This document shows positions 1 to 64,000 of a stretch of 64,000 bases of DNA, one piece after another. How positions within the stretch are numbered: position 1 is the stretch's first letter; each line of letters opens with the position of its first letter. The notes under the pieces were generated by a model. It saw only the letters and a program-made list of their open reading frames with translations, did no database searches and was not told the origin of the DNA. The translations under genes and the position numbers were made by a program. The DNA lies in the sequence record OZ035782.1; one strand, 5' to 3'. The DNA is from Felixounavirus LF110P2.

Positions 1-29
1 CTGAATAATTCTATTTGCGGAGGTGCTTA

Positions 30-1631
30 ATGGACTTAAATGCTGTTAAGCAGAAGCGAGTGGAAGATGTTAGGAAAGTCCTAGCTGGAGAGTTGGGGCT
101 TTCTGATGAAGTAAAAGAAATTATCAAATCATTCGGTAAAGACCCCTCTAAATTCCTTCCAACTCAAATTCTGACTTTATTAAGATACACACCAGACCAA
201 GTTCGCCTCATCTTTAAATTGATGACTGATAAGAACTATGTAGCCCCTCAGCCGGGTTCTCAAGAGGTCTTTTTAAATACTAATGCTGACTTGGTTCTTT
301 ATGGTGGTGCTGCTGGTGCTGGTAAGACTGCCGCATTGTTAATGGACTCTTTAAGATTTATTGAAGACCCTAACTATAATGCTGTATATTTCCGTCGAAA
401 TACAACACAGCTACAAGGTGGTTTATGGCCTGCTGCAAAGAAACTATTTGGTAAGTTTGGTGGGATTCCTCACGAGCAGAAGATGACTATCACATTCCCT
501 TCTGGGGCAACTATCAAGTTTACCTACCTAGAACTTGAAAAGCACGCTGAAGGTCATCAGGGTATTGAATACTCAGCTATTTACTTTGACGAAGGTACAC
601 ACTTCTCTGCTTCACAGATTTCATACCTACAAACCCGTCTACGTTCTGGTGCTGAAGGTGATTCATACATGAAGATTTCCATGAACCCAGATAGAGACCA
701 TTTTATTTACGATTGGGTAGAACCATTCTTAGATGAAGAAGGTTATCCAGACCCTGAGAAGTGTGGTCGTATTCGTTGGTATGTAATGAATGATGGTGTG
801 ATGGTTTCTGATTGGGAGAGAGACAAGATTCTTGAAATGTTCCCTCTTGAGATTCCTCAAACATACACCTTCATCTCTGGTACGATTGATGATAACCCAA
901 TTCTTGACTTCTTAGAACCAAAGTATCGCGGTAAGTTGGAAAACAACACTCCTGTAAACGTTGCAAGACTTCGTTTCGGTAACTGGAAGGCTCGTGCAGA
1001 AGGTTCAAACTATTGGCAAAGACAATGGTGTGAGATTGTTGATTCACTCCCAGAAGATGTATTTGATGTTAGAGCATGGGACTTAGCAGCAACTTTACCA
1101 TCTGAGGTTAACCCTAATCCAGACTGGACAGCAGGTGTTAAGATGGGTAAATCTAAAAAAGACGGTTGCTATTATATCATTGATGTAGTAAGATTTAGAG
1201 ATAGACCCTCTGGAGTCGAAACACAAATTAATTTGACTGCTGAAAGTGACGGTAAGCGAACTGGTATTTTTATCCCTCAAGACCCAGGCGCTGCTGGTAA
1301 ATCCTACGCAACATCCCTCATCAGGAAACTTGCCGAGAAAGGCTATCGTGCAAGAGCTAAACCAACAAATAAAGATAAAGTTACCCGCTTTGCGGGATTT
1401 TCTGCTGCTTCTGAAGCTGGACTTGTGAAAGTCTTGAGAGGTAGTTGGAACGAAGCTTACTTTCAAGAGCTTGAAGGCTTTTGTGGTGATGGCAAAACTA
1501 AAGATGACCAAGTGGATGCTACCAGTGATGCTTTCAACAGTCTTAACGAAGTTAAATTATTCAAGCCACCATCAATGGGTGCTCACACAGATTTAGTGAG
1601 AGGAAACCCATATGAGGGGCTTAGACGTTGA
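30..1631 (+). CDS. terL: Terminase large subunit (ATPase/nuclease)
   Basis: Walker A P-loop GGAAGAGKT near residue 100 of the track ORF; size about 530 aa; sits immediately upstream of portal. Start moved to ATG at 30 because GGAGGTG RBS precedes it (track ORF starts at TTG 15). Confidence 0.8.
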   Translation: MDLNAVKQKRVEDVRKVLAGELGLSDEVKEIIKSFGKDPSKFLPTQILTLLRYTPDQVRLIFKLMTDKNYVAPQPGSQEVFLNTNADLVLYGGAAGAGKTAALLMDSLRFIEDPNYNAVYFRRNTTQLQGGLWPAAKKLFGKFGGIPHEQKMTITFPSGATIKFTYLELEKHAEGHQGIEYSAIYFDEGTHFSASQISYLQTRLRSGAEGDSYMKISMNPDRDHFIYDWVEPFLDEEGYPDPEKCGRIRWYVMNDGVMVSDWERDKILEMFPLEIPQTYTFISGTIDDNPILDFLEPKYRGKLENNTPVNVARLRFGNWKARAEGSNYWQRQWCEIVDSLPEDVFDVRAWDLAATLPSEVNPNPDWTAGVKMGKSKKDGCYYIIDVVRFRDRPSGVETQINLTAESDGKRTGIFIPQDPGAAGKSYATSLIRKLAEKGYRARAKPTNKDKVTRFAGFSAASEAGLVKVLRGSWNEAYFQELEGFCGDGKTKDDQVDATSDAFNSLNEVKLFKPPSMGAHTDLVRGNPYEGLRR

Positions 1632-1647
1632 TAGCTAGGTGAGAAGA

Positions 1648-3114
1648 ATGGCAGATATTACAGAAACACAAGAAAGCTTACCACCATTTAGAATGGGTGA
1701 AGTAGGTTCTTTGGGTCTGAAGGTTAAGAATGGAAGAATCTATGAAGAACCTCGTCAGGCACTAAGGTTCCCTGAAAGTATTAAAACTTTCCAATTAATG
1801 ATGCGTGACCCTGCTGTAGCAGCATCTGTAAATATTATTAAGATGTTTGTCAGAAAAGTCAACTGGAGATTCGTACCTCCAAAGGGGAAAGAGCAAGACC
1901 CTAAAATGCTTGAAAGAGCAGACTTCTTTAATTCTTTAATGGATGACATGGAGCATGATTGGGCAGATTTTATTAATTCTGTAATGTCATTCTGCACTTA
2001 TGGGTTCTGTGTTAACGAGAAAGTTTATAAGAAGCGACAGGGTAAAAAAGGAAAGTACCAGTCAAAATTTGATGATGGTCTAATTGGATGGGCTAAATTA
2101 CCAATCAGAAACCAATCAACACTTGATAAGTGGTATTTTGACGAAGACTTTAGAAAAGTTACTGGTGTTAGACAGAATCTGAGAAATGTTTCACATATTG
2201 CTGGAGCAATTAATCTTGGAGAAAGACCACTAACAAGAAAACTTCCACGAGCTAAATTCATGCTGTTTAAGTATGATGATGAATATGGAAACCCAGAAGG
2301 TCGTTCACCATTACTTAATGCCTATGTACCGTGGAAGTATAAAGTTCAGATTGAAGAGTACGAAGCTGTTGGTGTTTCAAGAGACTTGGTAGGTATGCCA
2401 AAGATTGGTTTACCACCAGATTATCTGGATGAAAATGCAGAACCTGAAAAGAAAGCTTTCGTACAATACTGCAAAACTGTTGTTAACGATATGATTGCTA
2501 ATGATAGAGCAGGTTTAATCTGGCCTAGATATATCGACCCAGATACTAAAGAGGATATTTTCGAGTTCTCATTAGTTTCTAGACAGGGTGCTAAAGCATA
2601 CGATACAGGCTCTATTATTGACAGATATTCCAAGCAGATTATGATGGCATTTATGTCAGATGTTCTTGCTATGGGTCAGTCAAAATACGGTTCATTCTCT
2701 CTTGCAGATTCTAAGACAAGCTTACTAGCAATGTCAGTAGACATCCTGCTGAAGCAAATTAAGAACGTAATTAACCGTGATTTAGTTGCACAGACTTATG
2801 CTCTTAATATGTGGGACGATGAAGAACATGTACAAATCACTTACGATGATATCGAAACTCCAGACCTTGAAGCAATTGGTTCTTATATCCAGAAGACTGT
2901 TGCAGTAGGTGCTTTGGAAGTTGACAAAGAGCTATCTAACAAGCTTAGAGAGCATATTGGTCTTCCTCCTGCTGATGAGTCTCAGCCAGTATCTGAAAAG
3001 CTTTCTCCAAATAGCCAAAGCCGTTCAGGAGATGGTTATAAGACCGCTGGAGAAGGTACTGCAAAGACACCTTCAGCGAAAGACCCAAGCACAGCAAATA
3101 AGGCAAATAAATAA
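1648..3114 (+). CDS. Portal protein
   Basis: About 490 aa ORF directly after terminase and before protease/capsid genes; position and size typical of portal. No motif independently recognised. ATG at 1648 preferred over GTG at 1639. Confidence 0.55.
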   Translation: MADITETQESLPPFRMGEVGSLGLKVKNGRIYEEPRQALRFPESIKTFQLMMRDPAVAASVNIIKMFVRKVNWRFVPPKGKEQDPKMLERADFFNSLMDDMEHDWADFINSVMSFCTYGFCVNEKVYKKRQGKKGKYQSKFDDGLIGWAKLPIRNQSTLDKWYFDEDFRKVTGVRQNLRNVSHIAGAINLGERPLTRKLPRAKFMLFKYDDEYGNPEGRSPLLNAYVPWKYKVQIEEYEAVGVSRDLVGMPKIGLPPDYLDENAEPEKKAFVQYCKTVVNDMIANDRAGLIWPRYIDPDTKEDIFEFSLVSRQGAKAYDTGSIIDRYSKQIMMAFMSDVLAMGQSKYGSFSLADSKTSLLAMSVDILLKQIKNVINRDLVAQTYALNMWDDEEHVQITYDDIETPDLEAIGSYIQKTVAVGALEVDKELSNKLREHIGLPPADESQPVSEKLSPNSQSRSGDGYKTAGEGTAKTPSAKDPSTANKANK

Positions 3115-3614
3115 TGGCTGAAGTTATCTCTATTTCAAATGCTACACGGGTGCATTCGTATAGAGGTGTTCTTATCATCACTGACAAGTTATCTGTAGAG
3201 GCTGGCTCAAGGGTCAGCCTTTCAGGTTATGTAAGTGATGGTGGAGCCTCTGACGTTTTCACTATTTGTAGGTTACTTGATGCACCAATGAGTGGAAAAC
3301 CGTTTATTTCAGGAAATTGTAGTGAAATTGTTAAAATTCCATTTGACAGTTCATGCCTTTTGGGTGTAAAGTTATATAACTGCGAGAATAAACGTATCAA
3401 TGTTAATAGCATTGAAGCCGCTTTCATTACCCTCGACACTGCATTTCAATCTCCAATGACAGTTAATAAAGAAACAAACAGACTTGAATACATTTTTTCA
3501 CAAAATGATTACAAAGTACTTGTCAAAGGCAAAGTATATGATATGATTGTAAATGTGGTAGATGAATCTGGTAACCATTCAACAGTCCTTAAACAAAAAG
3601 TAAGGTTTAATTAA
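3114..3614 (+). CDS. Hypothetical head-module protein
   Basis: Intact ORF with ATG overlapping portal stop; function not recognisable. Confidence 0.3.
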   Translation: MAEVISISNATRVHSYRGVLIITDKLSVEAGSRVSLSGYVSDGGASDVFTICRLLDAPMSGKPFISGNCSEIVKIPFDSSCLLGVKLYNCENKRINVNSIEAAFITLDTAFQSPMTVNKETNRLEYIFSQNDYKVLVKGKVYDMIVNVVDESGNHSTVLKQKVRFN

Positions 3615-3946
3615 TGGGAACATTAACTATTGATGGTAAGAATAAAATCCTCGCCACGCTAACCCCAACGACTATTATTTTACACAATGTAGACCCAACG
3701 GCAGACCCTACAGCAAATAAGGTTACTCAGCCAGTGGCTATTTATTTTTCTGAACCGGATAATGGCTTAATTGCCTCAGAAGATACAGTTAATATTACTG
3801 TTCCAGCTTCTGCAACGGTCTCACACTATAGCTTGTGGGATGCTAACGATAAATGCGTGGCAACTGGTGCTCTTAGCAAACCTCAATTCTTTGCTGAAGA
3901 AGGTACCTATGTTATCTCTTCAGTCTCTGTAGATTTAAACAAATAG
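3614..3946 (+). CDS. Hypothetical head-module protein
   Basis: Intact ORF, start overlaps upstream stop (TAATG); function unknown. Confidence 0.3.
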   Translation: MGTLTIDGKNKILATLTPTTIILHNVDPTADPTANKVTQPVAIYFSEPDNGLIASEDTVNITVPASATVSHYSLWDANDKCVATGALSKPQFFAEEGTYVISSVSVDLNK

Positions 3947-3957
3947 GGTGAGTAAAA

Positions 3958-5304
3958 ATGAGTTCGAATATCTTCAGACTTGCTGATAGATTATTCAACC
4001 AACCTTTACTAGCCACTGAATCATTAGCTCACTCAGCAGCAACTTATGTGAATAACAGATTGCTGGGTGATGTCCAAGCAGCAGTAAACTTTGATAAACC
4101 CAAAGGTGAAGCAAGAAGTCTTTTAAAAGTAAAAGATGACATTGCTATTATTCCTATTATGGGTGGTTTAACCCATCGTATGACATTCATTGATGCAATG
4201 TGTACAGGTGGATTAAGCTCTTATGAAGGTTTGCGTAGAGGCTTTGACGAAGCTTTAGCAGATGAGTCAATCAAGACTATTGTTCTGCACATCGATTCTG
4301 GTGGTGGTGAAGCTTCAGGTTGCTTTGAATTAGCACGTCACATTATGGCTTCAAGAGGCCAAAAGAAAATTATTGCTTATGTAGATGAGTTCGCTTGTTC
4401 CGCTGCATACGCTCTTGCATCTTCTGCTGAAGAAATTATTGCATCACCAGATGCAGATGTTGGTTCTATTGGTGTAATTATGGTTCATCAGGAATTAACT
4501 AAGGCATTTGAAAAGAATGGCGTAACAATTAACGTCATCAAAGCTGGTGAGTTTAAAGGTATGGGTTCACCATTCCAAGCACTCTCAGAAGAAAGCAAAG
4601 AAAGACTTCAAAAGAGAATTAATGATACCTACGCAACCTTTACAGGTTTTGTAGCCGAATCCCGTAATCTCTCTGAAGAAGCTGTAAAGAATACTGAGGC
4701 GAATGTTTATTCTGCTCAGGAAGCTCTTGAACTTGGTTTAATTAACTCAATCATGTCTCAAGATGATTTCTTAAATTACTTACAAGGTTCTGAAGAGGCT
4801 CCTGTAAGTTTAAACGTTAACAATTCAGGTGAAGAAATGACTGAACAAGAAAAGCAAGAACTAGAAGCTTTGCGTCTTCAGGTTGCTCAAATGAAAGCTA
4901 AAGAACAGGAAGCTGCTTTGTCAGATTTGACTAATAAGATTTCTGCTTCTGCTGAAGCTTTTGGATTTGATGCAAAAGAAGCTGCAACGACTATTTTAGG
5001 TGCTGGTCTTGATAACCCTCTGAGTGTTCTGTTTATGAATGCTATGGAAGGTGCTAACCAGAAACTTAATGAAACTATCGCGTCCCATGCTTCTGCAATG
5101 GAAGAAAAAGAATCAGAAATTACCAAGCTGAAAGAAACTGCTGGTGCTGTTCTTGAACATTCCAACGCTATGGAAGAAATGGGTAATGACGGCGAAGCTG
5201 ATTTGGTTGAAGAAGAAAAAGAACCAGCTAAGAATGCTTCCGAAGACACCGCTGAACAACGCAAACTGGCTCTCCAGAATGCTCTAAAATCTCTTATCAA
5301 ATAA
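3958..5304 (+). CDS. Prohead protease (S49/SppA-ClpP-like) fused to scaffold-like Ala/Glu-rich C-terminal region
   Basis: N-terminal half carries S49-type serine protease signatures (IPIMGGL..., HIDSGGGEASG, DEFACSAAYALA, GSIGV); C-terminal 150 aa is low-complexity Ala/Glu/Lys-rich helical sequence; located between portal and capsid. Confidence 0.6.
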   Translation: MSSNIFRLADRLFNQPLLATESLAHSAATYVNNRLLGDVQAAVNFDKPKGEARSLLKVKDDIAIIPIMGGLTHRMTFIDAMCTGGLSSYEGLRRGFDEALADESIKTIVLHIDSGGGEASGCFELARHIMASRGQKKIIAYVDEFACSAAYALASSAEEIIASPDADVGSIGVIMVHQELTKAFEKNGVTINVIKAGEFKGMGSPFQALSEESKERLQKRINDTYATFTGFVAESRNLSEEAVKNTEANVYSAQEALELGLINSIMSQDDFLNYLQGSEEAPVSLNVNNSGEEMTEQEKQELEALRLQVAQMKAKEQEAALSDLTNKISASAEAFGFDAKEAATTILGAGLDNPLSVLFMNAMEGANQKLNETIASHASAMEEKESEITKLKETAGAVLEHSNAMEEMGNDGEADLVEEEKEPAKNASEDTAEQRKLALQNALKSLIK

Positions 5305-5315
5305 GGAACACAATA

Positions 5316-5693
5316 ATGGCATATCAAGGTTTTACTAAGTTAGGTAACAGAGAACCTCTGAATGATATCATTCTTTGGGAACAGATTACCCCAACAGGTC
5401 ACTCTCGTAAAGAGTACACTCCAGTTGCTTCAACAGAATACCGTGTAGGTGAAGTTCTGAAAGCAGACGGTACTAAAGTTGCAGCAGGGGAAGAAGCTCA
5501 GGCTGACTCTGTATGTATCGTTAACTTCTACGCAGACTCACAACTGTCTTATCATGGTCAGTTGAAAGTGGTAGGCATCTACCGCGATGCAGAACTGAAA
5601 GACATGCTTACTCTTGAAGCAAGTGTTAATGCTGATAGTGTTAAGGCAGCTCTGGCTGCTAAAGGTATTGATTTCGTACCAACTGGCCTGTAA
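5316..5693 (+). CDS. Putative head decoration protein
   Basis: 125 aa ORF immediately upstream of major capsid gene; position and size only. Confidence 0.3.
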   Translation: MAYQGFTKLGNREPLNDIILWEQITPTGHSRKEYTPVASTEYRVGEVLKADGTKVAAGEEAQADSVCIVNFYADSQLSYHGQLKVVGIYRDAELKDMLTLEASVNADSVKAALAAKGIDFVPTGL

Positions 5694-5726
5694 TAACAAT
5701 AATAAGACATTCTGGAGAATTTTACA

Positions 5727-6833
5727 ATGTTGACTAATTCTGAAAAAAGCAGATTTTTCCTTGCTGACCTGACTGGTGAAGTCCAGTCTATCCCAAATAC
5801 TTATGGGTATATTTCCAACTTAGGTCTGTTCCGTTCAGCACCAATCACCCAAACTACTTTCCTTATGGACTTGACTGATTGGGATGTTAGCTTGCTTGAT
5901 GCGGTAGACCGTGATAGCCGTAAAGCAGAGACTAGCGCACCTGAGCGTGTTCGTCAAATCAGCTTCCCAATGATGTACTTCAAAGAAGTTGAAAGCATTA
6001 CTCCTGATGAAATTCAGGGTGTACGTCAGCCAGGCACTGCAAACGAACTAACTACTGAAGCTGTAGTACGTGCTAAGAAGCTGATGAAGATTCGTACCAA
6101 GTTCGATATTACTCGTGAGTTCCTGTTTATGCAAGCTCTGAAGGGTAAAGTTGTTGATGCTCGTGGTACTCTGTATGCTGACCTGTACAAGCAGTTCGAC
6201 GTTGAGAAGAAGACTGTTTACTTCGACCTTGACAACCCTAATGCTGACATCGACGCTTCTATTGAAGAACTGCGTATGCACATGGAAGACGAAGCTAAGA
6301 CTGGCACTGTAATCAACGGTGAAGAAATTCACGTAGTTGTTGACCGCTTATTCTTCAGCAAACTGGTTAAACACCCTAAGATTCGTGACGCTTATCTTGC
6401 ACAGCAGACTCCGCTGGCTTGGCAACAGATTACTGGTTCTCTGAGAACTGGTGGTACTGACGGCGTTCAGGCTCACATGAACACTTTCTACTACGGTGGT
6501 GTTAAGTTTGTCCAGTACAACGGTAAGTTCAAAGACAAGCGTGGTAAGGTTCACACTCTGGTGAGTATTGATAGTGTAGCAGCAACTGTTGGTGTAGGTC
6601 ATGCTTTCCCTAACGTTTCTATGCTGGGTGAAGCAAACAACATCTTCGAAGTGGCATATGGTCCATGTCCTAAGATGGGTTATGCAAATACACTTGGTCA
6701 GGAACTGTACGTATTCGAATACGAAAAAGACCGTGACGAAGGTATTGACTTTGAAGCTCACTCTTACATGCTGCCATACTGCACACGTCCTCAGTTGCTG
6801 GTAGACGTTCGTTCTGACGCTAAACCAGACTAA
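5727..6833 (+). CDS. Major capsid protein
   Basis: 368 aa ORF following protease and decoration genes with good RBS; position and size typical of HK97-fold capsid protein; no motif independently verified. Confidence 0.55.
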   Translation: MLTNSEKSRFFLADLTGEVQSIPNTYGYISNLGLFRSAPITQTTFLMDLTDWDVSLLDAVDRDSRKAETSAPERVRQISFPMMYFKEVESITPDEIQGVRQPGTANELTTEAVVRAKKLMKIRTKFDITREFLFMQALKGKVVDARGTLYADLYKQFDVEKKTVYFDLDNPNADIDASIEELRMHMEDEAKTGTVINGEEIHVVVDRLFFSKLVKHPKIRDAYLAQQTPLAWQQITGSLRTGGTDGVQAHMNTFYYGGVKFVQYNGKFKDKRGKVHTLVSIDSVAATVGVGHAFPNVSMLGEANNIFEVAYGPCPKMGYANTLGQELYVFEYEKDRDEGIDFEAHSYMLPYCTRPQLLVDVRSDAKPD

Positions 6834-6854
6834 TATTCTTAAGGAGGGTTATGA

Positions 6855-7304
6855 ATGTGCTATACAGGCGACCCAGCCAATAACCCTCTTGATAGAGTAA
6901 GAATCCTCTGCACAGACACCAATAATGATGAAATTCTTATTGAACAGTCTGTGCTAGAGTGGTTCTATCTAGAATCTGGAAAGGATGAAAAGAAAGCAGC
7001 CATCAAAGCTCTTAAATATTTACTCTTTCAAGTAGCCAAGATGGGAGATGAGAAGGTTGGTGGTGTTTATTTACGTAACTCTTCCAGATTCAAGTCTCTG
7101 AAAGCTGTTTATGACGACCTTGTTAAAAGCTCTGTTTCAGGACTACCCTATGCAGGTGGTATTAATCAGTGTGATATTGACATGCGTCGTCAAAATCCTT
7201 GCTCTGTCAAGAAATACACAGAATATGGTGATGCTGCCAGATACGAAGGCAGAGATTACTGCAACCGTGTTAATGGCGTATTTATTATCGAGCGAGATGA
7301 ATAA
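6855..7304 (+). CDS. Head-tail connector / neck protein (putative)
   Basis: ORF with strong RBS AAGGAGGG; position between capsid and sheath. Confidence 0.3.
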   Translation: MCYTGDPANNPLDRVRILCTDTNNDEILIEQSVLEWFYLESGKDEKKAAIKALKYLLFQVAKMGDEKVGGVYLRNSSRFKSLKAVYDDLVKSSVSGLPYAGGINQCDIDMRRQNPCSVKKYTEYGDAARYEGRDYCNRVNGVFIIERDE

Positions 7305-7786
7305 TGGTTAAAAGGGTTATTCACCCCGCTAGAGCAAAATTAGTCGGGGCTATGAAGAACTTGCAAACGGCTAATGCTCAAGTTGGGTATTTTCAAGAAC
7401 AAGGTCAACATAGCTCTGGTTTTTCTTATCCTGCTTTAATGTATTTACAAGAAGTTATTGGGGTTCCTTCAGCTTCTGGTAAAGTATATCGTAGGTTGTT
7501 TGAAATCACTATTATGCTAAACAAACAGACCTTGTTAGAGCAGACTAAGAAGAATCTATATAAGCAACTTAGCAGTCTCAACACAGACCCTTCAAATACC
7601 TTAGAAGCATTTGCAAAGAATACTCAAAAGGTAATTAAAAGGGGGTTTGGTAATTCTGCTATCCTCCCTCCTAACGCACCTTCCACAGTCAAGAAAAAAG
7701 GCTTTAATGCACCTCTTGTTGAGACAGGTGACTTAAGAGATAACCTTGCTTATAAAATTTCTACTAAGAAGGGTATTAAGAAATGA
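7304..7786 (+). CDS. Neck / head completion protein (putative)
   Basis: Translationally coupled ORF in head-tail joining region. Confidence 0.3.
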   Translation: MVKRVIHPARAKLVGAMKNLQTANAQVGYFQEQGQHSSGFSYPALMYLQEVIGVPSASGKVYRRLFEITIMLNKQTLLEQTKKNLYKQLSSLNTDPSNTLEAFAKNTQKVIKRGFGNSAILPPNAPSTVKKKGFNAPLVETGDLRDNLAYKISTKKGIKK

Positions 7787-8184
7787 GACTCTTAAACAGA
7801 CACAGCTTTGTAGTAAAGCGTAAAGTCTCTGAAGATGGTTATTATAATGATGATGGTGATTGGGTAGCTTCACAAGATATTGTAGAGGTTAACTGCAAAG
7901 GTAATATCCAGCCATATATCAAAGGTTCTGTAAAGAATGGTACACAGATTGCTTTACCGGAAGGTATTAGGCTTACCGATACAAGAATCCTGTATACCAC
8001 ATATAAACTTAGAACTTCAGATGATGTAGAGTGGAATGAGTCTGATATTGTTATGATTGATGGTCATGAGTATGAAGTATTTATGACTATGGATTGGTCA
8101 CAGCAATTAGCCCATACGTCCCATTATGAATATATCATTATTAGAAGGGATAAAATGAATGCAGTTAGAAACAGCAGAACTTGA
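7783..8184 (+). CDS. Neck / tail completion protein (putative)
   Basis: Overlapping (ATGA) start with upstream gene; position. Confidence 0.3.
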   Translation: MRLLNRHSFVVKRKVSEDGYYNDDGDWVASQDIVEVNCKGNIQPYIKGSVKNGTQIALPEGIRLTDTRILYTTYKLRTSDDVEWNESDIVMIDGHEYEVFMTMDWSQQLAHTSHYEYIIIRRDKMNAVRNSRT

Positions 8185-8758
8185 AAAAGGTCTAGTTAGA
8201 ACCTTAGTGGATGTTATTGGTCACAGATTAGCTCGTGATAAAAATAATAGGCCAAACGTAATTAGGGCTTACCCTTCTGATAACTCAAATGACAAAGGTT
8301 TAAAACCTGACCAGCCATTTATCACCGTATATTGTCAGGATGCTGCAACACCTTATGGTTGGGTTCTTGATAAGTTTGTTGAGGATGATGTAGTTTGCTA
8401 CAGAATTGCTTTTCAGATTCCAGTATTAATTACGGTGAATGGTAAAGGTGCTCACAGTATTATGCTTGAGCTTAAACAACGATTAGAGATGAGTTCAGTC
8501 AGAGATTTAATCCTTGAAGAAACAGGAGCTACAGTACTGGACACTGGAGCAATCCCAAATGATTACACTTATCTCAATACAGATTTCGAAAATTCTGCAC
8601 CTCTTGTTGTAACTCTTGTAAAAAACTCAGTCCTGAAAGATGAACGTGGAAGTATTATTGAGCGTGTCATTGTTGATGGTGAGTTAGTTTATGAAGAAGG
8701 ACAAGAGCCACCAGAATATATTATCCATCTAGATGTAGACTCCAAAGGGGTAAAATAA
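8159..8758 (+). CDS. Tail completion / sheath stabiliser (putative)
   Basis: ORF immediately upstream of sheath gene. Confidence 0.3.
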   Translation: MQLETAELEKGLVRTLVDVIGHRLARDKNNRPNVIRAYPSDNSNDKGLKPDQPFITVYCQDAATPYGWVLDKFVEDDVVCYRIAFQIPVLITVNGKGAHSIMLELKQRLEMSSVRDLILEETGATVLDTGAIPNDYTYLNTDFENSAPLVVTLVKNSVLKDERGSIIERVIVDGELVYEEGQEPPEYIIHLDVDSKGVK

Positions 8759-10111
8759 ATGTGGAATCCAATTGTTAATGTAGATATTACATTGAACACC
8801 GCAGGAACTACAAGAGAAGGTTTTGGTTTGCCACTATTCTTAGCTTCAACAGATAATTTTGAAGAAAGAGTACGTGGTTACACTTCCTTAACTGAAGTTG
8901 CTGAAGATTTCGATGAGAATACTGCTGCATATAAGGCTGCTAAACAACTTTGGAGTCAGACTCCTAAAGTAACTCAGCTTTATATTGGTAGACGTGCTAT
9001 GCAGTACACTGTATCAATTCCTAATGCCGTTGCTGAAAGTACAGACTACTCAATTACTGTAGCTGCTGGCGGTGGAATTTCTCAACCATATCAGTATACA
9101 GCACAAGCTGAAGACACTGCTGAAAACGTGTTGCAACAGTTTAAAACACAGATTGAAGCTGACCCAACAATCAAAGATAAGGTTTCTGTGAACGTAACTG
9201 GTAGCAATGGCTCTGCCACAATGATTATTACCAAAGCTGGTGATAATGACTTTGTGAAAGTAACAACTACAGCACAGACTGTGTATATTGCAAGTACAAC
9301 TGCCGATACAGCATCAACTGCTCTGGCAGCTATCGAAGCTTACTCTACTGACTGGTATTTCATTGCAGCAGAAGACAGAACTCAACAGTTTGTCTTAGCA
9401 ATGGCTTCTGAGATTCAGGCTCGCAAGAAAATCTTCTTTACAGCTAACTCCGATGTAACAGCCCTGCAAGGTACAGAATTAGCCAGTGCAAATGATGTTC
9501 CAGCACAGCTTGCTAAGAATATGTACACTCATACAGTTTGCTTGTGGCATCACGCAGCGGCAGAAGACTATCCAGAGATGGCATACATTGCTTATGGTGC
9601 TCCATATGATGCAGGTTCAATTGCTTGGGGTAATGCTCAGCTAACTGGTGTAGCAGCTTCTCTACAACCATCTAATCAGAGACCTCTGACAAGTATTCAG
9701 AAGTCTGCTTTAGATGTACGTCACTGTAACTTTATTGACCTTGATGGTGGTGTTCCAGTGGTTCGTAGAGGGATTACTTCTGGTGGGGAATGGATTGATA
9801 TCGTCCGTGGCGTTGACTGGTTAGAATCAGACCTGAAAACTTCTCTGAGAGACTTGCTAATTAATCAGAAGGGTGGTAAGATTACTTATGATGATACTGG
9901 TATTACCCGTATTCGTCAAGTCATTGAAACCTCTCTGCAAAGAGCAGTCAACAGAAACTTCCTGTCATCTTACACAGTTAATGTTCCTAAAGCCTCTCAA
10001 GTTGCTTTGGCAGACAAGAAAGCTCGTATCCTGAAAGATGTTACCTTCGCAGGTATCTTAGCAGGGGCTATCTTGGATGTTGACTTGAAAGGTACAGTGG
10101 CTTACGAATAA
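8759..10111 (+). CDS. Tail sheath protein
   Basis: 450 aa ORF followed directly by a 148 aa ORF (tube) and a strong terminator, the canonical sheath-tube pair of contractile tails. Confidence 0.5.
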   Translation: MWNPIVNVDITLNTAGTTREGFGLPLFLASTDNFEERVRGYTSLTEVAEDFDENTAAYKAAKQLWSQTPKVTQLYIGRRAMQYTVSIPNAVAESTDYSITVAAGGGISQPYQYTAQAEDTAENVLQQFKTQIEADPTIKDKVSVNVTGSNGSATMIITKAGDNDFVKVTTTAQTVYIASTTADTASTALAAIEAYSTDWYFIAAEDRTQQFVLAMASEIQARKKIFFTANSDVTALQGTELASANDVPAQLAKNMYTHTVCLWHHAAAEDYPEMAYIAYGAPYDAGSIAWGNAQLTGVAASLQPSNQRPLTSIQKSALDVRHCNFIDLDGGVPVVRRGITSGGEWIDIVRGVDWLESDLKTSLRDLLINQKGGKITYDDTGITRIRQVIETSLQRAVNRNFLSSYTVNVPKASQVALADKKARILKDVTFAGILAGAILDVDLKGTVAYE

Positions 10112-10126
10112 TAGAGGTAAATTGGA

Positions 10127-10573
10127 ATGGCTATGTATCAGCAATATTCCCCTAAAGACGTTGTATGTAGCTGGAATGGTATTGCCATTGAAGGCTTTGC
10201 CCCAGATTCATTCTTGCGTCTACAGAGAACATCACCACTTGTGACACCAGTTGTTGGTGCAGGTGGTCAGGTTGCTCTGACAAGAAATGCAGACAAGACA
10301 GGTACTATTGAGATTGAGTTAATGCAGACTTCTCTCTCTAACCAGATGCTCTCTGCAATTCAAGCTAAACAAGACAATATGGAACTTGAAGAAGATATCT
10401 CTTCTAACTTCGTAATCTACGACCCATCAGGCTCTGTTCTGGCAACTGGTATTAATGCTTGGTTGCAGGAATTACCACAGATTGAACTTGGTCGTGACCA
10501 GAACTCTAAAACTTGGATTTTTGGTTGTGAGAAGCTAGACTACACTTCTACAATTCCAGCGTCAAGTGTTTAA
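10127..10573 (+). CDS. Tail tube protein
   Basis: 148 aa ORF after sheath; followed by intrinsic terminator. Confidence 0.5.
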   Translation: MAMYQQYSPKDVVCSWNGIAIEGFAPDSFLRLQRTSPLVTPVVGAGGQVALTRNADKTGTIEIELMQTSLSNQMLSAIQAKQDNMELEEDISSNFVIYDPSGSVLATGINAWLQELPQIELGRDQNSKTWIFGCEKLDYTSTIPASSV

Positions 10574-10585
10574 TAAATCCTATAA

Positions 10586-10617
10586 GGGGGAGACTTTAAA
10601 AGGTCTTCCCCTTTTTT
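10586..10617 (+). terminator. Rho-independent terminator after sheath/tube genes
   Basis: GGGGGAGAC ... GTCTTCCCC inverted repeat followed by TTTTTT. Confidence 0.6.
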
Positions 10618-10646
10618 GTTTCTTTTAAAAGTATTAAGGAATCACA

Positions 10647-11045
10647 ATGAAAACAGAATCTAGAGTAATTAATGGCAAGAAAGTAAATATCGTTCTGCTT
10701 GGGGCAAGAGATGGTATTAAGATGTCTATGAAGTTGGGTAAAATTGTTGTTCCAACTTTTGCACAGATGCTGTCAAGTCTGACTGACAAGGGTAAGAAAG
10801 AAGCTCCAATGGTTCCATTTAAAGAACTTGTTGAAGCTTGTTTTGACAGAATTGAAGAAATTAACCTTGAAGAGATGGCTACCTTATTATTTCAAGGGGC
10901 AACTGTTGACGACTTCCCACTTAATATTGATACGTACTTCCAAGCAAACTACGGTGAATTTATTGATTACTTAGCATTTGCGCTGGAGGCAAACTTCGGA
11001 AGTTTTTTCGAAGCAAGCATTTTCAAAAGCCTAACTTCTCAGTAA
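10647..11045 (+). CDS. Tail assembly chaperone (G-like)
   Basis: Small ORF immediately upstream of tape measure gene; ends just after a T_TTT_TTC slippery heptamer. Confidence 0.5.
   Translation: MKTESRVINGKKVNIVLLGARDGIKMSMKLGKIVVPTFAQMLSSLTDKGKKEAPMVPFKELVEACFDRIEEINLEEMATLLFQGATVDDFPLNIDTYFQANYGEFIDYLAFALEANFGSFFEASIFKSLTSQ
11003..11009 (+). other. Candidate -1 programmed ribosomal frameshift site (T_TTT_TTC) of the tail chaperone pair
   Basis: Heptamer TTTTTTC lies in X_XXY_YYZ register of ORF 10647..11045 (codons AGT TTT TTC); the -1 frame from 11009 is open and in frame with ORF 11048..11287. Confidence 0.5.
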
Positions 11046-11047
11046 AC

Positions 11048-11286
11048 ATGGGTAACACTCTACAGACACCACTAACTGATGCTGCTGTAGAGGCAACCTA
11101 TGAAGAAGCAGACGAGATGAAATTTGTGCTTGCTATTTATGGTATGGAAGGGTGTAAAGAAACACTTGACCAACTCTTTGCTATGACATTCTCTGATTTA
11201 TTATCATTGAGACAATTTCTTGAAATTCAGAGGTCGTATAAAGAGGAAATTGCTTACAACGAACTTAGAAGAGCAGGAAAAATGTA

Positions 11287-11287
<1 letters not shown>
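11048..11287 (+). CDS. Tail assembly chaperone frameshift extension (GT-like) or small independent ORF
   Basis: 79 aa ORF in -1 frame relative to upstream chaperone, contiguous with it, directly before tape measure gene. Confidence 0.4.
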
Positions 11288-19303
<8,016 letters not shown>

Positions 19304-19305
19304 TA

Positions 19306-20493
19306 ATGGCGGTAGGTGAAATTCAAATTAGTGCCTTGCCTCAAGCAGCCTTACCAATTGACCTTAGTGATATCTTCCATCTTAAGCAGGGTATTGAGGA
19401 TAAGAGATGTACTCTTGAGCAATTACTTGCTCCACACTCAAGCCTAAGAAATAACCCTCATGGTGTTACTAAAACACAAATTGGTTTAGATAATGTTATT
19501 AATGCTCTTCAGTTAGTTGCTGCAAATAACTTATCAGATGTTGTTAATGTAGCTGAGGCAAGAGCAAATCTACAGATTATGTCTTCAGAAGAGGTTAATA
19601 ACCTTGTTCAACAGCATATTCAGGACAAGAGCAACCCACACAATACAACTAAGGCACAGGTTGGTTTAAGTAATGTTCAGAACTGGACAACATCTAACCT
19701 TTATAATGAGGATGCAGATAAGTACGCTACAGCAAGAGCAGTAAATAACTTGTACAAGGCTGTTCAGGCTTCCTATCCAGTAGGTACTATCCATCTTTCC
19801 ATGAACTCTGCAAACCCTTCTACGTATTTAATTTGTGGAGGAACTTGGGAGTTAGTTTCAAAAGGTAGGGCATTGGTTGGTTATGACTCTGATACAAGAC
19901 CAGCAGGCTCTGTATTTGGTGCTTCAACTGTCACTTTGTCAGTTAATAACATGCCACAACACTCACACTCTGTGTCTCTTAGTGGTGGTGGTCATGCTCA
20001 TAATGCAACTGTGTCAATTTCAGCTTTTGACTATGGAACTAAGACTACCAACTCTTTTGACTATGGAACTAAGACCACTAACACAACTGGTAACCATAAC
20101 CATGTTGGTAGTGGGTCAACAAGTTCTGCTGGTGCTCATAACCACAGATTGACCTATGAATCAGGTGGTGGTTTATCGGAAAGACCTGCAATGGTTTGGT
20201 CTTCAAGGAATGACCAATCATGGTACTCAGCAGATGCTGTCTGTGAAGTAGCTGGTGCACACACCCACTCTTTTAGCGTTACCACTAACACAACTGGTAA
20301 CCATAATCATACGGTGGGTATTGGTGCTCATAGCCATACAGTTGGTATTGGTTCACACACACACAGTGGTACTGTGACAGTTTCTTCTTCTGAGCATACA
20401 CATAGTGGAAACACTAATAGTGTTGGTGGTGGACAAGCTTTCAACATTGAACAGCCATCCTTCGTACTGTATGTATGGCAGAGAACAGCTTAA
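19306..20493 (+). CDS. Tail fibre protein with C-terminal His-x-His repeat receptor-binding tip
   Basis: C-terminal third is rich in HxH motifs (GNHNH, GAHNH, GAHTHS, GSHTHS, SEHTHS), as in T4 gp12/gp37-type fibre tips; shares a C-terminal module with the next gene and ends ...WQRTA. Confidence 0.6.
   Translation: MAVGEIQISALPQAALPIDLSDIFHLKQGIEDKRCTLEQLLAPHSSLRNNPHGVTKTQIGLDNVINALQLVAANNLSDVVNVAEARANLQIMSSEEVNNLVQQHIQDKSNPHNTTKAQVGLSNVQNWTTSNLYNEDADKYATARAVNNLYKAVQASYPVGTIHLSMNSANPSTYLICGGTWELVSKGRALVGYDSDTRPAGSVFGASTVTLSVNNMPQHSHSVSLSGGGHAHNATVSISAFDYGTKTTNSFDYGTKTTNTTGNHNHVGSGSTSSAGAHNHRLTYESGGGLSERPAMVWSSRNDQSWYSADAVCEVAGAHTHSFSVTTNTTGNHNHTVGIGAHSHTVGIGSHTHSGTVTVSSSEHTHSGNTNSVGGGQAFNIEQPSFVLYVWQRTA
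20026..20085 (+). repeat. Perfect-length 30-bp tandem duplication inside tail fibre gene (encodes FDYGTKTTNx twice)
   Basis: TTTGACTATGGAACTAAGACTACCAACTCT followed by TTTGACTATGGAACTAAGACCACTAACACA (27/30 identical). Confidence 0.8.
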
Positions 20494-20539
20494 TTTCTTT
20501 ACAGGGGCTTTATAGCCCCTTTTAAGAGGAAAATTTATA

Positions 20540-22927
20540 ATGGCAGATTACAAATTGAGTGAATTAAACTCAATCGATACAATCCGTTCAGATGACCTTC
20601 TTCATGTCAGAGTTAAAAAGAGACCTGAAATGCTGGGCGATGAAGACCGTCGAATGACCTATCAAGACTTCTTAGCATCTTTTAAACTTGAAAGATTTGT
20701 CCAGATTGCTGGTAGCACTATGACTGGTGACTTAGGGATTGTTAAGTTACTTTATGGTGGTAAGGCAGTCTTTGACCCAACAGGCTCTTCTGAGATTACT
20801 ATTGGGGATGTTTTAAAGACTTTCAAAATCAACGCAAATGGCCTTAAACTAACTATTGCAGATGCTTCAAGGTCGGCAACTGTTTATCATACTCTGAATA
20901 AACCAAGTCCTAATGAACTTGGGATGAGAACTAATGAAGAGAATGATGCAAGATATGCAAGGCTTGCTGTAACAAATAACTTCAACATTAGGCAAGCAAT
21001 TGTAACTGATGGTGAGCAGTTAACCCTTAAGAAAGCAACTAATGCAGGAGCTTCATATATTCAGGGTAGAGATGCTAATAACCAGCAAACGTGGTATGTT
21101 GGACAGGGAAATGCAAACAACACTAATGTTTATCTGTACAATCATGCCACTGGCTCAATGTTAACCCTTGACGCAACAGCGTCATTTAACAAGACACTAA
21201 GAGTCATGGGTCAAGTTCAACCTTCTGATTTCTCTAACTTAGATGCTAGATATTTTACTCAGACAGTAGCTAATCAGAGATTTGCGCAGTTAGCTGCTAA
21301 TAACAATTTCACTGGGACTAACACGTTTAGCAGAAACCTACTTATCATCAGTGACAGTGCTGCTTTAAGGTTGAAAAATACTGTAGCAAATGCTGCACTA
21401 TACGTTAAAGCCGAAGCTAATGATGGTTCTGGTAAGTGGTATGTAGGAAATGGTGATAATACACCTGCTGTATTCATCAGCAACTATGTGTATGGTTCTT
21501 ATCTTAGACTTGACAATGGACATGTCGCAGTAAACAATAATTTTAGAATCACTGGTCAAGTTCAACCTTCTGATTGGTCTAACATTGATTCTCGATACAT
21601 TCCAGCAGCTACTTTGAGTAATCTCCCTAAACTTAATGTGGCAAACACTTTCGTGAATGTGCAGACTATCGTATCAAATAACGAAGGTGTAGTATTAAAA
21701 AACTTGACACAGGGGCAGCCACAATATATCCGTGGTGTTGATACTGCGAATGTATCTAGGTGGTGGGTAGGTGTAGGTGGCACAAATTCTACTGATGTAG
21801 CCTTAAACAACAGCTACTCTGGGACTCAAATTACTCTTATGCCTTCAGCGATTAAGGCTAATAAGAATCTAACCATCACTGGTCAAGTTCAACCTTCTGA
21901 TTGGTCTAACTTAGATGCTAGATATTTTGTTAAAACTCAGTTATTAAACCAATCTTTAATGACTGTCTCTGTAGATAACCTTGGAAACCCTTCAGGTTTT
22001 AATCTTGGATATTCAGGTTTTGTCAGAAACAATGCGGTTACTAGTGGACTGAAAGAATTGGCAATTCATGTTGCTCACTCTAATAAGACTGCTGCACATG
22101 CAAGAGGAATCTCTTTTGTGTATGGCTCAAATGGACTGGCAACATTTACCTATGCCTATGACAAAAATGGTGACTATGCCGGAGAAGCACAGATTTATAC
22201 AACTGATTTTAAACCAACCCCTTCAGATATTGGTGCATACACTAAAGCTGAAACTGACCAGAAGATTGCACAGGCAGTAAGTGACTCTACAGACCTTAAC
22301 AAAATCTATCCAGTAGGTATTGTAACGTGGTTTAACAGTAACGTTAACCCTAATACAGCACTTCCTGGTCTAACTTGGACGTACCTGAACAATGGTGTTG
22401 GGAGAACTATTAGAATTGCAGCAGCAAATGGTTCAGATGTTGCTACAACTGGTGGTTCAGATTCTGTGACGTTAGCTGTTGGTAACTTGCCATCACACAC
22501 CCATAGTTTCTCTGCTACCACTTCATCTTTTGATTATGGTACGAAGGGGACTAACAGTACGGGTGGTCACACTCACTCCGTAAGTGGTACAACAAGTGCT
22601 GCTGGTAACCACGCTCACCACTTAGGTCTGCTATTGGTTAATGGTGGTGATGCTCAGTACGGTTATACAACTGTTAGCAATAACAAGACGAGAACTCTTG
22701 ACTGGCTTGACAGAACTGATAACAAGTTCCCTAACACTAACACAACTGGTAACCATACACACACATGGTCTGGTACTACAAGTAACACTGGTGCTCACAC
22801 CCACTCTGTAGGTATTGGTGCTCACACCCATACAGTTAGTGGTAACACTGGTGGTACAGGTTCTGGTTCATCATTTAGTGTTACTAACCAGTTCTACAAG
22901 TTAATGGCTTGGGTGAGAACTGCTTAA
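20540..22927 (+). CDS. Long tail fibre protein with internal repeats and His-x-His C-terminal tip
   Basis: 795 aa; three copies of GQVQPSD(W/F)SN(L/I)D(A/S)RY spaced about 110 aa apart; C-terminus has the same SFDYGTKxTN + HTHS/NHAH/NHTH module as the upstream fibre and ends ...WVRTA. Confidence 0.65.
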
Positions 22928-22934
22928 TCCCTTG

Positions 22935-22963
22935 TTGACTGATTGTTAAGATGGTGTTAATAT
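22935..22963 (+). promoter_or_regulatory. Sigma70-like promoter candidate (TTGACT-N17-TAATAT)
   Basis: TTGACT at 22935-22940, 17-nt spacer, TAATAT at 22958-22963, upstream of ORF 23007. Confidence 0.35.
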
Positions 22964-23006
22964 TCTTTATGGGTATTCTCACCATCTTGGCTGATGAGGT
23001 GATTAA

Positions 23007-23204
23007 ATGCCTACAATCCTAGCAATTCTTCTAAAAAATCTAGGTAGCTTCTTCTGGAAACTCATTTTATCCCTTCTAAGTGAATACATGATTGAGAAAG
23101 TGTTCTTTAAGCTTGCAAGATACCTTGCGAGTAAAACAGACACACCTATTGATGATGAGTTCGTAGATAACTTAGAAAAAGCTTTTAAGGGGGAGAATAA
23201 ATGA
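23007..23204 (+). CDS. Hypothetical small protein
   Basis: 65 aa ORF with RBS GAGGTG; amphipathic N-terminus. Confidence 0.25.
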   Translation: MPTILAILLKNLGSFFWKLILSLLSEYMIEKVFFKLARYLASKTDTPIDDEFVDNLEKAFKGENK

Positions 23205-23572
23205 AGTGGCTAGAGGAAGCTTTTAAAAATAATATTGGTGCAATTGTAGTTGGTATTTTTAGTGTTATTGGGATGTATACCACGATGCAAGTTTCAAGTG
23301 GTAAACAAGAAGTGTCTGTCACAACAAAGTTACAGCAGCTAGATAATTATTCCAAAAGTAACTATTCAGCTATTCGTGATTTACAGTCTGACATGAGACT
23401 GATTCAGCTAGGGATGGAGAACCAGAAAGTTCAGTTAGAGAATGTTAAGGGTGAAAACGCAAAACTTACTAAGACTCTCGATAAATTCTCTGACAGTGTG
23501 AACAATCTGGCTCAATCAGTATCAGCCTTGCAAGCTATTACTGAAAAGAACACAAAGAATACTGAAAGATAA
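23201..23572 (+). CDS. Membrane-anchored coiled-coil protein (function unknown; holin-like or fibre-associated)
   Basis: N-terminal hydrophobic helix IGAIVVGIFSVIGMY followed by heptad-like Q/L/N-rich sequence. Confidence 0.3.
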   Translation: MKWLEEAFKNNIGAIVVGIFSVIGMYTTMQVSSGKQEVSVTTKLQQLDNYSKSNYSAIRDLQSDMRLIQLGMENQKVQLENVKGENAKLTKTLDKFSDSVNNLAQSVSALQAITEKNTKNTER

Positions 23573-23579
23573 AATTTAA

Positions 23580-23605
23580 GGCTCCTTTTTACGGGAGCCT
23601 TTTTT
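23580..23605. terminator. Bidirectional intrinsic terminator between convergent modules
   Basis: GGCTCC ... GGAGCC hairpin followed by TTTTTT; sits between + strand structural genes and - strand thyA. Confidence 0.6.
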
Positions 23606-23608
23606 GTT

Positions 23609-24508
23609 TTACTTGCCTACTGACAAAGGTGCTTCAATCTTTCCTGCATGTTTGTAGTTGTTGATGCCACCAATAAAGTCACTTGCAGTAAGATGTTTTA
23701 AGTCACTTAAGGTGTTAAGTTGTACACCAATCTCAAAAGTAGGTGCATGGAACTCTTCATTGTTCATCAGTTCATAAACCTGCTTCATATGGTTCTGGTA
23801 AATCTGAGTATCTCCAAAGACACCTATCAAGTATCGTGGAGTGTATCCAGTCATCTTACAAAGAACTTCCAGAATAAAACCATAAGATGCAATATTAAAC
23901 GGGAGTCCTAAAAAGGTGTCTACTGAACGCTGATACCATTGCAAGTCAACTTCACCCTCATTAGTGATATAAATCTGAAACAGTACATGGCAAGGTGCTA
24001 AAGCCATCGAGTTAGCTGCAATATCTGCTGCATTCCAAGCATTAACAAGCATGTAACGGTCTGTGATATCACCTTTCATCTTCGTTACTAAGGTCTCTAA
24101 CTGGTCTACAACACAACCATTATGACCTTCAAAGTTTCTCCACTGAACCCCGTAGATTCTCCCACCTGCATCCTCTAACCAGTCTTGTTCAGAAGAATAG
24201 TTAGAGCTTAACCAGCGTTTAAAATCATCTGACCAGATAGTCCAGCGTTCCCCATCATTTTCACCCCAAGTTCGATAACGAAGTTCACCAAGTTTATTCT
24301 CACCATTCAGGAACCATAAAGCTTCCCCAATAACTTGCCTTGTAAACACCTGTTTAGATGTTAATAGTGGGAAACCAGTACGCATATCAAAACGAAACTG
24401 TGGTGGAGCAAATGCAGAGATAACATCTCCAGTTCGTGTAGTACGCAGTTCACCAACGGATAAAACATGATTCAGGATATTTTTGTAACTCAAATCAGCT
24501 TGTGACAT
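23609..24508 (-). CDS. thyA: Thymidylate synthase
   Basis: Active-site region ...LAPCHVLFQIY... and ...DTFLGLPFNIASY... are diagnostic ThyA motifs. Confidence 0.85.
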   Translation of the reverse strand: MSQADLSYKNILNHVLSVGELRTTRTGDVISAFAPPQFRFDMRTGFPLLTSKQVFTRQVIGEALWFLNGENKLGELRYRTWGENDGERWTIWSDDFKRWLSSNYSSEQDWLEDAGGRIYGVQWRNFEGHNGCVVDQLETLVTKMKGDITDRYMLVNAWNAADIAANSMALAPCHVLFQIYITNEGEVDLQWYQRSVDTFLGLPFNIASYGFILEVLCKMTGYTPRYLIGVFGDTQIYQNHMKQVYELMNNEEFHAPTFEIGVQLNTLSDLKHLTASDFIGGINNYKHAGKIEAPLSVGK

Positions 24509-24509
24509 A

Positions 24510-25055
24510 TCAAAAGTGCCCTTTTACTTGTGGAACATAAATCTCAAAGGTTGCTTTACCATCATCTGAGGGTCTTGACTGTACCTTTGCAAATACATGG
24601 CTATCATACAGTTTATCGAAGAAGTTTTCAAAAGGTAAATACACAGTGGCCTCTTCAGTAACTTTATGGAAAACTGTATGGAAAACTACACCAGCATACG
24701 GCAAAGCATTGACAAGAACACCTGCACCACCAATTACAAAGATATCTTCATCAATAGAGCTATCAAGGTACTTCAAAAATGCTCCAAAGGACTCTTTGCT
24801 GGCCTTAGCATACATTACATCTTCTTTACCAAAGTCTATACCAAAATATGGCACAGAGTTTGTTAAGATAAGGTTTTCACGTTCTGGTAAAGGCTTACTA
24901 CCCAGAGTCTTAAAAGTCTCATTACCCATCACTACTAAGTTATTTTTAGTGAGTCTCTTAAACTCTTGCATGTCCTGTTTATGTCGAGGCCACGGCATAC
25001 CAGTTGGAGTACCAAACTCACCATTTTCACCACTTGCAAAGATTAATTTAATCAT
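24510..25055 (-). CDS. Dihydrofolate reductase
   Basis: N-terminal IFASGENGEFG...MPWP... pattern and 181 aa size are typical of DHFR; adjacent to thyA. Confidence 0.7.
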   Translation of the reverse strand: MIKLIFASGENGEFGTPTGMPWPRHKQDMQEFKRLTKNNLVVMGNETFKTLGSKPLPERENLILTNSVPYFGIDFGKEDVMYAKASKESFGAFLKYLDSSIDEDIFVIGGAGVLVNALPYAGVVFHTVFHKVTEEATVYLPFENFFDKLYDSHVFAKVQSRPSDDGKATFEIYVPQVKGHF

Positions 25056-25312
25056 TTTGTAAATCCTTTCTTAATGAACCAGTTGATAACACTCTTCACA
25101 ACTTTACTACGATGGTAGATAAAATGTGGAGAGGGTTGGTATGAACCATAAGCCCAGAAAGCGATAATTTCATTACACCCTGTGCATCGGGTACTTTCTT
25201 CAGCAATATGACCGTTGACTATTTCACTTACCTCACCTTGTAAGTCTGTACACCCGCAATGTGGACAACGGATAGGTGTTCCATCAGACTCATAGCAGTG
25301 TTCAATTTTCAT
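25052..25312 (-). CDS. Small zinc-ribbon protein
   Basis: CPHCGC ... CTGC cysteine pairs; start overlaps the DHFR gene. Confidence 0.3.
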   Translation of the reverse strand: MKIEHCYESDGTPIRCPHCGCTDLQGEVSEIVNGHIAEESTRCTGCNEIIAFWAYGSYQPSPHFIYHRSKVVKSVINWFIKKGFTK

Positions 25313-25828
25313 CTATTTAACCTCAAAAACTGGCTCAAGAACCAATATAAAGTCTACACAGTCATCTTCTTCATCCAGAATACCATCAAAGTTCTTAGGA
25401 ACGAAGTCGAAGAGGCTCATAACAAAACAGTCAGAAGTGACCCTGATAGTTCCTCCCATGTTCTCTACAGTTAACACTGTACGGCTTTCTTTTACCTCCC
25501 TCAGAAGATTACCCACAAAGTCATCTAAGAAGTACTTCATCAGTGACTTAAAGCCTTTAGGATAATCTGTACCAGAGTATGTTTCAATCTGAGGAACAAG
25601 CTTAACATTTATACTAGTCTTTGTTAAGAATGCACTAGAGAACATACTATCAGGTAACTTACAAACAGTCTTTCCAGTACCTTCATGTTCAATCTCAACA
25701 AAACCAGCTTCGTCGCCACATGTAACTATTTTAAAAGATGCTTCATTCTCATACTGTGAAGCCATAAACTTTTTAAGCATCTCTTTAAGGAAATCTGCAT
25801 GAGCATCTTGTAAGTAGATATCAATCAT
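25313..25828 (-). CDS. Hypothetical protein
   Basis: Intact 171 aa ORF in operon context. Confidence 0.3.
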   Translation of the reverse strand: MIDIYLQDAHADFLKEMLKKFMASQYENEASFKIVTCGDEAGFVEIEHEGTGKTVCKLPDSMFSSAFLTKTSINVKLVPQIETYSGTDYPKGFKSLMKYFLDDFVGNLLREVKESRTVLTVENMGGTIRVTSDCFVMSLFDFVPKNFDGILDEEDDCVDFILVLEPVFEVK

Positions 25829-25841
25829 CGTTAATCACCTA

Positions 25842-26201
25842 TTATGGGAACAAGCACTTAATGTCGTCGTTTTTGAAAACAAAGCTTGTGTAGTTATGAC
25901 CGTCAACATCCAGCCAAACAGCCTGAACATCTACACCATCAAGATTCTGGTAAAGCTCTTTGATGAAGTGGTCTTTCACAATCTGACTGCTAGTTGTTTC
26001 CAGCTTAATGTTCGAGATTGCTGAACCTACAGCCATATAGCCCATGACACGTTTCTTCTCAGTATGCTTAATCTTACCATCTTTGTAAGCCATAATGAGA
26101 TTGGAAAGAATCTTCACACCATAATACTTCTCAAGGTGAGTAGGTACACCATAAAAGCCTAATGCGAAGTTTTCAGAGTGGATAATGTTTTCACGTTTCA
26201 T
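25842..26201 (-). CDS. Hypothetical protein
   Basis: Intact 119 aa ORF in operon context. Confidence 0.3.
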   Translation of the reverse strand: MKRENIIHSENFALGFYGVPTHLEKYYGVKILSNLIMAYKDGKIKHTEKKRVMGYMAVGSAISNIKLETTSSQIVKDHFIKELYQNLDGVDVQAVWLDVDGHNYTSFVFKNDDIKCLFP

Positions 26202-26202
26202 A

Positions 26203-26502
26203 TTAATCTGCCAACCTTAAATTGAAATTAACACCAAATTTTTCACATACTTCCAACATATACTCAAGGGAGACGTTACCAGTGAGATGGATTATGTTGG
26301 ATACACGAGCCTGAGAGATACCACAAATTTTAGCAACTTGCTCTTGAGAAAGACCTCTGGATTTAATCTCTCTCTTAAAACGATGTGCAACGAAGTCTCT
26401 CATTTCGTCTACATCCATTGGGCAAATATAACTTTCCATTTCAGCCTCTCTATCAGCCTCCCAATCATCTTGTGGGGCATAAGGGTCAAAAACCTCATTC
26501 AT
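26203..26502 (-). CDS. Helix-turn-helix (XRE-like) DNA-binding protein with acidic N-terminal extension
   Basis: LSQEQVAKICGISQARVSNI is a canonical HTH; N-terminal 40 aa is D/E-rich. Start set at internal ATG (MNEVF...). Confidence 0.5.
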   Translation of the reverse strand: MNEVFDPYAPQDDWEADREAEMESYICPMDVDEMRDFVAHRFKREIKSRGLSQEQVAKICGISQARVSNIIHLTGNVSLEYMLEVCEKFGVNFNLRLAD

Positions 26503-26707
26503 CTTTCTTCTTCCGTTTACGTGAAGTGTCAATCAACGAATCTATGTTTGTAGCCCTAACCTTTTCACGTCCATCGTTAAGATAATCATCAAGAGCCTTT
26601 TCAATCTGTGAATCATCTTGACAGATAACTGTAAAGACTGTAAAGCCATCTGTATCGTCAATTATCTTACCATAACCGCTTCTGGGATGTAACTTTTTAA
26701 GAGCCAT
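26495..26707 (-). CDS. Hypothetical small protein
   Basis: 70 aa ORF, basic C-terminal tail RKRKKKDE. Confidence 0.3.
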   Translation of the reverse strand: MALKKLHPRSGYGKIIDDTDGFTVFTVICQDDSQIEKALDDYLNDGREKVRATNIDSLIDTSRKRKKKDE

Positions 26708-26708
26708 A

Positions 26709-27092
26709 TCAAATACCTGTGCAGCTTCTGTTTTCTAAGAAATACTCAACACCGTACATAGCTTTTTGCATCAAATCTTCTTTAAACTGGATACGATGAT
26801 TGAGCATATCCTGTACATCAATATTATCATGGTGTTTCTCTTTAATATTTGCAGATTGCAGGAAATACTCTGCAAGAACGCGATATTGATAGTCAGTCAC
26901 CTTATCAGTCATCTCTGTCAAAGACTCTTCAGAGATTGGTTTTAGTAACTCACCATTAGCTAGAGCAACACCTTTTACAATCTGGCAAGTATCTTCTGGA
27001 ACACCTGACAAGTCCACATTTGGGAGTTCTGTTGCATTGACTGGTAAATTCATTGCCATAACCATTGCAGCAGCTAATAAAATCTTTTTCAT
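26709..27092 (-). CDS. Secreted/periplasmic protein (signal peptide)
   Basis: N-terminus MKKILLAAAMVMAMNLPVNA is a Sec-type signal peptide; first gene after the long non-coding leader. Confidence 0.4.
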   Translation of the reverse strand: MKKILLAAAMVMAMNLPVNATELPNVDLSGVPEDTCQIVKGVALANGELLKPISEESLTEMTDKVTDYQYRVLAEYFLQSANIKEKHHDNIDVQDMLNHRIQFKEDLMQKAMYGVEYFLENRSCTGI

Positions 27093-27137
27093 AATGACCT
27101 CAAAGTTATATTGAATTTTGTATTACATTGAGTATAA

Positions 27138-27184
27138 AAATAAGCTATAACACCTGACTTGTCAACAGATTTTATAGCTTATTT
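27138..27184. promoter_or_regulatory. 13-bp perfect inverted repeat (operator-like) flanking a TTGACA element
   Basis: AAATAAGCTATAA (27138-27150) and TTATAGCTTATTT (27172-27184) are exact reverse complements, separated by 21 nt containing TTGACA on the - strand. Confidence 0.45.
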
Positions 27185-27300
27185 GGCAGATTTTTTATAA
27201 GGCTACTGCCATCCTTCCATACATTACCTAACCAAGCCTAACATCACACAACCAGACCGAGCCGCACCCCGCCTTTTTAAAAGACCCTCTTAAAGACCTT

Positions 27301-27465
27301 TTAAAAAGGTAAGTCTCATTTTAATGTAGCTGAGACTAACTACCCACACCTTACCAAACCGTACCTGACCTTACCATGCCACACCTTACAACACCAAACA
27401 TTACTTAAAAACCTTCTTAGAAGACTCTTAAGTGATGCTGGTGAGTACCCGTTGGTTTATGCTGC
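27301..27465 (-). ncRNA. Candidate small non-coding RNA / structured leader (G+U-rich transcript)
   Basis: Defined only by a - strand promoter at 27468-27495 and a - strand terminator-like hairpin plus U-tract at 27301-27345; no ORF; + strand almost devoid of G. Confidence 0.15.
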
Positions 27466-27467
27466 TC

Positions 27468-27495
27468 AGTATACTCACCAAATTTTCTATGTCAA
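27468..27495 (-). promoter_or_regulatory. Sigma70-like promoter candidate on - strand (TTGACA-N16-TATACT)
   Basis: Reverse complement of 27468-27495 reads TTGACA, 16-nt spacer, TATACT. Confidence 0.35.
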
Positions 27496-27502
27496 CAACT
27501 TT

Positions 27503-28606
27503 TTATTCGTAGTCTCGAATAACTAACCCGACAGGGAACTGTAGAGACCCCTTACGAGTCATCTTCTGGAACTGAACCGTTAAAGGCTTCCCGATAAACT
27601 CTTCAGGATGCTCAGCAAGATACTGTTTCTTCTCATGAGTAGTCTTCCATGAGACATCTACAAAGACGTTAGGAAGAGTCTCTACAACGAACTTGCCATG
27701 ACCACGCTTATCAGTCTTTACACCAGTCACTTTAAACTCTTCAGTGTGCATCTTCTTGTGCTTAATCAAGAAATATGAACGGTGACCACACTCGTAGAAA
27801 GATTCTTCAGAGATTGAACGGTACATTGCACCTTCAAAATCAGCTTCAACCCATTTATCATGAGCTTCATCAAACTCTTCCCAAGAGTTAACACGACGAG
27901 ACTTGACAGGGACAACTCTACAGCCGTCTCTAAAGTCATTCAATGGTGAAGTCTCAATAATATCCCTACGCTCAGGCCACGTCTTAGTGCTGTCACAGAT
28001 ATCATACCAGTAAAACTTGAGTAAATGTCGGTCAGGATTGTCTTCATTTTTAATCATAGAGACAATATCTTCTAAGTCCAACCCATGAGCATAGATTTCA
28101 CCATCAAATTCATCAACATCTTTATGGAGCCTCAACATTGCCATAATGTCAGGTATTAGCTCAGTAGGAATTTTATAAATAGTGTTCTCACGAGAATATG
28201 CTGTAAATACGCTGCCAATACTTAAGTGTCTTGAAATTCTACAACGGACACCATCAAGTTTTGGTTGAGCATCAGCAGGGAACTTCAGATACTTTGCATG
28301 ACTAACCTTTGCAGCATCATGAGCAAGCTGCACACCTACCTTCTCAGTATTCTGTGCAGACTCTTTTGTGTAAGCATAGCCTTTGCGGTCAACCTGCTTT
28401 TTATACTTAGCAGCAACTTCAAAGAGAGCTTGCTGTTCAGCGTTACGCTCATTCTTTTTACCGATGTTTTTAGGTTCTGCTGTATACTCTTCAAACATCA
28501 TCTTGCCATTTTCTTTACCGTAGGTTGTAATAACTTTGTCACCTACAGCAACGCATGACCAGACGTTGAAAGAGCCGTCTTTATTTTGTTTGTACAGTAT
28601 TGTCAT
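27503..28606 (-). CDS. ATP-dependent DNA ligase
   Basis: Adenylation motif KLDGVRC (KxDGxR), then DGEIYAHG, EGAMYRS and FLIKHKK in the order of ligase motifs I, III, IV, V. Start set at ATG preceded by AGAGGA RBS. Confidence 0.6.
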   Translation of the reverse strand: MTILYKQNKDGSFNVWSCVAVGDKVITTYGKENGKMMFEEYTAEPKNIGKKNERNAEQQALFEVAAKYKKQVDRKGYAYTKESAQNTEKVGVQLAHDAAKVSHAKYLKFPADAQPKLDGVRCRISRHLSIGSVFTAYSRENTIYKIPTELIPDIMAMLRLHKDVDEFDGEIYAHGLDLEDIVSMIKNEDNPDRHLLKFYWYDICDSTKTWPERRDIIETSPLNDFRDGCRVVPVKSRRVNSWEEFDEAHDKWVEADFEGAMYRSISEESFYECGHRSYFLIKHKKMHTEEFKVTGVKTDKRGHGKFVVETLPNVFVDVSWKTTHEKKQYLAEHPEEFIGKPLTVQFQKMTRKGSLQFPVGLVIRDYE

Positions 28607-28607
28607 T

Positions 28608-28799
28608 TTATTCCTCTGAGTGATACCAAGTATTGCAAGCATTACATGCGTAAAGCTCTAAGTCATTTTTGTCTGGTTTATGGAAACAGTTTGCTCCGCA
28701 GTGGCAACGAAACGGCTTTCCACCAACTGTCAGAATGAAGGATTGAACCTTTCCATCAGGAGTCCGTACAGCATTTTTATGCTTGTCTTCTTTATTCAT
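28608..28799 (-). CDS. Small zinc-ribbon protein
   Basis: CHCGANC ... CNACN cysteine/histidine pairs; 63 aa. Confidence 0.3.
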   Translation of the reverse strand: MNKEDKHKNAVRTPDGKVQSFILTVGGKPFRCHCGANCFHKPDKNDLELYACNACNTWYHSEE

Positions 28800-28955
28800 T
28801 TGTGCTATTGCCTTTGTCAGATTTCATATAGGACATGTTACTATACCTTTTAATAAAATGTACAACGCATTTTGGTGTATCCTTTGAGTCTTTGATGTGC
28901 AATCTCTCGAAACTGTGTACTGTGAAGGTTGCATCTGTCATTGTTTGCTTAGGTT

Positions 28956-29162
28956 TCATTTTCTCTTACCACCAATCTCTACGTCAATAACTTGAACATC
29001 ACCAGCAACATCAAACTTATGAATGATGCTTTCCACAGTGTAAGTCCAACCCTCGATTCGAACCAACTCACCTTCTCGTGGGACGATTGGGTTACGTTGA
29101 GCTACGGTTGTAGTGGAGTGAACAACATCATAACAGTATATATAGTTCACTAGGACTTCCAT
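28956..29162 (-). CDS. Hypothetical small protein
   Basis: 68 aa from internal ATG with GAGGTG RBS. Confidence 0.3.
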   Translation of the reverse strand: MEVLVNYIYCYDVVHSTTTVAQRNPIVPREGELVRIEGWTYTVESIIHKFDVAGDVQVIDVEIGGKRK

Positions 29163-29172
29163 CTTGAACACC

Positions 29173-29409
29173 TCACTCAATAACAGTAGTGTGTGATTGA
29201 CCATTTTTGCCATAGCTATAAGATGTTGTTGTTTGAGAGTTTGGACACCTGACAACAACAATGTCTCTGCTTATGGCATCACCATGTAACTTATAGACTT
29301 TGCAATCTTGCATCTCTGGTGGGAGGCTATAAGAAGCGTTTTTGTCCTCGTAAGAGGGATTACAGCCAGATAGAAAGATAACACTAAGCACAATTACTGC
29401 TTTCCACAT
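29173..29409 (-). CDS. Small lipoprotein (lipobox LSGC)
   Basis: MWKAVIVLSVIFLSGC...: hydrophobic signal followed by L-S-G-C lipobox; AGGAGAAG RBS upstream of this ATG. Confidence 0.45.
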   Translation of the reverse strand: MWKAVIVLSVIFLSGCNPSYEDKNASYSLPPEMQDCKVYKLHGDAISRDIVVVRCPNSQTTTSYSYGKNGQSHTTVIE

Positions 29410-29422
29410 AATACTTCTCCTA

Positions 29423-29578
29423 TTACTGTTCACGATGTTCTACTTCTCTGTACGTTCGTCGATAGTTTATAATAAGCTGTGCTAACTCGTTGCTTTTAAC
29501 ATCTGAACGTAGAAGTTGCCAATCAAAACCTTTACCGACTCTTCCATACAAACTAAAGAATTTTACTTTGCGTTTCAT
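29423..29578 (-). CDS. Small basic ORF (51 aa), not in supplied track
   Basis: ATG preceded by GGAGATACC; translates MKRKVKFFSLYGRVGKGFDWQ...; fills the gap between flanking genes. Confidence 0.2.
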   Translation of the reverse strand: MKRKVKFFSLYGRVGKGFDWQLLRSDVKSNELAQLIINYRRTYREVEHREQ

Positions 29579-29595
29579 TTTGGTATCTCCAATAC

Positions 29596-29808
29596 TCAGA
29601 TGTCAATGCTAATACGTTCACCCTTAAGGACTCCTGTACGGTCCCTTGCAATCTTACCGTCAACAATAAGGATGTGTGCAGACCTTAAAGATTCGCCATT
29701 AAAAGCTTTTACGAACTTACAAGGCATTACCACAATAGACATCTCCTGAATCAACTCTGGAGTATAGCAATTGTCGTGAAGTTGCTGAATAACGTCTGCA
29801 AGTGTCAT
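29596..29808 (-). CDS. Small protein, paralogue of ORF 30011..30220
   Basis: MTLADVIQQL...DGKIARDRTGVLKGERISIDI versus MTLSEIEVQL...GGKIAKDKTRYLKGERVDIENLL. Confidence 0.35.
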   Translation of the reverse strand: MTLADVIQQLHDNCYTPELIQEMSIVVMPCKFVKAFNGESLRSAHILIVDGKIARDRTGVLKGERISIDI

Positions 29809-30014
29809 TTTTGATGTCTCCAATACTCAATGTCAATAAGTTCTTGTGCAATGCTTTTCAGATTACCTTTCAAGAAAACCTTCTCAGAACCTGAAAGAGA
29901 TGAATTGTCAATTAACCTGTTCATTCTCTCAAACAACTTCTGCTTACGGTTCTTGATAGTTTCCTTTGAAGCACCTTTCATCATCGCTGCATGGGTTCTT
30001 CCACGGTGACTCAT
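29805..30014 (-). CDS. Hypothetical small basic protein
   Basis: 69 aa ORF with 4-nt overlaps to both neighbours. Confidence 0.3.
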   Translation of the reverse strand: MSHRGRTHAAMMKGASKETIKNRKQKLFERMNRLIDNSSLSGSEKVFLKGNLKSIAQELIDIEYWRHQK

Positions 30015-30220
30015 AGCAAATTCTCGATGTCTACACGTTCACCTTTTAAGTACCTTGTCTTATCTTTTGCGATTTTCCCTCCAGCAATAAAGATATCTGC
30101 TATACGCAGAGCTTCAGGGTTTACTCTATAACCACTGCAAATAACAATAAGCATGTCTTCAATCTCTTTTTGAGAATAACCTGCACATTGCAACTGAACT
30201 TCAATCTCTGAAAGCGTCAT
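30011..30220 (-). CDS. Small protein, paralogue of ORF 29596..29808
   Basis: AGGAGGT RBS; shared N- and C-terminal sequence with the downstream paralogue. Confidence 0.35.
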   Translation of the reverse strand: MTLSEIEVQLQCAGYSQKEIEDMLIVICSGYRVNPEALRIADIFIAGGKIAKDKTRYLKGERVDIENLL

Positions 30221-30281
30221 GTGACCTCCTATACAAGATACAGTATAAGGTACTCTTCCATGAGCACCTTGTCAATACTAA

Positions 30282-32981
30282 TTAGTGAACCTCAAGCCAG
30301 CTTTTACCAACCTTACCAGTACCTGTAACAAGTGTTTCTTTCTTAAGACCTAAGTTCTTAGAAGCTTGTCCATAATACCAGTCAGTAACCGCTTTCACCT
30401 CTGCCGTCATGCTTTCTGGACATTCCCAACTCGTCTCATCGTGATATGCGCAGAGTAAACGAGCACCAATAGCTGGTTTGCGACCATTCAACTTCATCAA
30501 GCCTTCGTCAATCATACGACGACAAGCAAGGTTAATCGCCTCATTTTGAATCTGAGCCTCTGAACCCATCAAAAGATAGTTCAATAATTTGTGTGGAGAT
30601 TTACACCACAACCAAGCTCCAGCAACCTTTACAAAACCCCCTTTAGAGATTGCAGCAGTCTTACCAAACACCTCTTCAAGTGCCTTTTTAGTCGCTTTGT
30701 AGTCAGCTTCCAAGTCATCTAGCAGCTTCTTAATTTTAGGCAAACGAATAAAGTAAGTCTGTTTAGTCAGTGCACCTTCCTGAGTAGTTGCAGCCTTAAT
30801 TGTCTTAGCAAACTTCTCATCACCTGCACCGAACAGCAGTGCATAGATACCATTCTTAGCTTTCTTACGACCCTTACTAATCTCATGAAGAAGACTCTCA
30901 TCCTGAGTAGCTCGACAAGTCAAGATATCCTGCTCATCATTCAAGCTAAAGTAAATGCTGTTCAGTGTATGAGCATCAGTCCCTGAATAGACAACGTACA
31001 GGTCATTCTCAGAGTCATAGCGAAGGTACTTATCAATCTCTGGGTTGAGGTACTCATCAAAATGTTTGCAGTAATAGCGTCCATCCTCTTGACGAATAAA
31101 CTCAATCTCTTCTTTACCTTGCGTTACCGCTTTGGTGAAGTCTTTATCACCCATAAAGTTACAAAGAAGAACTAGCTGAGCTGAGTTCATATCTACAGAG
31201 ACAACGTTAGTACCTTCCTCACAAATCCACACTGCCCTCATTGGTTCCCCATAGACAGCAGCACCAGACGGTACGTTTACAATACCATATTGTGTCATAC
31301 GTCCAGTTGAAGTACCAAACACCATTGCACCAGCACTAAGGCGACCATCAGGACGAATCTGGTTCAACCAACCTTTTTCATCATCCTTTGAGTTCTCAAT
31401 AGTTCTGCGTCGGTGCATCAAAGTATAGTACTTAGCAATCTTCTGTCCAAGTTCACCTTCAATCGTATCATAAGATGACTCAGTAAGCTTTGGTGAAGTA
31501 CGGATTAAGCAAGGCTCAAGCAAATCTGTGTATTTTTTCACAGACCAGTTATGCTCAATGTACTGGACACCTTCATGTTCAACATAGTTCAAACCACACC
31601 GCTCAACCATTTCCTGCCACTTAGGATGTTTTGTAATCATCTTTTTATTGTCTTTGAAACGACAAACTTTAACAGGGCGACCATCTGAGTCTTTCTTGTA
31701 GTTCCAGTCATCTGGAATCCAACCAACTGATTTCAAGTAGTCTTTAACAACTGCTACCTGAGTCATACGAGAAACTTCAAACTCAATTGGTGTATACGGT
31801 GCATCAATCAAACCTGTGTAGCGACTTGACTCAAGTTCAAAGTGGTTAACAACATGACTGTTATAGTACTTCACAGTTTTAACTGTTTTTACTGGCTTCC
31901 AGTCTTTGCATTTCTTACCAATCTTTGCGTTCAACTCATTGCAAATTGCACGAGCATCCTTCATTGCTACAAAACCTTCTTTGTACTCTTCACCAGTTAC
32001 AGAGTTGGTTGGTGTATAGCAATTCCGCTTTTCAATGTTAAAAATCTTTGTAGTTGGCTTACCAAATGGCTTGATTTCATATGTCTGCATCTCACCGTTA
32101 CGTACCTGTTGACGATACTTTGTCTTAGGGTACTTGGTAATTCTCTTCAGTCCATCTGCATGACCAAATGCTTCAACATACTCATTCCAAGCTTTTGCAA
32201 ATTCTTCTCCAGTGACTTTACCTTTGGTCTTAATAGTTGGAGGAAGATGTGGTTCAACTTCTGAAGCAAGCTCATTAGTCAATTTGTCAAGTTCCTTTAC
32301 ATGGAACTCCATAAGCTCTTTATCAGCTTTCCAACCATTTATAGCCTGTTGACTCATCCAGAAAGATGTTTCTTTAGCTCGCATGTAGGTTTCATAAGTG
32401 TCTATGCCACACTTCTTCAGCTTGAGATATTCATTATCCAGTGCACGTTTAGTTTTGGCGTTAATACGGATATCTTCCACAACACGAGTGAAGATTTCTG
32501 CATTCCACACACCCCAATGTTCAATCTCTGGTTTACGTACACCAACACGCGCACCCCATGCAGCCAAGCCATGAGCACCTTTATAACCTTTTGGAGTTGG
32601 TCTATCCATCCACTGAACACGAGACTGGATAAGAGAATCCTGAAAGAAATTACTCCACGGCTTACACTTTGGATTATCAAAGTTCCATAAATCAGGTGCA
32701 ATGTGATTGAAAACCCACCAGTCATAACCGAGACCGTTATGGATGCAAAGACGTTTTGCCTTTAACGCAAACTCAATACCTTCGCGTAAGCCACCCTTAA
32801 TATACTTGGTATACTTGTGACCGAGTATAGGCTCATCTGTAAAGACCCATACAGGCGGCTCTTCATCGTCAGATTTATAGTCTGCGAAAGCCATTACGTG
32901 CACTTTAGTGAACTCAAGGAGTAAACCATCAGTTTCTGTATCACCAACTAAATGTAAGTTTTTAAAATCTACGTTTTCCAT
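30282..32981 (-). CDS. DNA polymerase, family A (Pol I-like) with 3'-5' exonuclease domain
   Basis: Exo I motif LVGDTETDGL near N-terminus; polymerase motif B-like RKKAKNGIYALLFGAG and motif C CAYHDE near C-terminus. Start set at MENVDFK preceded by GAGGGAG. Confidence 0.85.
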   Translation of the reverse strand: MENVDFKNLHLVGDTETDGLLLEFTKVHVMAFADYKSDDEEPPVWVFTDEPILGHKYTKYIKGGLREGIEFALKAKRLCIHNGLGYDWWVFNHIAPDLWNFDNPKCKPWSNFFQDSLIQSRVQWMDRPTPKGYKGAHGLAAWGARVGVRKPEIEHWGVWNAEIFTRVVEDIRINAKTKRALDNEYLKLKKCGIDTYETYMRAKETSFWMSQQAINGWKADKELMEFHVKELDKLTNELASEVEPHLPPTIKTKGKVTGEEFAKAWNEYVEAFGHADGLKRITKYPKTKYRQQVRNGEMQTYEIKPFGKPTTKIFNIEKRNCYTPTNSVTGEEYKEGFVAMKDARAICNELNAKIGKKCKDWKPVKTVKTVKYYNSHVVNHFELESSRYTGLIDAPYTPIEFEVSRMTQVAVVKDYLKSVGWIPDDWNYKKDSDGRPVKVCRFKDNKKMITKHPKWQEMVERCGLNYVEHEGVQYIEHNWSVKKYTDLLEPCLIRTSPKLTESSYDTIEGELGQKIAKYYTLMHRRRTIENSKDDEKGWLNQIRPDGRLSAGAMVFGTSTGRMTQYGIVNVPSGAAVYGEPMRAVWICEEGTNVVSVDMNSAQLVLLCNFMGDKDFTKAVTQGKEEIEFIRQEDGRYYCKHFDEYLNPEIDKYLRYDSENDLYVVYSGTDAHTLNSIYFSLNDEQDILTCRATQDESLLHEISKGRKKAKNGIYALLFGAGDEKFAKTIKAATTQEGALTKQTYFIRLPKIKKLLDDLEADYKATKKALEEVFGKTAAISKGGFVKVAGAWLWCKSPHKLLNYLLMGSEAQIQNEAINLACRRMIDEGLMKLNGRKPAIGARLLCAYHDETSWECPESMTAEVKAVTDWYYGQASKNLGLKKETLVTGTGKVGKSWLEVH

Positions 32982-33175
32982 TTTTACTCCCTCTAAAATC
33001 ATTAACCTCATACATTACTGCAAAAAATTATAAAAAGCAAGTTGACAATGCACTTGACAAGGTGTTAATCTTTGCGAAGTGGGTTTTTACTTAAAAGGTT
33101 ACTTAACAGCTTAACTATACAGATACTTTAAAACTCTTAAAAGATTATTTAATAGCTTTTAAAAAGCTTTAAAGT

Positions 33176-33194
33176 ATAACGTATAGAATACGTT
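33176..33194. promoter_or_regulatory. 8-bp inverted repeat TAACGTAT-aga-ATACGTTA in divergent intergenic region
   Basis: Perfect palindrome arms with 3-nt spacer, about 45 nt upstream of ORF 33239, inside a 227-bp AT-rich divergent region. Confidence 0.3.
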
Positions 33195-33238
33195 AAGATA
33201 AAAGATTAAAACTTAATAGTTACTTAAAAGAGGCTTAC

Positions 33239-33661
33239 ATGCAGAAAATGTTTGTTCACCCAGACATAGCTGACTTTGTTAGAGCTTTGCAGAAGTTGGA
33301 AGAACTTGACATTGCTGCTCAACGGGAATATGCTCACCATCACAGGAGAATGGTTGATATACAACATGAAATAGAGTTGTCTGAAAACTATGAAGATGAC
33401 TTAAAATGCTCTGTATTTGAGCATATGAAAGATGTTGCTACAGCAAGACGTAAAGCTAAAGACACAGTTGCTTTACTAGATTCTCTTAAAAAGAGGTTGC
33501 AAAGTGGTACAGACCTGTGTAATCTAGCGTCACTGATTAACGATGTTGAAACTTCTTGGGATAGGCACTATTATCCACGTTCTGAAAAGACACTTGACTT
33601 TTCTTCATCAGAAAACTTAAAATGTTCTAGAAAGAAACTTAACCAACTGAGAGAGAAATAA
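33239..33661 (+). CDS. Hypothetical protein
   Basis: 140 aa ORF, first gene of + strand early block. Confidence 0.3.
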   Translation: MQKMFVHPDIADFVRALQKLEELDIAAQREYAHHHRRMVDIQHEIELSENYEDDLKCSVFEHMKDVATARRKAKDTVALLDSLKKRLQSGTDLCNLASLINDVETSWDRHYYPRSEKTLDFSSSENLKCSRKKLNQLREK

Positions 33662-33662
33662 T

Positions 33663-34475
33663 ATGAATATCAATGTGGAACAGATGCTTGAAGAGAAAGG
33701 TGTTGATGAAGCATTCTTAATCAATGCCGTAGAAAGCATGGCTATGATTCTTCGTGGAAATAACTACACAGAACAGTTTATGCCTGCAAGCTACAACTTA
33801 CCTGAAGACAAGTCTGATAGTAGTGCTTTTGCAGAGCAGGTTAATATGATGCTGTGTGACAAAACGCTTGCTTTAGCATCTATCGTTGTAGGTGTCGATG
33901 CTCTTGCAGAGTTCATTTTTTATGAGATGCAGAAAAATGACTATATTGCCATGACATCTGAAGAAAAAGACTCGCTGCTGCTCTTAGATAATGATGAGCT
34001 AGTTGGCCTGTTAATTTCTTCAACGAGTGCTGTTATGGCTGCTCTTGAGAAGCGTATGAATGAGAAGTTGTCACGGTATGAAAAACTTGATTGGGGCGTA
34101 GAAGAATTAAACCCACGAATCAAAGAGATTATCCAGCAAACCAAAGCTTCTTTGGAAGAAGCTGTGAAAGATGATTATGTAGCTGGCATAGAACCACTAC
34201 AGGTGAAAGTTGCATTGATGATGCCAGCTATCTCTACGATGATGAATATCGTTGCATTAATCCAGCTTTCACAGATGATGGGTACAACCATCGAGTTCAT
34301 TGAGAGTATGACTGGTGGTGTCAGTATGCAAGCAATCAATGATGTTTTGGTGAGCATTGGAGCTTCAATCATTGAAGAGAAACTGCGCATTAACTTTGGT
34401 GACGATTTTGTGAAGCAAATCGCAGCTATGGCTGAAAAAGAACACTCACAGATTACCACTGAACAACTGCACTGA
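33663..34475 (+). CDS. Hypothetical protein
   Basis: 270 aa ORF, followed by terminator. Confidence 0.3.
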   Translation: MNINVEQMLEEKGVDEAFLINAVESMAMILRGNNYTEQFMPASYNLPEDKSDSSAFAEQVNMMLCDKTLALASIVVGVDALAEFIFYEMQKNDYIAMTSEEKDSLLLLDNDELVGLLISSTSAVMAALEKRMNEKLSRYEKLDWGVEELNPRIKEIIQQTKASLEEAVKDDYVAGIEPLQVKVALMMPAISTMMNIVALIQLSQMMGTTIEFIESMTGGVSMQAINDVLVSIGASIIEEKLRINFGDDFVKQIAAMAEKEHSQITTEQLH

Positions 34476-34494
34476 GTTTTTATAAATATTACAA

Positions 34495-34517
34495 GCCTCC
34501 TTAGTTGGGGGCTTTTT
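34495..34517 (+). terminator. Intrinsic terminator
   Basis: GCCTCC ttagtt GGGGGC hairpin (one G-U pair) followed by TTTTT. Confidence 0.5.
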
Positions 34518-34536
34518 AGTAATTAAGGGAGATAGA

Positions 34537-35280
34537 ATGAGTAATATTATCGCATTTACTGGAAAGGCACGCTCTGGAAAAGACACCTCATGTTCTATTG
34601 TGAAGAACATCTTAGAGGATGAGTACGGCTACAATGTTGCTGTAATGGCCTTTGCAGACAACCTTAAAATGTCTGCATCAAAGATATTTGACCTGACTTG
34701 GAATGACCTGTATGGTGAAACTAAAGAGACTCCACAGGTATTTGACTTATCATATCCTGAACTGATGTTTAAAGTTACGGAAGCTATGGAGTTCACCTTC
34801 AGAGATGAACGTTACCATATGGACTTCAAGCTTATGTCAGAGTTAACCGGACGATTAATCATGGAGCTTAAGAAGGTTGCTAAACCTACCCTATTAACAC
34901 GTCTGGGATTTAGTAAAAAGTATAAATTCTCATCAAGACAAATTCAACAGATTTGGGGTACTGAAGTTGTCCGTAAAGTAATGGGCGACAAGTTCTGGTC
35001 TAAAGACCTTGAAAAAAGAATGGTTAGATTCCATGAAATGTGCTCACTTAGAAATCAATATGGTTTTGTCTTAATCAGTGATTTAAGATTTGACTCTGAA
35101 GCTGAATGGCTGAGTAGATTTGCACACCAAACTATTGAAGTAAAAAGAGACAATGTGGACAAAGTTTCATCACATGTTTCAGAAAATGGGATTTCTACAA
35201 AATATGAGCGTGACATTATTCATAATAATGGTACTCTTGCAGACCTTGAGAACAAGCTAAGAGCCATCATTAAAGTTTAA
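34537..35280 (+). CDS. Deoxynucleoside monophosphate kinase-like P-loop protein
   Basis: N-terminal IIAFTGKARSGKDT resembles the T4 gene 1 dNMP kinase P-loop (as recalled). Confidence 0.45.
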   Translation: MSNIIAFTGKARSGKDTSCSIVKNILEDEYGYNVAVMAFADNLKMSASKIFDLTWNDLYGETKETPQVFDLSYPELMFKVTEAMEFTFRDERYHMDFKLMSELTGRLIMELKKVAKPTLLTRLGFSKKYKFSSRQIQQIWGTEVVRKVMGDKFWSKDLEKRMVRFHEMCSLRNQYGFVLISDLRFDSEAEWLSRFAHQTIEVKRDNVDKVSSHVSENGISTKYERDIIHNNGTLADLENKLRAIIKV

Positions 35281-35288
35281 AAGAGAGA

Positions 35289-35489
35289 ATGAAGATGAGA
35301 GTAAAAGACAATTTTAAAGTTATTGACCACCGTTTAGTGGAACTCTCATCTCTTTCCAATGAGGTAATGATTGAACGTCTTAAGAGAGTTGAATCACGAA
35401 GGAAAGAGATTGCAGATGAAATTCATGAACTGGACAAGATTGAAAATGGATTGAAGGCAGAACTACAACGAAGAGGTGCTAATGTCTAA
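35289..35489 (+). CDS. Hypothetical small coiled-coil protein
   Basis: 66 aa ORF directly upstream of primase-helicase. Confidence 0.25.
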   Translation: MKMRVKDNFKVIDHRLVELSSLSNEVMIERLKRVESRRKEIADEIHELDKIENGLKAELQRRGANV

Positions 35490-37467
35490 AGGTCGTAAAT
35501 TGAAAGAGGCTGGTCAGTTTGTTGGTCATTGCGCATGTCCACGTTGTGGTTCATCAGATGCTGGTTCAATCTATCATCATGACGATGATTCTTATTCAAT
35601 GACTTGCTTTAGTTGTAACAAAGGTTTCCCAGAGTGGGATTTTGATAAAGGACAAATTGTGAGCACTTATTCTACTGGTTCAGAAAATAAAAACCGTACT
35701 TTCCGTGGAATGGATTTAGACGATGTAAAAGAAAACCTAGAAGCAATGGACTTGAAAGATAGGAAGATTCCTGCAAAAGTCCTTGAACGCTTAGGTATCA
35801 AGGTTGACATTGACAGTGATGGTGAAATTGACGCGCATTTCTATCCAACTTACAAACGTAATGAAGATGGTAAGCTAGAGCACGTTGGCTACCGTGTTCG
35901 TCACCGTTACCCAGAAGACCATCCAAAAGAACACCTACGAGGTAAGTTAAAAGACTTTTCTGGTGGTGTTGGAGACATTAAAGGTGAACTGGCAATGTTC
36001 GGTTCATGGATTGCTCCAGAAGGTGGTAACCGTCTATTCATCTGGGAAGGTGAGATGGAATGTGCGACAGCAATCTATATGACTTCTCTTGCGATTAAGG
36101 ATAAATCTCGTCGTAAGAATTACTGTCACGTATCTGTTCCATCAGGTGCAAACATCAAGTCTATCAAAGATAACTATCAGTACATTACATCATTTGATGA
36201 GATTTACTTGTGCTTTGATAACGATGAAGCAGGTGCTAAAGCCACTAAAGATGCTGCTGGTATCCTACCTATTGAGAAGGTTCGTTTATTCCAGTATCCA
36301 GAAGGCGTAAAAGACCTTAACGAGTGGTGGACAAAGTTCTATAAAGAGAAAGACACAGTTCTGGAAGGATTTAAGCAGCGTATCTACAATGCACCTCGTT
36401 ACTGTCCTGCTGGTATCAAGAACTTTGCAGATGGTTTTGAGGCAATGAAGAATCGTGGTCAGATTCCATTGATTCCTTTCCCAGAATCTTTCGGAGATTT
36501 GAACAGGCTGACTTATGGTGGTTACGGTTTAGGTGAGATTACAACTATTGCAGCACCATCTTCAGTAGGTAAGTCAGCTTACACTCGTGAGATGATTTAT
36601 TCAGCTTGGAAAGAAACTGATTATAATATCGGTGTAATTCCTGTAGAAGATACCTATGAAGAGTTGATGGAGATGCTCTGTGCAATCCACCTGAGCAAGC
36701 AGATTTCTGAGATTCCTTATGACGAACGTGATTGGGATGAATTGAAGAAGGCACACGCAGAACTGTCTAAAGGTCGTCGTATCCACATCGTTGACCATCA
36801 AGGGGCAATTGACCAAGATAACTTGCTGGAGTTTGTTGACTATCTTGTTAACAGCTTAGACTGTAAGATTATTATTCTTGACCCTATTACGTTGGCTCTG
36901 TCACGTTCAGATACGGATGAAGAGGAAGTTTTATCTGAGCTATTGCGTCGTTGCAAACGCTACCAGTATGCACAGGTGAACGTCTGTCACGTTCGTAAGA
37001 GTGCAGGTGGTCAGAAGGCTAACTCTGAAGGTGGAGATATCTCTGAAGAGGATATTAAAGGTTCTGGTGCGTATTTCCAGATTTCTATGAACAACATTCT
37101 GTTAATGCGTAACAAGGTTGACCCAGACCCTGTTAAGAAAAACTTGACAAAAATCAAGTTAACTAAGTGTCGTCGTCATGGTAAGTCAACAGGTATTGCT
37201 GGTCATACTTGGTACAATCCAGATACAGGACGTCTTATCAAAGCTTCTGGATGTGGTGTTGATATTGATGGTGCAGCAGAAAATATTCGCCAGCAGTTTG
37301 GTATTGGTGAAGCTGAAGACCATTACGATGACTCTTTGCCACATTATGAGGACGAAGTGTTTGACCGTGAGACTGGTGAAGTCTATACTGAAGAGCAGCG
37401 TCAAAGCTCAACGATTCCACCTGTATTAAGTGAGGATGCAGATGACTGCCCGTTCGAAACTGAGTGA
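35482..37467 (+). CDS. DNA primase-helicase (T7 gp4-like)
   Basis: N-terminal zinc ribbon CACPRCGS...CFSCNKG; central primase-like region; C-terminal DnaB-family helicase with Walker A APSSVGKSAYT. ATG at 35482 preceded by AAGAGGTG. Confidence 0.8.
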   Translation: MSKGRKLKEAGQFVGHCACPRCGSSDAGSIYHHDDDSYSMTCFSCNKGFPEWDFDKGQIVSTYSTGSENKNRTFRGMDLDDVKENLEAMDLKDRKIPAKVLERLGIKVDIDSDGEIDAHFYPTYKRNEDGKLEHVGYRVRHRYPEDHPKEHLRGKLKDFSGGVGDIKGELAMFGSWIAPEGGNRLFIWEGEMECATAIYMTSLAIKDKSRRKNYCHVSVPSGANIKSIKDNYQYITSFDEIYLCFDNDEAGAKATKDAAGILPIEKVRLFQYPEGVKDLNEWWTKFYKEKDTVLEGFKQRIYNAPRYCPAGIKNFADGFEAMKNRGQIPLIPFPESFGDLNRLTYGGYGLGEITTIAAPSSVGKSAYTREMIYSAWKETDYNIGVIPVEDTYEELMEMLCAIHLSKQISEIPYDERDWDELKKAHAELSKGRRIHIVDHQGAIDQDNLLEFVDYLVNSLDCKIIILDPITLALSRSDTDEEEVLSELLRRCKRYQYAQVNVCHVRKSAGGQKANSEGGDISEEDIKGSGAYFQISMNNILLMRNKVDPDPVKKNLTKIKLTKCRRHGKSTGIAGHTWYNPDTGRLIKASGCGVDIDGAAENIRQQFGIGEAEDHYDDSLPHYEDEVFDRETGEVYTEEQRQSSTIPPVLSEDADDCPFETE

Positions 37468-37537
37468 TAGTTATAAAAGAGAGGGGTTCACACCATTCTT
37501 TGAAGAAAAAAGTTTAAATAAATTTCAGGAAGAGTGT

Positions 37538-37566
37538 TTGACAAAGATTGATAGGTTCTATAGAAT
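37538..37566 (+). promoter_or_regulatory. Sigma70-like promoter (TTGACA-N17-TAGAAT)
   Basis: Exact -35 TTGACA, 17-nt spacer, -10 TAGAAT. Confidence 0.45.
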
Positions 37567-37718
37567 GCTCCACATGAAATGCGATGGAGAAGTTGAAATA
37601 GAACAACAGTTCCATCAAAGTATGATTACAGTCATCATTACACTGCCTCAGCATAATATTGGTTGGCTGTTTATAATGAAAGAAAATGTGTTTGAATATC
37701 AAGTATATCGGAGAATAT

Positions 37719-37868
37719 CATGAAACACTCTAAAGCATTTGAAAAAGTTTTTGGGGATTCCTTAAAAGCCACTGCTGGAAAACCAGCAAAATACTATGAA
37801 GAAAAACGTGTAAGAACTGGAAAAACTGCACGTAAAGCAGCTTCTAAAGATAAGCACAACTTCCAGTA
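37719..37868 (+). CDS. Small basic ORF (49 aa), not in supplied track
   Basis: ATG preceded by GGAGAATATC; translates MKHSKAFEKVFGDSLKATAGKPAKYYEEKRVRTGKTARKAASKDKHNFQ. Confidence 0.2.
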
Positions 37869-37876
37869 ATTAGTAT

Positions 37877-37905
37877 TTGACAATAGAGTATCAACAAATT
37901 AGAAT
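37877..37905 (+). promoter_or_regulatory. Sigma70-like promoter (TTGACA-N17-TAGAAT) upstream of SSB-like gene
   Basis: Same -35/-10 hexamers and spacing as the promoter at 37538. Confidence 0.45.
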
Positions 37906-37941
37906 TGGTACTCTTCATAAATTGAGATAGAGGTTTAAATA

Positions 37942-38799
37942 ATGTCTAAAGTTGTTAAAATGAAAGCTCCGGTAGAGAAGTACAACGGTACTGAACGTCA
38001 AACTCTGCGTTACCTGCTGAAAGATGTCTGGTTTTATTACCTGAACACTTCACCACGTCCGGGAAAAGGTAAATCTATTGACAAGAAATTCCCAGGAAAA
38101 GATTGTAACTACAGCGTATCAATTCTGGCAGAAGACGGTAACAAACTCTTTAAAGAGTTTACTAAGTCTAAGAAGAACCCAGAAGGTTGGGATAAAGTTA
38201 CTACTGAAGCAGTTGATGCAGATGACTTCGAAGAGAAGTTTGGCTGCAAACCACCATTTGAAGCAGACACTTACTACATCTTGAAAGTAAGTCGTGCAGC
38301 AGCTTATAAAGATGGTGCTGTATGGACAGCTAAACAGTCATTCCCTGTAATGCTGATTGAAGAAGTGAATGGTAAGCGTGTAGCTGTTAAGCAGCCGATG
38401 AAGAAAATTAAAGCTCAAGCATCTGATAAACACGAAGATGACAAGAACTATGATGTAATTCATCCAGATATTGCAGTTGGTAACGGTTCTTTTGGTAGTG
38501 TGATTCTCTCTACTCACTTCTACACTTTTGAGAACAATGTTCTGACAAAACCTATTCAGGAACAGTTTATCATTGATACCCTTGTACCTTACACTGGTGG
38601 TAACGGTGCTAATGGTGAACCTGAACTGGATGAAGATGAACTGGCTATGCTTGGTCTTGATGGTGTCGAAGATAACGGTGAAATCACTGAAGAAGACGCA
38701 ACAGACCATAAATCTTCGAATGATTCTGATGATGGTGATGATGAAGATTTGCCAGACCCAGATGACGAAGAAGATGAAGACTTCGATACAGAAGATTAA
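37942..38799 (+). CDS. Single-stranded DNA-binding protein (acidic C-terminal tail)
   Basis: 285 aa with long D/E-rich C-terminal tail ending ...DEEDEDFDTED, the architecture of T7 gp2.5 / T4 gp32-type SSBs; sits next to primase-helicase. Confidence 0.45.
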   Translation: MSKVVKMKAPVEKYNGTERQTLRYLLKDVWFYYLNTSPRPGKGKSIDKKFPGKDCNYSVSILAEDGNKLFKEFTKSKKNPEGWDKVTTEAVDADDFEEKFGCKPPFEADTYYILKVSRAAAYKDGAVWTAKQSFPVMLIEEVNGKRVAVKQPMKKIKAQASDKHEDDKNYDVIHPDIAVGNGSFGSVILSTHFYTFENNVLTKPIQEQFIIDTLVPYTGGNGANGEPELDEDELAMLGLDGVEDNGEITEEDATDHKSSNDSDDGDDEDLPDPDDEEDEDFDTED

Positions 38800-38816
38800 T
38801 CTCTAAAGTTACTTTA

Positions 38817-38844
38817 AAGCCCTGTACTCCGTATGGGGCTTTTT
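38817..38844 (+). terminator. Intrinsic terminator (weak)
   Basis: AGCCC ... GGGCT hairpin followed by TTTTT. Confidence 0.35.
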
Positions 38845-38860
38845 CATATGGAGAGCCATA

Positions 38861-39907
38861 ATGGAGAAGTACACATTAACAAAACTTCCCGATTCAGTTA
38901 CACATGTCTTTATTGACTCTGACAGTATTGCCTATAAAGGTGCTTGTGTAGTTGAGAAAGCAAAATATAAATACGTCAATAAACTCACAGCAGAAGAATC
39001 TGAACCATTTGACAATGCGAAAGATGCTGCAAGATGGTTAGCAGACCAGAGAATCCTTGTGGAAGAACTTGGCCTGACATTTGATGAAGATGAATGGGAA
39101 AGACAGACTTGGAAAGAAGCTAAGAGTGAAAAAGAAGCTATCATGGCTACTCAACAGGTGCTTCAGGAATGGCTTAAGGTTGTTGGTAAAGAAAGAACTT
39201 GGGTAGGTTATTTAACAGAGAAAGGTGTGCATAAACATAAAGACATTAAAGGTCTTGAGCACCAATATCAAGGTAACCGTAAAGATGCTGTCACACCAAC
39301 ACACTTAGTTGCTTGTCGTGAATACCTTTTATCCAGACCAGAGTTCAAGCTCTTAAAGGGGGGCTTCGAAGCCGATTCAATCGTAATTGCTAAAGCTGAA
39401 AAGATGGGTAAGAAGGCTGCTCTTATGAGTATTGATAAAGACCTTCGACAAGCTGAAGGAACTTATTGTATTGATATGACTTATGAAAAATCACCACTAA
39501 TCTTTATTGCTGATAATAATGTTGGTGATATCTGGGATTGTCCTATCAAATCAAAACCAAAAGCTGCAAAAACAGTTGGTGTAGGTTTTAAGTTCTTGTG
39601 CTATCAGGCTGTTGCTGGAGATAATGCAGACAACTACTTCGGACTTAAAGGTGCTGGTAAAGTAGCTGTGATGAATGCTTTAGATGGTAAAGAGACCTAC
39701 AAAGAGTGTCTTGATGCTATCTATGAACTCTATGCTAAAAAAGACTCTTATACCTATGTGTCATGGGATGGACAGACTGTTACAAAGACACCGTTAGAGT
39801 TAATGGAACAGCATTTCTTCCTAGCTTATCAAGAGCGAAATAAATCAGATATTTTTTCATTTGAAAAGTATGGTTGGACTCCAAATGTTGACTCAGCAGA
39901 TACTTAA
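38861..39907 (+). CDS. 5'-3' exonuclease / flap endonuclease (RNase H-like)
   Basis: N-terminal acidic cluster FIDSDSIAY and H3TH-like motif AGDNADNYFGLKGAGKVAV match FEN/T4 RNase H family organisation. Confidence 0.5.
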   Translation: MEKYTLTKLPDSVTHVFIDSDSIAYKGACVVEKAKYKYVNKLTAEESEPFDNAKDAARWLADQRILVEELGLTFDEDEWERQTWKEAKSEKEAIMATQQVLQEWLKVVGKERTWVGYLTEKGVHKHKDIKGLEHQYQGNRKDAVTPTHLVACREYLLSRPEFKLLKGGFEADSIVIAKAEKMGKKAALMSIDKDLRQAEGTYCIDMTYEKSPLIFIADNNVGDIWDCPIKSKPKAAKTVGVGFKFLCYQAVAGDNADNYFGLKGAGKVAVMNALDGKETYKECLDAIYELYAKKDSYTYVSWDGQTVTKTPLELMEQHFFLAYQERNKSDIFSFEKYGWTPNVDSADT

Positions 39908-40385
39908 AGAATATCTACACTATGACCCCGAAACAGGGGTCTTTACGTGGATAAAGAAATCAGCTAACAGAACAGTTATAGGTTCCATTGCAGGTACACC
40001 ACATAAGCGAGGTTATATTAGGATAAAAATTAAAAGAAAACCCTATATGGCTCATGATTTAGCAATCCTGTACACAGACGGTTTCCTACCTAACAGAGTA
40101 GACCATCGAAACGGTATTACTAATGATAATCGGAGATTAAATCTAAGGGTTTGCACACAAGCTGAAAACTCTTGGAATAGAAGAACACACTCCAACAACA
40201 CATCTGGAGTTAAGGGTGTATCTTTCTATAAGGCTAACCAAAAATGGAAGGCCAGAGTTATGACACACGGAGTATCTCACTTTCTGGGGTATTTTGACAG
40301 TATTGAAGATGCCAAAGATGCAGTCACAAAGAAAAGAGAAGAACTACATAAAGATTTTTCAAATCACGGAGAAGCTTATGAATGA
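39870..40385 (+). CDS. HNH homing endonuclease with AP2-type DNA-binding domain
   Basis: HNH core VDHRNGITNDNRRLNLRVCTQAEN followed by AP2-like SGVKGVSFYKANQKWKARV...GYFDSIEDA; start overlaps the exonuclease gene. Confidence 0.6.
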   Translation: MVGLQMLTQQILKEYLHYDPETGVFTWIKKSANRTVIGSIAGTPHKRGYIRIKIKRKPYMAHDLAILYTDGFLPNRVDHRNGITNDNRRLNLRVCTQAENSWNRRTHSNNTSGVKGVSFYKANQKWKARVMTHGVSHFLGYFDSIEDAKDAVTKKREELHKDFSNHGEAYE

Positions 40386-40879
40386 AGATTAAAGGATTTG
40401 GCAATTGCCCCACCTACGGTCATTGGGTATCTTTATGTGGGGAAGTTGACCCCACTAAACATTTTGGCTTTGTCTATTTAGTACACTGTAAGAAGACTGG
40501 ACAATATTATATAGGAAAGAAACAGCTTAACAGTGTGACCAAAAGAAAAGTTGCTGGGAAGACTCGGAAGAAGGTAGTCACTAAGGAAAGTGATTGGATG
40601 ACTTACGAAACCTCTTCTGAGTATATTAAAAAAGATATTGAGAGCTTTGGAAAAGAATTTTTTGACTTTTACATTATTCAGACCTACTACACAAAAGGTG
40701 GCCTAGTCTATGGTGAAGCAAACCTTCAACATAAATTCGATGTAATGACAAAAAGGATTGACTCTAAGCTCAGACTCTTCTACAATGCCAATATTGCAGC
40801 AATTAAGTTTATCACTAAAGAAACTTATGAAGATGCTGAAAAAAGAATCCATAAGGTAATGAAAGCAAATTGTGCTTGA
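40382..40879 (+). CDS. GIY-YIG-like nuclease (putative second homing endonuclease)
   Basis: FVYLVHCKKTGQYYIGKK matches GIY-(10)-YIG spacing; downstream catalytic residues not confidently placed. Confidence 0.3.
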   Translation: MKIKGFGNCPTYGHWVSLCGEVDPTKHFGFVYLVHCKKTGQYYIGKKQLNSVTKRKVAGKTRKKVVTKESDWMTYETSSEYIKKDIESFGKEFFDFYIIQTYYTKGGLVYGEANLQHKFDVMTKRIDSKLRLFYNANIAAIKFITKETYEDAEKRIHKVMKANCA

Positions 40880-40885
40880 TAACTA

Positions 40886-41149
40886 TTGAGAGAGAATAAA
40901 ATGTTTAACAAAAGCAAAGCTGTGAGTCATGTAGCAAAAGTTGACAGCAAGATTGAAGAACTTGAGCGCATCCTTGCAAATGCCAGAGAGTCAATAATCA
41001 AAGAAGTTGAAGCTGTTGAATCTCAAATGCAGCACCTAATGCTTAAACGTCAAGAGCTACGTGAGCATCTAGAATATATTGAAACACGAGAGCTAAAAGT
41101 TAACAGATATTTTAAGGAGTCCGAATGTTTAACTCAAGAGAATCAGTAA
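40886..41149 (+). CDS. Hypothetical coiled-coil protein
   Basis: 87 aa helical ORF. Confidence 0.25.
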   Translation: MRENKMFNKSKAVSHVAKVDSKIEELERILANARESIIKEVEAVESQMQHLMLKRQELREHLEYIETRELKVNRYFKESECLTQENQ

Positions 41150-41880
41150 AAAACTGGAACCTTCGTTGTGGAAACACTCAAAAGCAACCTTACAGTGATG
41201 AGTATTGGGAATCTTTAAAATCTCAATCTCTGTGTATGCTTGAAGAAGCAAAAGAGCTTGTAAAAGCAATTGAAGAGAAAGACCCCATTGAGACACTGGA
41301 TGCTCAGGCAGATTTGCAATATGTTCTTGACGGTTTGATTTACCTGTCACAACATGACCATAACGGTGCTATGAAAGCTGTTTGCCGTAATAATGACCTG
41401 AAGTACACAGATGACTATGAAGAAGCTTTAAAACGTCTTGCAGACATTGAAAAGCGTACTGGTCAAGAGTGTATTATCAGAATGTCAGTAGTTGATGGTA
41501 AAGAGTGGTATGCGATTGTTCGTACAGCCGATGGGAAGATTATGAAGCAATCAAATCTCCCTAAAGTACAGCTTGGTGAATACATTGTAGAGCTTGAAAG
41601 CCAAGAACTTTTTGTGGTAGTATCTGAGACATGCGTTATCTGCAAAGGTATTGTAGGTAGCTTAAAGGATTTGGGTGTAGATGGTTTTGTAGAAGTTAAT
41701 CCAATTACCTCTAAAGCAGATAAAGACTTCTGTAAAGAGAACGGACTATGGATTGCAGATATTGTCTACTATGATGGTGAGCAGTTCCATGTAACCTCAT
41801 ACCCGAAACTGAATTATGATGCTAATAACCTGAAGTGCTGGTTAAAAGGGGTTGGTTATAATGGATTCACAGAACATTAA
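41125..41880 (+). CDS. Hypothetical protein with possible MazG-like NTP pyrophosphohydrolase N-terminal domain
   Basis: LEEAKELVKAIEEK...LDAQADLQYVLDGL resembles the EExxE...D MazG-type helical motif; weak. Confidence 0.25.
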   Translation: MFNSRESVKNWNLRCGNTQKQPYSDEYWESLKSQSLCMLEEAKELVKAIEEKDPIETLDAQADLQYVLDGLIYLSQHDHNGAMKAVCRNNDLKYTDDYEEALKRLADIEKRTGQECIIRMSVVDGKEWYAIVRTADGKIMKQSNLPKVQLGEYIVELESQELFVVVSETCVICKGIVGSLKDLGVDGFVEVNPITSKADKDFCKENGLWIADIVYYDGEQFHVTSYPKLNYDANNLKCWLKGVGYNGFTEH

Positions 41881-42184
41881 TAAAGAGGGTGTGGCTCAAA
41901 AGAGCCACTTCTCAAACTACAATATTTCTATGACGGTGTTTATGAATGACCCGTTACTAGAAAAATATGGTGAGACTCCAGATACACTTCTGGACAATGA
42001 ACAAGTTTTAAAAGCAGTCCTATACAAATACGGGATTGATATTGAGAAAGAATATTCCTTTGAAATCTGCCAACACAGGAATACTTTCGGTAAAGTTGTG
42101 ATGGCTCCACTCTTTATGGGTGTAGAAAGGACTGACTATGGTTGGTTGTATCTAAAAAGAAACTTGGAGAAATACCGTGTCTAA
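41852..42184 (+). CDS. Hypothetical protein
   Basis: 110 aa ORF. Confidence 0.25.
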   Translation: MVIMDSQNINKEGVAQKSHFSNYNISMTVFMNDPLLEKYGETPDTLLDNEQVLKAVLYKYGIDIEKEYSFEICQHRNTFGKVVMAPLFMGVERTDYGWLYLKRNLEKYRV

Positions 42185-42515
42185 AGCAAAAAAGCTATCT
42201 TATGATGATATTGTCTCAGGTGCTAAGTTAGGCGTTGACAGCCTCGGACAAGATGTTAAGCACGGGGACATAGTTATGTACTGTGATGACCGAAGAGGTA
42301 GAAGTGCAATCTTGTTTGGAAGAATTGTTTGCAAGATGCGAGGCAATTACGTTGTTGCAGACATGGATGTGAACGTTACACAAAAACTTGAAACACTTAT
42401 GGATGATAATACATCATCATGGTTCTCCCTGAATTGTATGCACACTTCTTCAGTCACAAAAGTAAGTGATAAGTTTTACGATATGTGGCAGAATGAGCAA
42501 ATTTTCAAGATTTAA
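42177..42515 (+). CDS. Hypothetical protein
   Basis: 112 aa ORF followed by terminator. Confidence 0.25.
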   Translation: MSKAKKLSYDDIVSGAKLGVDSLGQDVKHGDIVMYCDDRRGRSAILFGRIVCKMRGNYVVADMDVNVTQKLETLMDDNTSSWFSLNCMHTSSVTKVSDKFYDMWQNEQIFKI

Positions 42516-42521
42516 ACTAGG

Positions 42522-42544
42522 GAGCCTCTTCGGAGGCTCTTTTC
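42522..42544 (+). terminator. Intrinsic terminator upstream of nrdA
   Basis: GAGCCTC ttcg GAGGCTC perfect hairpin with tetraloop followed by TTTTC. Confidence 0.55.
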
Positions 42545-42561
42545 ATCTGTAGGATTCGAAA

Positions 42562-44796
42562 ATGATTAAGACAATTAAAAAATCAAATGGTACAGTAGTA
42601 AGCTTTGACCCAGAAAGACTGAATAAGTGGGCATCATGGGCAGATAAACGTGGAATTATCTGGTCAGAAGTCACTATGGAAGCTATGAAACGTGTCTATG
42701 AGGGTTGCACTACAAAAGAGATGCACCAAGCCATGATTGATGTTTGTGTTGATAAACAAACTCAAGAGTACTCAGATATGGCTGGACGACTGCTTTTGGG
42801 TATTATCTACAAAGAAGCCTTTGGAGGCTTTACTAAGGTTCCTACGCTGATTACCTTCGTTAAAAATATGGAGAGAGCAGGACTTTGGGAGAAGATGGAT
42901 TACTCACAGGAAGAGCTTGAATACCTGCAAGGTTACATCGTGCACTCAAAAGATATCTCTTACGGTTATGCAGTCTTGAAACAGTTCAGAGACAAGTATG
43001 GTATCCGTGATATTAAAACGGGAAGACTTTTTGAGTCACCACAATTTATGTTTATGGGTATGGCTATGAAAGCCTTTGAGAAGCAACCAAAGCACCGTAG
43101 ACTGCAAGATGTTATCAAGCTGTACACTTACCTATCTGACCTGAAGATTAACGCTCCTACGCCTTATTTAAACGGTTTGAGGGCAACTAAATCAGGTTAT
43201 GCGTCATGCTGCTTGATTAAGGCAAACGATACTGCTGAATCACTTGGTATTGCTGCAAAGGTTGCTTATGATATGACTACAAAGCAAGCTGGTATCGGTA
43301 TGCTGATGGAGACTCGCACTATTGGTGATGGTATCCGTCAAAACACTATCGAACACATGGGTAAACTGCCTTATTACAAGCTTGTACGTTCATCTGTAGA
43401 GGCAAACAAACAGAAGAGTCGTGGTGGTTCAGCTAATAACTTCTACACTGCTCTAGACCCGCAGATTGAAGATTTACTGCGTTTGAAGCACCCTACAACG
43501 GTTCCTTCTAAACGTATTAATGAGATGGACTACTCATTCGGCACAAACGATTATTTCTGGCAGTGTGTCCAGTATGATACAGATTGGTTGCTATTCTCTT
43601 ACAAAGATGCACCAAAACTCTATGACATGTTCTACACAGCATCTGCTGATGAGTTTGCTATGGCAGTTGGTCACGCAGTACATTCAGGAGTTAAGCACAG
43701 ACGAGTCAAGGCTCGTGAAATTGCTAAGCTGTTTATTCAACAGCGTTATGCTACAGGTCGTGTGTATCCATTCTTCACTAACAACGCAAACACACATACA
43801 CCATTTAAAGAACCATTGAAGATGTCAAATCTTTGTATGGAAATTGTGTTGCCAGTGTATGGTTTTGAGAAAGAGACAGACCTTTACAGAGACGATGCTG
43901 TGAAAGAGGATGGTGAGGTGGCTCTTTGCTTCCTAGCTAGTTTGGTTGCAGGGAGAATTTCAGAAGATGAATACGCTGACGTTGCTTATTATGCTCTTGC
44001 AATGGTTGACTCCGTTATTGACCTTATGGATTATCCGTATCCGTCGATGCGTAACCATGTTCAGAAGCGTCGTTCTGTTGGGATTGGCCTTACAAATGTG
44101 GCTCATTACCTTGCGAAGAACTACGTGAACTACTCTTCACGAGCAGGTAAAACGAAACTTCATGAACTTGCAGAGATGCACTCTTACTATCTGCATGAAG
44201 CCTCGCTGAGACTTGCTAAAGAGCGTGGCGTTCCAGAGTACATGAAGTTCACTAAGTATCCTGAAGGCTGGGTTCCTCCAAAGACAGCTAACAAGAAGAT
44301 TGATGAAAAGCATGATGCAAAACTACGATATGATTGGGATGACTTAGCACAACGTATCAAAGAAAATGGTGGAATCCGAAACTCTGTATTAGAAGCTTAC
44401 ATGCCTAATGAGAGTTCTTCACTAGCAACTAATACGACAAATGGTTTGTACCCAATTCGTGACTTTATTTTAACTAAAAAGTCTGCAACTGGTAACGTAC
44501 TGTTTATTGTTCCAGATTATGAAGAATTGAAGTATGTCTATGAAATTGCTTGGGATATCGACACCTTTGATATGATTGACTGTTATGCAATTGTTCAAAA
44601 GTTCACTGGTCAAGCTATCTCTTCAGACTTCTATGTTGACTATGCAAAGTCTAAGAAGGTATCATTGGCTCAAGCTTTGAAGTACATGATTTATGCCAAC
44701 TCGGTAGGTATGAAAACCATGTACTACCTTAACAGTCGCATTGGTGTAGGTAAATCTGCACTGCAAGATGCTTATTGCGAGGGCTGTGGTGTTTAG
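42562..44796 (+). CDS. nrdA: Ribonucleotide reductase class Ia large subunit
   Basis: N-terminal ATP-cone-like region (IKKSNGTVVSFDPERL); active-site region ...NLCMEIVLP...; 744 aa; followed by nrdB. Confidence 0.85.
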   Translation: MIKTIKKSNGTVVSFDPERLNKWASWADKRGIIWSEVTMEAMKRVYEGCTTKEMHQAMIDVCVDKQTQEYSDMAGRLLLGIIYKEAFGGFTKVPTLITFVKNMERAGLWEKMDYSQEELEYLQGYIVHSKDISYGYAVLKQFRDKYGIRDIKTGRLFESPQFMFMGMAMKAFEKQPKHRRLQDVIKLYTYLSDLKINAPTPYLNGLRATKSGYASCCLIKANDTAESLGIAAKVAYDMTTKQAGIGMLMETRTIGDGIRQNTIEHMGKLPYYKLVRSSVEANKQKSRGGSANNFYTALDPQIEDLLRLKHPTTVPSKRINEMDYSFGTNDYFWQCVQYDTDWLLFSYKDAPKLYDMFYTASADEFAMAVGHAVHSGVKHRRVKAREIAKLFIQQRYATGRVYPFFTNNANTHTPFKEPLKMSNLCMEIVLPVYGFEKETDLYRDDAVKEDGEVALCFLASLVAGRISEDEYADVAYYALAMVDSVIDLMDYPYPSMRNHVQKRRSVGIGLTNVAHYLAKNYVNYSSRAGKTKLHELAEMHSYYLHEASLRLAKERGVPEYMKFTKYPEGWVPPKTANKKIDEKHDAKLRYDWDDLAQRIKENGGIRNSVLEAYMPNESSSLATNTTNGLYPIRDFILTKKSATGNVLFIVPDYEELKYVYEIAWDIDTFDMIDCYAIVQKFTGQAISSDFYVDYAKSKKVSLAQALKYMIYANSVGMKTMYYLNSRIGVGKSALQDAYCEGCGV

Positions 44797-44809
44797 TTTT
44801 AACAACTAT

Positions 44810-44829
44810 GAGGGTCGTAAAAGACCCTC
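44810..44829 (+). other. Hairpin GAGGGTC-gtaaaa-GACCCTC between nrdA and nrdB (no U-tract)
   Basis: Perfect 7-bp stem; followed by A-rich sequence, so not a canonical + strand terminator. Confidence 0.3.
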
Positions 44830-44851
44830 TAAAAATAACTTTGGAGAGACC

Positions 44852-45109
44852 ATGAAAGATTTAATAGAAAAACATGAGCGACCTATATACTTGCTCCACA
44901 AGCCTCGGAAAACGATGTACTATGTGAGTAGCACAGATATGATGATAAAACAAAAGGATGACTCATGGGTTGCTGGTATCTCTTACATCTCTACAGCAGA
45001 TGGTAAAACCTACGCAAGACCTTATGAGATGTTCAACAAAGAAAATTGGGAAGTTTTAGACAGAAAACAAGCCTTAGAAATGATAAAGAAAGGAGAAATC
45101 ACGCTATGA
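44852..45109 (+). CDS. Hypothetical small protein between nrdA and nrdB
   Basis: 85 aa from ATG with GGAGAGACC RBS; track ORF 44768 start overlaps nrdA and is less likely. Confidence 0.25.
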   Translation: MKDLIEKHERPIYLLHKPRKTMYYVSSTDMMIKQKDDSWVAGISYISTADGKTYARPYEMFNKENWEVLDRKQALEMIKKGEITL

Positions 45110-46179
45110 TTAACCAGCACCCAATCTTTTTAGGTGGTGAGAGAAAAACTTTTGACTCACTTAATAAACACTACCCAAAAATCTTTGAGCTTTATAAACA
45201 ACAAAAAGCACAAGATTGGTCAGAAGATGAGTTCCCTTTTGAACAATCACGTCTTGATTTTGAGAGTGTTCCAGCATCAATGTCAGGTGTAATGCTTGAG
45301 ATTCTTAAGTGGCAGTGGGAAGCAGATACTCAAGTTGCTAAGAGTTTGGCATTTGCCTTTGCACCATTTATCTCTGATGACATCTATGCAACTGCAATTA
45401 TGAAGCAGTCTGAGATTGAAAACCTACATGCTCTTACTTACTCAGAGATTGTAAGGCAATGTATTAAAAACCCTGAAACAATCTTAGATGAGATTAACCA
45501 GAATGTTGCTGTACAAGACCGATTAAAAACTGTGAATCGTGTTCTTGAAGAATTACTGGATGAAGGTATAAACTATCGCCTGAGTTATGTGCGCGACTCA
45601 CTTCTGGACAAAGACCCTTTACACTTCCATAAAGTGATTCTAAAAGGTCTATTTGCAGTGACTGCACTTGAAGGTATATCTTTTATGGCATCCTTTGCAT
45701 GTACCTTTGCACTTGATGCTCAAGATAAATTTCAGGGTATTGCTCAAGCTGTCCAGAAAATTATGCTTGATGAAATCCTTCACACTAAAATTGATATTGA
45801 AGTTTTAAAAGAAACTTTAAGAGATGATGAGTGGCAGAAAGCTTTTCAACAAATTCTTCCAGAGATTAAAGTAATCTTAGATGAAGTAGTTGAAAGTGAA
45901 GAGAAATGGTCGTATTATATCTTCTCCGAAGGACGTGCTGTAGTTGGCTTAAATACAAAGCTTCTTCATGAGTGGGTTTACTATAATGCTGCCCCACTGT
46001 ATGATATGTTTGGCATTCCCAGAGATTTTGTAGCTCCTAAAGAACCACCTTTGAAGTACATGATTAAGAAGATGGAAATTGATAAAGAGCAGAATGCTAA
46101 TCAGGAGCAACAGAACGGTGCGTACCTATTGAATACTGTTGTAGATGATTTGAATAGTGGATTTTTAGAGGTTCCTTAA
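45106..46179 (+). CDS. nrdB: Ribonucleotide reductase class Ia small subunit
   Basis: 357 aa from MINQHPIF with AAAGGAGAAA RBS; position after nrdA; helical ferritin-like composition. Confidence 0.75.
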   Translation: MINQHPIFLGGERKTFDSLNKHYPKIFELYKQQKAQDWSEDEFPFEQSRLDFESVPASMSGVMLEILKWQWEADTQVAKSLAFAFAPFISDDIYATAIMKQSEIENLHALTYSEIVRQCIKNPETILDEINQNVAVQDRLKTVNRVLEELLDEGINYRLSYVRDSLLDKDPLHFHKVILKGLFAVTALEGISFMASFACTFALDAQDKFQGIAQAVQKIMLDEILHTKIDIEVLKETLRDDEWQKAFQQILPEIKVILDEVVESEEKWSYYIFSEGRAVVGLNTKLLHEWVYYNAAPLYDMFGIPRDFVAPKEPPLKYMIKKMEIDKEQNANQEQQNGAYLLNTVVDDLNSGFLEVP

Positions 46180-46421
46180 TGACTTATGTAATTTACTCCA
46201 AAACTGGATGCCCTCAGTGCGAGACTGCAAAGAATTTTGCAAAAGCTCGTGGTATTGACCATGTTGTGAGAATGTTAGGGCAGGACTATGAACTATCAGA
46301 CCTGATTGATATTGCACAGATGCCAGTTCGTCAGATGCCATTCATCATGAAAACTGATGGGCAAAACCTAAAACCTGTTGGTACGCTACAGAATTTTATG
46401 GCAGAGGTGAATAATGCTTAA
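46179..46421 (+). CDS. Glutaredoxin / NrdH-like redoxin
   Basis: Active-site CPQC in an 80 aa thioredoxin-fold-sized ORF directly after nrdB. Confidence 0.65.
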   Translation: MTYVIYSKTGCPQCETAKNFAKARGIDHVVRMLGQDYELSDLIDIAQMPVRQMPFIMKTDGQNLKPVGTLQNFMAEVNNA

Positions 46422-46620
46422 ACGCATTTGGGAAGGTTTTGTTGTTGATGCACCAGCTATTGTGATTGGTATGCTTATTGTTAACCTATTTACTGACTTT
46501 GAACAAGGTTCATTGTTTGGAGCCATGTTACTATGGGTTATCTTCGAAATATTAGAGATACAGTTAGGTATCACTGAAAAACTAAGAGAACTCTTTGCGA
46601 AGTTTTCTAAAAAGATTTAA
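46414..46620 (+). CDS. Small hydrophobic protein
   Basis: 68 aa with two hydrophobic segments; followed by terminator. Confidence 0.25.
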   Translation: MLKRIWEGFVVDAPAIVIGMLIVNLFTDFEQGSLFGAMLLWVIFEILEIQLGITEKLRELFAKFSKKI

Positions 46621-46627
46621 AATGAAA

Positions 46628-46649
46628 GGGTCTCTTCGGAGACCTTTTT
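46628..46649 (+). terminator. Intrinsic terminator
   Basis: GGGTCTC ttcg GAGACC hairpin followed by TTTTT. Confidence 0.55.
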
Positions 46650-46668
46650 AGCATGTAAAGGGGCAATA

Positions 46669-48813
46669 ATGAACAAAGTACAGATTATTAAAAAGAATGG
46701 CTCACTTGAAGAACCTGATATCAAAAAAGTTTTAGCAGCAGTCACAAAGTCAGCTAACAGAGTTGGTTATAAAGAGCTTCCACCAGATGTTACTCAAGCT
46801 CTTGAGTCAGCATTTATGAGGATTCTGGTAAAGTCCACTAAGCAGAATAATTTGCTAATTTCGGTAAATGATATTCACAGTATTGTTGAGGGTGCTTTGG
46901 CAGAAGTCAATCACGAGATTTATGAGTCTTACTCAACATATAGAAATTACCGTAAAGAGGTTGCTCAAAATTGGGATGAACTCTACCAGAAGACCAAAGA
47001 TACACTCTTCTTAGGCGACCGAGAAAACGCTAATTTTGACAGCAGTTTAATTTCTACAAAAGGCTCAATTATTCGTGGTTACCTGACTAAAGAAATCTTT
47101 AAACAGTACCATTTAACACCAGAGGAACTTGAAGCCATTGAAAAAGGATTTATCTATATCCATGATTTAAGAGACCTAATTTTTGGTGGTATCAACTGTT
47201 GCCTGTTTGACATTGGTAAAGTCCTGAAAGGTGGCTTTGAAATGTCTGGCATCGAATATTGTGAACCGAAGTCTGTGCTGTCAGCCTTACAGGTTATTGG
47301 TGATGTAGTTCTTTCAGCAACTGCACAGCAATTTGGTGGCTTTACTTTAGCAGAGATTGATAAGGTACTTGTACCGTATGCTAAGAAGTCTCTACGCTAT
47401 CATGCTGAGAAAGCAGCATCTTATGGTATTCCTAAAGAACATTACCATAATTATGTCATGGAGCAGCTACAGATTGAATTAACTCAAGGTTTTCAGTCAC
47501 TTGAAATGAAACTGAACACTGTACCTTGCAGCCGTGGTGATTTCGCATTCACAACTTTAACATTCGGGTTACTTGACTCAGATATGTCTAATGAAGACAA
47601 CCGACTACAATACATGATTGCAAGTACTCTCCTAGATGTTCGTATGAATGGACAAGGTAAGAGCAAGAAGCCTGTTGTATTCCCTAAACTGGTTTATATT
47701 CATGACCAGAAGAGACACGATGAGAATATCTGTCAAGGTCAACTGTACAGTAAAGCTATTGAGTGTTGCTCTAAAGCGATGTATCCAGATTTCTTAAGCG
47801 TATCTGGTCATGGTGCTGTAGCAGAAGCTTTTGAGCGTTCTGGCAAGGTAATTTCACCGATGGGTTGCAGAGCTTTCTTATCCCCATATCTTAACGAGAA
47901 TGGAGAAGAGTTCTACGTTGGACGTGCTAACATTGGTGCTGTATCTTTGAACTTGCCAATGATTTACCAGTATTCTAAAGAGAATGGTTTAGATTTCTGG
48001 AAAGAGCTTGATAAGTACCTAGAGATGATTCGCAGCTTCCACAAGAAACGCTACGAAATGATTGCTAATATGCCAGCAAGTTCTAACCCTCTTGCATTCA
48101 CACAAGGTGGTCTGTACAAAGGGACTAAGAAACCTACTGACAAGGTTGGTTGGGATATCGTGAAGTCCTTCACAGCTTCTTTTGGGGTTACTGCTCTTGA
48201 TGAGCTGTCTGTTCTTGCTGAAGGTAAACGACTTCATGAAGTTGGAAGCTATAGTTTTGCATACGATGTTCTGGCATACATTAACATGAAAACTGAAGAG
48301 TTTAAGAACGAAGATGGCTTCTTGTATGCGGTATATGGCACTCCAGCAGAATCACTTTGTGGAACTCAGTTAAAACAGTTCAGAGATATGTTTGGCGTTA
48401 TTAAAGGTGTCTCTGACAAGGAATATTTTACAAACAGTTTCCATATGAATGTTGCAGCAGATATCTCACCATTTGAGAAGCAGGACTTAGAAGAGCCATT
48501 CTTCCATATCTGTAGAGGCGGCAGAATCCAGTATGTGAGGGTAGCTAACCCAGAAAACTTACCAGCACTTAAAAGTTGTATTACAAGAGGGATGTTGAAG
48601 GGTTTTTATCAAGGACTTAACTTTGACTTAGCAATCTGTGAACATTGTGGTAACAGACCAAAGGCTGATGTTGAAGAATGTGAGGTTTGTCATTCACACG
48701 ATATCTCTGTGATTAACAGGGTGTGCGGGTACTTGTCATTCACAAAAATTAAAGGTCAGTCTCGAATGAATGACGCTAAGATGGCAGAAATTAAGGATAG
48801 GGTTTCTATGTAG
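46669..48813 (+). CDS. nrdD: Anaerobic ribonucleoside-triphosphate reductase (class III)
   Basis: C-terminal glycyl-radical signature RVCGYLSF preceded by a Cys cluster (CEHCG...CEVCH); 714 aa. Confidence 0.85.
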   Translation: MNKVQIIKKNGSLEEPDIKKVLAAVTKSANRVGYKELPPDVTQALESAFMRILVKSTKQNNLLISVNDIHSIVEGALAEVNHEIYESYSTYRNYRKEVAQNWDELYQKTKDTLFLGDRENANFDSSLISTKGSIIRGYLTKEIFKQYHLTPEELEAIEKGFIYIHDLRDLIFGGINCCLFDIGKVLKGGFEMSGIEYCEPKSVLSALQVIGDVVLSATAQQFGGFTLAEIDKVLVPYAKKSLRYHAEKAASYGIPKEHYHNYVMEQLQIELTQGFQSLEMKLNTVPCSRGDFAFTTLTFGLLDSDMSNEDNRLQYMIASTLLDVRMNGQGKSKKPVVFPKLVYIHDQKRHDENICQGQLYSKAIECCSKAMYPDFLSVSGHGAVAEAFERSGKVISPMGCRAFLSPYLNENGEEFYVGRANIGAVSLNLPMIYQYSKENGLDFWKELDKYLEMIRSFHKKRYEMIANMPASSNPLAFTQGGLYKGTKKPTDKVGWDIVKSFTASFGVTALDELSVLAEGKRLHEVGSYSFAYDVLAYINMKTEEFKNEDGFLYAVYGTPAESLCGTQLKQFRDMFGVIKGVSDKEYFTNSFHMNVAADISPFEKQDLEEPFFHICRGGRIQYVRVANPENLPALKSCITRGMLKGFYQGLNFDLAICEHCGNRPKADVEECEVCHSHDISVINRVCGYLSFTKIKGQSRMNDAKMAEIKDRVSM

Positions 48814-48820
48814 AATACAA

Positions 48821-49399
48821 ATGAATTACGAACTAATATATAATGCAATTATTAAAAAGGCACATTCTGAAAGGGGTGTGCCTCTCACATACTACAAATG
48901 TCAAGGTAAGGGTTATGAAAGACACCATATCATACCAGTATGTCTAGGTGGCGATAAAATTAGTGGAGATAACATTGCTTTACTTACACCTAGAGAGCAT
49001 TATATAGCTCATAAATTACTGGTTAAGATGTATCCAAACAATCATAAGTTATGGTTTGCATGGAGCAGGTTAGCTCATGATGGCCTAGATAGGAAAATAT
49101 CATCCAGAGACTATGAAAAGGTAAGGGCTTTAAACTCGAAAGCTCTATCGATTGTGAATAAAGGTAGGGTTTTCACTGAAGAGCATCGAAGACGATTAGG
49201 AGAAGCTCAAATAGGTAATACAAAGTCAAAAGGTTGTAAAAGGTCTATGGAAACAAGGAAGAAGATGTCAGAAGCCGGAAAAAAGCCAAAGAAAAAGAAA
49301 ACTTGCCCGCATTGTGGCATGACTGGTGGTGCTGGTAACATGACTCGATATCATTTTGACAATTGTAAGAAAAAAAAAATAACCTTATGTAAAACTTGA
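48821..49399 (+). CDS. HNH homing endonuclease (free-standing, between nrdD and nrdG)
   Basis: HNH core YERHHIIPVCLGGDKISGDNIALLTPREHYIAHKLL; C-terminal zinc knuckle CPHCG and Lys-rich tail. Confidence 0.6.
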   Translation: MNYELIYNAIIKKAHSERGVPLTYYKCQGKGYERHHIIPVCLGGDKISGDNIALLTPREHYIAHKLLVKMYPNNHKLWFAWSRLAHDGLDRKISSRDYEKVRALNSKALSIVNKGRVFTEEHRRRLGEAQIGNTKSKGCKRSMETRKKMSEAGKKPKKKKTCPHCGMTGGAGNMTRYHFDNCKKKKITLCKT

Positions 49400-49454
49400 C
49401 AAGGTGGTGTGGGTCTTGATAGGCTTACATCACCTTTTTATTTGGAGTTACATT

Positions 49455-49790
49455 ATGGACTTGTGGCTTTATGTAGCAGTTTGTGGGATTGTATGTCTGA
49501 TAATCTTATTTATTCTTGGAATAATGCGATTTAGAGACATCATACAGTCAGATTTTTTGCCTGAGTTTGCCATGATGGTTGGAGTTATTGCACTTTGTGT
49601 CTTGGCGGTGTTCTATTCATACAAAACTGTGATATGGATGAAGTCAAACAATTGTGTAAAAACTCATCAACATCGTGAGGTTACTTATTTTGTGAGTGTA
49701 CTTAGTGGGAACACCACTGTACTTGTCCCACAAACTTCTGTAGAGTATCTTTACACATGTGATAATGGTAAAACTATATGGTGGAATTAA
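49455..49790 (+). CDS. Small membrane protein
   Basis: Two hydrophobic helices; ATG preceded by GGAG (track ORF starts at GTG 49404). Confidence 0.3.
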   Translation: MDLWLYVAVCGIVCLIILFILGIMRFRDIIQSDFLPEFAMMVGVIALCVLAVFYSYKTVIWMKSNNCVKTHQHREVTYFVSVLSGNTTVLVPQTSVEYLYTCDNGKTIWWN

Positions 49791-49993
49791 CAATGGCAAC
49801 ACTCTTAAAGGTATTGACACCCACACTACACATAGTAATCTTCTTCTTTGGGGTTAGTGTTATGGTATGGGGTTTTTCAGACCCACAATGGAGTTTATCA
49901 TATCATGGACAAATGGATTTATGGTCATGCTTCAAACCATTTTTAGGGTTAGCTATAGCATTCAGTGCATTACCAACTAGGGTGAAATTATGA
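49778..49993 (+). CDS. Small membrane protein
   Basis: 71 aa, hydrophobic. Confidence 0.25.
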   Translation: MVELTMATLLKVLTPTLHIVIFFFGVSVMVWGFSDPQWSLSYHGQMDLWSCFKPFLGLAIAFSALPTRVKL

Positions 49994-50385
49994 TTAAGTT
50001 GAGCAAAAAACAGTTAGAGTGGATTAAAGATTACGCCTCAGAGTGTGGCTCTTGCGAAAAGAATCACGTAAGATATTCAACATTCCATACAACCTTCGCA
50101 TTGTACATAGGTGACAACGTTCTAAGTGATTCCGTAGAAGATGGTGTAGCGTTGCCTAATGAATTGCTTGACAAATTAGCTGTAGTCACTGGAACTTGGT
50201 CTGAAGAAGACGGTCATGAATTATCTGATGATGTTGTCTTCTACAGTATTGAAAATATTATGAATCCAGAGTACATTATGCTAATGACTTGTGCACAAGA
50301 CTGTGTACCATTACAAAACTTCATCAAAGAGCACTGTGAAGAGTTTATTACTAAACAGGTTCCTTGTCAGGTAGTGTTTGAATAA
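49990..50385 (+). CDS. Hypothetical Cys-containing protein
   Basis: 131 aa ORF. Confidence 0.3.
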   Translation: MIKLSKKQLEWIKDYASECGSCEKNHVRYSTFHTTFALYIGDNVLSDSVEDGVALPNELLDKLAVVTGTWSEEDGHELSDDVVFYSIENIMNPEYIMLMTCAQDCVPLQNFIKEHCEEFITKQVPCQVVFE

Positions 50386-50420
50386 GTAAAAGGCTTAAAT
50401 AATATTGGTGAGGTAACTAG

Positions 50421-50906
50421 ATGAATTACATGGAGATTAGACCATTTGACACAGCTAATGGTGAAGGGGTTCGTGTAAGTCTCTTCGTAGCTGGCTGTAA
50501 ACATCACTGTGAAGGTTGCTTTAACAGGGAGTCTTGGAAGTTTAATGCTGGTAAAGTATTTACTTATGCAAACCTTTATGGCATTCTAAGACTTTTGGAA
50601 GATGACTCTTTAAGTGGGCTGTCTATCCTCGGTGGAGAACCATTGGATGACCGTAACATTGGAGAAGTCACTAAGATTTGTCAGAAGGTTAAATCAATCT
50701 ATCCAGAGAAATCTATCTGGCTCTGGACAGGTTTTCAGTTACATGAAAAAATTCACCTTGATGTGATGAAATATGTTGACGTGGTGATTGATGGTAAGTA
50801 TGATTCATCTAAACCAACAGTTAAACCATATCGTGGTTCTGATAACCAAAACCTCTGGAGAAAAGAGTATGGGTGGCAAGGTGATTGTCAGTGGAGAGCA
50901 GAGTGA
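50421..50906 (+). CDS. nrdG: Anaerobic ribonucleotide reductase activating protein (radical SAM)
   Basis: CKHHCEGC radical-SAM CxxxCxxC cluster near N-terminus; about 160 aa; near nrdD. Confidence 0.75.
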   Translation: MNYMEIRPFDTANGEGVRVSLFVAGCKHHCEGCFNRESWKFNAGKVFTYANLYGILRLLEDDSLSGLSILGGEPLDDRNIGEVTKICQKVKSIYPEKSIWLWTGFQLHEKIHLDVMKYVDVVIDGKYDSSKPTVKPYRGSDNQNLWRKEYGWQGDCQWRAE

Positions 50907-51004
50907 TTATTCTGGCAAATGGACTAAGGTATAACTCCAATTGGTATCACTGAAGAAGAACTTCATAAGTTCTGTATTAAACTTTAATGAGAGAGAGACT
51001 AAAA

Positions 51005-51271
51005 ATGGGAATTTTAGGTAATATGAAAGCTGGATTCTTGAAGGCACTGGAAAAAGCAGCAGCAATTGTTTCTATGACTGGAAAGCAGGTCGGTGTAGAT
51101 GCTTCAGTGGTTGCACAGGTTCTTGCAAGCCAAATTGAACAGCAGCCTTACATCTACGTAGGCCGTGGTAAAGGTGGTAAGAAACAAGCCCACCGTCCGT
51201 CTGGTGCAGCAGCTATTAAACGAGCAGCTAAGAAAGCTCGTAACCGTAAACGTAATAAGAAGGCTAAATAA
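51005..51271 (+). CDS. Small protein with highly basic C-terminal tail
   Basis: C-terminus KRAAKKARNRKRNKKAK; start chosen at second ATG after GAGAGAGAGA. Confidence 0.3.
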   Translation: MGILGNMKAGFLKALEKAAAIVSMTGKQVGVDASVVAQVLASQIEQQPYIYVGRGKGGKKQAHRPSGAAAIKRAAKKARNRKRNKKAK

Positions 51272-51273
51272 TC

Positions 51274-51594
51274 ATGAGCAAAGTTTATAACACTCGCAAA
51301 TTACAGATTTTCGTACTGTGCCAGTTTATGGCTAAAGAATACAACTTCTACTATTGTGGTACAGGTTTTATTAGTGATGATGATGGCTCATACCTCCCAT
51401 TTAAAGAAGCTGTAAAGCTCTTTAATGAAGAGAAAAGCTCTAAGAAAGATATTGAAAAGGTTAAGCTAACCTACAGCAAGAAAGATAAGAAGATTATCTG
51501 CCTAGATAACTTTGTGAAAGTTACTGGAGAAGCAAAAGAGTTTATGGATGAGAGTGAGATTTCATTCACAAGCATCTTGAAAGTAGCTCAGTAA
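51274..51594 (+). CDS. Hypothetical protein
   Basis: 106 aa ORF. Confidence 0.3.
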   Translation: MSKVYNTRKLQIFVLCQFMAKEYNFYYCGTGFISDDDGSYLPFKEAVKLFNEEKSSKKDIEKVKLTYSKKDKKIICLDNFVKVTGEAKEFMDESEISFTSILKVAQ

Positions 51595-51607
51595 ACAGAT
51601 ACTATAA

Positions 51608-51631
51608 GGGGACTGTAAAGGTTCCCTTTTT
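51608..51631 (+). terminator. Intrinsic terminator
   Basis: GGGGAC tgtaaag GTTCCC hairpin (one G-U pair) followed by TTTTT. Confidence 0.45.
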
Positions 51632-51645
51632 ATTTTGGAGATGAT

Positions 51646-52161
51646 ATGTATCTGTCAAACCTGAAACGTTCGGTTGCAATGTCAGTTCTAAGACTCAGCT
51701 TTGATGAGCGTCAAGAATTTATAGACTCCCACAAATATGACCCTTCAAATTCTAATCACATGGTTCTTTGGAATCGTGATAACTTCCGTGAAAGAGCACT
51801 TGTCCGTTATTACCCACACTACACAATAGATAACCTGTATGAATGGTGTGTTGTTAAGAACACCATTGCAACACTGAACAATCTTTGCAGGTATACGGGT
51901 AAGCAAACATTTACACTAGGCCACCACAAACCTGTTACAAAGGGTGGTGAGCATCACTGTGCAAACTGGTTTATCCAGACTAAACTTGATAACCAGAAGC
52001 AAGGAGATAACCTTCTAAGCACACCTAAGATGACCTATGAAGAGCAAGAGAAATATATCAAAAACAATATGCCAGATGTGCTTGACAACAACTATACAGA
52101 TTTGGCAATATCTCTCTTGTTGAAGTTCGAGACAGTTTATAGGGCAACTTATAATGGCTAA
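51646..52161 (+). CDS. Hypothetical protein, possible HNH-like nuclease
   Basis: GHHKPVTKGGEHHCANWF...N..Q is HNH-like but degenerate. Confidence 0.25.
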   Translation: MYLSNLKRSVAMSVLRLSFDERQEFIDSHKYDPSNSNHMVLWNRDNFRERALVRYYPHYTIDNLYEWCVVKNTIATLNNLCRYTGKQTFTLGHHKPVTKGGEHHCANWFIQTKLDNQKQGDNLLSTPKMTYEEQEKYIKNNMPDVLDNNYTDLAISLLLKFETVYRATYNG

Positions 52162-52432
52162 AGAGAAGTGGGAGATTTTACCATTAGTCAGTGAAGGTGG
52201 TAATGGTTGTGAGATGTACATGATACGTGGTCATGTTCCAGAACCAATTGCACTTGAGATGGTAAACAACTTTACAGATGGCTCTTACAAAGACTTAGGA
52301 GAGCCAACTATAAAGCAGCAATGGGTAAAGCCTGTACCAGACAGCACAGGTAACTGTAGTGTACTTTATCACGTTGTAGACCCTGCAAAATGCAAATCTG
52401 CAATGGCAGTAACAAACGTAACTTTTGATTGA
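52154..52432 (+). CDS. Hypothetical protein
   Basis: 92 aa ORF. Confidence 0.3.
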   Translation: MAKEKWEILPLVSEGGNGCEMYMIRGHVPEPIALEMVNNFTDGSYKDLGEPTIKQQWVKPVPDSTGNCSVLYHVVDPAKCKSAMAVTNVTFD

Positions 52433-52443
52433 GAGAGAAAACT

Positions 52444-53325
52444 ATGAAAACATCTATCCGTGTTACAGTTCATTCACCAACTAAAGGGACTCATGAAGAA
52501 GAGTTTAACATCGTCCAATTCCCTTCTGGTGAGATTGGTGGACACTTTTCGCCAGAGTTTGTTGATTTTACTGCTTATGCAGCATCATCTATCAACAATG
52601 TGATTATGATTGTAAAAGGTTATGATAAAGATACATTGTTTGCTGTGGCACTTGCTAAAGAGGCGGTGGATAACTTAGTACCTCATAAGTTTGCTATGAA
52701 GACCATTATCTTTTACTATTTGCCAAATGCACGTTATGACCGTCACATGTTTAAAGGTGATGCAGCAGCTTTGAAAGTGTTTGCACAACAGGTTAATGCA
52801 ATGGGTTTTGATGCAGTCTGTGCAGTTGACCCTCACAGCTATGTACCAGATAACCTGTTTAACTGCTTCCAGAGTATTCCTCAAAAGGAAATTGCAGTCC
52901 ACTATGCAAATGACCCACTGATTGATTACTTAGTAGCCCCAGATGCAGGTGCTGCTAAGAAGATTGCAGAGACTGCTAAAGAGGTGGATAAACCATACAT
53001 CACAATGTCTAAAGTGCGTAACCTTAAGACTGGTGAAATTACTGGTATGCGAATCCTTGATGATGTTGATTTGACAGATAAAACCGTCATGATTCTGGAT
53101 GATATCTGTGATGGTGGTCGAACCTTCATAGAAGCAGCGAAACATCTTCGTGAAGCAGGTGCAAAACGTGTGGAACTTTATGTAACACATGGTATCTTCT
53201 CTAAAGATGTTGAAAACCTTCTTGACAATGGTATCGACCATATTTACACTACAAACTCTTTAGGCGAAGCTAAAGACCGTGGCTTAACACATTACAGTCA
53301 AGTTACTGTAGCAAACCTTGATTGA
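52444..53325 (+). CDS. prs: Ribose-phosphate pyrophosphokinase (PRPP synthetase)
   Basis: PRPP-binding loop VMILDDICDGGRT and overall size about 295 aa; ATG at 52444 preceded by GAGAGAGAAA. Confidence 0.7.
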   Translation: MKTSIRVTVHSPTKGTHEEEFNIVQFPSGEIGGHFSPEFVDFTAYAASSINNVIMIVKGYDKDTLFAVALAKEAVDNLVPHKFAMKTIIFYYLPNARYDRHMFKGDAAALKVFAQQVNAMGFDAVCAVDPHSYVPDNLFNCFQSIPQKEIAVHYANDPLIDYLVAPDAGAAKKIAETAKEVDKPYITMSKVRNLKTGEITGMRILDDVDLTDKTVMILDDICDGGRTFIEAAKHLREAGAKRVELYVTHGIFSKDVENLLDNGIDHIYTTNSLGEAKDRGLTHYSQVTVANLD

Positions 53326-53334
53326 AAGTTTATA

Positions 53335-53355
53335 GGGGCTTAAAAGCCCCATTTT
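53335..53355 (+). terminator. Intrinsic terminator (weak U-tract)
   Basis: GGGGCT taaa AGCCCC hairpin followed by ATTTT. Confidence 0.4.
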
Positions 53356-53370
53356 GAGAGAGATTAAAAG

Positions 53371-55152
53371 ATGACTAAATCACTTTATGCAGTACCAGCA
53401 GGTTTAAACGCAGATGCTTACAAATCTGGTCATGTTTACCAGTACCCTAGTGCAACAGAGTACTTGATGTTCAACCTGACACCACGTAGTGACAAATGGT
53501 TTAACAGCCCCTTAGCAATTGATGGTGTAGTAGCTTTTGGTATTCAACGTTTCGTTAAAGATTACTTGATAGACCACTGGAACGCCACTTTCTTTGAACG
53601 TGATAAAAAAGAAGCCATTGATGAAATCTTAGAAGTCATGAATGGTGTTCTGGGTAAAGATGCTATCGGTCGAGAGCATTGGGAAGCACTTCACGACTTA
53701 GGTTATCTACCAGTTGAAGTATACGCTGTAGAAGAAGGCACAGTTGTTCCAATGCGTGTCCCGATGATTGTCTTTCAGAACACTGTTTCAGGTTTTCATT
53801 GGGTAGCGGGGTATCTGGAAGATGCTTTCTCTGCTGAAATTTGGAAGGCTTGCACCATTGCAACTATTGCATTGCATTACAAACGCATCTGTAAGAAGTG
53901 GGCTGACCTTACTTGTGACAATGACTTACATTTACCTTATCAGTGCCATGATTTTGCTATGCGTGGTATGTCCGGCTTTACTGATGACGCATTTAACGCT
54001 GTAGGTCACTTAACCAGCTTTAAAGGAACTGATAGCTTCCCTGCTGTGTATACGGCTAAACGAATCTATGGACAGTCCTACCCAATCTCTGATATTGGTA
54101 GCTCTGTACCAGCCACTGAGCACTCTGTAATGTGTGCAAACATTGCTTGGAAAGGTGGCAATGAGTTGATTGAAGAAGAAAGACGCTTTAAAGGTGAGTT
54201 ACAAACCTTCCGTCGTTTCTTAACAGAAACTTACCCAACTGGTATTGCAAGTGTTGTTTCAGATACTTATAACTTCTGGAGAACTGTGTCAGAAATCTTA
54301 CCAGCACTCCGTAAAGAAATTATGGAACGTGATGGTAAACTGGTAATTCGTCCTGACTCTGGAGACCCTGTACATATTGTCACAGGTTATAAAGCAATCC
54401 ACTTAGAGTGTGCTAAAAAGGCTTATTATGAGCACCTAAGCAAGCTGGAAGCTAGTGACACAATGCTGAATGCTGTTCTGAACATGAAGCTTGAAAACAT
54501 CAACTATGGTATTGCTGGATGGCTACTGTCAGAAGGCTACGAAATGGTTGTTGACAGAGAAGACTTTGAAGCTGCTGATACGGTGCTGTTGAAGAATGCT
54601 TATATGGTTGGCTCTGCAAACGTTGTAACACGTCCTGTAGCGGAGATTGATGGAGCTATTAAGACACTGTACAACATCTTTGGGGGAACTATTAACTCTA
54701 AAGGGTTTAAGGTACTGGATGAGCACATCGGCCTTATCTATGGTGACTCTATCACACTGGAACGTGCAAACGAAATCCTGAAGCGTCTGTATGAAATGGG
54801 TTTTGCAAGCTCTAACGTAGTGTTTGGTGTAGGCTCTTACACTTACCAGTACATGACTCGTGACACCTTTGCATTTGCTGTCAAAGCAACTCTTGCAAGC
54901 ATTGGTGGTAAAGAGATTATGCTTGCAAAAGACCCTAAAACAGATAGTGGTGTTAAGAAATCTGCCTTTGGTGGTGTAGCACCTATGTGGGATGGTGATA
55001 AGCTGAAAGCTGTAGATGGCTATGGGTTCCAGAGTTTTGCAGATGTACTTGACCACCCAGCTTGTGCCTTACGTTTAGTCTTTAGTGACTCTGAGCAGTT
55101 CGGTTACACAACTCTTGGTGATATTCGAAATAATATTGACAAGCAGCTTTAA
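53371..55152 (+). CDS. nadV: Nicotinamide phosphoribosyltransferase (Nampt/NadV)
   Basis: 593 aa; internal region ...GIASVVSDTYNFW...LVIRPDSGDP... typical of Nampt family; adjacent to prs. Confidence 0.75.
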   Translation: MTKSLYAVPAGLNADAYKSGHVYQYPSATEYLMFNLTPRSDKWFNSPLAIDGVVAFGIQRFVKDYLIDHWNATFFERDKKEAIDEILEVMNGVLGKDAIGREHWEALHDLGYLPVEVYAVEEGTVVPMRVPMIVFQNTVSGFHWVAGYLEDAFSAEIWKACTIATIALHYKRICKKWADLTCDNDLHLPYQCHDFAMRGMSGFTDDAFNAVGHLTSFKGTDSFPAVYTAKRIYGQSYPISDIGSSVPATEHSVMCANIAWKGGNELIEEERRFKGELQTFRRFLTETYPTGIASVVSDTYNFWRTVSEILPALRKEIMERDGKLVIRPDSGDPVHIVTGYKAIHLECAKKAYYEHLSKLEASDTMLNAVLNMKLENINYGIAGWLLSEGYEMVVDREDFEAADTVLLKNAYMVGSANVVTRPVAEIDGAIKTLYNIFGGTINSKGFKVLDEHIGLIYGDSITLERANEILKRLYEMGFASSNVVFGVGSYTYQYMTRDTFAFAVKATLASIGGKEIMLAKDPKTDSGVKKSAFGGVAPMWDGDKLKAVDGYGFQSFADVLDHPACALRLVFSDSEQFGYTTLGDIRNNIDKQL

Positions 55153-55167
55153 AAGTATATGATAAGA

Positions 55168-55188
55168 GGCTCCTACGGGAGCCTTTTT
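55168..55188 (+). terminator. Intrinsic terminator
   Basis: GGCTCC tacg GGAGCC hairpin followed by TTTTT. Confidence 0.6.
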
Positions 55189-55205
55189 AATTTCTGGAGA
55201 AGACT

Positions 55206-55541
55206 ATGAAAATCAAAGAAATGAACATCAACATTGTCTTAGAAGAACGTTGGGAGAACATCAAGAAGCCTGAAGATGGCCATAAGTTTCTTAACAAAAT
55301 TTTAGTAGCAGCTAAAGAAGAACTAACTGGCAAGGTCGCAGCAGCAATTACAATAAAGGTCTGTGTAAAAGGTCTTCCAGATAATCACCAATTTGCACTT
55401 GACGAGTTTAAAGAAAGCTTCTACAATCCAAACAAACAGATGCTTGAAAGTAACTTTGCAGTGTCTACAAGTATCGTCCATGACAGAAGCTTTATCCTTT
55501 ACAAGAATATGAGAGGTGAGTCATGCAAGCATATTGGATAG
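55206..55541 (+). CDS. Hypothetical protein
   Basis: 111 aa ORF. Confidence 0.3.
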   Translation: MKIKEMNINIVLEERWENIKKPEDGHKFLNKILVAAKEELTGKVAAAITIKVCVKGLPDNHQFALDEFKESFYNPNKQMLESNFAVSTSIVHDRSFILYKNMRGESCKHIG

Positions 55542-55702
55542 AAATTTTACTGTCACTTGGTAGTGTAGCAGTATTTGTCTACCTCCTTTGTAAGTACTTT
55601 GCAGAGCACAAAAAATGTGACTACTGTAATGGAGAGGGGTGCATAAGGGCAGGTTGTTGCCCTATGTGTGGTGGTTCTGGTAAAATGTTTAATAAGTAAT
55701 TT
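55526..55702 (+). CDS. Small membrane-anchored zinc-ribbon ORF (58 aa), not in supplied track
   Basis: MQAYWIEILLSLGSVAVFVYLL... then CDYCNGEGC...CCPMCGG. Confidence 0.2.
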
Positions 55703-55727
55703 AACAGTAAACTAAGAGGAAAGTATT

Positions 55728-58094
55728 ATGCGCATGGTAAATGACCACGCAGAAGTGATTAAGAGTTCAACTTCTTTGGAGACATCTCAAGCACAGATTA
55801 CAATGACACCTGAAATGTTCAGTCTTCTGAGTTCTGGTGTATATACCTTTAAAGAAAGGGCAGTGATTCGTGAACTGTCATGTAACGCAGTAGATGCTCA
55901 GAAAGAAGCTGGAAAAGAGAATATTCCGTTCCATGTGCATTTACCTACTCGTTTTGAACCTTACTTTGAAGTCCGTGATTTTGGCACTGGATTGACTCAT
56001 GATAAAGTTATGAGTTTGTACCTAAACTACGGGGCTTCTACGAAGAATGACTCTAATGACTACATTGGTGCAATGGGTATCGGCTCAAAATCTCCATTTG
56101 CAATTGCTCAGTCATTCACAGTGTCTAGCTATGTTGACGGTGTTGTTAATAAGTACTCTGTTTATCTTGAGAATGGTATCCCTCAAGTAACTAAGCTAAC
56201 CACTAACCCAACAAAAGAACCTAATGGTTTAGCTGTACGTGTAGCAGTTGCTGACCACCGTATTTCAAAGTTCTTTGAAGAGGCTGGTAATGTATACTCA
56301 TACTTTGCTGTAAAACCAGAGAGTAATGTGGAGTATAATGATATATTAGCAGATATGGATGTGATTGCTCGTGAAGAAGGTGTCTATGATGCCATGACTC
56401 ATAAGCATAGCTGGCGTTCAAGCAGCAATAGAACAGAGTTTAACGTGGTTATGGGTAATATTGCCTACCCAGTTAATATGGAGGCATTACTTGGTGATGA
56501 TTTCTTCAAAGTCTTGCCAGAATTTTTCCGTAGGAGCGTAGACCTTGTAAACATCTACATGCCTATTGGCTCAGTTGCTATTGCAGCTTCTCGTGAAGCA
56601 TTGCAGATGAATGACACGACAAAAAATGTTATCATCGAGGCTACTAAAAAGATAACTGAAGCAATTACAAAGGATGTTATCAAGAAAGTTAACAGTCAAC
56701 CTACACTCATGGATGCTGCACAGGCTTATGCTGAGTTACGTTTGAACTCACGAGAGATGTTTAATGCTGTGTGTCCAAAGCTAGAGTGGGGAGGCGTTAA
56801 GCTTGATTCTCTGGAAGAAGAATTGCTAAACATTCGTCGTGGAATTATCTACGCAGAAGACGGCTCAGTCATCTATGAACGTGATGGTAAGGGTAATATT
56901 AAGGTTGACAGGAACGGAAACAATATCCCTAAAGTAGATTATCTTTATGACCCAGTTGCTTATGTTAAGTTTAACTCTTTAGAAAGTAAGATTCGTGCAA
57001 CAGCACTTTCCTACACTCAAGAGGCAAGTATGTTCAATATCTTTGGCGCAATGCGTAAAAGCCAAATTGAACAGTTTTTGTTTGTTATAAACGACCGTCG
57101 CAATAAAAATGGTACTGAGAAGACTGTAGGACGCAATCAGATTCTGCGTGGTGCATGTCGAGACTATGCCAGTGAGTCTAGTCTGTTTCACAGATATAAT
57201 GGCATTGTGTTTGTATTCTCGACTGAAAAAGAGTTAGATGATTTAATCAATCTACACAAACTTGATAAAAGCTTGTTAAAGATTGTGAAAATGTCTGATA
57301 AGGAGCACCATTACCAGCGTAAAGAAGCTGTAAGGGGTGTTGTAAAACTCTGGAAAGCTGTTCCAGCAGAAGGTGTAGCTTCCTATAAAGAGGTTTCAGA
57401 GGACTTTGATACAATTGAAGAGCCTCAGCTTTACATTAAGGCAGTTGGCGACACAGTTGATGGCGAATGTTTTTGCTCATCTCCAGAAGATGTAGCCAAG
57501 TCAGTTGCTAATGTTACAGGGAAGACAGTCTATGTTTTCCGAAAAGCAAATTGGAAAAAGATACCAGAAGACTGGATTGAAGTAGATGAGAAACTCTTGA
57601 ACGACAGCTTAACTGATGTTCATTGGATTAATCATAACAGATATATGACACGCATCTACATGAATGGTGTTCTTGACCTGACAAGCAGTTGGATTATTGC
57701 CAGAAACTTTACGTTCAATAACAGGAAGATTTCTCGTGGCTATTGCTATTCACGGGATACAAACAAAACTATCTTCCTAGAAGGAAATGAAGATGCTGTA
57801 GAGGCAATGTTTGGTAAAATCCAATACGTTGCTGCACCATTTGCATACACTTATACTATTAGTGTATTAAAAACTTTGAAAGACTGTCTTGACAATGATA
57901 CAAAGCTTTACAAGAAAATTAAGAAAGCTGGTGACCGTATGGTCATTAAGGTGACAAACTACCTTTCAAAAAGAAAACAAGAAAACTTCTTGCTTTCTCA
58001 TTTGGATTGGAATAAAGTGTCACCCATCGAAGTGAGTAAGTTCTTAGGCTTTGATGTAAAATGTGTTCCAGAAGGGACTACAATTTACGATTAA
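55728..58094 (+). CDS. rIIA: rIIA-like protein (GHKL-type ATPase domain)
   Basis: N-terminal Bergerat-fold motifs IRELSCNAVDA (N box), RDFGTGL (G1), IGAMGIGSKSPF (G2), and ...MPIGSVAIAASREAL..., matching T4 rIIA as recalled; followed by rIIB-like gene. Confidence 0.7.
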   Translation: MRMVNDHAEVIKSSTSLETSQAQITMTPEMFSLLSSGVYTFKERAVIRELSCNAVDAQKEAGKENIPFHVHLPTRFEPYFEVRDFGTGLTHDKVMSLYLNYGASTKNDSNDYIGAMGIGSKSPFAIAQSFTVSSYVDGVVNKYSVYLENGIPQVTKLTTNPTKEPNGLAVRVAVADHRISKFFEEAGNVYSYFAVKPESNVEYNDILADMDVIAREEGVYDAMTHKHSWRSSSNRTEFNVVMGNIAYPVNMEALLGDDFFKVLPEFFRRSVDLVNIYMPIGSVAIAASREALQMNDTTKNVIIEATKKITEAITKDVIKKVNSQPTLMDAAQAYAELRLNSREMFNAVCPKLEWGGVKLDSLEEELLNIRRGIIYAEDGSVIYERDGKGNIKVDRNGNNIPKVDYLYDPVAYVKFNSLESKIRATALSYTQEASMFNIFGAMRKSQIEQFLFVINDRRNKNGTEKTVGRNQILRGACRDYASESSLFHRYNGIVFVFSTEKELDDLINLHKLDKSLLKIVKMSDKEHHYQRKEAVRGVVKLWKAVPAEGVASYKEVSEDFDTIEEPQLYIKAVGDTVDGECFCSSPEDVAKSVANVTGKTVYVFRKANWKKIPEDWIEVDEKLLNDSLTDVHWINHNRYMTRIYMNGVLDLTSSWIIARNFTFNNRKISRGYCYSRDTNKTIFLEGNEDAVEAMFGKIQYVAAPFAYTYTISVLKTLKDCLDNDTKLYKKIKKAGDRMVIKVTNYLSKRKQENFLLSHLDWNKVSPIEVSKFLGFDVKCVPEGTTIYD

Positions 58095-58104
58095 AGTGTT
58101 TGAC

Positions 58105-58124
58105 AAGGGGCTTCAAAGCCCCTT
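58105..58124 (+). other. Hairpin AAGGGGCTT-caa-AGCCCCTT overlapping a TTGACA element after rIIA
   Basis: Perfect 8-bp stem; upstream TTGACA at 58100-58105; no U-tract downstream. Confidence 0.3.
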
Positions 58125-58173
58125 AAAATGGCATCACAAAATGATTTATTAACTAACAAGAGAGAGTAATAAG

Positions 58174-59283
58174 ATGACTACTAAAACTAAAGCACAGATT
58201 GACGCAGAAATTTACAAACTGGTTAAAGAGGGCAAGCTGACTAAAACCGCTATTGCACAGAAATTTAACACCTCAACCCGTTCAGTCGGTCGTGCTGTAG
58301 AGCGTCATGAAGCAACCTTAAAAGGGAATAAGAAGGTGACTTCTACACCAGCTACGAAGACTTTGAAGCAAGTTGCTAAGACCTTTAAAAAGAAAGCTGA
58401 CAAACCAGTTGAAAAGGTTGTTAAAGATGCTGTACAGAAAGCTCCAGTAAATAAACTGCATGAAGCTATGCAGAAAGATGACAAGATTGAGTACATGATT
58501 ACTGGTGACTCTGTAATTATGACTTACGGTTCAGAGTCTGAAATTGTTGAATCTACTCATCCGAACTATCAAGAGATTGTAGTTCATGTTGTGAAAGGTG
58601 AGTTTAAGAAAGCCTTTGAACTGATGAACATTCGTAAGTCTATCGAAAACTTCACTCAGGGTGCTATCACAATCAAAGGCGACAAACTATTCTACGGTGC
58701 TGTTGAGATGCGTTCTACTCTGGTTGACCGTATTCTTCACATGATGAAGACTGGAGATAAAGGTTTCGAACGCCTTGTGATGTTCTTCGAAAAACTGATG
58801 GAAAACCCATCTAAAGATTCCGTAGAACAACTTTGGGGCTTCGTATCTCACCTTGATGTTGAAATTGATGAAGAAGGCTACATCATTGGTTGGAAGAAAG
58901 TATCTACTCGTGAAGGCAAGCTGGTTGACTCCCACACCTACAGAGTACCTAATGATTTGGGTAACATTGTAGAAATGCCACGTTGGATGGTTGATAATAA
59001 CCGTAACGTGACTTGCTCTCAAGGTCTTCATGTTGGTGCTTGGGATTATGTTCGTTGTTTCTCAGGTGATACAATTCTGAAGGTTCGTGTCCATCCACGA
59101 GACGTTGTATCCGTACCAACTGATTACAACGATATGAAGATGCGCTCGTCTCGTTATGAAGTTGCAGCAATCGTTGATAATCAACGTAAAGTGCTGAAAG
59201 CATGGGATGGCAAGACTGAAGCTTTACATGTCATCGTTGGTACTGCTGGAGAACTTATCTCCCAACGTAAACGTGAAATCTAA
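58174..59283 (+). CDS. rIIB: rIIB-like protein
   Basis: C-terminal ...SQGLHVGAWDY...KVRVHPRDVVSVPTDYNDMKMRSSRYEV... matches the conserved rIIB C-terminal region as recalled from T4. Confidence 0.7.
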   Translation: MTTKTKAQIDAEIYKLVKEGKLTKTAIAQKFNTSTRSVGRAVERHEATLKGNKKVTSTPATKTLKQVAKTFKKKADKPVEKVVKDAVQKAPVNKLHEAMQKDDKIEYMITGDSVIMTYGSESEIVESTHPNYQEIVVHVVKGEFKKAFELMNIRKSIENFTQGAITIKGDKLFYGAVEMRSTLVDRILHMMKTGDKGFERLVMFFEKLMENPSKDSVEQLWGFVSHLDVEIDEEGYIIGWKKVSTREGKLVDSHTYRVPNDLGNIVEMPRWMVDNNRNVTCSQGLHVGAWDYVRCFSGDTILKVRVHPRDVVSVPTDYNDMKMRSSRYEVAAIVDNQRKVLKAWDGKTEALHVIVGTAGELISQRKREI

Positions 59284-59300
59284 TAAGTAATTTCTTAAAA

Positions 59301-59322
59301 GGCTGCTTCGGCGGCCTTTTTT
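59301..59322 (+). terminator. Intrinsic terminator
   Basis: GGCTGC ttcg GCGGCC hairpin followed by TTTTTT. Confidence 0.55.
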
Positions 59323-59346
59323 ATTTGTATTTTGTGCAGAGTGCTG

Positions 59347-59352
59347 TATAAT
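59347..59352 (+). promoter_or_regulatory. Consensus -10 hexamer TATAAT upstream of ORF 59384
   Basis: Perfect TATAAT 32 nt upstream of the ATG, with weak -35 TTTGTA at 17-nt spacing. Confidence 0.3.
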
Positions 59353-59383
59353 TGTTGTCACGATAAACTAAACAGGAGAACCA

Positions 59384-59932
59384 ATGAAGAAATTGATTCT
59401 AGGTTTGTGCTTAATGTTTACAGCACACTTATCTTATGCAGTTGACTGCCCAGAGCTATCAATTAGCCAAAAAGTAAACATGTTAAAAGCTTACCAGTAT
59501 GGTGAGAATAACATGGGTAAAGGTTGGGGTATCACTCTAGCTGCTATAGCCTTACAAGAGTCAGAGTTAGGTCTGAAGGTAGAGAATAAAAAGACACATG
59601 ATTATGGTATTTTCCAGAATCACTTGAAGACTGTTGTAAAGCGTAACAAAATTAGTCCTAATGTGGCTAAAAAGAAACTCTTAAGAGACTTTGACTATGC
59701 TGCAAAGGAAACGCACAAAGAACTTGAATTTTGGACAAAGGTGCATGGTCAGCCAAAGTCAAAGAAAACTTTACAAAAAGTTTTAGCATCATATAATGCT
59801 GGGTATTCGTACAGAATCCCTAAAGCTAAAAAATATTCTCAAGATGTCTATAACAACATGAAAGTTATCGCTCAATGTGAATTTGCAACAAACATTTCTA
59901 AGGTAAATCATGAAAAAATTAAGAAAGTCTGA
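59384..59932 (+). CDS. Secreted lysozyme-like / lytic transglycosylase-domain protein (endolysin candidate)
   Basis: Signal peptide MKKLILGLCLMFTAHLSYA, then ...LAAIALQESELG...DYGIFQ... resembling the SLT catalytic Glu-Ser and GLMQ-like motif. Confidence 0.35.
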   Translation: MKKLILGLCLMFTAHLSYAVDCPELSISQKVNMLKAYQYGENNMGKGWGITLAAIALQESELGLKVENKKTHDYGIFQNHLKTVVKRNKISPNVAKKKLLRDFDYAAKETHKELEFWTKVHGQPKSKKTLQKVLASYNAGYSYRIPKAKKYSQDVYNNMKVIAQCEFATNISKVNHEKIKKV

Positions 59933-60605
59933 TGAAGTACTGTGTCATGCTTATGACTTACATCCTCATGAGTTAGGTCTTGATTCCTGTGTATGGACTC
60001 CAGAACAGTGTAGGGATTTTGAAGACACTGCAAGAGAAGTTGTATGTTCACTTGAAGAGTTTCACACATCAGAGCCAATTGTGAATGTTGTAGATAAAGA
60101 GACTGGACAAACTATAGGGGTAAGTCGTGATAGTTTAGTCATAGTCAATAAAGACCTTGTAGAAAAAGGTAACCTCATCTTAGCAGATATTGATGGTGTT
60201 CTTACAAATTTTAATCACGAAGATTGCTCAACGGAATTGACTGATGGGTCATTCTCACAGTACACTAATCTTCTTGACTCTGTAAGAGCAAAACCAACGT
60301 ATGTTTTTAGTATTATTGATGCAATTGCTAATCATGCTGCCATTGGACTCTTGACAGCGAGAGGTGAATCTCAGAGAATACCTACTGAGATGTTTTTAAG
60401 GCATAACATAGAGCATGACTACATGCTTTTTATGCGTGGTTTTGGAACTAACTCTATAAGTGCAGAAAGTTTGAAAGTGAGGATGATTCAGTCTTGCATC
60501 CTGCCTTACTTTAATATAGTATGTTTTATAGAAGACACAGAGAAGAATGTGCAGAAGGTGAACAGAATCCTTCCACACATTAAAACCATGTTAGTTAAAC
60601 ATTGA
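59910..60605 (+). CDS. Hypothetical protein, possible HAD-like hydrolase
   Basis: LILADIDGVLTNF resembles HAD motif I (DxDG); other motifs not placed. Confidence 0.25.
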   Translation: MKKLRKSDEVLCHAYDLHPHELGLDSCVWTPEQCRDFEDTAREVVCSLEEFHTSEPIVNVVDKETGQTIGVSRDSLVIVNKDLVEKGNLILADIDGVLTNFNHEDCSTELTDGSFSQYTNLLDSVRAKPTYVFSIIDAIANHAAIGLLTARGESQRIPTEMFLRHNIEHDYMLFMRGFGTNSISAESLKVRMIQSCILPYFNIVCFIEDTEKNVQKVNRILPHIKTMLVKH

Positions 60606-60615
60606 GAGAAAACTT

Positions 60616-61080
60616 ATGAACAATATCATTACGGTAGCACTGGACGATACGGTAAACAAATCCGCAGTAGTTCGTAAAATGATTCAAGGTAACTTTGAAG
60701 GTAAAATTTTTCGTGCTGTTAATGTAAAAGCTGATGGCAGCATTCGTGAATATCGTGCATTGTTGAACGTTAAGAAGCACGTAAAAGGTGTTGGTTCAAC
60801 GACTGCACACAAAGAAAACCTGATGACTATCTATGATATGGGTAAGGCTTCAGAGTTAGGTGCTGAAGGTATCGTTAAAGAAGGTGCTCCGTATCGCTCT
60901 TTCAATCTGGAAACTACTCTTATGCTTTCCTTTACAAGTGGTTCCAAAACAATCACTTATCTCTTTACTGATGCTGCAACGGTATCTGCTATTAAGGATA
61001 GCACTGTCAAAGCTGGCGTAGTTGCTGCTGCAAAAGCTTCTTCGATGGCTGCGAATATCCTTGCTAAAGTCCTCGGTTAA
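60616..61080 (+). CDS. Hypothetical protein
   Basis: 154 aa ORF followed by terminator. Confidence 0.3.
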   Translation: MNNIITVALDDTVNKSAVVRKMIQGNFEGKIFRAVNVKADGSIREYRALLNVKKHVKGVGSTTAHKENLMTIYDMGKASELGAEGIVKEGAPYRSFNLETTLMLSFTSGSKTITYLFTDAATVSAIKDSTVKAGVVAAAKASSMAANILAKVLG

Positions 61081-61092
61081 GGTTAAGATACA

Positions 61093-61113
61093 GGCTCCTT
61101 CGGGAGCCTTTTT
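61093..61113 (+). terminator. Intrinsic terminator
   Basis: GGCTCC ttcg GGAGCC hairpin followed by TTTTT. Confidence 0.6.
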
Positions 61114-61132
61114 CATTTCAGGAGATTGTTAA

Positions 61133-61480
61133 ATGACATTTAAAGAGTTCTGTCAAGCTACTTTCATAATTGTTTTCTTAGTTGGGGCGGGTGTCTGGGG
61201 AGGGTACTCTTACAGAGACTACCAAGTTGCTGAAACTGAGCTAAACAATCAAAAGCTCATAAGTGTTGCTAAAGATGCTTATCAGGAAGGATTAGTTACA
61301 CTGAGCGCCAATTACAAAAATGATTTGAAAGATGTGCTTGCTAAGAATAAGCACACAAAAGAGGTACTAACATATGAAAAAACTAAGCCAGAGTTTTATA
61401 ATGTTTGTGTTACTGATAATTATGTCAGGGTGTTCAACGAACAAAGTGAACAGTACATTCAAAAACTCCCAAGTAAGTGA
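61133..61480 (+). CDS. i-spanin (Rz-like, inner-membrane spanin subunit)
   Basis: N-terminal TM helix FIIVFLVGAGVWGGY followed by charged helical periplasmic domain; an overlapping +1-frame lipoprotein ORF begins inside it. Confidence 0.5.
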   Translation: MTFKEFCQATFIIVFLVGAGVWGGYSYRDYQVAETELNNQKLISVAKDAYQEGLVTLSANYKNDLKDVLAKNKHTKEVLTYEKTKPEFYNVCVTDNYVRVFNEQSEQYIQKLPSK

Positions 61481-61643
61481 GAGTGATAAGTACACTCAAG
61501 AAGAATCACGGTATATCATCAAAGGCAACACAGGCAGTGATGTAGCAGCAGCACTTGAGTTCTACCGTGACGGCTTTTACCAGTGTACAATTAAAGCTAA
61601 TAACCTTATTGACATGATTTTATTAGGGAATAAGCAGCAATGA
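61374..61643 (+). CDS. o-spanin (Rz1-like outer-membrane lipoprotein), overlapped with i-spanin
   Basis: MKKLSQSFIMFVLLIIMSGC: signal sequence with lipobox ending in Cys; AGAGGT RBS; starts within the i-spanin gene in another frame. Confidence 0.5.
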   Translation: MKKLSQSFIMFVLLIIMSGCSTNKVNSTFKNSQVSESDKYTQEESRYIIKGNTGSDVAAALEFYRDGFYQCTIKANNLIDMILLGNKQQ

Positions 61644-61909
61644 CAGAGAATCAAGACACTTTCTATGTAGAAGGTTACTTACTGTTGCCACGACCAAAAG
61701 AAACTTATATGCGAATCGATTTCTTACCAACCATTATGGATAATGTGATGTGTCATATCTTTATGCAAGGTGTCACAGCACAGCTTAAGCATGTTGGTAA
61801 AGATTGCAAAATAAAGGTTGACACTCATCCAGAAATCAAAGAGAATCACTACACATGGTTCTTACCAGATTCTAAAGAAATCTTAGCAGTTCTTAAAACG
61901 AGGAAGTAA
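61640..61909 (+). CDS. Hypothetical protein
   Basis: 89 aa ORF. Confidence 0.3.
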   Translation: MTENQDTFYVEGYLLLPRPKETYMRIDFLPTIMDNVMCHIFMQGVTAQLKHVGKDCKIKVDTHPEIKENHYTWFLPDSKEILAVLKTRK

Positions 61910-61911
61910 CT

Positions 61912-62238
61912 ATGCAGATTAATGGAAGAGACTTTGTAGCCGTTTACTACGAGAAAGATAAAGAAGTTGGCGTAGCACAAGTAACTTACGGCAATGGTAA
62001 GTGGCTATATGGAACAATTGCAGTGGTCGGAACAAGAAGTGACACAAAAACTTTTAAAGATTGTGTTGACCTTCTTGAAGAATCCATTCAGAATCATTGG
62101 TGTCTGATATGGATGACTGACAACGAAGTGATAGAACGCTTCAAAAAGATTGATATCAACATTGATAGTATTGAGCATGTTGATTTATATGAGCTAACTG
62201 AGAAGGTAAACTATGAAAGTAATACTAGCCAGAGATAA
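61912..62238 (+). CDS. Hypothetical protein
   Basis: 108 aa ORF with AGGAAG RBS. Confidence 0.3.
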   Translation: MQINGRDFVAVYYEKDKEVGVAQVTYGNGKWLYGTIAVVGTRSDTKTFKDCVDLLEESIQNHWCLIWMTDNEVIERFKKIDINIDSIEHVDLYELTEKVNYESNTSQR

Positions 62239-62440
62239 AAAGACACGAAAGCTTATCAGGTCAGCAGTGTTCATTGGACGAAATGAGGTCATCCCATTTA
62301 CAGCAAATGATGTGATAGCTTACAGGAAGAACTTAGTATTCACTGACTGCTTACGTGGCTTCATCTCTGAACCATTGGAAGACTTTAAAAGTCGTTGTGG
62401 TAAAGGTATCATCATTCAAGAGGCAATTATTCATGGCTGA
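62213..62440 (+). CDS. Hypothetical protein
   Basis: 75 aa ORF. Confidence 0.25.
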   Translation: MKVILARDKKTRKLIRSAVFIGRNEVIPFTANDVIAYRKNLVFTDCLRGFISEPLEDFKSRCGKGIIIQEAIIHG

Positions 62441-62633
62441 CTTCTGTAAAGATTGTTCTATCGAAATGTTCGGACGTGATACAGGTGACTTAAAAGGTCT
62501 TATCACTGAAGATGACTTTAAAGCTGGCTACGCAATGCCAGTAATCTGTGAAGGTTGTGGGTGCATCTGGGTAGACCACGAAGGGCAACGTGTAAAACCT
62601 TCAGAAGATAAAGAATCTTGGGAGAGATGTTAA
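62433..62633 (+). CDS. Small Cys-rich protein
   Basis: MADFCKDCSIEMF...ICEGCGC; start at internal ATG with AGAGG RBS. Confidence 0.25.
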   Translation: MADFCKDCSIEMFGRDTGDLKGLITEDDFKAGYAMPVICEGCGCIWVDHEGQRVKPSEDKESWERC

Positions 62634-63419
62634 ATGGGTATTGTAAAAATCATCAATGGCGATATCTTTGCAGCATTTGATAAAGGTAAGTTTGACATCA
62701 TTGGTCACGGTTGCAACTGTATGAATTTAATGGGTGCAGGTATCGCTGACAAGATTTCTAAACTTTACCCAAAAGCATATGAGACCGATACAGAAGTTTA
62801 CCTCTATGCAGGTGGTATAGGTCACAAACCCTGTGAAAATCTACTGGGTAATTTCTCTGTAGCACGTTTAGAACAAGGCCGTATAGCTAACCTTTACACT
62901 CAGCTTAAGACTGGTAAAGATGCCCGATACAGTGCTTTAGAGTCATCTTTGAAACAACTTAACAGATACTGTGAAGTCAATCAGTTGAAGAAAGTTGGGT
63001 TACCTATGATTGGTGCAGGTATCGGTGGACTAGACCCTCAAGCCGTCACAGTTATCATTAATCAGGTGATGAAGAGTGTAGATGTGTATCTTTATGTCTA
63101 CGAAGGAGAGATGTACCACAAGTTACGCTCAGGTTGGAAGAACTACTGTGAACCAGAATACTTTGCAGGTGTAGCAGTGTTCACAGATGATACAGTTACC
63201 CTCTTCAGACGAAGAAAAGGTAAGATACATCAAAGTAACCCTCCGGTTGAAAAGATGTCTCTAAGTAACGCTCTAGTTACCCACCTGTCGAAGAGCAATC
63301 ACAGGATTGCAGTAACATTTGGCAGTGATGCAGATACTTACATCTATGCAAGAACTGATGAGGATATCGAGACAGTTTTCTCTTCGCCAGAAGTTACCTT
63401 CTTAGACGCAAAGAACTAA
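62634..63419 (+). CDS. Macro-domain (ADP-ribose binding/processing) protein
   Basis: N-terminal GDIF...DIIGHGCNCMNLMGAGIA and second glycine motif LPMIGAGIGGLDP match the two conserved macro-domain loops. Confidence 0.45.
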   Translation: MGIVKIINGDIFAAFDKGKFDIIGHGCNCMNLMGAGIADKISKLYPKAYETDTEVYLYAGGIGHKPCENLLGNFSVARLEQGRIANLYTQLKTGKDARYSALESSLKQLNRYCEVNQLKKVGLPMIGAGIGGLDPQAVTVIINQVMKSVDVYLYVYEGEMYHKLRSGWKNYCEPEYFAGVAVFTDDTVTLFRRRKGKIHQSNPPVEKMSLSNALVTHLSKSNHRIAVTFGSDADTYIYARTDEDIETVFSSPEVTFLDAKN

Positions 63420-63450
63420 GAAACTTCGTAGGATATTCACAATAGACTAA

Positions 63451-63493
63451 GCCTTTCTTATCTGGTAAATTTTTCAGGTAAGGAGGGCTTTTT
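63451..63493 (+). terminator. Terminator-like hairpin with U-tract after macro-domain gene
   Basis: GCCTTTCTT pairs with AAGGAGGGC (two G-U pairs) around a 20-nt loop, followed by TTTTT. Confidence 0.3.
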
Positions 63494-63685
63494 CATTTCA
63501 GAATTGTGCAGGTATATTTCTATAGAGAAATCTGTAGAGAAAATTTTGAACTCCAAAGAGAAAATTCATTTTCAAATTGTGCAGGTAATCTCCAAAGGGC
63601 TTTTTCATTTTCAAAACGTGCAGACCCCGCTCAGGTCGGGCAAGAAAAATCATTTTAGAATCGTGCAGGTAGGTTTTTATAGAGA
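63487..63685 (+). repeat. Cluster of four direct repeats, core TCATTTT(C)A(R)AA(T/C)(Y)GTGCAG(GTA)
   Basis: Copies at about 63494-63515, 63567-63589, 63604-63625 and 63649-63670; two are preceded by CTCCAAAG(A/G)G and two followed by TATAGAGA. Confidence 0.6.
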
Positions 63686-63766
63686 GCCAGACCAACCCCT
63701 CTCCCCCTCTTACTCCCCCTCAGATAAAGAGCTTTACCACTAAATCCTAAATTGGAGAACTTAAAA

Positions 63767-64000
63767 ATGGCTATTATCAAAAACGTTGTAATTGCTGCAA
63801 AAACTCGTGATGACGCTCGCGTTATGGCTAAAAAGTTATGCGGGAAAGTGGTTGACAACGGAAAACAATCTGCTGTAAGGTGGGGCGTGAAGGCTGATAA
63901 ACAGTTGAAGTTAAAAAATTCACCGATAAACCTTTTTACATGTGTAAACACTATCGGGAAGACAAATGTATACACGAAAAAGGCATACATTAGACGCGTA
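63767..64000 (+). CDS. Hypothetical protein, 5' part only (runs off window end)
   Basis: ATG at 63767 preceded by TTGGAGAAC; open frame to end of window (MAIIKNVVIAAKTRDDARVMAKKL...). Confidence 0.35.
   Translation, partial: MAIIKNVVIAAKTRDDARVMAKKLCGKVVDNGKQSAVRWGVKADKQLKLKNSPINLFTCVNTIGKTNVYTKKAYIRRV

Follow-up and report, generated by a model that had tools for sequence, protein, structure and literature searches.

A conserved slippery heptamer predicts a -1 frameshift fusion of the tail assembly chaperone in Felixounavirus LF110P2

The tail assembly chaperone gene of Felixounavirus LF110P2, a Felix O1-like myophage with a contractile tail, carries close to its 3' end an in-register slippery heptamer, T_TTT_TTC, at positions 11003-11009 of the window, by which we mean the whole stretch of 64,000 nucleotides that was analysed. 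We propose, with a probability of about 0.9, that a 213-aa fusion protein is made by -1 ribosomal slippage at this heptamer. The comparative and evolutionary signature that would be expected if the -1 frame is translated from the heptamer onward is present in the sequences of this phage and its relatives. The site shows every feature of the conserved tail-assembly frameshift class (Xu, Hendrix and Duda 2004) that can be examined in silico. The features of the locus are as follows.

8759-10111 (+): tail sheath gene, matching phrog_205 and Pfam DUF3383
10127-10573 (+): tail tube gene, matching Pfam KPP10_Orf10
10636-10640 (+): Shine-Dalgarno sequence AAGGA of the chaperone gene, with an anti-Shine-Dalgarno duplex of -6.1 kcal/mol, which is typical (the median for genes in the window is -6.4)
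10647-11045 (+): short tail assembly chaperone gene, ORF1 (G-like, TAC-N), 132 aa, from Pfam and PHROG matches
10985-10989 (+): internal Shine-Dalgarno-like GGAGG, candidate stimulator 13 nt 5' of the heptamer, from duplex energy, spacing and lineage distribution
11003-11009 (+): slippery heptamer T_TTT_TTC, from its checked register and its conservation
11009-11287 (+): predicted -1 frame extension (T-like, TAC-C part), 92 codons and a TAA stop, from the open frame and its conservation; translation RSKHFQKPNFSVN...
11048-11050 (+): ATG, given in many records as the start of a separate 79-aa ORF; it has no Shine-Dalgarno sequence, is weak and is dispensable in relatives
11285-11289 (+): TAATG, in which the stop of the -1 extension overlaps the tape measure start, read from the sequence
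11287-13515 (+): gene of the 742-aa tape measure protein, which is the chaperones' client, matching Pfam TMP_3 (E = 7.8e-17) and phrog_4036 (E = 0)

The approximately 4.9 kb surrounding the site is 100% identical to Felixounavirus LF110P2 OZ035766.1 and shares 97-99% identity with some 190 Felix O1-like phages of Escherichia, Salmonella and Shigella. ORF1 is a member of the Phage_TAC_15 family of tail assembly chaperones because residues 9-124 of its 132 match Pfam PF21822 with a score of 71 bits, which is above the gathering cut-off of 22 (E = 1.7e-19). It also matches phrog_1613, tail assembly chaperone (E = 2.9e-48), and phrog_3840, which carries the same description, and a comparison of the ORF1 sequence with solved structures gave no match. 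The 79-aa ORF at 11048-11287 has no Pfam match and matches phrog_4963, 'tail assembly chaperone', with E = 2.8e-55. Two other observations were made on this region and on the window. Between the tube and chaperone genes, at 10584-10623 (+), there is a strong hairpin that resembles an intrinsic terminator, with a 13-bp stem (AAGGGGGAGACTT-TAAA-AGGTCTTCCCCTT) followed by a T run, and its homologous site in phage Michonne carries a terminator annotation; owing to this hairpin, the chaperone and tape measure genes may be transcribed less than those of the sheath and tube. ARAGORN detected zero tRNA genes within the 64-kb window and about 22 are reported for Felix O1-like phages (PMC5543628), so the tRNA cluster must sit in the other 23 kb of the 87-kb genome.

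The codons of ORF1 start at positions divisible by 3, and this places the heptamer in the X_XXY_YYZ register: T11003 is the wobble base of AGT (Ser119), TTT at 11004-11006 is Phe120, and TTC at 11007-11009 is Phe121. Eleven sense codons (EASIFKSLTSQ) follow the heptamer and the twelfth codon is the ORF1 stop, TAA at 11043-11045. The -1 frame stays open between 10967 and its TAA at 11285-11287 and is the frame of the 79-aa ORF. Thus, the two frames overlap by 79 nt, 10967-11045, with the heptamer inside the overlap, and the final A of the -1 frame stop also begins the tape measure ATG (11287-11289). The initial annotation had placed an in-register T_TTT_TTC at these coordinates, 12 codons before the stop of the upstream ORF, had the -1 frame open from the slip site in the frame of the 79-aa ORF, and had that ORF ending at the tape measure start, and all of this was confirmed. 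It had also predicted a fusion of about 210 aa, and the computed value agrees: a slip at the heptamer would join 121 residues to 92, giving a protein of 213 aa and 24.2 kDa beside the 132-aa short product of 14.8 kDa. The predicted junction is ...ANFGSFF/RSKHFQKPNFSVNMGNTLQ... and among the predicted fusion peptides are the tryptic peptide PNFSVNMGNTLQTPLTDAAVEATYEEADEMK, which begins upstream of the Met at 11048, and the GluC junction peptide ANFGSFFRSKHFQKPNFSVNMGNTLQTPLTDAAVE.

Conservation of the heptamer and of the -1 frame was examined in two sets of relatives. One is made up of 11 GenBank loci, namely, those of Felix O1, Mushroom, Michonne, phiSUSP1, Yersinia P778, Hafnia SarahDanielle, Hafnia SPARTY, Erwinia phiEa21-4, Alteromonas PT11-V22, Pectobacterium phiTE, and E. 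coli FV3. The other is made up of 58 distinct IMG/VR loci that were gathered by four protein scans, three of which were queried with distant relatives. T_TTT_TTY was found in register in 58 of the 58 IMG/VR loci and in 11 of the 11 GenBank loci, spelled T_TTT_TTC throughout except in the Alteromonas lineage, where it is T_TTT_TTT (seven T). In all of these loci the -1 frame continues for 91-126 codons after the heptamer. The loci with the heptamer cover Ounavirinae, Vequintavirinae and Myoalterovirus, with protein identity down to 26%. The -1 frame ends at, or a few bases from, the tape measure start in Ounavirinae and in the Alteromonas lineage, and the TAATG overlap itself recurs in Felixounavirus, Mooglevirus, Suspvirus, Yersinia and Alteromonas loci; in rV5- and phiTE-like loci the frame ends about 45-65 nt short of the next ATG. 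When nine protein sequences were aligned (identity down to 26%), only eight columns were invariant and two of these are Phe120 and Phe121. The residue preceding the two phenylalanines differs by lineage, being Ser (AGT), Cys (TGT) or Asp (GAT), and the wobble base is T in all of them. In the Erwinia phages, whose protein is 40% identical, the sole stretch that can be aligned at the DNA level is 10992-11032, which is the heptamer with its flanks, and it is 92.7% identical. The claim in the initial annotation that this is the conserved G/GT arrangement is supported, with one qualification. The position between the tube and tape measure genes, the in-register site in the overlap, and the conservation down to 26% identity all bear it out, but the tail of this phage is contractile and for this reason the closest named analogue is E/E+E' of P2 rather than G/GT of lambda.

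A heptamer of this kind in such a position is more than would be expected from the rest of the window. In-register X_XXY_YYZ heptamers number 69 across the 80 ORFs that reach at least 100 aa (20,630 codons), and the one at 11003 alone has a -1 frame that is 50 codons or longer and passes the 0-frame stop. The + strand ORFs of at least 100 aa encode 20 Phe-Phe dipeptides, and T_TTT_TTY is used to spell one only at the 11003 site. Sixteen of the 20 dipeptides start with TTC, whereas TTT accounts for 60% of Phe codons. These codon counts indicate that the slippery spelling of Phe-Phe is avoided elsewhere and kept at 11003, and the bias suggests genome-wide selection against accidental slippage on U runs.

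If two frames are translated from the heptamer onward, synonymous changes in ORF1 should become rare from that point. Synonymous variation was scored as the fraction of same-amino-acid codon pairs that differ synonymously, in pairwise comparisons of 37 distinct Ounavirinae ORF1 sequences. It stands at 24% over codons 1-107 and at 20% over codons 108-118, and then falls to 2.4% over codons 119-128, a roughly tenfold drop located exactly at the heptamer. Codons 108-118 are informative because there the -1 frame is already open, yet they lie upstream of the slip and their variation is still 20%. Thus, the constraint begins at the heptamer and not where the -1 frame opens, which is what two translated frames from the heptamer predict. 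In addition, the peptide RSKHFQKP, which would be encoded right after the slip and lies upstream of any start codon, is kept in the Suspvirus, Hafnia and Erwinia phages, has one substitution in Mooglevirus and is more diverged in the Yersinia phage.

The 79-aa ORF could instead be an independent gene that is translated only from the ATG at 11048, for example by termination-reinitiation, in which case no fusion is made and the heptamer is a mere Phe-Phe. Most GenBank records, including the RefSeq entry of Felix O1, show separate chaperone genes, PHROG 4963 was built on the 79-aa ORF, and the ATG lies 2 nt past the ORF1 TAA, a geometry that permits reinitiation. This ATG, however, has no Shine-Dalgarno sequence: its anti-Shine-Dalgarno duplex, at +0.6 kcal/mol, is the weakest when set against all 59 + strand ORFs of at least 100 aa and is weaker than that of about 87% of ATG triplets in the window. 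It is also dispensable. In L017 (IMG/VR UViG_3300045988_004167, an 87-kb Felixounavirus contig; L017:1856-1929) the ATG is replaced by ATA and the extension is otherwise identical, and in Mooglevirus the ATG is shifted downstream by four or five codons and has a Shine-Dalgarno-like sequence. In Kolesnikvirus, Alteromonas and phiTE-like phages there is no ATG, GTG or TTG in at least the first 45 codons of the extension, and since no start codon is present there, frameshifting would be the sole route to the extension in these phages. Two independent genes also leave unexplained the tenfold suppression of synonymous change in ORF1 codons 119-128, the conserved RSKHFQKP upstream of the ATG, and the universal in-register heptamer. 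The outcome that the initial annotation had set against frameshifting, namely, that the downstream ORF is translated only from its own ATG, is therefore contradicted by the synonymous drop, by RSKHFQKP and by the weakness and dispensability of the ATG. It is very improbable that two independent genes account for the locus, and the ATG at 11048 is probably not the main route by which the extension is expressed.

Slippage of RNA polymerase, which would add one U in the U6 run and let normal translation produce the same 213-aa fusion, is harder to distinguish from ribosomal slippage because the protein product (SFFR...) is identical, and for that reason the comparative data cannot separate the two routes. 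Six consecutive T form the run, which reaches seven in the Alteromonas lineage, and a weak hairpin precedes it in LF110P2; nascent hairpins can enable slippage on short runs (PMC5009743). On the other hand, efficient slippage in bacteria has been reported at about nine A or T and was undetectable at T5C5 without a strong adjacent hairpin (PMC5009743). The hairpin upstream of the run is weak (-6.5 kcal/mol, z = -1.0), and no consensus for it was found across 12 lineages. Moreover, the X_XXY_YYZ codon register is conserved in every locus, and this counts against the polymerase because the register matters to ribosomes and not to polymerase. We give transcriptional slippage a slim chance of a few percent. 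A ribosomal slip could also occur mainly at the tetramer T_TTC in ATT TTC (Ile125-Phe126), five codons downstream, with the junction ...SFFEASIF/QKPNF... In E. coli, U_UU.Y ranks with the best motifs for slippage of a single tRNA (PMC4066793), the Ounavirinae all keep ATTTTC unchanged, and the -1 frame is open at that point. Tetramers, however, are weaker than heptamers by about 10-fold and depend on a strong stimulator (PMC4066793), the -1 frame residues RSKH between the two sites are kept across genera, the synonymous suppression starts at codon 119 and not at codon 125, and only the heptamer is common to the Vequintavirinae. A main slip at the tetramer is the least probable of these explanations and would be quite surprising. 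Slippage of the ribosome at the heptamer is thus the reading that we prefer.

The initial annotation had suggested a search by RNA folding for a downstream stimulatory hairpin or pseudoknot, and no significant or conserved structure emerged from single-sequence folds, consensus folds and Rfam. Four windows folded around the site gave z scores of +0.85, +0.71, -1.64, and -0.21, none of which is significant. Consensus folds of 6 and 8 Ounavirinae sequences gave either no pairs or a structure of -1.4 kcal/mol without covariation, and an Rfam scan of 10500-11500 gave only sub-threshold chance matches. Thus, neither the z scores nor the consensus folds nor Rfam revealed a canonical 3' hairpin 5-9 nt after the heptamer. 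A perfect 8-bp inverted repeat within the T part, at 11057-11090 (+) (CTCTACAG ... CTGTAGAG, with an 18-nt loop), was considered as a stimulator and rejected; its distance of 47 nt from the heptamer is too great, and the repeat is not kept in Mooglevirus, Suspvirus or Kolesnikvirus. The heptamer U_UUU_UUC is itself frameshift-prone in E. coli and falls among the efficient heptamer classes H_HH.U_UU.Y; in an E. coli reporter its frameshifting was 0.12% when no stimulator was present, 0.89% in combination with the IS911 stimulator, and 7.6% when the IS3 pseudoknot was used (PMC4066793). For lambda a ratio of roughly 1:30 is reported (PMC5009743). That no 3' structure emerged matters because the 0.12% of the unstimulated heptamer is far under this ratio.

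A candidate for the stimulator lies on the 5' side. The internal GGAGG at 10985-10989 pairs with the anti-Shine-Dalgarno sequence at -9.3 kcal/mol, a stronger duplex than 90% of the true Shine-Dalgarno sequences of genes in the window form. It is found at equal spacing in Felixounavirus, Mooglevirus, Suspvirus and rV5-like phages, the related AAGGAG or GAGGTG occurs in some other lineages, and the GGAGG element is absent from the Erwinia/Kolesnikvirus, Hafnia and Yersinia relatives. Only eight internal GGAGG sequences are present in 49.7 kb of coding sequence, and the chance of this one given Leu-Glu-Ala and the codon usage is about 9%. In dnaX of E. coli, Larsen and co-workers reportedly showed in 1994 that a Shine-Dalgarno sequence at a spacing of the 13-nt type stimulates -1 shifts. 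The likeness to dnaX is that an X_XXY_YYZ heptamer is preceded at 10-14 nt by a Shine-Dalgarno-like sequence, the element here being GGAGG at 13 nt. The difference is that dnaX has a strong 3' hairpin and the heptamer A_AAA_AAG, whereas in LF110P2 no 3' structure emerged and the Shine-Dalgarno-like element is not in all lineages. By this analogy, GGAGG is a plausible lineage-specific candidate stimulator. A wider proposal would be that in the lineages of E. coli, Salmonella and Citrobacter the frameshift rate is determined by pairing of GGAGG with the anti-Shine-Dalgarno sequence of 16S rRNA, in the manner of dnaX but without a 3' structure, that the Erwinia, Hafnia and Yersinia phages use another stimulator, possibly in the 20-nt invariant stretch CGAAGCAAGCATTTTCAAAA, and that Felixounaviruses might add a third product, a free 79-aa T domain made by reinitiation at the ATG at 11048. 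We regard this as speculative and, as a whole, unlikely to be correct.

The mechanism that we propose is as follows. Translation of the gene at 10647-11045 would yield the short 132-aa tail assembly chaperone. A minority of ribosomes, with tRNA-Phe in both the P and A sites, would slip back 1 nt on U_UUU_UUC, and both tRNA-Phe would re-pair on UUU; the slip itself and its rate are what we infer. Decoding would resume at CGA 11009 in the -1 frame and stop at TAA 11285-11287, giving the 213-aa fusion of the 121 N-terminal chaperone residues with a 92-residue C-terminal extension. Pairing of GGAGG with 16S rRNA, as in dnaX, could possibly boost the event. If the analogy with lambda gpG/gpGT and P2 gpE/gpE+E' holds, the tape measure protein, which is encoded directly downstream, would become coated by the N-terminal part that the two products share. 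The tail tube protein would be brought in by the rare extension, and polymerisation around the tape measure would follow, first of the tube and then of the sheath. Neither chaperone product would be expected in the virion. Our literature searches turned up no experiment in which the fusion protein was detected in a phage of this group.

Frameshifting in tail assembly genes has well-known precedents. The P2 pair gpE/gpE+E' is said to have been described by Christie and co-workers in 2002 as a myophage chaperone pair that lies between the tube and tape measure genes and is made by a -1 slip. The P2 heptamer is also T-rich, TTTTTTG, and the chaperone protein family of P2 differs from that of LF110P2. 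In lambda the slippery sequence is G_GGA_AAG, unlike the one described here, no sequence similarity to lambda was detected, and the tail of LF110P2 is contractile. The likeness to lambda gpG/gpGT is in the two overlapping ORFs between the tail tube and tape measure genes (PMC5009743). The tail-assembly frameshift is conserved in long-tailed phages (Levin 1993; Xu, Hendrix and Duda 2004; reviewed in PMC5009743).

Closer relatives have been annotated already. Salmonella phage Mushroom (Felixounavirus, NC_041923), whose ORF1 is 98.5% identical, has the same TTTTTTC and -1 frame and is annotated with a joined two-piece CDS of the identical 641-nt span. The Citrobacter phages Michonne, Moogle and Mijalis (Mooglevirus) have an orthologous ORF1 that is 73-75% identical, with the same TTTTTTC heptamer, -1 frame and span, and the joined CDS of Michonne is annotated 'ribosomal slippage (47149)', a position that maps inside the heptamer. 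LF110P2 shows no substantive difference from Mushroom and the Mooglevirus phages, apart from the ATG position and the Shine-Dalgarno-like sequence of Mooglevirus. A tail chaperone frameshift is mentioned in the genome papers of Moogle and Mijalis (PMC4319497, PMC5543628). The paper on the Pseudomonas phage Adele, of December 2025, describes in Vandenendeviridae a conserved GTTTTT at the 3' end of the short chaperone gene with an uninterrupted -1 frame, reports the motif also in 231 Andersonviridae, and proposes -1 PRF for TAC-N/TAC-NC (PMC12846349). Because Andersonviridae contains Ounavirinae, LF110P2 belongs to that family. Whereas the motif given there is GTTTTT, we find a full in-register T_TTT_TTY, and we find it also in Vequintavirinae and Myoalterovirus; the suppression of synonymous change and the loss of the start codon are added here. 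The frameshift site is thus already annotated and published for close relatives and in this sense it is ordinary, and the finding raises no new question.

Annotation within the genus is uneven. Most records list two genes, as in NC_005282 (Felix O1), 41241-41881, MN850619 (finno) and OR863361, a joined frameshift CDS is given in few records (Mushroom, Michonne), and PHROG 4963 is a 79-residue profile made from the truncated ORF. The value of our results for annotation is that, on the comparative evidence, the 79-aa ORF would be the C-terminal part of a 213-aa frameshift product and not a separate gene. Kept on a single Phe-Phe motif in Ounavirinae, Vequintavirinae and Myoalterovirus alike, this heptamer would be a recoding signal that has stayed frozen over a long evolutionary distance.

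What the first reader, a model, noticed from the sequence alone, without database searches (positions are those of the whole stretch)
19306..22927. Two tail fibre genes sharing a His-x-His C-terminal module, with internal repeats and a 30-bp tandem duplication
Both fibres end in a module with FDYGTK(T/G)TN followed by multiple HxH motifs (GNHNH, GAHTHS, GNHAH and others) and a final W(Q/V)RTA, pointing to module exchange between fibre genes and a metal-coordinating receptor-binding tip of the T4 gp12/gp37 type. The short fibre has an exact-length 30-bp tandem duplication (20026-20085), a likely recent slipped-strand event at a host-range determinant. The long fibre has three spaced copies of [15 protein letters not shown], suggesting a repeated domain.
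Basis: partly seen in the sequence, partly recalled or inferred. Interest (0 to 1): 0.45.

Follow-up and report, generated by a model that had tools for sequence, protein, structure and literature searches.

The report
Felixounavirus short and long tail fibres
These are the two ordinary tail-fibre genes of a Felix O1-like coliphage, each ending in a T4 gp37-type histidine-rich receptor-binding needle that has already been described for this phage genus, and the 30-bp "duplication" is an old, conserved building block of that needle rather than a recent slip.

Summary
The window is the first 64 kb of Felixounavirus LF110P2. ORF 19306-20493 (395 aa) and ORF 20540-22927 (795 aa) are its short (STF) and long (LTF) tail fibres. 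They follow the baseplate wedge genes.

Both C-termini match the T4 gp37 tip crystal structure 2XGF (E 8e-27 and 9e-21), which has a collar, a needle with His-x-His iron sites, and a head. The STF has 9 HxH motifs and the LTF has 6. This architecture was reported for VpaE1 (2015) and for Bas63 and Sf14 (cryo-EM, 2025), so it is already known.

Two points need correcting:
- **Where the receptor-binding part lies.** It is the hypervariable segment between the ascending and descending HxH arms (STF aa ~281-316, LTF aa ~694-736), not the C-terminal end.
- **The 30-bp tandem repeat (20026-20085, 26/30 nt).** It is not recent. All 29 relatives carry 2-4 FDYGxKxTx units at this position, and T4 gp37 has two.

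The three [15 protein letters not shown] copies are conserved connectors between repeated domains (Pfam gp37_trimer x3).

Module exchange is real, but mostly between genomes. LTF nt 22521-22836 is 85% identical to gp37 of the T4-like phage AV122.

The parts
16672..18141 (+). Baseplate wedge protein, 489 aa, Baseplate_J-like. It matches Bas63 'wedge 2' (gp23), the STF attachment site.
   Evidence: Pfam Baseplate_J, E 5e-16. PHROG 6. Same length as Bas63 wedge 2, 489 residues (PMC12609058).
18144..19001 (+). Baseplate wedge protein, 285 aa. It matches Bas63 'wedge 1' (gp24).
   Evidence: PHROG 4017, full length, E 1e-175. Pfam DUF2612. Same length as Bas63 wedge 1, 285 residues.
19001..19303 (+). 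100-aa protein, probably the LTF platform (Bas63 gp25; that paper calls it a T4 gp9 homologue).
   Evidence: Position between wedge 1 and the STF, as in the Bas63 gene order gp23-gp27. PHROG 4141 is of unknown function. The assignment is inferred from synteny only.
19306..20493 (+). Short tail fibre gene (STF, 395 aa).
   Evidence: ORF. PHROG 2097, E 1e-138. Pfam Gp10_C, 69 bits. 2XGF, E 8e-27.
19453..19683 (+). STF shaft carrying two copies of the motif NPHxxTKxQxGLxNVxN (aa 50-66 and 110-126).
   Evidence: Regex search. Many PHROG tail-fibre families match aa 36-134. [quoted passage not shown]
19741..19959 (+). STF collar domain (aa ~146-218).
   Evidence: Pfam Gp10_C matches aa 154-261. T4 gp10 chains 2FKK and 5HX2 match aa 143-220. 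2XGF alignment.
19960..20145 (+). STF ascending needle arm (aa 219-280). It holds HxH at 219, 230, 264 and 278, plus two FDYGxKxTx units.
20026..20085 (+). The 30-bp x 2 tandem repeat, which encodes two FDYGTKTTN(S/T) needle units (aa 241-260).
   Evidence: TRF. Sequence. Conserved in 29 of 29 relatives with 2-4 copies. T4 gp37 has TDLGTKTTSS followed by [10 protein letters not shown] at the aligned position.
20146..20253 (+). STF head (receptor-binding tip) domain, aa ~281-316, hypervariable.
   Evidence: Column identity across relatives is 0.19, against 0.8-0.97 in the flanks. It aligns with the T4 gp37 tip subdomain, residues 932-959 (PMC6957217).
20254..20490 (+). STF descending needle arm (HxH at 319, 333, 342, 351 and 364) and the C-terminal strand that returns to the collar (...FVLYVWQRTA).
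   Evidence: By analogy, T4 residues 960-1009 form the stem and 1010-1026 return to domain D10.
20540..22927 (+). Long tail fibre gene (LTF, 795 aa).
   Evidence: ORF. PHROG 4277, full length, 1259 bits. Pfam gp37_trimer, 220 bits, 3 stretches. 2XGF, E 9e-21.
20687..22255 (+). Five tandem shaft domains: U1 aa 50-139, U2 140-238, U3 239-352, U4 353-462, U5 463-572. U2-U4 are clearly paralogous.
   Evidence: U2/U3/U4 are 37-46% identical, E 1e-17 to 1e-25. A profile of the unit hits the T7 gp17 fibre (4A0T, 4A0U, 7BOZ) at E ~2e-7. Five beta-helix repeats are reported for the Bas63 LTF. U1 and U5 are assigned from the alignment and the paper; they are not significant by BLAST.
21209..21253 (+). 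Connector copy 1: [15 protein letters not shown] (aa 224-238).
   Evidence: Conserved at 0.89, while the flanking domains are at 0.3-0.45.
21554..21598 (+). Connector copy 2: [15 protein letters not shown] (aa 339-353).
21881..21925 (+). Connector copy 3: [15 protein letters not shown] (aa 448-462).
22295..22495 (+). LTF collar domain (aa ~586-652).
   Evidence: Pfam Gp10_C matches aa 587-702 at 24.7 bits, just under the 27-bit cut-off. It aligns with the STF collar.
22521..22836 (+). LTF needle-plus-head cassette (aa 661-766) shared with a T4-like phage. Within it, aa ~694-736 form the hypervariable head.
   Evidence: 85% nt identity over 316 nt (E 7e-102) and 88% aa identity over 109 aa to gp37 of Tequatrovirus AV122. 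Column identity among relatives is 0.17-0.27 across aa 691-735.
22838..22924 (+). LTF C-terminal strand returning to the collar (...[11 protein letters not shown]). It is conserved.
   Evidence: Column identity 0.82-0.88. Aligned with the STF C-terminus.
23578..23601 (.). Bidirectional terminator-like hairpin. It closes the baseplate/fibre gene block after two small ORFs.

Best explanation
The region encodes the two baseplate-attached fibres of a Felix O1-like myovirus, Felixounavirus LF110P2.

**Overall build.** Each fibre is presumably a homotrimer with three parts: an N-terminal baseplate-binding segment, a shaft, and a C-terminal T4 gp37-type receptor-binding module.
- The STF shaft carries short helical motifs.
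- The LTF shaft carries five repeated domains joined by conserved [12 protein letters not shown] connectors.

**How the receptor-binding module is arranged.** The chain leaves a collar domain and runs out along an 'ascending' arm. It forms a small head at the far end, then returns along a 'descending' arm to the collar. In the trimer this gives a six-stranded needle. Its core is held by metal ions (Fe2+ in T4), each bound by the six histidines of three HxH motifs.
- The STF offers 9 such motifs. Seven align one-to-one with T4's seven iron sites and two are extra, near the collar.
- The LTF offers 6. Five are T4-equivalent and one is extra.

**Two kinds of stem unit.** The stem has 14-residue units with HxH on both arms. 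It also has collar-proximal units in which a 10-residue FDYGxKxTx on the ascending arm lies opposite a 9-residue GIGxHxHxV on the descending arm. It is an ancient, conserved feature that sets needle length.

**Where specificity lies.** Receptor specificity, most likely for LPS core sugars, resides in the hypervariable heads (STF aa ~281-316, LTF aa ~694-736). The two heads differ, so the phage probably reads two different surface features.

**How host range changes.** It changes mainly by cassette replacement. Recombination in the conserved HxH/FDYG boxes and in the shaft connectors swaps heads and shaft domains between phages, including T4-like phages.

**Shown here:** the homology, the motif anatomy, the conservation pattern and the mosaic structure.

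**Inferred:** trimerisation, metal binding, the needle topology for this protein, the receptor identity, and recombination in the boxes as the mechanism.
For: **Identity of the phage.** 100% identical at the same coordinates to OZ035766.1, Felixounavirus LF110P2.

**Homology**
- 2XGF: E 8e-27 covering STF aa 146-367, and E 9e-21 covering LTF aa 651-782, with all seven T4 HxH motifs aligned in the STF.
- Pfam Gp10_C, gp37_trimer x3 and Phage_fiber.
- PHROG tail-fibre families along most or all of each protein.

**T4 domain limits and iron sites** come from PMC6957217.

**Published architecture for orthologues.** Bas63 gp26 and gp27 have a collar, needle and head with HxH motifs, and five beta-helix repeats. 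That paper also reports variable tips and variable repeat domains. VpaE1 gp74 and gp75 are both homologous to the T4 gp37 C-terminus.

**Conservation profile.** The heads sit at 0.17-0.19 identity against 0.8-0.97 in the flanks. The connectors are conserved while the shaft domains vary.

**Mosaicism.** Identity in 90-nt bins jumps between ~95-99% and ~45% independently for each shaft domain and each head among close relatives.

**Cross-family cassette.** LTF nt 22521-22836 is 85% identical to Tequatrovirus AV122 gp37.

**Needle-unit bookkeeping**
- Relative to the LTF, the STF has a 21-aa insertion on the ascending arm (GGHAH plus one FDYG unit) and a 20-aa insertion on the descending arm.
- The run of 9-spaced descending HxH motifs equals the number of FDYG units plus one. 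This holds in 28 LTFs, in 26 STFs by script and 4 more STFs (L019, L022-L024) by eye, and in T4 and AV122 gp37.

**Receptor.** Felixounaviruses depend on the LPS core. AV122, which carries the same head cassette, fails on waaC and waaR mutants.
Against: **Not tested here**
- No structure could be obtained. AlphaFold2 monomer models built from 2-3-row alignments were unusable (pLDDT 30 and 35).
- Trimer formation, metal sites and the pairing of FDYG units with descending HxH motifs are therefore inferred from sequence register and from T4.
- No receptor or host-range data exist for LF110P2 itself.

**Weak points in the evidence**
- The two extra STF HxH motifs (aa 219 and 364) have no T4 counterpart, so they may not bind metal.
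- The LTF collar scores just below Pfam's gathering threshold (24.7 against 27 bits).
- The genome has no gp38 homologue, so the T4 folding pathway does not transfer directly.
- By sequence, the shaft repeat unit hit T7 gp17. It did not hit T4 gp34, which the Bas63 paper names as the structural analogue.
Confidence: 0.88

Rival explanations
1. The 30-bp tandem repeat is a recent slipped-strand duplication that is polymorphic and tunes host range.
For: - The two copies are adjacent, in frame, exactly 30 bp long and 26/30 identical. That is the highest copy-to-copy identity among the relatives, whose values range from 17 to 26.
- Copy number does differ between lineages of the genus (2, 3 or 4) and between T4 (2) and AV122 gp37 (3).
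Against: - Two or more units are present at the same position in all 29 relatives, down to 61% protein identity, and in T4 gp37.
- Seven of nine shared codons is not significantly more than codon bias predicts (expected 4.3, P=0.066).
- The units sit in the conserved stem, not the variable head.
- Copy number co-varies with the number of 9-spaced HxH motifs on the opposite arm. A one-sided slip would therefore put the hairpin out of register.
- No close relative (>=97% STF identity, L001-L004) differs in copy number.
Confidence: 0.04
2. The shorter protein is a T4 gp12-like short tail fibre: a baseplate-folded, zinc-binding fibre for irreversible LPS binding. It would be functionally distinct from a gp37-type adhesin.
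For: - It is the shorter of two fibres, it is encoded directly after the baseplate wedge genes, and it has the collar fold shared by gp10, gp11, gp12 and gp37.
- The Bas63 authors call the orthologue 'STF'.
Against: - No gp12 chain matched at E<=1. The best match is the gp37 tip across collar, needle and head.
- It has nine HxH motifs of the gp37 kind.
- In Bas63 the orthologue is a 430-Angstrom fibre lying along the sheath, not folded under the baseplate.
- The Sf14 authors call both fibres long tail fibres.
Confidence: 0.05
3. The shared C-terminal module reflects a recent transfer between the two fibre genes of this genome (gene conversion), so both fibres bind the same receptor.
For: - Such intragenomic sharing does occur in relatives. 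In L020, STF nt 748-947 is 91% identical to its own LTF tip. L013, L014 and L016 show 76-81%.
Against: - In this window the two modules are only 35% identical as protein.
- DNA matches are confined to HxH-box stretches of 33-105 nt at 70-88%.
- The two heads are unrelated in sequence and length.
Confidence: 0.03

Closest known systems
Felixounavirus short and long tail fibres: Bas63 gp26/gp27 (PMC12609058), VpaE1 gp74/gp75 (PMC4690856), and the Mooglevirus proteins Sf14 gp52/gp53 (PMC11821841)
   Same: - Same genus and the same gene order after wedge proteins of 489 aa, 285 aa and ~100 aa.
- Same two-fibre arrangement.
- Both fibres carry a gp37-like collar, needle and head with HxH motifs.
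- The LTF has five repeated shaft domains.
- The tips and shaft domains are the variable parts (compared).
   Different: - This STF has 9 HxH motifs and 2 FDYG units. The paper reports 7 HxH for the Bas63 STF. The 382-aa STFs of relatives L019 and L022-L024 have 7 HxH and 3 FDYG units.
- The LTF head-proximal motif here is HxHH (H691, H693, H694). In Bas63 it is HHxH.
- The head cassettes differ.
T4 gp37 receptor-binding tip (PDB 2XGF; domains D10 and D11)
   Same: - Collar, six-stranded HxH needle and head, with significant sequence homology (E 8e-27 and 9e-21).
- All seven T4 iron-site motifs align in the STF.
- The FDYGTK units are shared.
- A hydrophobic C-terminal strand is present...YIVRLA in T4-type gp37, against ...YVWQRTA and ...AWVRTA here.
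   Different: - The module is attached to a much shorter, single-protein fibre, not the four-protein gp34-gp37 fibre.
- No gp38 homologue is present in the genome.
- The number of HxH motifs differs (9 and 6, against 7).
- The head sequences differ from T4's. The LTF head instead matches the T4-like phage AV122.
T7 gp17 fibre, C-terminal region (PDB 4A0T/4A0U/7BOZ), and Pfam PF20744 gp37_trimer
   Same: - The LTF shaft repeat unit matches PF20744 three times (220 bits).
- As a profile, the unit matches T7 gp17 residues ~368-438 at E ~2e-7.
   Different: - The domain occurs here as a tandem array of five, with conserved [12 protein letters not shown] linkers.
- T7 has a single copy, followed by a different tip domain.
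'His box' recombination and duplication in T-even gp37 (Tetart, Krisch and co-workers, J Mol Biol 1996 and 1998; cited from my own knowledge, not retrieved here)
   Same: - Conserved GxHxH-coding boxes flank variable adhesin segments.
- The boundaries of the cassette shared with AV122 fall within the FDYG/HxH boxes.
   Different: No duplication of a head segment is seen in this window. The recombination mechanism is inferred from the mosaic patterns only.

Membership tests
T4 gp37-type receptor-binding tip (collar-needle-head, PDB 2XGF) | Significant sequence homology to the crystallised gp37 fragment across collar, stem and tip. | tested here: met
   phmmer against PDB: STF aa 146-367 against 2XGF residues 18-228, E 7.7e-27. 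LTF aa 651-782, E 9e-21.
T4 gp37-type receptor-binding tip (collar-needle-head, PDB 2XGF) | Collar domain of the gp10/gp11/gp12/gp37 fold preceding the needle. | tested here: met
   Pfam Gp10_C: STF 69.4 bits (cut-off 27). LTF 24.7 bits, slightly below the cut-off, but its collar aligns with the STF collar. gp10 chains 2FKK and 5HX2 match the STF at E 2e-5.
T4 gp37-type receptor-binding tip (collar-needle-head, PDB 2XGF) | HxH motifs on both an ascending and a descending arm, separated by a head insert. | tested here: met
   STF has 4 ascending and 5 descending motifs around aa 281-316. LTF has 3 and 3 around aa 694-736.
T4 gp37-type receptor-binding tip (collar-needle-head, PDB 2XGF) | Trimeric six-stranded needle with octahedrally His-coordinated iron ions. 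| not testable with these tools
   Only monomer AlphaFold2 without ions was available, and both models were unusable (pLDDT 30 and 35).
T4 gp37-type receptor-binding tip (collar-needle-head, PDB 2XGF) | Folding depends on a gp38 chaperone encoded just downstream. | tested here: not met
   tblastn of AV122 gp38 against the whole 87-kb LF110P2 genome gave a best E of 0.33. The downstream ORFs (65 and 123 aa) have no informative family match. This is a difference in assembly, not in fold.
Felixounavirus STF/LTF pair (Bas63 gp26/gp27) | Two consecutive fibre genes directly after wedge 2 (489 aa), wedge 1 (285 aa) and a ~100-aa platform gene, in a Felixounavirus genome. | tested here: met
   ORF order and lengths compared with the paper. 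Genome identity to Felixounavirus LF110P2. 29 syntenic relatives.
Felixounavirus STF/LTF pair (Bas63 gp26/gp27) | LTF with five repeated shaft domains; variability concentrated in the tips and shaft domains. | tested here: met
   Five units delimited, three of them significant paralogues. Conservation profile. No change in unit number among relatives.
T4 gp12 short tail fibre | Sequence homology to the gp12 shaft and its C-terminal receptor-binding domain. | tested here: not met
   No gp12 chain among the PDB matches at E<=1 for either protein. Only the generic collar is shared.
Pfam PF20744 gp37_trimer repeat | Score above the gathering threshold. | tested here: met
   220.4 bits against a 21.7-bit cut-off, in 3 stretches; the best is aa 383-467.

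The most novel reading that the evidence does not exclude
The gp37-type needle may be built from two interchangeable kinds of paired unit. Its length would then change only by coordinated gain or loss on both arms. Each 10-residue FDYGxKxTx unit on the ascending arm is matched by one extra 9-residue GIGxHxHxV unit on the descending arm. This 'n+1' rule held in all 60 sequences examined.

The whole needle-plus-head insert also moves as a cassette between T4-like gp37, which depends on the gp38 chaperone, and Felixounavirus fibres, whose genomes lack gp38. That would imply this needle can fold without gp38, or with an unrecognised chaperone.

Neither point was stated in the papers I read. Both rest on sequence bookkeeping only.
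Probability: 0.45. Interest if true: 0.3.

Novelty: already known. Interest (0 to 1): 0.15.

Why it matters
The practical value is for annotation and engineering. OZ035766.1 carries no annotation. This analysis names its two receptor-binding proteins and marks where the specificity-determining heads lie: nt 20146-20253 in the STF and about nt 22619-22747 in the LTF.

It also shows that the conserved HxH/FDYG boxes and the [12 protein letters not shown] connectors bound the natural swap units. Those are sensible junctions for retargeting therapeutic Felix O1-like phages.

It adds nothing fundamentally new about phage biology. The architecture, its T4 homology and its variability pattern are already published.

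Tried and rejected
**AlphaFold2 monomer predictions.** I tried the STF tip (alignment A2, 2 rows) and LTF unit U4 (A3, 3 rows). Mean pLDDT was 29.8 and 34.6, so the models were unusable and no fold search was run.

**phmmer of the last 51 STF residues against PDB.** No hit. The C-terminal strand was compared with T4-type gp37 by eye only.

**Bartual et al. 2010 (PMC2996694).** It is not held in the library. T4 domain limits were taken from PMC6957217 instead.

**A third HxH fibre gene or a gp38 homologue in the remaining 23 kb of the genome.** None was found.

**Profile of the shaft repeat against PDB.** It did not recover T4 gp34 (5NXH), the analogue named in the Bas63 paper. It recovered only T7 gp17 and, weakly, Mu protein S.

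**Sequencing artefact as an explanation for the tandem repeat.** Rejected, because the repeat occurs in many independent assemblies.

**Promoter scan.** It found no more sites than in shuffled sequence (14 against 12.1 +/- 3.6). No internal regulation is claimed.

Full report
**1. What the window is**

The finding's 3,622 bases are 100% identical, at the same coordinates, to Felixounavirus LF110P2 (OZ035766.1, 87,144 bp, unannotated). 244 phage records match, almost all of them Felix O1-like phages of Escherichia, Salmonella, Citrobacter and Shigella.

The finding spans two ORFs exactly: 19306-20493 (395 aa) and 20540-22927 (795 aa), both on the + strand. Upstream lie three genes:
- a Baseplate_J-like protein of 489 aa,
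- a 285-aa baseplate protein,
- a 100-aa protein.

Downstream are two small ORFs and a bidirectional terminator-like hairpin at 23578-23601. After that come convergent thymidylate synthase and DHFR genes.

**2. Check of the observation**

- **Shared module.** The two proteins share a C-terminal module: BLASTP 35% identity over 233 columns, E 6e-22.
- **HxH motifs.** There are 9 in the short protein and 6 in the long one. All the quoted strings, and the WQRTA and WVRTA endings, are there.
- **Tandem repeat.** Tandem Repeats Finder reports a 30-nt period, 2.0 copies, 93% matches. In codon register (20026-20055 against 20056-20085) the copies are 26/30 identical and encode FDYGTKTTNS followed by FDYGTKTTNT.
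- **Connector peptide.** The three GQVQPSD(W/F)SN(L/I)D(A/S)RY copies lie at aa 224-238, 339-353 and 448-462.

**3. What the genes are**

PHROG tail-fibre families match along most or all of each protein (phrog_2097 at E 1e-138; phrog_4277 at 1259 bits).

Pfam gives these matches:
- Gp10_C, the collar fold of T4 gp10/11/12/37, in both proteins. The STF scores 69 bits. The LTF scores 24.7 bits, just under the cut-off.
- Three copies of gp37_trimer in the long protein (220 bits).
- Phage_fiber, the His repeat.

Against solved structures, both proteins match the T4 gp37 tip (2XGF). The STF match covers aa 146-367 at E 7.7e-27, and the LTF match covers aa 651-782 at E 9e-21. No gp12 chain matched. 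Only gp10 collar chains matched in addition.

The published T4 domain limits are as follows (PMC6957217):
- D10/collar: residues 811-881 plus 1010-1026.
- Stem: residues 882-931 plus 960-1009.
- Tip: residues 932-959.
- Seven iron sites, including H929/H931.

Transferring these through the alignment puts the STF head at about aa 281-316 and the LTF head at about aa 694-736. The C-termini would return to the collar.

All seven T4 HxH motifs have aligned counterparts in the STF (H230, 264, 278, 319, 333, 342, 351). H219 and H364 are extra. The LTF keeps five T4-equivalent motifs and has one extra, H653.

**4. This is already in the literature**

- **VpaE1 (2015).** Both fibre proteins, gp74 and gp75, were reported as homologous to the T4 gp37 adhesin C-terminus (PMC4690856).
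- **Bas63 cryo-EM (2025).** The paper describes STF gp26 and LTF gp27, each with a collar, a six-stranded HxH needle and a head like T4 gp37. It also describes five beta-helix repeat domains in the LTF, and wedge proteins of 489 and 285 residues, the same lengths as here. It reports that the tips and, unexpectedly, the shaft repeat domains are the variable parts across the genus (PMC12609058).
- **Sf14.** The authors reach a similar picture and note the absence of a fibre chaperone (PMC11821841).

**5. The 30-bp repeat is old, not recent**

I fetched 29 related loci from IMG/VR, with STF identity of 61-100%. Every STF carries at least two FDYGxKxTx units at the same position. Four carry three units (L019, L022-L024) and three carry four (L025, L027, L029).

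T4 gp37 has TDLGTKTTSS followed by [10 protein letters not shown] at the aligned position. The T4-like AV122 gp37 has three units.

Several further points argue against a recent slip:
- Given identical peptides, 7 of 9 identical codons is not significantly more than codon usage predicts (expected 4.3, P=0.066).
- The units lie in a conserved part of the protein (column identity 0.87), not in the head (0.19).
- The STF/LTF alignment shows the STF has 21 extra residues on the ascending arm (GGHAH plus one FDYG unit) and 20 extra on the descending arm.
- The longest run of 9-spaced descending HxH motifs equals the FDYG count plus one. This held in 28 LTFs (1 unit, run of 2), in 26 STFs by script (2 units, run of 3; 4 units, run of 5) and in T4 gp37 (2 units, run of 3).
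- For the four 3-unit STFs the script mis-split the arms, so I counted by eye: the run is 4. AV122 gp37 also has 3 units and a run of 4.

I read the FDYG unit as the ascending-arm partner of a descending GIGxHxHxV unit. This is an inference from sequence register, not a structural result. If it is right, a one-sided slip would put the hairpin out of register.

**6. The repeated domain**

LTF units U2, U3 and U4 (aa 140-238, 239-352, 353-462) are 37-46% identical to each other, E 1e-17 to 1e-25. U1 and U5 are too diverged for BLAST, but they end in related connectors (...NEENDARY and ...[10 protein letters not shown]). That gives five units, as published.

A profile of the unit matches the T7 gp17 fibre at E ~2e-7 and Mu protein S at E 0.03. 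It does not match T4 gp34.

The connectors are conserved (0.74-0.89), while the domains between them are not (0.3-0.5). Unit number does not vary among relatives. U5 has a longer alternative form, about 59 aa longer.

**7. Module exchange**

Within this genome the two tips are old paralogues with unrelated heads. Among relatives the picture is strongly mosaic.
- Identity in 90-nt bins switches between about 95-99% and about 45%, independently for each shaft domain and each head.
- The LTF needle-plus-head (nt 22521-22836, aa 661-766) is 85% nt identical (316 nt, E 7e-102) and 88% aa identical to gp37 of Tequatrovirus AV122. Nothing else in the two proteins is related. The boundaries fall in the FDYG box and the last GIGAHTHTV box.
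- Relatives L005 and L007 carry an almost T4-identical needle and head in their LTF.
- In L020 the STF and LTF of one genome share 200 nt at 91%.

So exchange between fibre genes does happen in this genus. In this window the evidence is for exchange with other phages.

**8. Likely function**

Felixounaviruses use LPS. Bas63 depends on an intact core, and P10 uses LPS. AV122, which shares this LTF head, fails on waaC and waaR mutants. The LTF head therefore plausibly reads the outer LPS core. This is an inference, and nothing is known for the STF head.

No gp38 homologue and no third HxH fibre exist in the 87-kb genome.

**9. What failed**

The monomer AlphaFold2 models were unusable, so metal coordination and needle topology for these proteins remain inferred.

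**10. Verdict**

It is wrong on the recent slippage, on the gp12 comparison and on where the receptor-binding part lies. The feature is an ordinary, already-described member of a known kind, and interest is low. The paired-unit rule and the gp38-independent cassette are small leads, not established results.

Noticed in passing
window 22521-22836 (LTF aa 661-766); L031:3460-3775: The LTF needle-plus-head cassette is 85% nt and 88% aa identical to gp37 of the T4-like phage AV122. AV122 encodes a gp38 chaperone just downstream, whereas LF110P2 has no gp38 homologue anywhere in its genome (best tblastn E 0.33). How the same needle folds without gp38 is unexplained.
   Followed up: partly
L020:4748-4947 against the downstream LTF gene of L020; also L013, L014, L016: In some relatives the STF and LTF of one genome carry the same head cassette: 91% nt over 200 nt in L020, and 76-81% in L013, L014 and L016. 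This is real exchange between the two fibre genes.
   Followed up: partly
L005 and L007, LTF C-terminal module: These LTFs carry a needle and head almost identical to T4 gp37 (...[28 protein letters not shown]...NAAGNHSHTFSF...). L005 is an 88,403-bp contig, the same length as VpaE1, which infects only E. coli B strains.
   Followed up: partly
STF aa 219-369 (window 19960-20412) and all relatives: The number of FDYGxKxTx units on the ascending arm and the run of 9-spaced HxH motifs on the descending arm co-vary as n and n+1. This held in all 58 Felixounavirus fibres examined (4 of them counted by eye), plus T4 and AV122 gp37. It suggests paired needle-length units.
   Followed up: partly
window 19453-19503 and 19633-19683 (STF aa 50-66, 110-126): There are two copies of the motif NPHxxTKxQxGLxNVxN in the STF shaft. 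Many unrelated PHROG tail-protein families match this stretch, so it is a widespread fibre motif.
   Followed up: no
window 23007-23204 and 23201-23572: Two small overlapping ORFs (65 and 123 aa) follow the LTF before the terminator. Both have hydrophobic N-termini, and the second has a coiled-coil-like region (weak DivIC hit). They belong to PHROGs of unknown function. They sit where fibre chaperone genes lie in T4, P2 and Mu, but they could equally be lysis or membrane proteins.
   Followed up: partly
L012 and L016, LTF ORFs: The LTF ORF is truncated to 541 and 453 aa, with no collar or needle. This may be a frameshift, an assembly error or a real truncation. The Bas63 paper also flags some incomplete LTFs in the genus.
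   Followed up: no
LTF aa ~479-545 (window ~21975-22175) against L010, L011, L014, L015, L026, L027, L028: The fifth shaft domain (U5) exists in two alternative forms that differ by about 59 aa. The number of shaft domains stays at five.
   Followed up: partly
phage record LR597663.1 (VpaE1_ev78), hit H90: A phage named as an evolved VpaE1 carries an STF head 93% identical to this window's. L005, a contig of VpaE1's length, has a different STF head. This may be an experimental recombinant.
   Followed up: no
window 23609-24508 (-) and 24510-25055 (-): Thymidylate synthase and dihydrofolate reductase genes converge on the fibre operon at the bidirectional terminator 23578-23601.
   Followed up: no

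Follow-up and report, generated by a model that had tools for sequence, protein, structure and literature searches.

A small HTH protein encoded within the operon that it governs is known from Aca-controlled anti-CRISPR operons and from the C-protein control of restriction-modification operons. The T4 sp gene product Spackle acts in superinfection exclusion from the periplasm, and Lar/RalR of the Rac prophage (TIGR03655), a restriction alleviation protein, is annotated today as a DNase toxin. Each of these has some likeness in a block of small genes in Felixounavirus LF110P2 (OZ035782.1), of which a stretch of 64,000 nucleotides (the window) was analysed. Felix-O1-like phages are widely used in Salmonella and E. 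coli diagnostics and biocontrol, and the Felix O1 genome paper states explicitly that the control of transcription timing is unknown. One protein of the block, ORF3, is 100% identical to Bas63-035 (bas63_0035), which triggers the DRT7 reverse-transcriptase defence; mutants that escape DRT7 carry start-codon or frameshift mutations in its gene (bioRxiv 10.64898/2026.04.18.719102). That escape takes this route implies that ORF3 is made during infection and is dispensable, and phages null for Bas63-035 are indeed viable and readily selected, while its expression is toxic only with DRT7 present (bioRxiv 10.64898/2026.04.18.719102).

An eight-gene operon of the phage backbone

The original prediction, made from the DNA letters, was of a run of six small ORFs on the - strand upstream of DHFR and thyA genes, and all six were found where it had placed them. 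The genes, in order of transcription, and the terminator that follows them are:

26709-27092, - strand: ORF1, 127 aa, Sec-signal-peptide protein, predicted periplasmic, with two conserved Cys; fast-evolving orphan family
26495-26707, - strand: ORF2, 70 aa, orphan whose C-terminal tail is basic (RKRKKKDE); 8 nt of overlap between its stop and the start of ORF3
26203-26502, - strand: ORF3, 99 aa from ATG, XRE-type HTH protein whose acidic N-terminal 30 aa are highly conserved
25842-26201, - strand: ORF4, 119 aa, best conserved among the six; part of the Ounavirinae core
25313-25828, - strand: ORF5, 171 aa, alpha/beta orphan of acidic composition (pI 4.5, net charge -13), evolving fast and occupying a mosaic slot
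25052-25312, - strand: ORF6, 86 aa, four-Cys zinc ribbon, then an FWAYGSYxP motif; 4 nt of overlap between its stop and the start of frd
24510-25055, - strand: frd, dihydrofolate reductase, operon gene 7 (Pfam DHFR_1, E 3e-22)
23609-24508, - strand: td, thymidylate synthase (ThyA), the last operon gene (Pfam Thymidylat_synt, E 5e-73)
23578-23601, no strand assigned: bidirectional intrinsic terminator that closes the operon and is common to a convergent holin-like gene

The 109-aa version of ORF3 is the mechanical ORF from a TTG. From ORF1 to td the intergenic gaps are, in order, +1, -8, +1, +13, 0, -4 and +1 nt. There is one strong promoter 5' of these genes and one terminator 3' of them, with nothing convincing in between, and the terminator is annotated as such in wV8, Michonne and Felix O1 (t79/t80). 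ORF1-ORF6, frd and td are one eight-gene operon. Each of the six small proteins has a full-length match to a PHROG family (E 1e-26 to 1e-91), and all are annotated in relatives. Codon differences from Felix O1 are mostly synonymous in ORF1 to ORF5 (synonymous to non-synonymous 12:2, 4:2, 9:2, 13:2 and 13:5, respectively). These three lines of evidence establish the six as genuine genes, conserved among Felix-O1-like phages.

Synteny of the block extends to about 258 phage genomes, from Felixounavirus, Mooglevirus and Suspvirus, which makes it part of the backbone rather than a variable island. The order ligase, a variable segment, ORF1 to ORF6, frd and td is common to the three genera, most genomes are 90-95% identical over the whole locus, and the only variation in gene content is the exchange of ORF5 alleles and one extra gene. 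The latter, of 167 aa and present in Moogle, Susp and IME338, was considered as an ORF5 paralogue and rejected (hhalign probability 0.3%). Between genera ORF1 and ORF5 retain 33-41% identity (ORF1 33-35%), whereas the neighbouring enzymes retain 59-89%; ORF6 and frd diverge jointly, as one patch. Family searches gave no assignment for the genes adjoining the locus in distant relatives or for the wV8 cassette genes 94/95.

That none of the small proteins has a recognisable catalytic motif was borne out by Pfam, NCBIfam, PADLOC and PDB sequence searches, in which ORF1, ORF2, ORF4, ORF5 and ORF6 all fell below threshold. As to function, scans of all six against Pfam, NCBIfam, PHROGs and PADLOC gave only the HTH and sub-threshold zinc-ribbon matches, and PDB sequence searches gave no valid match; ORF1, ORF2, ORF4 and ORF5 are orphans.

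The leader, the palindrome and the HTH protein

As predicted, a long leader (27093-27502, 410 nt) precedes ORF1, and in it lie two promoters of sigma70-like type and three long hairpins or palindromes rich in A/T:

27468-27495, - strand: distal promoter P1 (predicted), TTGACA-16-TATACT, sigma70-like, 11/12 consensus, directly 3' of the ligase stop codon
27403-27433, - strand: hairpin/palindrome H1, 14 bp, A/T-rich; RNA fold -14.6 kcal/mol, z -4.4
27272-27309, - strand: hairpin/palindrome H2, 17 bp, A/T-rich
27128-27222, - strand: ultraconserved promoter island, 95 nt, comprising an inverted repeat (TGGCAG-N19-CTGCCA) upstream, the palindrome and promoter P2
27138-27184, - strand: palindrome, 47 bp, with perfect 13-nt outer arms AAATAAGCTATAA / TTATAGCTTATTT and the -35 hexamer in its central 9 nt
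27137-27165, - strand: proximal promoter P2 (predicted), TTGACA-17-TATTTT, sigma70-like, 10/12 match, ~45 nt 5' of the ORF1 start

The P1 pattern has no second exact match in the window, and in relatives with a two-gene cassette a P1-bearing copy of the leader precedes the cassette. H1 was reported by the terminator scan, yet lacks a T-run. The segment with H2 occurs twice in wV8 and SUSP1, on either side of the optional cassette, and is deleted in IME338. An Rfam scan of the window gave no match, and the leader is thus not a known RNA. It also shows a GT-rich 10-nt periodicity, which is local and not enriched elsewhere.

The 95-nt island is present in 230 phage records, at least 99% identical in 159 of them (Mooglevirus KPS64 included), and is identical in SUSP1 despite diverged flanks. 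Within it the 47-bp palindrome, whose 19-nt arms are 89% complementary, extends over the -35 and spacer of P2 and over most of its -10. It is unique in the 64-kb window, where neither further copies nor half-sites were found, and none of 100 shuffles yielded such a site. The exact 47-mer is kept in Bas63, wV8, IME338, Felix O1 and SUSP1, five genomes that include another genus, and it offers no sequence variation usable for covariation.

The prediction that an XRE-type HTH protein is embedded among the small proteins proved correct. ORF3 is a genuine member of this class by its sequence, matching Pfam HTH_3 (PF01381) at E 6e-10 and 39.4 bits (cut-off 23) over residues 53-103 of the 109-aa form, and phrog_1373, 'transcriptional regulator' (E 1.4e-26). 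Its match to PDB 8vd6, 'CAP REPEAT' (E 3e-12), was rejected as a designed helical-repeat artefact. The N-terminus and the recognition helix are invariant across genera, and conservation of the N-terminal 30 residues exceeds that of the HTH itself, a hint of some protein partner and perhaps of a function different from autoregulation.

Autoregulation of the HTH gene at an upstream palindrome had been proposed, and a palindrome overlapping the promoter fits this; the 47-bp element is a candidate ORF3 operator. Between the centres of the perfect 13-nt arms there are 34 bp, an uncommon distance for one XRE dimer. In Mooglevirus Michonne the recognition helix is identical, yet there is no 47-bp palindrome, with other inverted repeats at the promoter; even there the TTGACA of P2 and its position are kept, in a promoter that differs in other respects. 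Alternatively, the palindrome, which as RNA folds at -17.8 kcal/mol (z -4.65), could form a hairpin followed by a U-rich run and attenuate transcripts from P1.

The cargo and its possible roles

The description of the first gene as one for a signal-peptide protein was upheld. ORF1 begins MKK-ILLAAAMVMAMNLPVNA followed by TE, that is, MKK and a hydrophobic core ending in VNA at the cleavage site, and homologues at 31-35% identity keep both this n/h/c pattern and two Cys (C36, C124); their cleavage sites end in ASA, AYA or AAA, with no lipobox. The signal peptide was called by reading the alignment, not by a dedicated predictor, and ORF1 is predicted to be a Sec-exported periplasmic protein. Its family is small, with only six matches among 1.84 billion representatives. 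Such a protein had been called unusual for an early phage gene; T4 sp, located between genes 61 and 41, is a precedent for the gene of a periplasmic protein in replication-gene surroundings.

ORF6 was likewise correctly recognised as a zinc-ribbon protein: C16, C19, C43 and C46 are invariant in eight homologues from four phage groups, and homologues occur in lytic Ounavirinae, Nonagvirus and Krischvirus. Against TIGR03655 it scores 18.1 bits, below the cut-off of 39.6, and covers only model positions 3-36 of 55; three of nine homologues match at E <= 0.01, all of them below the cut-off. Its Bas63 orthologue, gene 32, has been called Lar-like, and the fitness of its knock-out varies with the host (PMC11482910, PhageMaP): of four hosts, the gene is less essential in DH10B, a strain lacking mcr/mrr/hsd, than in the other three (PMC11482910). 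The published evidence thus points, indirectly, to restriction alleviation.

This link, the HTH gene and the palindrome at the promoter of the same operon are what stands of the proposal that this is an anti-defence locus with an Aca-like regulator. In that reading ORF5, ORF6 and ORF1 above all would inhibit immunity or exclude competitors, with ORF3 as the autorepressor. Of the genes around ORF3, the two upstream, ORF1 and ORF2, match no family of assigned function, and the one for which there is indirect evidence, ORF6, lies three genes downstream. The evolution of ORF1 and ORF5 at two to three times the rate of their neighbours would suit it, as would the mosaic nature of the ORF5 slot, with alleles exchanged between phages, the strong acidity of ORF5, the Lar-like character and host-dependent fitness of the ORF6 orthologue and the dispensability of ORF3 in the laboratory, as expected of an accessory module. 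We nevertheless consider it unlikely. An argument of the Aca type presupposes a conserved regulator with cargo that varies around it, and here about 258 genomes from three genera all have the same gene content. Sequence or fold comparisons with PADLOC-DB and solved structures, anti-defence proteins included, gave no match for ORF1, ORF2, ORF4, ORF5 or ORF6, and no protein of the block matched a family known from defence or anti-defence. Bas63 is still restricted by several RM systems, and the counters validated in the PhageMaP text available to us (g77, 79, 80, 84, 85 and 130) include none from the operon. In genomes that lack the HTH gene ORF4 still accompanies replication genes, and two housekeeping enzymes end the operon. 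The one immune role tested for the HTH protein runs in the opposite direction, since it triggers DRT7 and is lost in escape mutants (bioRxiv 10.64898/2026.04.18.719102). The locus does not look like a dedicated anti-defence island, though two of its genes, ORF3 and ORF6, are linked to host immunity. A bolder version, in which ORF3 and the palindrome form an Aca-like switch in a strictly lytic myovirus and drive inhibitors of new fold, ORF5 directed at a host factor or an intracellular defence and ORF1 at superinfection or an envelope defence, DRT7 having evolved to sense the regulator, seems to us quite improbable.

The company kept by ORF4 favours a different idea, that DNA replication or dTMP synthesis employs ORF4, ORF5 and ORF6 as accessory subunits or as regulators, for instance in a nucleotide-synthesis complex, and that the operon is a metabolic and replication unit with its own regulator. 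ORF4, found in 17 clusters in a large-database search, is core to all Ounavirinae and always adjoins pol, ligase, the CCA-adding enzyme or frd/td, in distant members too. In a confident model an invariant patch (R51-G54-G59-S60-S63-N64-K66) lies at a strand-helix junction. The translational coupling of ORF6 to frd, their joint divergence and expression that coincides with that of replication genes point the same way. Against this, similarity in sequence or fold is nowhere significant: the confident AlphaFold models of ORF4 and ORF5 matched no solved structure, and ORF4, as modelled, has a fold of its own. ORF5, which a large-database search found in 4, then 20 clusters, all within the same phage clade, is too variable for a core enzyme partner and has no detectable internal sequence repeat, and ORF6 homologues in other phages do not adjoin frd or td. 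We regard this idea, too, as doubtful. Very improbable is a HigBA-like toxin-antitoxin or addiction pair, with ORF2 as toxin and ORF3 as antitoxin and autorepressor. Gene order and the 8-nt overlap resemble higBA, and ORF3 has weak matches to HigA, PezA, HipB and Y4mF models (E 5e-5 to 3e-2) and to PezA and HigA3 in the PDB. The antitoxin scores of 14-23 bits are, however, far below the cut-offs of 48-290, ORF2 matches no toxin family or structure, and neither the viability of ORF3-null phages nor a toxicity confined to cells with DRT7 suits an addiction module.

The explanation that we prefer is an ordinary, self-regulated middle-phase operon with mixed cargo and ORF3 as feedback regulator, and in our judgement the whole of it could equally well hold or fail. 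ORF1 to ORF6 are the promoter-proximal part of a translationally coupled eight-gene operon, itself within the unit from which a Felix-O1-like myovirus transcribes genes of replication and nucleotide metabolism. Host RNA polymerase would transcribe it from the sigma70-type promoter within the palindrome in the delayed-early to middle phase; ORF3 would bind the palindrome and exert negative feedback on the whole operon, setting the dose of cargo and dTMP-synthesis enzymes alike. The cargo would not be one machine. Location, composition and evolutionary rate are all that we draw on to infer roles for ORF1, ORF4 and ORF5, and the binding of ORF3, the direction of its regulation and any role of ORF2 are likewise put forward conditionally. 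Exported ORF1 would most likely act at the envelope, in protection or exclusion of the Spackle or Imm kind; ORF4 would be tied to the replication and nucleotide genes; ORF5, acidic, rapidly diverging and recombining, would most likely bind a host target; and ORF6 may be a Lar-like zinc-ribbon accessory whose value depends on the restriction background of the host.

Expected to be early, the operon is better placed somewhat later. By RT-PCR the Felix O1 counterparts of ORF1, ORF4 and ORF5 (ORF87, 84 and 83) and td were maximal at 25 min, 'middle' rather than immediate-early, and frd at 10 min; by Felix O1 ORF number, 87, 84, 83 and 80 peak at 25 min and 81 at 10 min, alongside ligase and DNA polymerase (PMC3185647). 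The table does not list ORF82, 85 and 86 (PMC3185647). No RNA-seq study of a Felixounavirus was found in the literature, and the published wV8 paper has nothing on this locus.

Likeness to known systems

In sum, the joining of a small-protein operon with an XRE HTH regulator, a Sec-signal protein and a zinc-ribbon protein to frd and td is supported. The ORF3-palindrome pair is a concrete candidate for a regulatory circuit over accessory genes and dTMP synthesis, and such a circuit, if true, would explain what the DRT7 trigger does for the phage; the Bas63-035 study covers its sensing and dispensability, not the benefit of ORF3 or its binding site. ORF4, core and with a fold of its own in a confident model, and ORF5, mosaic and acidic, are reasonable targets for functional study.

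One close parallel is the Aca operon, where the inverted repeat lies over a strong sigma70 promoter as it does here, and a likeness to C-proteins appears in weak PADLOC 'Control_protein' matches of ORF3 (E 7e-5). The differences are considerable: ORF3 stands third among eight genes and not at the end, the set of genes around it does not vary between related phages, the cargo is without a demonstrated inhibitor and shares the operon with frd and td, and ORF3, whose binding to the palindrome is only predicted, has a conserved acidic N-terminal extension of 45 residues. T4 Spackle is, like ORF1, small and Sec-exported with two Cys, and is encoded in the replication cluster of a lytic myovirus; homology was rejected (hhalign probability 15%, only the signal peptide aligning). 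Lar/RalR shares with ORF6 the CPxCGC...CxGC zinc ribbon, and over 32-37 residues (BLASTP E 0.007, hhalign probability 63%) the four Cys align, but the C-terminal ExWNKR of Lar is absent from ORF6, which has FWAYGSYxP and a basic helical tail instead. Set beside these systems, the locus is a typical conserved block of function-orphan phage genes, and it does not overturn current ideas.

Layout, conservation and timing of the operon

The best-supported reading of the locus is that of an ordinary, well-defined operon of the replication module, which would be driven by the host polymerase and expressed in the delayed-early to middle period of infection. The six small minus-strand ORFs of the original prediction are all present where it had placed them, and the genes that it had taken for DHFR and thyA lie downstream, both with strong Pfam matches:

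26709-27092, minus strand: ORF1, 127 aa
26495-26707, minus strand: ORF2, 70 aa
26203-26502, minus strand: ORF3, 99 aa, counted from the ATG
25842-26201, minus strand: ORF4, 119 aa
25313-25828, minus strand: ORF5, 171 aa
25052-25312, minus strand: ORF6, 86 aa
24510-25055, minus strand: DHFR (frd), Pfam 3e-22
23609-24508, minus strand: ThyA (td), Pfam 5e-73
23578-23601: bidirectional terminator at the end of the operon

The eight genes from ORF1 to td are separated by gaps of +1, -8, +1, +13, 0, -4 and +1 nt. Each of the six small ORFs has a full-length PHROG family match and annotated orthologues in related phages, and the codon changes in ORF1-ORF5 relative to Felix O1 are mostly synonymous, which shows them to be real genes under purifying selection.

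A 5.2-kb region around the locus matches Felixounavirus LF110P2 with 100% identity at the same coordinates, and ~190 other Felix-O1-like phages, from E. coli, Salmonella and Shigella, with 90-95% identity. ORF1, ORF3 and ORF5 occur in the same ~258 phage records, and six genomes of three genera share the gene order ligase-[variable spacer]-ORF1..6-frd-td (Felixounavirus Bas63, wV8, Felix O1 and IME338, Mooglevirus Michonne and Suspvirus SUSP1), from which it follows that the six-gene block is phage backbone and not a variable accessory island. Protein identities across genera range from 88-89% for the ligase and 79-82% for ThyA, through 72-77% (ORF3), 66-71% (ORF4), 59-67% (DHFR) and 56-67% (ORF2 and ORF6), to 37-41% for ORF5 and 33-35% for ORF1. 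ORF6 and DHFR (24510-25312) are only 84-85% identical to Felix O1 when all their neighbours are 97-99% identical, with non-synonymous to synonymous codon changes of 14:16 (ORF6) and 27:34 (DHFR). Such a pattern resembles a recombination patch, and the variability of ORF6 within the genus therefore need not signify an arms race.

The DNA ligase gene on the other side of the leader (27503-28642) is a mechanical ORF of 379 aa, compared with 366 aa annotated in Felix O1, wV8 and Michonne, and its first 13 codons (MLAILGITQRNKM) are probably untranslated. Several relatives have the ligase annotated as two pieces, which suggests that a mobile element inserted there. Felix-O1-like phages typically carry a tRNA cluster and, since no Rfam family scored above threshold anywhere in the 64,000-nt window, that cluster must lie outside it.

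Felix O1 lacks an RNA polymerase gene of its own, and its genes 96-80 have been handled as a single transcription unit (Whichard et al. 2010, PMC3185647). By RT-PCR, its ORF87, 84, 83 and 80, which map by RefSeq annotation to ORF1, ORF4, ORF5 and td, were maximal at 25 min (‘middle’), like ligase and DNA polymerase, a result that makes the originally proposed ‘early’ imprecise; ORF81 (frd) was maximal at 10 min, and the table leaves out ORF82, 85 and 86 (PMC3185647). The Bas63 cryo-EM paper assigned none of these proteins to the virion.

The palindromic promoter and the HTH protein

The 410-nt leader upstream of ORF1 contains three long A/T-rich hairpins and two sigma70-like promoters, the distal P1 and the proximal P2:

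27093-27502: leader
27495..27468, minus strand: P1, TTGACA-16-TATACT
27165..27137, minus strand: P2, TTGACA-17-TATTTT
27138-27184, minus strand: 47-bp palindrome around P2, with the -35 hexamer in its central 9 nt
27128-27222: 95-nt non-coding island holding P2, the palindrome and, upstream of them, the inverted repeat TGGCAG-N19-CTGCCA

Mapped onto wV8 and SUSP1, the leader corresponds to an insertion site that lacks its insert; there, those phages have a two-gene cassette (146 aa and 195 aa, both PHROGs of unknown function) flanked by ~215-bp direct leader repeats; in IME338, the middle part of the leader is lost. Within the locus, it is this spacer that varies in accessory content, not the six-gene block.

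The palindrome has perfect 13-nt arms (AAATAAGCTATAA / TTATAGCTTATTT) and no second copy in the 64-kb window, and none of 100 shuffles produced such a palindrome. The exact 47-mer occurs in Bas63, wV8, IME338, Felix O1 and SUSP1, and of 230 phage records with the 95-nt island, 159, one Mooglevirus among them, have it at 99% identity or more. This conservation far exceeds that of the adjacent coding sequence, the ORF1 protein being about one-third identical across genera, and the leader flanking the island has only 75-84% identity; the strongest sign of a functional DNA element is this conservation of the island between such diverged neighbours. The ligand of the element would most naturally be ORF3, the HTH protein encoded in the same operon, which would make the operon probably autoregulated. 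Against an ORF3 operator, the arms are spaced 34 bp centre to centre, odd for one dimer, and Michonne ORF3 has the same recognition helix although the inverted repeats at its promoter differ. Alternatively, the palindrome could work at the RNA level, as a hairpin followed by a U-rich tail in transcripts from P1.

That ORF3 is an XRE-type HTH protein, as predicted, was borne out by its HTH_3 score of 39.4 bits (Pfam cut-off 23). Its N-terminal 30 residues (26413-26502), MNEVFDPYAPQDxWEADRExEMxSYICPMD, show almost no variation among three genera and surpass the DNA-binding domain in conservation; this suggests a conserved protein partner, and they are possibly the feature sensed by the DRT7 defence. 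The orthologue Bas63-035, identical in sequence to ORF3, was hit in all three Bas63 mutants that escaped DRT7, by start-codon or frameshift changes (2026 preprint, 10.64898/2026.04.18.719102), and these mutations imply that ORF3 is produced in infection, is dispensable for plaques and starts at the ATG. Co-expression of Bas63-035 with DRT7 caused cell death, and Bas63-035 alone did not activate DRT7 in vitro (10.64898/2026.04.18.719102).

ORF4, ORF5 and their contrasting conservation

Searches with ORF1, ORF2, ORF4 and ORF5 returned no family, defence-system or PDB match, and ORF4 and ORF5 are orphans in structure as well, their confident models having no structural neighbour. ORF4 is the most conserved of the six within the genus (at least 99% identity in 137 records) and alone among them has homologues over its full length in the distant Kolesnikvirus, Pectobacterium phage Wc4 and Hafnia phages, where it again adjoins DNA polymerase, ligase, CCA-adding enzyme or frd/td. 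An invariant patch in ORF4 (25842-26201), comprising F16, Y17, P20, E24, R51, G54, G59, S60, S63, N64, K66 and L67, sits at a strand-to-helix junction of the model and looks like a ligand- or phosphate-binding site. One GenBank record labels an orthologue ‘putative nucleoside triphosphate hydrolase’, its basis not stated.

ORF5 occupies a mosaic slot: in Felixounavirus IME338 the allele is of the Moogle/Susp type (34% identity), an unrelated 167-aa gene (phrog_9143) is added between ORF4 and ORF5, and the flanks are 97-98% identical. The sites of allelic replacement are 25313-25828 in the window, and 2987-4013 and 3990-5010 in the sequences L007 and L003.

Competing readings and known systems

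The cargo of the proposed operon is mixed: ORF1 would be exported and act in the envelope, ORF4 is a core protein that accompanies the replication genes, ORF5 is fast-evolving and acidic and probably binds a host target, and ORF6 is a Lar-like zinc-ribbon accessory, together with the two dTMP-synthesis enzymes. An Aca-style anti-defence locus, as originally proposed, is only partly supported: the pairing of a regulator with a palindrome fits, and the data for ORF6 are suggestive, but the cargo is invariable and resembles no known inhibitor, and the one immune link tested for the HTH protein is as the trigger of a defence. Toxin-antitoxin and metabolic-accessory readings are minor rivals. We retain the replication-module operon, probably a self-regulated phage accessory operon. 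Annotations of its genes exist in hundreds of genomes, and two of the genes have recently featured in experimental papers; added here are a view of the locus as one operon, a candidate operator for the DRT7 trigger protein in the form of the ultraconserved palindromic promoter, the contrasts in rate and mosaicism that set ORF1 and ORF5 apart, and the finding that ORF4 and ORF5 are orphans.

The suggestive data concern the predicted zinc ribbon, ORF6, in which four cysteines are indeed invariant among homologues, with a conserved FWAYGSYxP motif after them. These homologues come from Ounavirinae, Nonagvirus, Krischvirus and one Klebsiella phage; Kolesnikvirus has weak zinc-ribbon matches only. 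In the PhageMaP preprint (PMC11482910), Bas63 gene 32 (bas63_0032), the ORF6 orthologue at 84% identity, is termed Lar-like, has lower essentiality in DH10B compared with BW25113, MG1655 and S17-1, and is suggested to aid evasion of Type IV restriction; the counters validated in its text lie in other regions of the Bas63 genome, outside this operon. The likeness of ORF6 to Lar/RalR is confined to the zinc ribbon (TIGR03655, 18.1 bits, below the cut-off of 39.6; K-12 RalR, BLASTP E 0.007 over 37 residues; hhalign probability 63% over 32 columns), and Lar's C-terminal motif is absent. The classical ‘Lar’ gene of the E. coli K-12 Rac prophage (L015, 4734-4928) today carries the annotation RalR, a DNase toxin whose antitoxin is the sRNA RalA, and the label ‘Lar-like’ on phage zinc ribbons consequently tells less about mechanism than it seems to.

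The signal peptide predicted for ORF1 held up: its N-terminus (MKK-ILLAAAMVMAMNLPVNA|TE) is tripartite, and homologues only 31-35% identical keep the tripartite signal and two cysteines, with no lipobox. A complete HMMER search with ORF1 through 1.84 billion representatives matched six proteins; five are short and belong to the same phage family (one a fragment), and the sixth is a marginal match (E 7e-4) to an unrelated 1571-aa protein. The signal peptide is all that ORF1 shares in sequence with Spackle of T4, and the T4 sp gene nonetheless provides a precedent for a periplasmic protein encoded within a replication cluster.

Follow-up and report, generated by a model that had tools for sequence, protein, structure and literature searches.

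The genome of Felixounavirus LF110P2 contains a 410-nt intergenic interval between the DNA ligase gene and an ORF of 127 amino acids (Table 1), in a region where all genes are encoded on the minus strand and where the ligase, polymerase, frd and td genes lie close by. No ORF of at least 30 amino acids overlaps the interval, as stated in an initial annotation made from the sequence, and Pfam searches of the neighbouring ORFs, of the proteins Vipr and Vap (introduced below) and of the guide target genes returned nothing beyond the HTH_3 match of a nearby Cro/CI-type protein. Searches for known RNA families were also negative. Rfam 15 covariance models at gathering thresholds gave no matches in the window (the whole 64-kb stretch of DNA that was analysed), a relaxed Rfam search of positions 27050-27560 at E values up to 10 gave chance-level matches only (E = 5-6), and ARAGORN found no tRNA or tmRNA in the window. 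The interval is compositionally distinct, with 103 C versus 51 G in the 410 nt of its plus strand and the most negative GC skew of the window (-0.67 at a 100-nt scale and -0.58 at a 200-nt scale). The plus strand had been described as extremely skewed and almost G-free; the skew is indeed the strongest in the 64 kb, but the near absence of G is confined to two arrays, for example with 3 G in 57 nt at positions 27346-27402.

These arrays consist of the pentamer GGYNN (equivalently YNNGG), repeated in phase on the minus strand. The units ACCTTAC and CACACC noted previously on the plus strand therefore reflect genuine repeats that were parsed incorrectly, as the true unit is the minus-strand pentamer. 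No other GGYNN array was found in the window, and block shuffles of the window produced no array of five or more units (0/50) and none of seven or more units under relaxed rules (0/30). Each array is preceded by a distinct upstream element and followed by a pseudoknotted tail, and together these parts form two tandem modules, A and B. The dinucleotides at the NN positions read TT GT AA GT AT AA CA AC TT AA GT in array A and GG GC TC CT TG GA TA TT TA AA AT in array B, in which three units are degenerate. Upstream of array A, the element U-a shares 2 nt with the first repeat unit, is kept before many arrays in relatives and is possibly a 5' processing signal. The element U-b, before array B, occurs once in the window and was absent from shuffled sequences. 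The minus-strand promoter-like element and the hairpin with U-tract reported earlier are both present, the latter at 27345-27303 with a folding energy of -12.5 kcal/mol, and in phage ASO1A the site homologous to the end of this hairpin is annotated as a rho-independent terminator. A sigma-70-type promoter at P1 would drive transcription through U-a and array A to this tail and terminator hairpin, giving an RNA whose repeats and tail are predicted to span 96 nt, while the module B transcript would end at the palindrome hairpin (27184-27138) and the U-run after it. With this predicted promoter and these predicted terminators and RNA ends, both RNAs would be made in LF110P2.

Repeats with this organisation are known from VIPR, a system described in a preprint of June 2026 and comprising guide RNAs termed vrRNAs together with Vipr, a small Cas7-like RAMP protein (about 20 kDa in type II systems), and the accessory protein Vap (bioRxiv 10.64898/2026.04.26.720920). 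VIPR was presented as a relative of CRISPR in which guide RNAs direct DNA recognition through a noncontiguous code, and it is proposed to be older than CRISPR. Each vrRNA carries 9-16 YNNGG repeats and, after them, an invariant tail that in the SUSP1 clade contains a pseudoknot; in SUSP1-infected cells, vrRNAs were detected by sRNA-seq as small RNAs of ~100 nt that co-purify with Vipr (bioRxiv 10.64898/2026.04.26.720920). The NN dinucleotides recognise dsDNA with one base skipped per unit, binding represses transcription, and the target of most SUSP1-clade guides is a satellite of the phage that shares structural-gene homology with SUSP1 (bioRxiv 10.64898/2026.04.26.720920). In a complete system, Vipr coats the repeats, with the protein holding GGY and the NN bases reading dsDNA at one skipped base per unit, and the bound Vipr-vrRNA complex represses transcription of the target.

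By their sequence, both modules in the LF110P2 interval are vrRNA genes. The discrete G/U-rich minus-strand small RNA predicted in the initial annotation corresponds to vrRNA-A, with predicted ends at the promoter (27495-27468) and at the hairpin and U-tract (27345-27303), and is further supported by the homologous SUSP1 modules, which give sRNAs of ~100 nt. That annotation overlooked the second RNA gene, the 5-nt period and the guide nature of the variable bases.

Table 1 Features of the LF110P2 interval and its neighbours (positions in the 64-kb window)
Feature	Position	Strand	Details
99-aa Cro/CI-type HTH protein	26203-26502		PF01381 (HTH_3), E = 4.9e-10
127-aa ORF	26709-27092	-	
Ribosome-binding region (GAGG) of the 127-aa ORF	27093-27101	-	ORF start at 27092
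Intergenic interval	27093-27502		410 nt, between the DNA ligase gene and the 127-aa ORF
P2, promoter-like site	-35 TTGACA 27165-27160; -10 27142-27137	-	-35 in the palindrome loop
Palindrome, perfect 13-bp inverted repeat	27138-27184	-	Arms 27184-27172 / 27150-27138, then a U-run
vrRNA-B 3' tail, variant V4	27185-27216	-	Same pseudoknot via compensatory changes; S1 AAGG/CCTT, S2 GGCAG/CTGCC
vrRNA-B repeat tract	27217-27276	-	12 units (11-12 counted), first degenerate
U-b, element before tract B	27277-27302	-	AAAAGGTCTTTAAGAGGGTCTTTTAA; also written AAAAGGTCTTTAAnnGGGTCTTTTAA; conserved before arrays in relatives
TACC + U5	27303-27311	-	Closes extended hairpin 27345-27308; intrinsic-terminator-like 3' end of vrRNA-A
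vrRNA-A 3' tail, variant V1	27312-27343	-	H-type pseudoknot; S1 GTAG/CTAC, S2 AGTCTCA/TGAGACT, A-rich loop
vrRNA-A repeat tract	27344-27398	-	11 YNNGG units
U-a, long hairpin with G.U pairs	27397-27439	-	Directly 5' of tract A; -14.6 kcal/mol, z = -4.8
P1, promoter-like site upstream of vrRNA-A	27468-27495	-	TTGACA-16-TATACT; 11/12 consensus positions; conserved in all relatives read
DNA ligase gene	27503-28642	-	

The organisation of these modules is conserved across the genus. Among 26 Felixounavirus loci in which the homologous region was compared, genomes carry one to five modules, each with an upstream element (U-a or U-b), 11-20 pentamers and a downstream element of ~32 nt. Over 803 repeat units in relatives, the Y position is conserved at 0.95 or more, the first G at 0.76-0.81 and the second G at 0.92-0.97, and the 26 loci give values of 0.99, 0.81 and 0.97 for these three positions, while the NN positions are nearly free and can be wholly different between phages that are otherwise ~90% identical. 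Tract lengths vary almost exclusively by 5-nt steps (e.g. 61, 66, 71 ... 101 nt) and, with two exceptions among the modules read, are constant modulo 5 for a given combination of flanking elements. The downstream element occurs in four variants that retain the H-type pseudoknot through compensatory changes, with S1 formed by GTAG/CTAC, GTGG/CCAC or AAGG/CCTT and S2 by AGTCTCA/TGAGACT, AATCGGA/TYCGATT, GGTAG/CTACC or GGCAG/CTGCC. Across 18 distinct tails, 94.4% of cells pair, versus 28-38% when the partner strand is slid, and nine of the 11 pairs have changes on both sides, a result reached in 0/500 shuffles, although the 18 tails fall into four related groups and so represent few independent covariation events. 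The G.U pairs in the tails place the functional RNA on the minus strand.

To identify potential targets, the structural module of phage wV8 was searched against 5,426 complete E. coli genomes, because the preprint describes a satellite with structural genes homologous to those of SUSP1. Of these genomes, 420 contain a chromosomal island that is 85-96% identical at the DNA level to the last part of the tape-measure gene and to the baseplate gene after it. Five variants of the island (L160-L164) were read; they are ~11 kb long, are integrated at mdtG, yciI-tonB or a DUF72 gene, have recombinase genes at their bounds and contain neither Vipr nor any GGYNN array of six or more units. Going by its published description rather than by accessions, these islands appear to be the satellite of the preprint. 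When 63 unique Felixounavirus guides were scanned against these five islands only, 33 reached an NN match of at least 80% with one base skipped per unit, compared with none of the 63 when zero, two or three bases were skipped, and three unit-order shuffles reached exactly 0.80. All 33 sites fall within the islands. As matches were obtained with a skip of one base only, the published skip rule is reproduced here independently.

Both LF110P2 guides have putative targets in these islands. Guide A matches 21 of 22 positions at L161 7386-7417, a score that none of 400 shuffles equalled (null maximum 18), in an intergenic site ~125 bp upstream of a satellite gene of 236 amino acids. Guide B matches 19 of 22 positions (86%) at L160 10274-10305, modestly above the null with one of 400 shuffles equal. 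Its site spans the start codon and ribosome-binding site of a satellite gene encoding 96 amino acids, whose promoter (TTGACA-N17-TAAGAT) lies immediately upstream. A near-identical guide from a vipr+ phage (i.e. one encoding Vipr) matches this same site at 20 of 22 positions, and no better variant of the guide B target was found in four further genomes (13-17 of 22). Of the 5,426 E. coli genomes, 346 contain the target region of guide A and 127 that of guide B. The skipped bases of published targets are mostly codon wobble positions (bioRxiv 10.64898/2026.04.26.720920), whereas the guide A site is intergenic and the skipped bases of the guide B site are at codon position 2. Within the phage collection, guide A is confined to LF110P2. 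Guide B recurs at 98-100% identity in ~10 further phages, among them vipr+ phages such as adrianh.

Matches outside the islands were also considered. No self-target was found in the LF110P2 genome, where the best match (17 of 22) is within the null, and none of the 63 guides exceeded the null on the wV8 and LF110P2 genomes; the idea that guides from phages lacking vipr are aimed at vipr+ relatives was therefore rejected (0/63 above null on wV8). Exact-pattern matches of guide A over 10 units to one marine MAG and to one family of eight IMG/VR contigs, the latter within a capsid-like gene where codon position 1 is skipped, were judged to be due to chance. The exact pattern of guide B gave no matches in IMG/VR, either in full or over nine units, and a SUSP1 guide included as positive control likewise had no matches. 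At the level of contiguous sequence, a blastn search of the 410 bp against the 5,426 E. coli genomes yielded no match.

In wV8, SUSP1, SUSP2 and many other relatives, two genes lie between the modules, corresponding to wV8 gp95 (195 aa) and gp94 (146 aa), which are the Vipr and Vap homologues used as queries here. The gp95 protein has 520 homologs at E ≤ 0.001 and matches no Pfam family, and the vipr product of relatives folds as a RAMP. Neither gene was found in LF110P2. tblastn searches of the whole 87,144-bp record gave best E values of 0.35 with gp95 and 0.88 with gp94, and a profile built from 109 diverse Vipr homologs gave a best E value of 0.9 against the six-frame ORFs of LF110P2, compared with 5e-81 for the wV8 control. 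As both vipr and vap are missing, the locus is not a complete VIPR system and its vrRNA genes are orphans. This state is common in the genus. The phage collection holds 230-260 records with the intergenic sequence of the interval and 118 records that encode Vipr at 90% identity or more, suggesting that roughly half of the genus lacks vipr. Vap is present at 99-100% identity in all vipr+ loci read, and the two proteins are 97-100% identical in all but one of the loci read while the adjacent ligases differ by up to 14%; furthermore, the ligases nearest to that of LF110P2 (99.0, 98.6 and 98.4% identity) belong to vipr+ phages. From this combination, the cassette appears to have come and gone repeatedly, with recombination between the modules on either side of it as a plausible route. 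LF110P2 has either lost the vipr-vap cassette or never had it. During a single infection its vrRNAs would lack a partner, and they would act only if Vipr were supplied in trans by a co-infecting relative.

The closest characterised counterpart is the type II VIPR locus of SUSP1, a sister phage, which lies in the same place, with the DNA ligase gene on one side and the following operon on the other. One of the loci compared here is phiSUSP1 itself (100% identity); it carries the same upstream elements and tails (V1 and V4) as LF110P2, with one module upstream and three downstream of vipr and vap, in agreement with the preprint. Both phages share YNNGG repeats (11-12 in LF110P2 versus 9-16 as published), upstream elements and pseudoknotted tail variants, and in both, reading the NN bases with a 1-nt skip gives matches to a satellite-like island of E. 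coli and no self-targeting. In contrast to SUSP1, LF110P2 has no vipr or vap anywhere in its genome and carries two modules rather than four (up to five in the relatives read); its vrRNAs are predicted from the sequence, whereas those of SUSP1 have been seen as RNA and bound by Vipr. The LF110P2 tails match those of the SUSP1 locus, and LF110P2 vrRNAs may bind Vipr as well. Overall, the interval is best interpreted as two tandem minus-strand vrRNA genes of a type II (SUSP1-clade) VIPR system that lack their effector and whose guides are aimed at a family of E. coli satellites, a reading to which we assign a probability of about 0.88. This kind of element has already been described in the 2026 preprint, and the LF110P2 instance is a new, orphan member of it.

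The palindrome beyond the vrRNA-B tail had been proposed to be an operator. The perfect inverted repeat bracketing a second TTGACA is present as described, but the operator role is not established, and a terminator is at least as likely. The palindrome directly adjoins the vrRNA-B tail, and as RNA it folds into a strong hairpin (-17.8 kcal/mol, z = -5.1) with UUUUU after it and with the -35 of P2 inside its loop, which makes a vrRNA-B terminator overlapping promoter P2 of the downstream operon at least as likely as an operator. A comparison with relatives, suggested alongside the operator proposal, found the palindrome after the V4 tail in all loci read; however, its arms are almost invariant, so that conservation cannot decide between the two roles. 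The palindrome may still serve as an operator for the HTH_3 protein or for Vap.

The absence of vipr and vap leaves room for the possibility that the locus is an inert relic, in which recent recombination between modules deleted the cassette and the remaining vrRNA genes are neutral and decaying, contributing only promoter and terminator signals. vrRNAs without Vipr have no known activity, the cassette of vipr+ relatives is bracketed by modules that form direct repeats, and ASO1A retains a single hybrid module. The similarity of the LF110P2 ligase to those of vipr+ phages means that the loss may be recent, and the sharing of guide B with vipr+ phages and the degenerate units of array B fit the same picture. 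However, roughly one in two genus records lacks Vipr yet retains intact modules, and each of the eight vipr-less loci read has an intact P1 as well as the two tails and the two upstream elements in intact form. Orphan arrays that were sampled also maintain the YNNGG code (0.71 perfect units versus 0.78 in vipr+ arrays) and match the satellites as often as vipr+ arrays do (7/14 versus 23/46 guides on target), and guide A is unique to LF110P2 yet fits its satellite site almost completely. Decay of a relic thus remains a credible account of the locus, though not the one we favour. A functional counterpart to it can be put forward tentatively, namely that selection maintains on-target vrRNA genes in the roughly half of Felixounaviruses that lack vipr and vap, with their guides loading onto the near-invariant Vipr of vipr+ relatives in mixed infections or using an unrecognised effector; as things stand we regard these guide-only phages as a rather speculative proposal.

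Explanations that set VIPR aside account for less of the evidence. It is unlikely that the interval encodes a base-pairing or protein-sponge sRNA together with a palindromic operator, bound by the neighbouring HTH protein, that controls the operon starting at 27092. The promoter, the hairpin with U-tract and the inverted repeat around TTGACA are all real, and the 99-aa neighbour does belong to the Cro/CI type (PF01381), but the RNA has the conserved hallmarks of a vrRNA (repeats with a 5-nt period, hypervariable NN bases and a tail that folds as a pseudoknot), its NN strings find DNA matches only when one base is skipped per unit, and the palindrome occupies the very spot at which vrRNA-B is expected to terminate, with a U-run after it and with invariant arms that cannot separate protein binding from an RNA hairpin. 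A replication origin, which the initial annotation had raised, is highly improbable. At such an origin, a G-rich transcript would act as the primer for DNA synthesis after forming an R-loop or G-quadruplex on the C-rich template, consistent with the extreme G-over-C skew of the non-template strand just downstream of a strong promoter and with the replication-related neighbourhood of ligase, polymerase, frd and td. Nonetheless, cumulative GC skew has no turning point at the interval, an R-loop or G-quadruplex needs G-richness rather than a strict GGY phase with NN bases matching foreign DNA, and the modules vary in number from one to five and flank a RAMP gene. A long structured 5' leader, suggested in the same place, also lacks support. 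Equally improbable is a platform for some other multimeric factor, such as a TRAP-like ring on (GGUNN)n RNA, Rho at a rut site on C-rich antisense RNA, or a terminase or terminal-repeat signal. The 5-nt period and ~11-12 units do resemble TRAP sites, the plus strand is C-rich and G-poor over ~60 nt, and the record of one relative (warpig) ends within an array, but the G.U pairs assign the functional RNA to the minus strand, the known partner of such repeats is Vipr, and the warpig end looks like an assembly break. A terminal repeat or packaging region was rejected, as the terminal repeat of UAB_Phi87 is an exact 542 bp present at both ends, in the tRNA region and ~30 kb away from its homolog of the interval (57.8-58.5 kb). 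A boxA-like motif (GGUCUUUAA) with an 8/9 match to rrn boxA, not unlikely by chance in the interval, and a role as GT-rich DNA preferred by RecA were also considered. These two, along with the TRAP-like, rut and R-loop/G-quadruplex origin ideas, were dropped because none accounts for NN bases that are hypervariable and fit foreign DNA solely when one base is skipped per unit.

Orphan guide loci have precedents in other systems. Orphan CRISPR arrays and phage-borne mini-arrays consist of guide repeats with an intact promoter and handles in genomes without cas genes, and, like the LF110P2 locus, they lack a cognate effector and would depend for activity on one supplied in trans. The vrRNA guide differs in being noncontiguous (2 of every 5 nt), whereas a CRISPR spacer is contiguous, and VIPR differs from CRISPR in that its partner is a single small RAMP and no acquisition machinery is known. 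Similarly, TRAP sites in Bacillus trp leaders, with 9-11 (G/U)AG triplets separated by 2-3-nt spacers, share with vrRNAs some 11 trinucleotide motifs at a period of ~5 nt, free spacer bases and a repeated protein surface. In vrRNAs, by contrast, the motif is GGY rather than (G/U)AG, the spacers match foreign DNA and the partner is a RAMP filament rather than an 11-mer ring, with no TRAP homolog involved. A further parallel is provided by PeSLs, the promoter/stem-loop cassettes that flank shuffled genes in T4-type phages. As with PeSLs, the vrRNA modules are repeated intergenic units flanking an accessory cassette that is present or absent in close relatives, consistent with inter-module recombination, but the vrRNA modules are themselves guide-RNA genes and not mere promoter/terminator units.

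The analysis re-derives the main features of VIPR independently and by computation: a code with a 5-nt period, a tail folded as a pseudoknot, a RAMP as the protein partner, recognition with a 1-nt skip, and satellites as targets. What it appears to add to the main text of the preprint, in which the words 'orphan' and 'Felix' are absent, is that intact, on-target vrRNA genes persist in phages without Vipr and Vap, in approximately half of a well-sampled genus that includes typing and biocontrol phages. If guide-only phages do exist, they would gain repression of the satellite without the cost of the protein, or would redirect or dilute the Vipr of a competitor. Orphan guides acting in trans would mean that the guides and effector of VIPR are inherited separately, which would change models of phage-satellite and phage-phage conflict, and would offer natural guide/target pairs for testing. 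If they are instead relics, the locus shows how fast the cassette can be lost through recombination between its own guide genes. Arrays of this form extend beyond the Felixounaviruses. When IMG/VR was scanned for GGT-NN repeated seven times in a row, at least ~120 contigs were recovered, and many of the matches listed are from unrelated phages with heterogeneous multi-module arrays, suggesting that the form is widespread.

Of 5,426 complete E. coli genomes, 420 carry an island family of approximately 11 kb that, judging by the description given there, probably represents the satellite of the VIPR preprint (bioRxiv 10.64898/2026.04.26.720920). At least three integration sites are known (mdtG, yciI-tonB and a DUF72 gene), and in the island copies L160–L164 every copy is bordered by one small and one large serine recombinase. 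The tape-measure and baseplate genes of the islands share 85–96% DNA identity with those of Felixounavirus. Directly upstream of the target of guide A (the NN dinucleotide string of vrRNA-A) in island L161, positions 7330–7385 hold a terminator-like hairpin followed by TTTTTTAAGAGTTTTTAAACAGAGCTTTTAAAG, a stretch similar to AAAAGGTCTTTAAACAGGGTCTTTTAA, the phage U-b element that precedes the vrRNA-B repeats. One possible reading is that the U elements act as a regulatory signal specific to the phage, copied by the satellite.

Guide A also has an exact match of 10 units under the NNx rule (one skipped base per unit) at 8649–8677 of the IMG/VR contig L150, and in seven homologous IMG/VR contigs of environmental viral origin. 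The match lies within a 311-aa capsid-like gene with the skipped base at codon position 1. As the contigs also appear unrelated to enterobacterial phages, L150 and its homologues were judged to be chance matches and rejected as a guide A target.

Within the genus, the Vipr and Vap proteins (the RAMP protein partner of the vrRNA and its accessory protein) of wV8 (L003/L018) were 97–100% identical to those of all loci read that carry the vipr-vap cassette, with one exception, whereas the ligases adjoining the cassette differed by up to 14% among these loci. This disparity suggests that the cassette has recently spread or been exchanged within the genus.

In humlepung, UAB_Phi87, ASO1A and garuso, a 48-aa hydrophobic ORF (MFSTVILFILVVFVLSYVASKLLDTSFAMGVLFTIFCFVTHIAIRTFL) separates the ligase gene from P1, the promoter-like site upstream of vrRNA-A. 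The ORF is not found in LF110P2, where the corresponding point falls between window positions 27502 and 27503, and its absence accounts for most of the difference in ligase–P1 spacer length between LF110P2 and its relatives. Elsewhere in the window, short stretches with a GC skew of -0.67 to -0.88 at the 60-nt scale occur at 32955–33040, 63685–63755, 28953–29022, 26196–26268 and 25011–25071, all five of which lack a GGYNN array.

Coordinates of islands, GGYNN sets and the spacer ORF
Feature	Locus	Positions
Island copy	L160	6145-17963
Island copy	L161	~2400-13400
Island copy	L162	2341-13778
Island copy	L163	861-12355
Island copy	L164	~900-12385
Tandem GGYNN set	L126	3233-4394
Tandem GGYNN set	L050	2217-3406
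Tandem GGYNN set	L040	
Tandem GGYNN set	L056	
Tandem GGYNN set	L039	
Tandem GGYNN set	L047	
Tandem GGYNN set	L119	
Tandem GGYNN set	L133	
48-aa hydrophobic ORF (relative)	L001	2004-2150
48-aa hydrophobic ORF (relative)	L002	2004-2150

Among the IMG/VR matches listed, many unrelated contigs carried heterogeneous GGYNN arrays lined up in long tandem series with short fixed spacers between them, including at least 18 modules with the spacer ggcagttNN in L126 and 12 modules in L050. These sets presumably represent other VIPR types; the same scan also picked up plain microsatellites, such as (GGTTA)n.

Several public records warrant comment on their ends or labels. The UAB_Phi87 GenBank record begins and ends with the same 542-bp sequence, an exact repeat that lies in the tRNA region (L029 1–542; L030 963–1504). 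The paper on this phage gives a terminal repeat of 608 bp. The record of phage warpig terminates within a vrRNA repeat tract (L028 3001–3150); an assembly break at the repeated modules seems likelier there than a physical terminus. Records labelled Staphylococcus phage SA1 and Campylobacter phages A132 and A126 contain the Felixounavirus region with the vrRNA locus at 90–98% identity, and are likely mislabelled or mixed.

Follow-up and report, generated by a model that had tools for sequence, protein, structure and literature searches.

T5 Llp and the Cor proteins of phages phi80, N15, T1 and HK022 are superinfection-exclusion lipoproteins that inactivate FhuA. Llp acts on the periplasmic face of this receptor, and in the T5 literature llp is placed immediately upstream of the receptor-binding protein gene pb5; in the T1 genome cor sits among tail genes. 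Rtp45 and Bas18_0026, two small siphophage exclusion lipoproteins that bind LptDE, extend this picture, as Rtp45 demonstrates that envelope machines other than TonB-dependent transporters can be lipoprotein targets; the phages that encode them enter through LptD as their receptor. Llp and Rtp45 are both exclusion factors, and they represent the characterised small lipoproteins of virulent Gram-negative phages that are not spanins. T4 Imm and Sp (spackle) are early-made envelope proteins of a virulent myophage and block DNA transfer or cell-wall digestion independently of the receptor. Neither of the two is a lipoprotein: Imm is integral to the inner membrane, and Sp is a helical protein of the periplasm.

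Felixounavirus LF110P2 carries a gene that invites comparison with these systems. In the 64,000-nucleotide stretch of its DNA analysed here (the window), a lipoprotein precursor of 78 aa is encoded on the minus strand at 29173-29409, stop codon included, with the ATG at 29409 and the stop codon at 29175-29173; its translation is MWKAVIVLSVIFLSGC followed by NPSYEDKNASYSLPPEMQDCKVYKLHGDAISRDIVVVRCPNSQTTTSYSYGKNGQSHTTVIE. The gene is the homologue of Felix O1 ORF91 (Felix01p170). A preliminary description of this DNA had reported a hydrophobic signal with an LSGC lipobox, an own ribosome-binding site and a location far from the spanin genes, and it had proposed the product as a candidate superinfection-exclusion factor of the Llp kind. 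The signal and the lipobox are indeed present. Residues 1-16 (MWKAVIVLSVIFLSGC, 29362-29409, minus strand) run from the signal peptide through the lipobox and comprise a charged n-region (K3), a nine-residue hydrophobic core (AVIVLSVIF) and the sequence L-S-G-C16, which fits the pattern [LVI][ASTVI][GAS]C with the cysteine inside the permitted range of positions 15-35. When we coded our own rule of the PROSITE PS51257 type, the protein passed it (K within the first seven residues, where K or R is required, six non-charged residues, F-L-S-G-C, Cys16), and so did 144 of 160 members of its family. Signal peptidase II is thus predicted to cut before Cys16, which would become the lipid-modified N-terminus.

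The translation signals agree with this start. The 20 nt upstream of the ATG are ACAGTAATAGGAGAAGTATT and contain the AGGAGAAG motif that had been described, with a Shine-Dalgarno AGGAG (29417-29421, minus strand) at a 7-nt spacing from the ATG and directly 3' of the preceding ORF (51 aa), whose stop codon occupies 29423-29425. An alternative in-frame GTG at 29433 would add eight residues (MNSNRRSI...) and leave the lipoprotein signal valid; the ATG at 29409 is the start common to the Mooglevirus homologues, and the Shine-Dalgarno sequence belongs to it and not to the GTG. Pairwise Nei-Gojobori comparison of six Ounavirinae alleles, from phages of Salmonella, E. coli, Shigella and Citrobacter and leaving out the ASO1B row, which was mis-registered by one codon, gave dN/dS values of 0.01-0.09 for the mature part at dS from 0.5 to >2. 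For the signal-peptide part of the same alleles the values were 0.1-0.8, as would be expected if hydrophobicity alone were constrained there. The mature domain is therefore under strong purifying selection, and 29173-29409 is a real gene. That its product is an exported, lipid-anchored protein of the family described below is, from its sequence features, highly probable.

The only other locus with a lipoprotein signal in the window, in a six-frame scan of ORFs of at least 40 aa, was the o-spanin at 61374-61643, which overlaps the i-spanin at 61133-61480 (phrog_1152, Rz-like spanin). O-spanins make up the majority of small lipoproteins in Gram-negative phages, and the LF110P2 protein shares with those of the Rz1 type its small size, its phage origin and an outer-membrane sorting signal; moreover, a few family members weakly matched Rz1/LysC models. 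A lysis-related role, for instance as a second o-spanin or as a regulator of spanin or lysis timing, was nevertheless judged highly improbable. The Rz1/LysC matches were driven by the signal peptide, and the genome has its own complete, overlapping spanin pair (61133-61643) about 32 kb away, the distance from which the preliminary description had rightly argued. In contrast to an o-spanin gene, the one at 29173-29409 lies outside a lysis cassette and is neighboured by small cytoplasmic-looking ORFs, no i-spanin partner or lysis gene adjoined it in any of the loci compared, and its expression context is that of replication and not of late genes.

The protein matched PHROG 902 (E=3.9e-17, residues 1-76 against profile positions 8-87 of 118), a family that is already catalogued without a characterised function. 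When 1.84 billion representative proteins were searched exhaustively with a profile, about 670 clusters (50% identity) reached E<=1e-3 and 113 of them E<=1e-10, and nearly all clusters were 75-110 aa long; some of the UniProt members carry the label 'Lipoprotein'. By tblastn the gene was found in 586 phage records, and the 6 kb around it shared 91-95% identity with over 170 Felix O1-like phages that infect Escherichia, Salmonella, Shigella and Citrobacter. Within the Ounavirinae the family occurs in Mooglevirus and, with a patchy distribution, in Felixounavirus. It is further present in Vequintavirinae (A73), Stephanstirmvirinae (Klebsiella phage FKP3), the Asteriusvirus jumbo phages Sharanji and SP27, the unclassified, near-identical jumbo phage Turkey3, Eneladusvirus jumbo phages (fHe-Yen9-04), a jumbo Erwinia phage, Obolenskvirus (Acinetobacter phage SHI), Acinetobacter phage ME3, about 295 Vibrio Demerecviridae and T4-like Aeromonas phages. 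The structural neighbours retrieved from BFVD were likewise family members, from Yersinia, Aeromonas, Vibrio and Acinetobacter phages.

No close bacterial or archaeal relative was found in representative genomes of 185,579 species, and a motif-based scan of the same species for distant relatives, which covers VVRCPNSxT variants only and thus gives a lower bound, returned a single locus, in Hylemonella gracilis. Since these genomes held no close relative and one distant locus, PHROG 902 is essentially phage-restricted, and the identified carriers are virulent. The Hylemonella member, from strain ATCC 19624 (contig NZ_AEGR01000062.1, positions 5983-6261 of locus L016), also matches PHROG 902; the other large ORFs around it are almost without PHROG matches, and it may derive from a prophage, a contaminant or another source. 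Our copies of Pfam, NCBIfam and PADLOC contained no family model that matched, other than by weak hits driven by the signal peptide, and a PDB sequence search with the lipoprotein returned nothing. A precomputed PF16225 tag on close homologues (P0001-P0011) was disregarded, as current Pfam gives no such match at E<=10; it is probably a faint precomputed match or stems from a retired model.

The mature domain (residues 17-78, after Cys16; 29176-29361, minus strand) is predicted to form five beta-strands, placed at residues 19-22, 37-42, 49-54, 60-66 and 69-75 in an AlphaFold2 model of moderate confidence (pLDDT 74.6). An alignment of 130 family sequences contained exactly three invariant columns, C16, C36 and C55, with P30, P56, T60, G67 and K68 conserved in at least 90% of the sequences, and the family core reads Y-x-L-P-x-E-L-x-D-C-K-[IV]-[YF] ... 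V-V-R-C-P-N-S-x-T-T-T ... G-K. In the model C36 and C55 flank a beta-hairpin, which is followed by the conserved RCPNSxTTT...GK segment. Because this invariant cysteine pair sits in an exported protein, a C36-C55 disulfide is probable; the second and third cysteines lie 16-18 residues apart in the family (18 in LF110P2). The lipid-bearing cysteine precedes the second one by 19-21 residues in 122 of 139 members, and such a fixed tether between anchor and domain suggests that the geometry relative to the membrane matters. Other features of the family vary. About 20 of 144 members have an extra cysteine pair (C-G-K-N-C) in the last strand, and many relatives (P0020, P0026, P0036, P0063, P0070 and P0096 among them) carry a C-terminal extension with V-[VI]-I-D-G-V-x-Y that is absent from the Felix O1-type proteins. 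Two metagenomic sequences (P0012 and P0013) are frameshifted 64-aa alleles, identical to about residue 45 and out of frame beyond it, which suggests an occasional natural loss of function.

In outline, the protein has much in common with Llp and Cor: a mature part of about 60 residues, a lipoprotein signal, beta-rich structure and one internal disulfide, as predicted here, and with T5 Llp in particular a production soon after infection by a virulent phage. Rtp45 and Bas18_0026 are also comparable, with roughly 6 kDa and an action from the periplasmic side of the outer membrane. These likenesses, together with the Asn at position +2 of the LF110P2 protein, which predicts outer-membrane sorting, could be accounted for by a receptor blocker of the Llp/Cor/Rtp45 type that binds the periplasmic face of an outer-membrane receptor, alters its surface loops and stops adsorption. 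A further hint in this direction was that one relative, from Yersinia phage g072, weakly matched the NCBIfam Cor model, though below threshold (18 bits where the cut-off is 31; E=0.0019). This lead was dropped, since the follow-up with Cor/Llp profiles was negative; Cor was not among the 25 families most frequently matched across 130 members.

The detailed comparison does not bear this kinship out. We used an Llp query 100% identical to T5 llp, read T1 Cor from the T1 genome and collected 11 Cor homologues. No homology between the mature domains was detected: hhalign of the 130-sequence profile against Llp, and against a 13-sequence profile of Cor plus Llp, aligned 19 columns of the signal peptide only. 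Nor did the model match the fold of any PDB chain in a library that runs up to April 2026 and is meant to include the FhuA:Llp and LptDE:Rtp45 complexes; it is through this structure library that the LF110P2 protein was compared with Rtp45. The invariant cysteines of Cor and Llp are at mature positions of about 8 and about 57, so that their disulfide connects both ends, N- and C-terminal, of the mature chain, whereas C36 and C55 are central and would clamp a hairpin. While llp, cor and the genes for Rtp45 and Bas18_0026 lie beside or within receptor-binding or tail loci, the LF110P2 gene lies among replication genes, and in none of 26 diverse loci was the family adjoined by tail or receptor-binding genes. 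The receptors differ as well, since Felix O1 and its relatives are reported in the literature to target LPS and no protein receptor (PMC8594841), and not a TonB-dependent transporter such as FhuA. It follows that there would be no outer-membrane protein receptor for a periplasmic lipoprotein to inactivate, and from the periplasmic side it has no means of covering LPS molecules that have already reached the surface or sit on cell debris. Furthermore, the mature domain is nearly invariant among phages of different host genera and shows no diversification within the genus, and phage lineages with very different hosts carry the family. Because homology, cysteine topology, gene location and receptor all differ, membership in the Llp/Cor family was rejected and an Llp-like mechanism is unlikely; receptor blocking of this type has, in our estimation, a very low probability. 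What stands of the analogy with T5 Llp drawn in the preliminary description is therefore the small early lipoprotein, and not the blocking of a receptor.

The sorting signal supplies a further argument. According to the '+2 rule' of Enterobacteriaceae, an Asp at position +2 keeps a lipoprotein from leaving the inner membrane. The sequence is Cys-Asn-Pro in Felix O1-like members, with Asn at +2, whereas Asp occupies this position in several members from other enterobacterial phages, namely A73 (Cys-Asp-Gln), fHe-Yen9-04 (Cys-Asp-Gly) and Sharanji, Turkey3 and FKP3 (Cys-Asp-Ala). The predicted membrane thus differs between members of the family, and a single membrane-bound target is not obvious. 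Inner-membrane members with a short fixed tether could not, by this prediction, reach the outer membrane, which argues further against a universal role in blocking outer-membrane receptors; the target would have to be accessible from the inner as well as the outer membrane, unless members of the family work at different ones.

The genomic setting points to replication and host takeover. The gene belongs to a co-directional block on the minus strand, which leads from the DNA polymerase gene (33011-30282) through four small ORFs (29423-30220; phrog_4230, 5180, 4230 and 2381, tightly packed or overlapping), the lipoprotein gene and three more small ORFs to the DNA ligase gene (28642-27503). Two of the small ORFs, at 29596-29823 and 30011-30220 (minus strand; 75 and 69 aa), are phrog_4230 paralogues that flank the phrog_5180 ORF and look like a local tandem duplication. 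Just 3' of the polymerase stop codon we found a promoter-like element (30242-30275, minus strand) composed of TTGACA (30275-30270) and TATACT (30247-30242), which is nearly identical to an annotated promoter of phage AYO145A. With its non-canonical spacing of 22 nt it was missed by the consensus scan, in which promoter and terminator counts near the lipoprotein gene did not exceed those of shuffled sequence; the element may serve as an internal promoter for the small-gene cluster that includes the lipoprotein gene. Annotations of related genomes put promoters 5' of the polymerase gene and a terminator 3' of the ligase gene.

As for timing, published RT-PCR data on Felix O1 show ORFs 87-90, 93 and 96 peaking at 25 min, with ORF96 reported as transcribed within 5 min; ORF91 is absent from this timing table, and two comparative papers on Felixounavirus make no mention of lipoproteins. 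From this context and from the RT-PCR of the Felix O1 neighbours, the lipoprotein would be produced alongside the replication genes, early to middle in infection. The placement of the gene in an early region, as first described, accordingly holds as an approximation drawn from the replication block and from neighbours that are early to middle. In the neighbouring early operon, the ORF at 26709-27092 (minus strand, 127 aa, phrog_4332) has a classical cleavable signal peptide, MKKILLAAAMVMAMNLPVNA followed by TELP, and no lipobox; with this product and the lipoprotein, LF110P2 would thus send at least two non-lysis proteins to the periplasm.

Across the 26 diverse loci the lipoprotein was the sole family common to all in an all-against-all BLAST of the neighbours. 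No neighbour family occurred in more than four loci, and those four were from closely related genomes; no conserved partner gene emerged, either from this BLAST or from the PHROG annotation of the immediate neighbours. The large neighbours included an origin-binding protein, DnaB helicase, primase, clamp loader, two RNA ligases, NAMPT, an ATPase, an HNH endonuclease and RIIA. In the Felixounavirus SUSP1 a small phrog_3474 gene occupies the slot of the lipoprotein, and every small gene of its polymerase-ligase block was scored 'Not fit' in a CRISPRi-ART screen, which is uninformative on the lipoprotein itself because SUSP1 carries a different cassette there. Taken with the frameshifted alleles, the slot swap and the 'Not fit' block indicate that the lipoprotein gene is accessory and laboratory-dispensable. 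The polymerase-ligase interval as a whole (28600-30220) is a cassette-exchange hot spot when compared with SUSP1 (AVU07_agp041-044), ASO1B (locus L001) and others: the number and identity of its small ORFs vary among Felixounavirus genomes, some of which also carry inserted HNH endonuclease genes.

The lipoprotein gene is accessory and sits in a mosaic region made up of small early genes, where anti-defence functions are typically encoded. This, the patchy distribution within Felixounavirus and the occurrence of one distant member 1 kb from a rIIA homologue would be in line with a protein that counters a host or prophage defence acting or sensing at the membrane or in the periplasm. We regard such a counter-defence function as improbable, given that genes engaged in an arms race are not typically under strong purifying selection with no diversification, that PADLOC gave no significant match (one weak hit, E=0.041), that most known defences are sited in the cytoplasm, and that a host range from Vibrio to Acinetobacter implies a very widespread target.

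Superinfection exclusion by a mechanism unlike that of Llp is a reasonable, plausible guess. We rated exclusion the likeliest role because the characterised small lipoproteins that are not spanins are exclusion factors and because T4 Imm and Sp act after adsorption. In the form that we tentatively prefer, though with less than even confidence, the precursor would leave the cytoplasm by the Sec route, receive its lipid at Cys16, lose its signal peptide to signal peptidase II and remain anchored in a periplasm-facing membrane leaflet, as sequence rules predict; the 62-residue mature part would fold into a compact beta-domain, clamped by the C36-C55 disulfide and held at a short fixed distance from the lipid anchor, as invariance and the model suggest. 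It might then bind, as a membrane-proximal periplasmic effector, a conserved component of the cell envelope and spare the infected cell a secondary infection or lysis from without, by acting once adsorption has taken place, at the level of tail penetration, cell-wall digestion or DNA transfer. The outcome would be akin to that of T4 Imm and Sp, a likeness proposed for function alone and for which homology is not expected, and it would dispense with the receptor masking seen with T5 Llp. The 19-21-residue spacing was taken as a sign of membrane-proximal action, and the early and host-takeover neighbours, the lack of a partner gene, the phage restriction and the accessory status were counted in favour of post-adsorption protection as well; the taxonomic breadth, the LPS receptor and the undiversified mature domain speak for a target other than a phage-specific receptor. 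Against it we counted that these searches linked the protein to no known exclusion protein, by sequence or by fold, that the +2 residue differs between members and that the confidence of the model is only moderate. Many other periplasmic roles would fit the same observations.

Among these, an envelope or host-takeover factor without a role in phage exclusion, which would inhibit or mimic a host periplasmic component and keep the cell intact and productive, is nearly as likely as post-adsorption exclusion, even if unlikely in absolute terms. Candidate targets would include a cell-wall hydrolase, an envelope-stress sensor (Rcs, for instance) or the Tol-Pal, Lol, Lpt or Bam machinery; in a variant of this explanation the protein might shield the cell against bacteriocins or contact-dependent toxins. 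A conserved host target would account for the breadth over unrelated virulent phages together with the strongly conserved mature domain; the gene is embedded among early and host-takeover genes and is dispensable in some relatives, anchoring in either membrane would suit a periplasmic or cell-wall target, and the RCPNSxTTT loop beside the putative disulfide recalls periplasmic enzyme inhibitors that insert a loop. On the other hand, known inhibitors and envelope proteins showed neither homology to the lipoprotein nor a similar fold, and the tightly fixed spacing between anchor and domain favours a membrane-embedded partner over a free periplasmic one.

Returning to post-adsorption exclusion, its most far-reaching version, which we put forward as speculative and consider unlikely, is that PHROG 902 constitutes a new class of receptor-independent envelope effector, in which a lipid-anchored, disulfide-clamped mini-domain would act on a conserved gammaproteobacterial envelope machine and block later phage entry or lysis from without after adsorption. 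If true, this would represent a general superinfection exclusion distinct both from the receptor inactivation by Llp, Cor and Rtp45 and from T4 Imm and Sp. To our knowledge, small early lipoproteins are the only known way in which virulent Gram-negative phages alter the envelope from the inside, and in every characterised case that we know of (Llp, Cor and Rtp45) a protein receptor is inactivated. PHROG 902 is found in at least eight unrelated lineages, LPS-binding phages included, and therefore probably acts on something more general. Its target could reveal a new mechanism of exclusion or host takeover and could point to a vulnerable conserved component of the envelope. Felix O1-like, rV5-like and jumbo phages are common components of cocktails, and the target of PHROG 902 could also explain interference between therapeutic phages in such mixtures.
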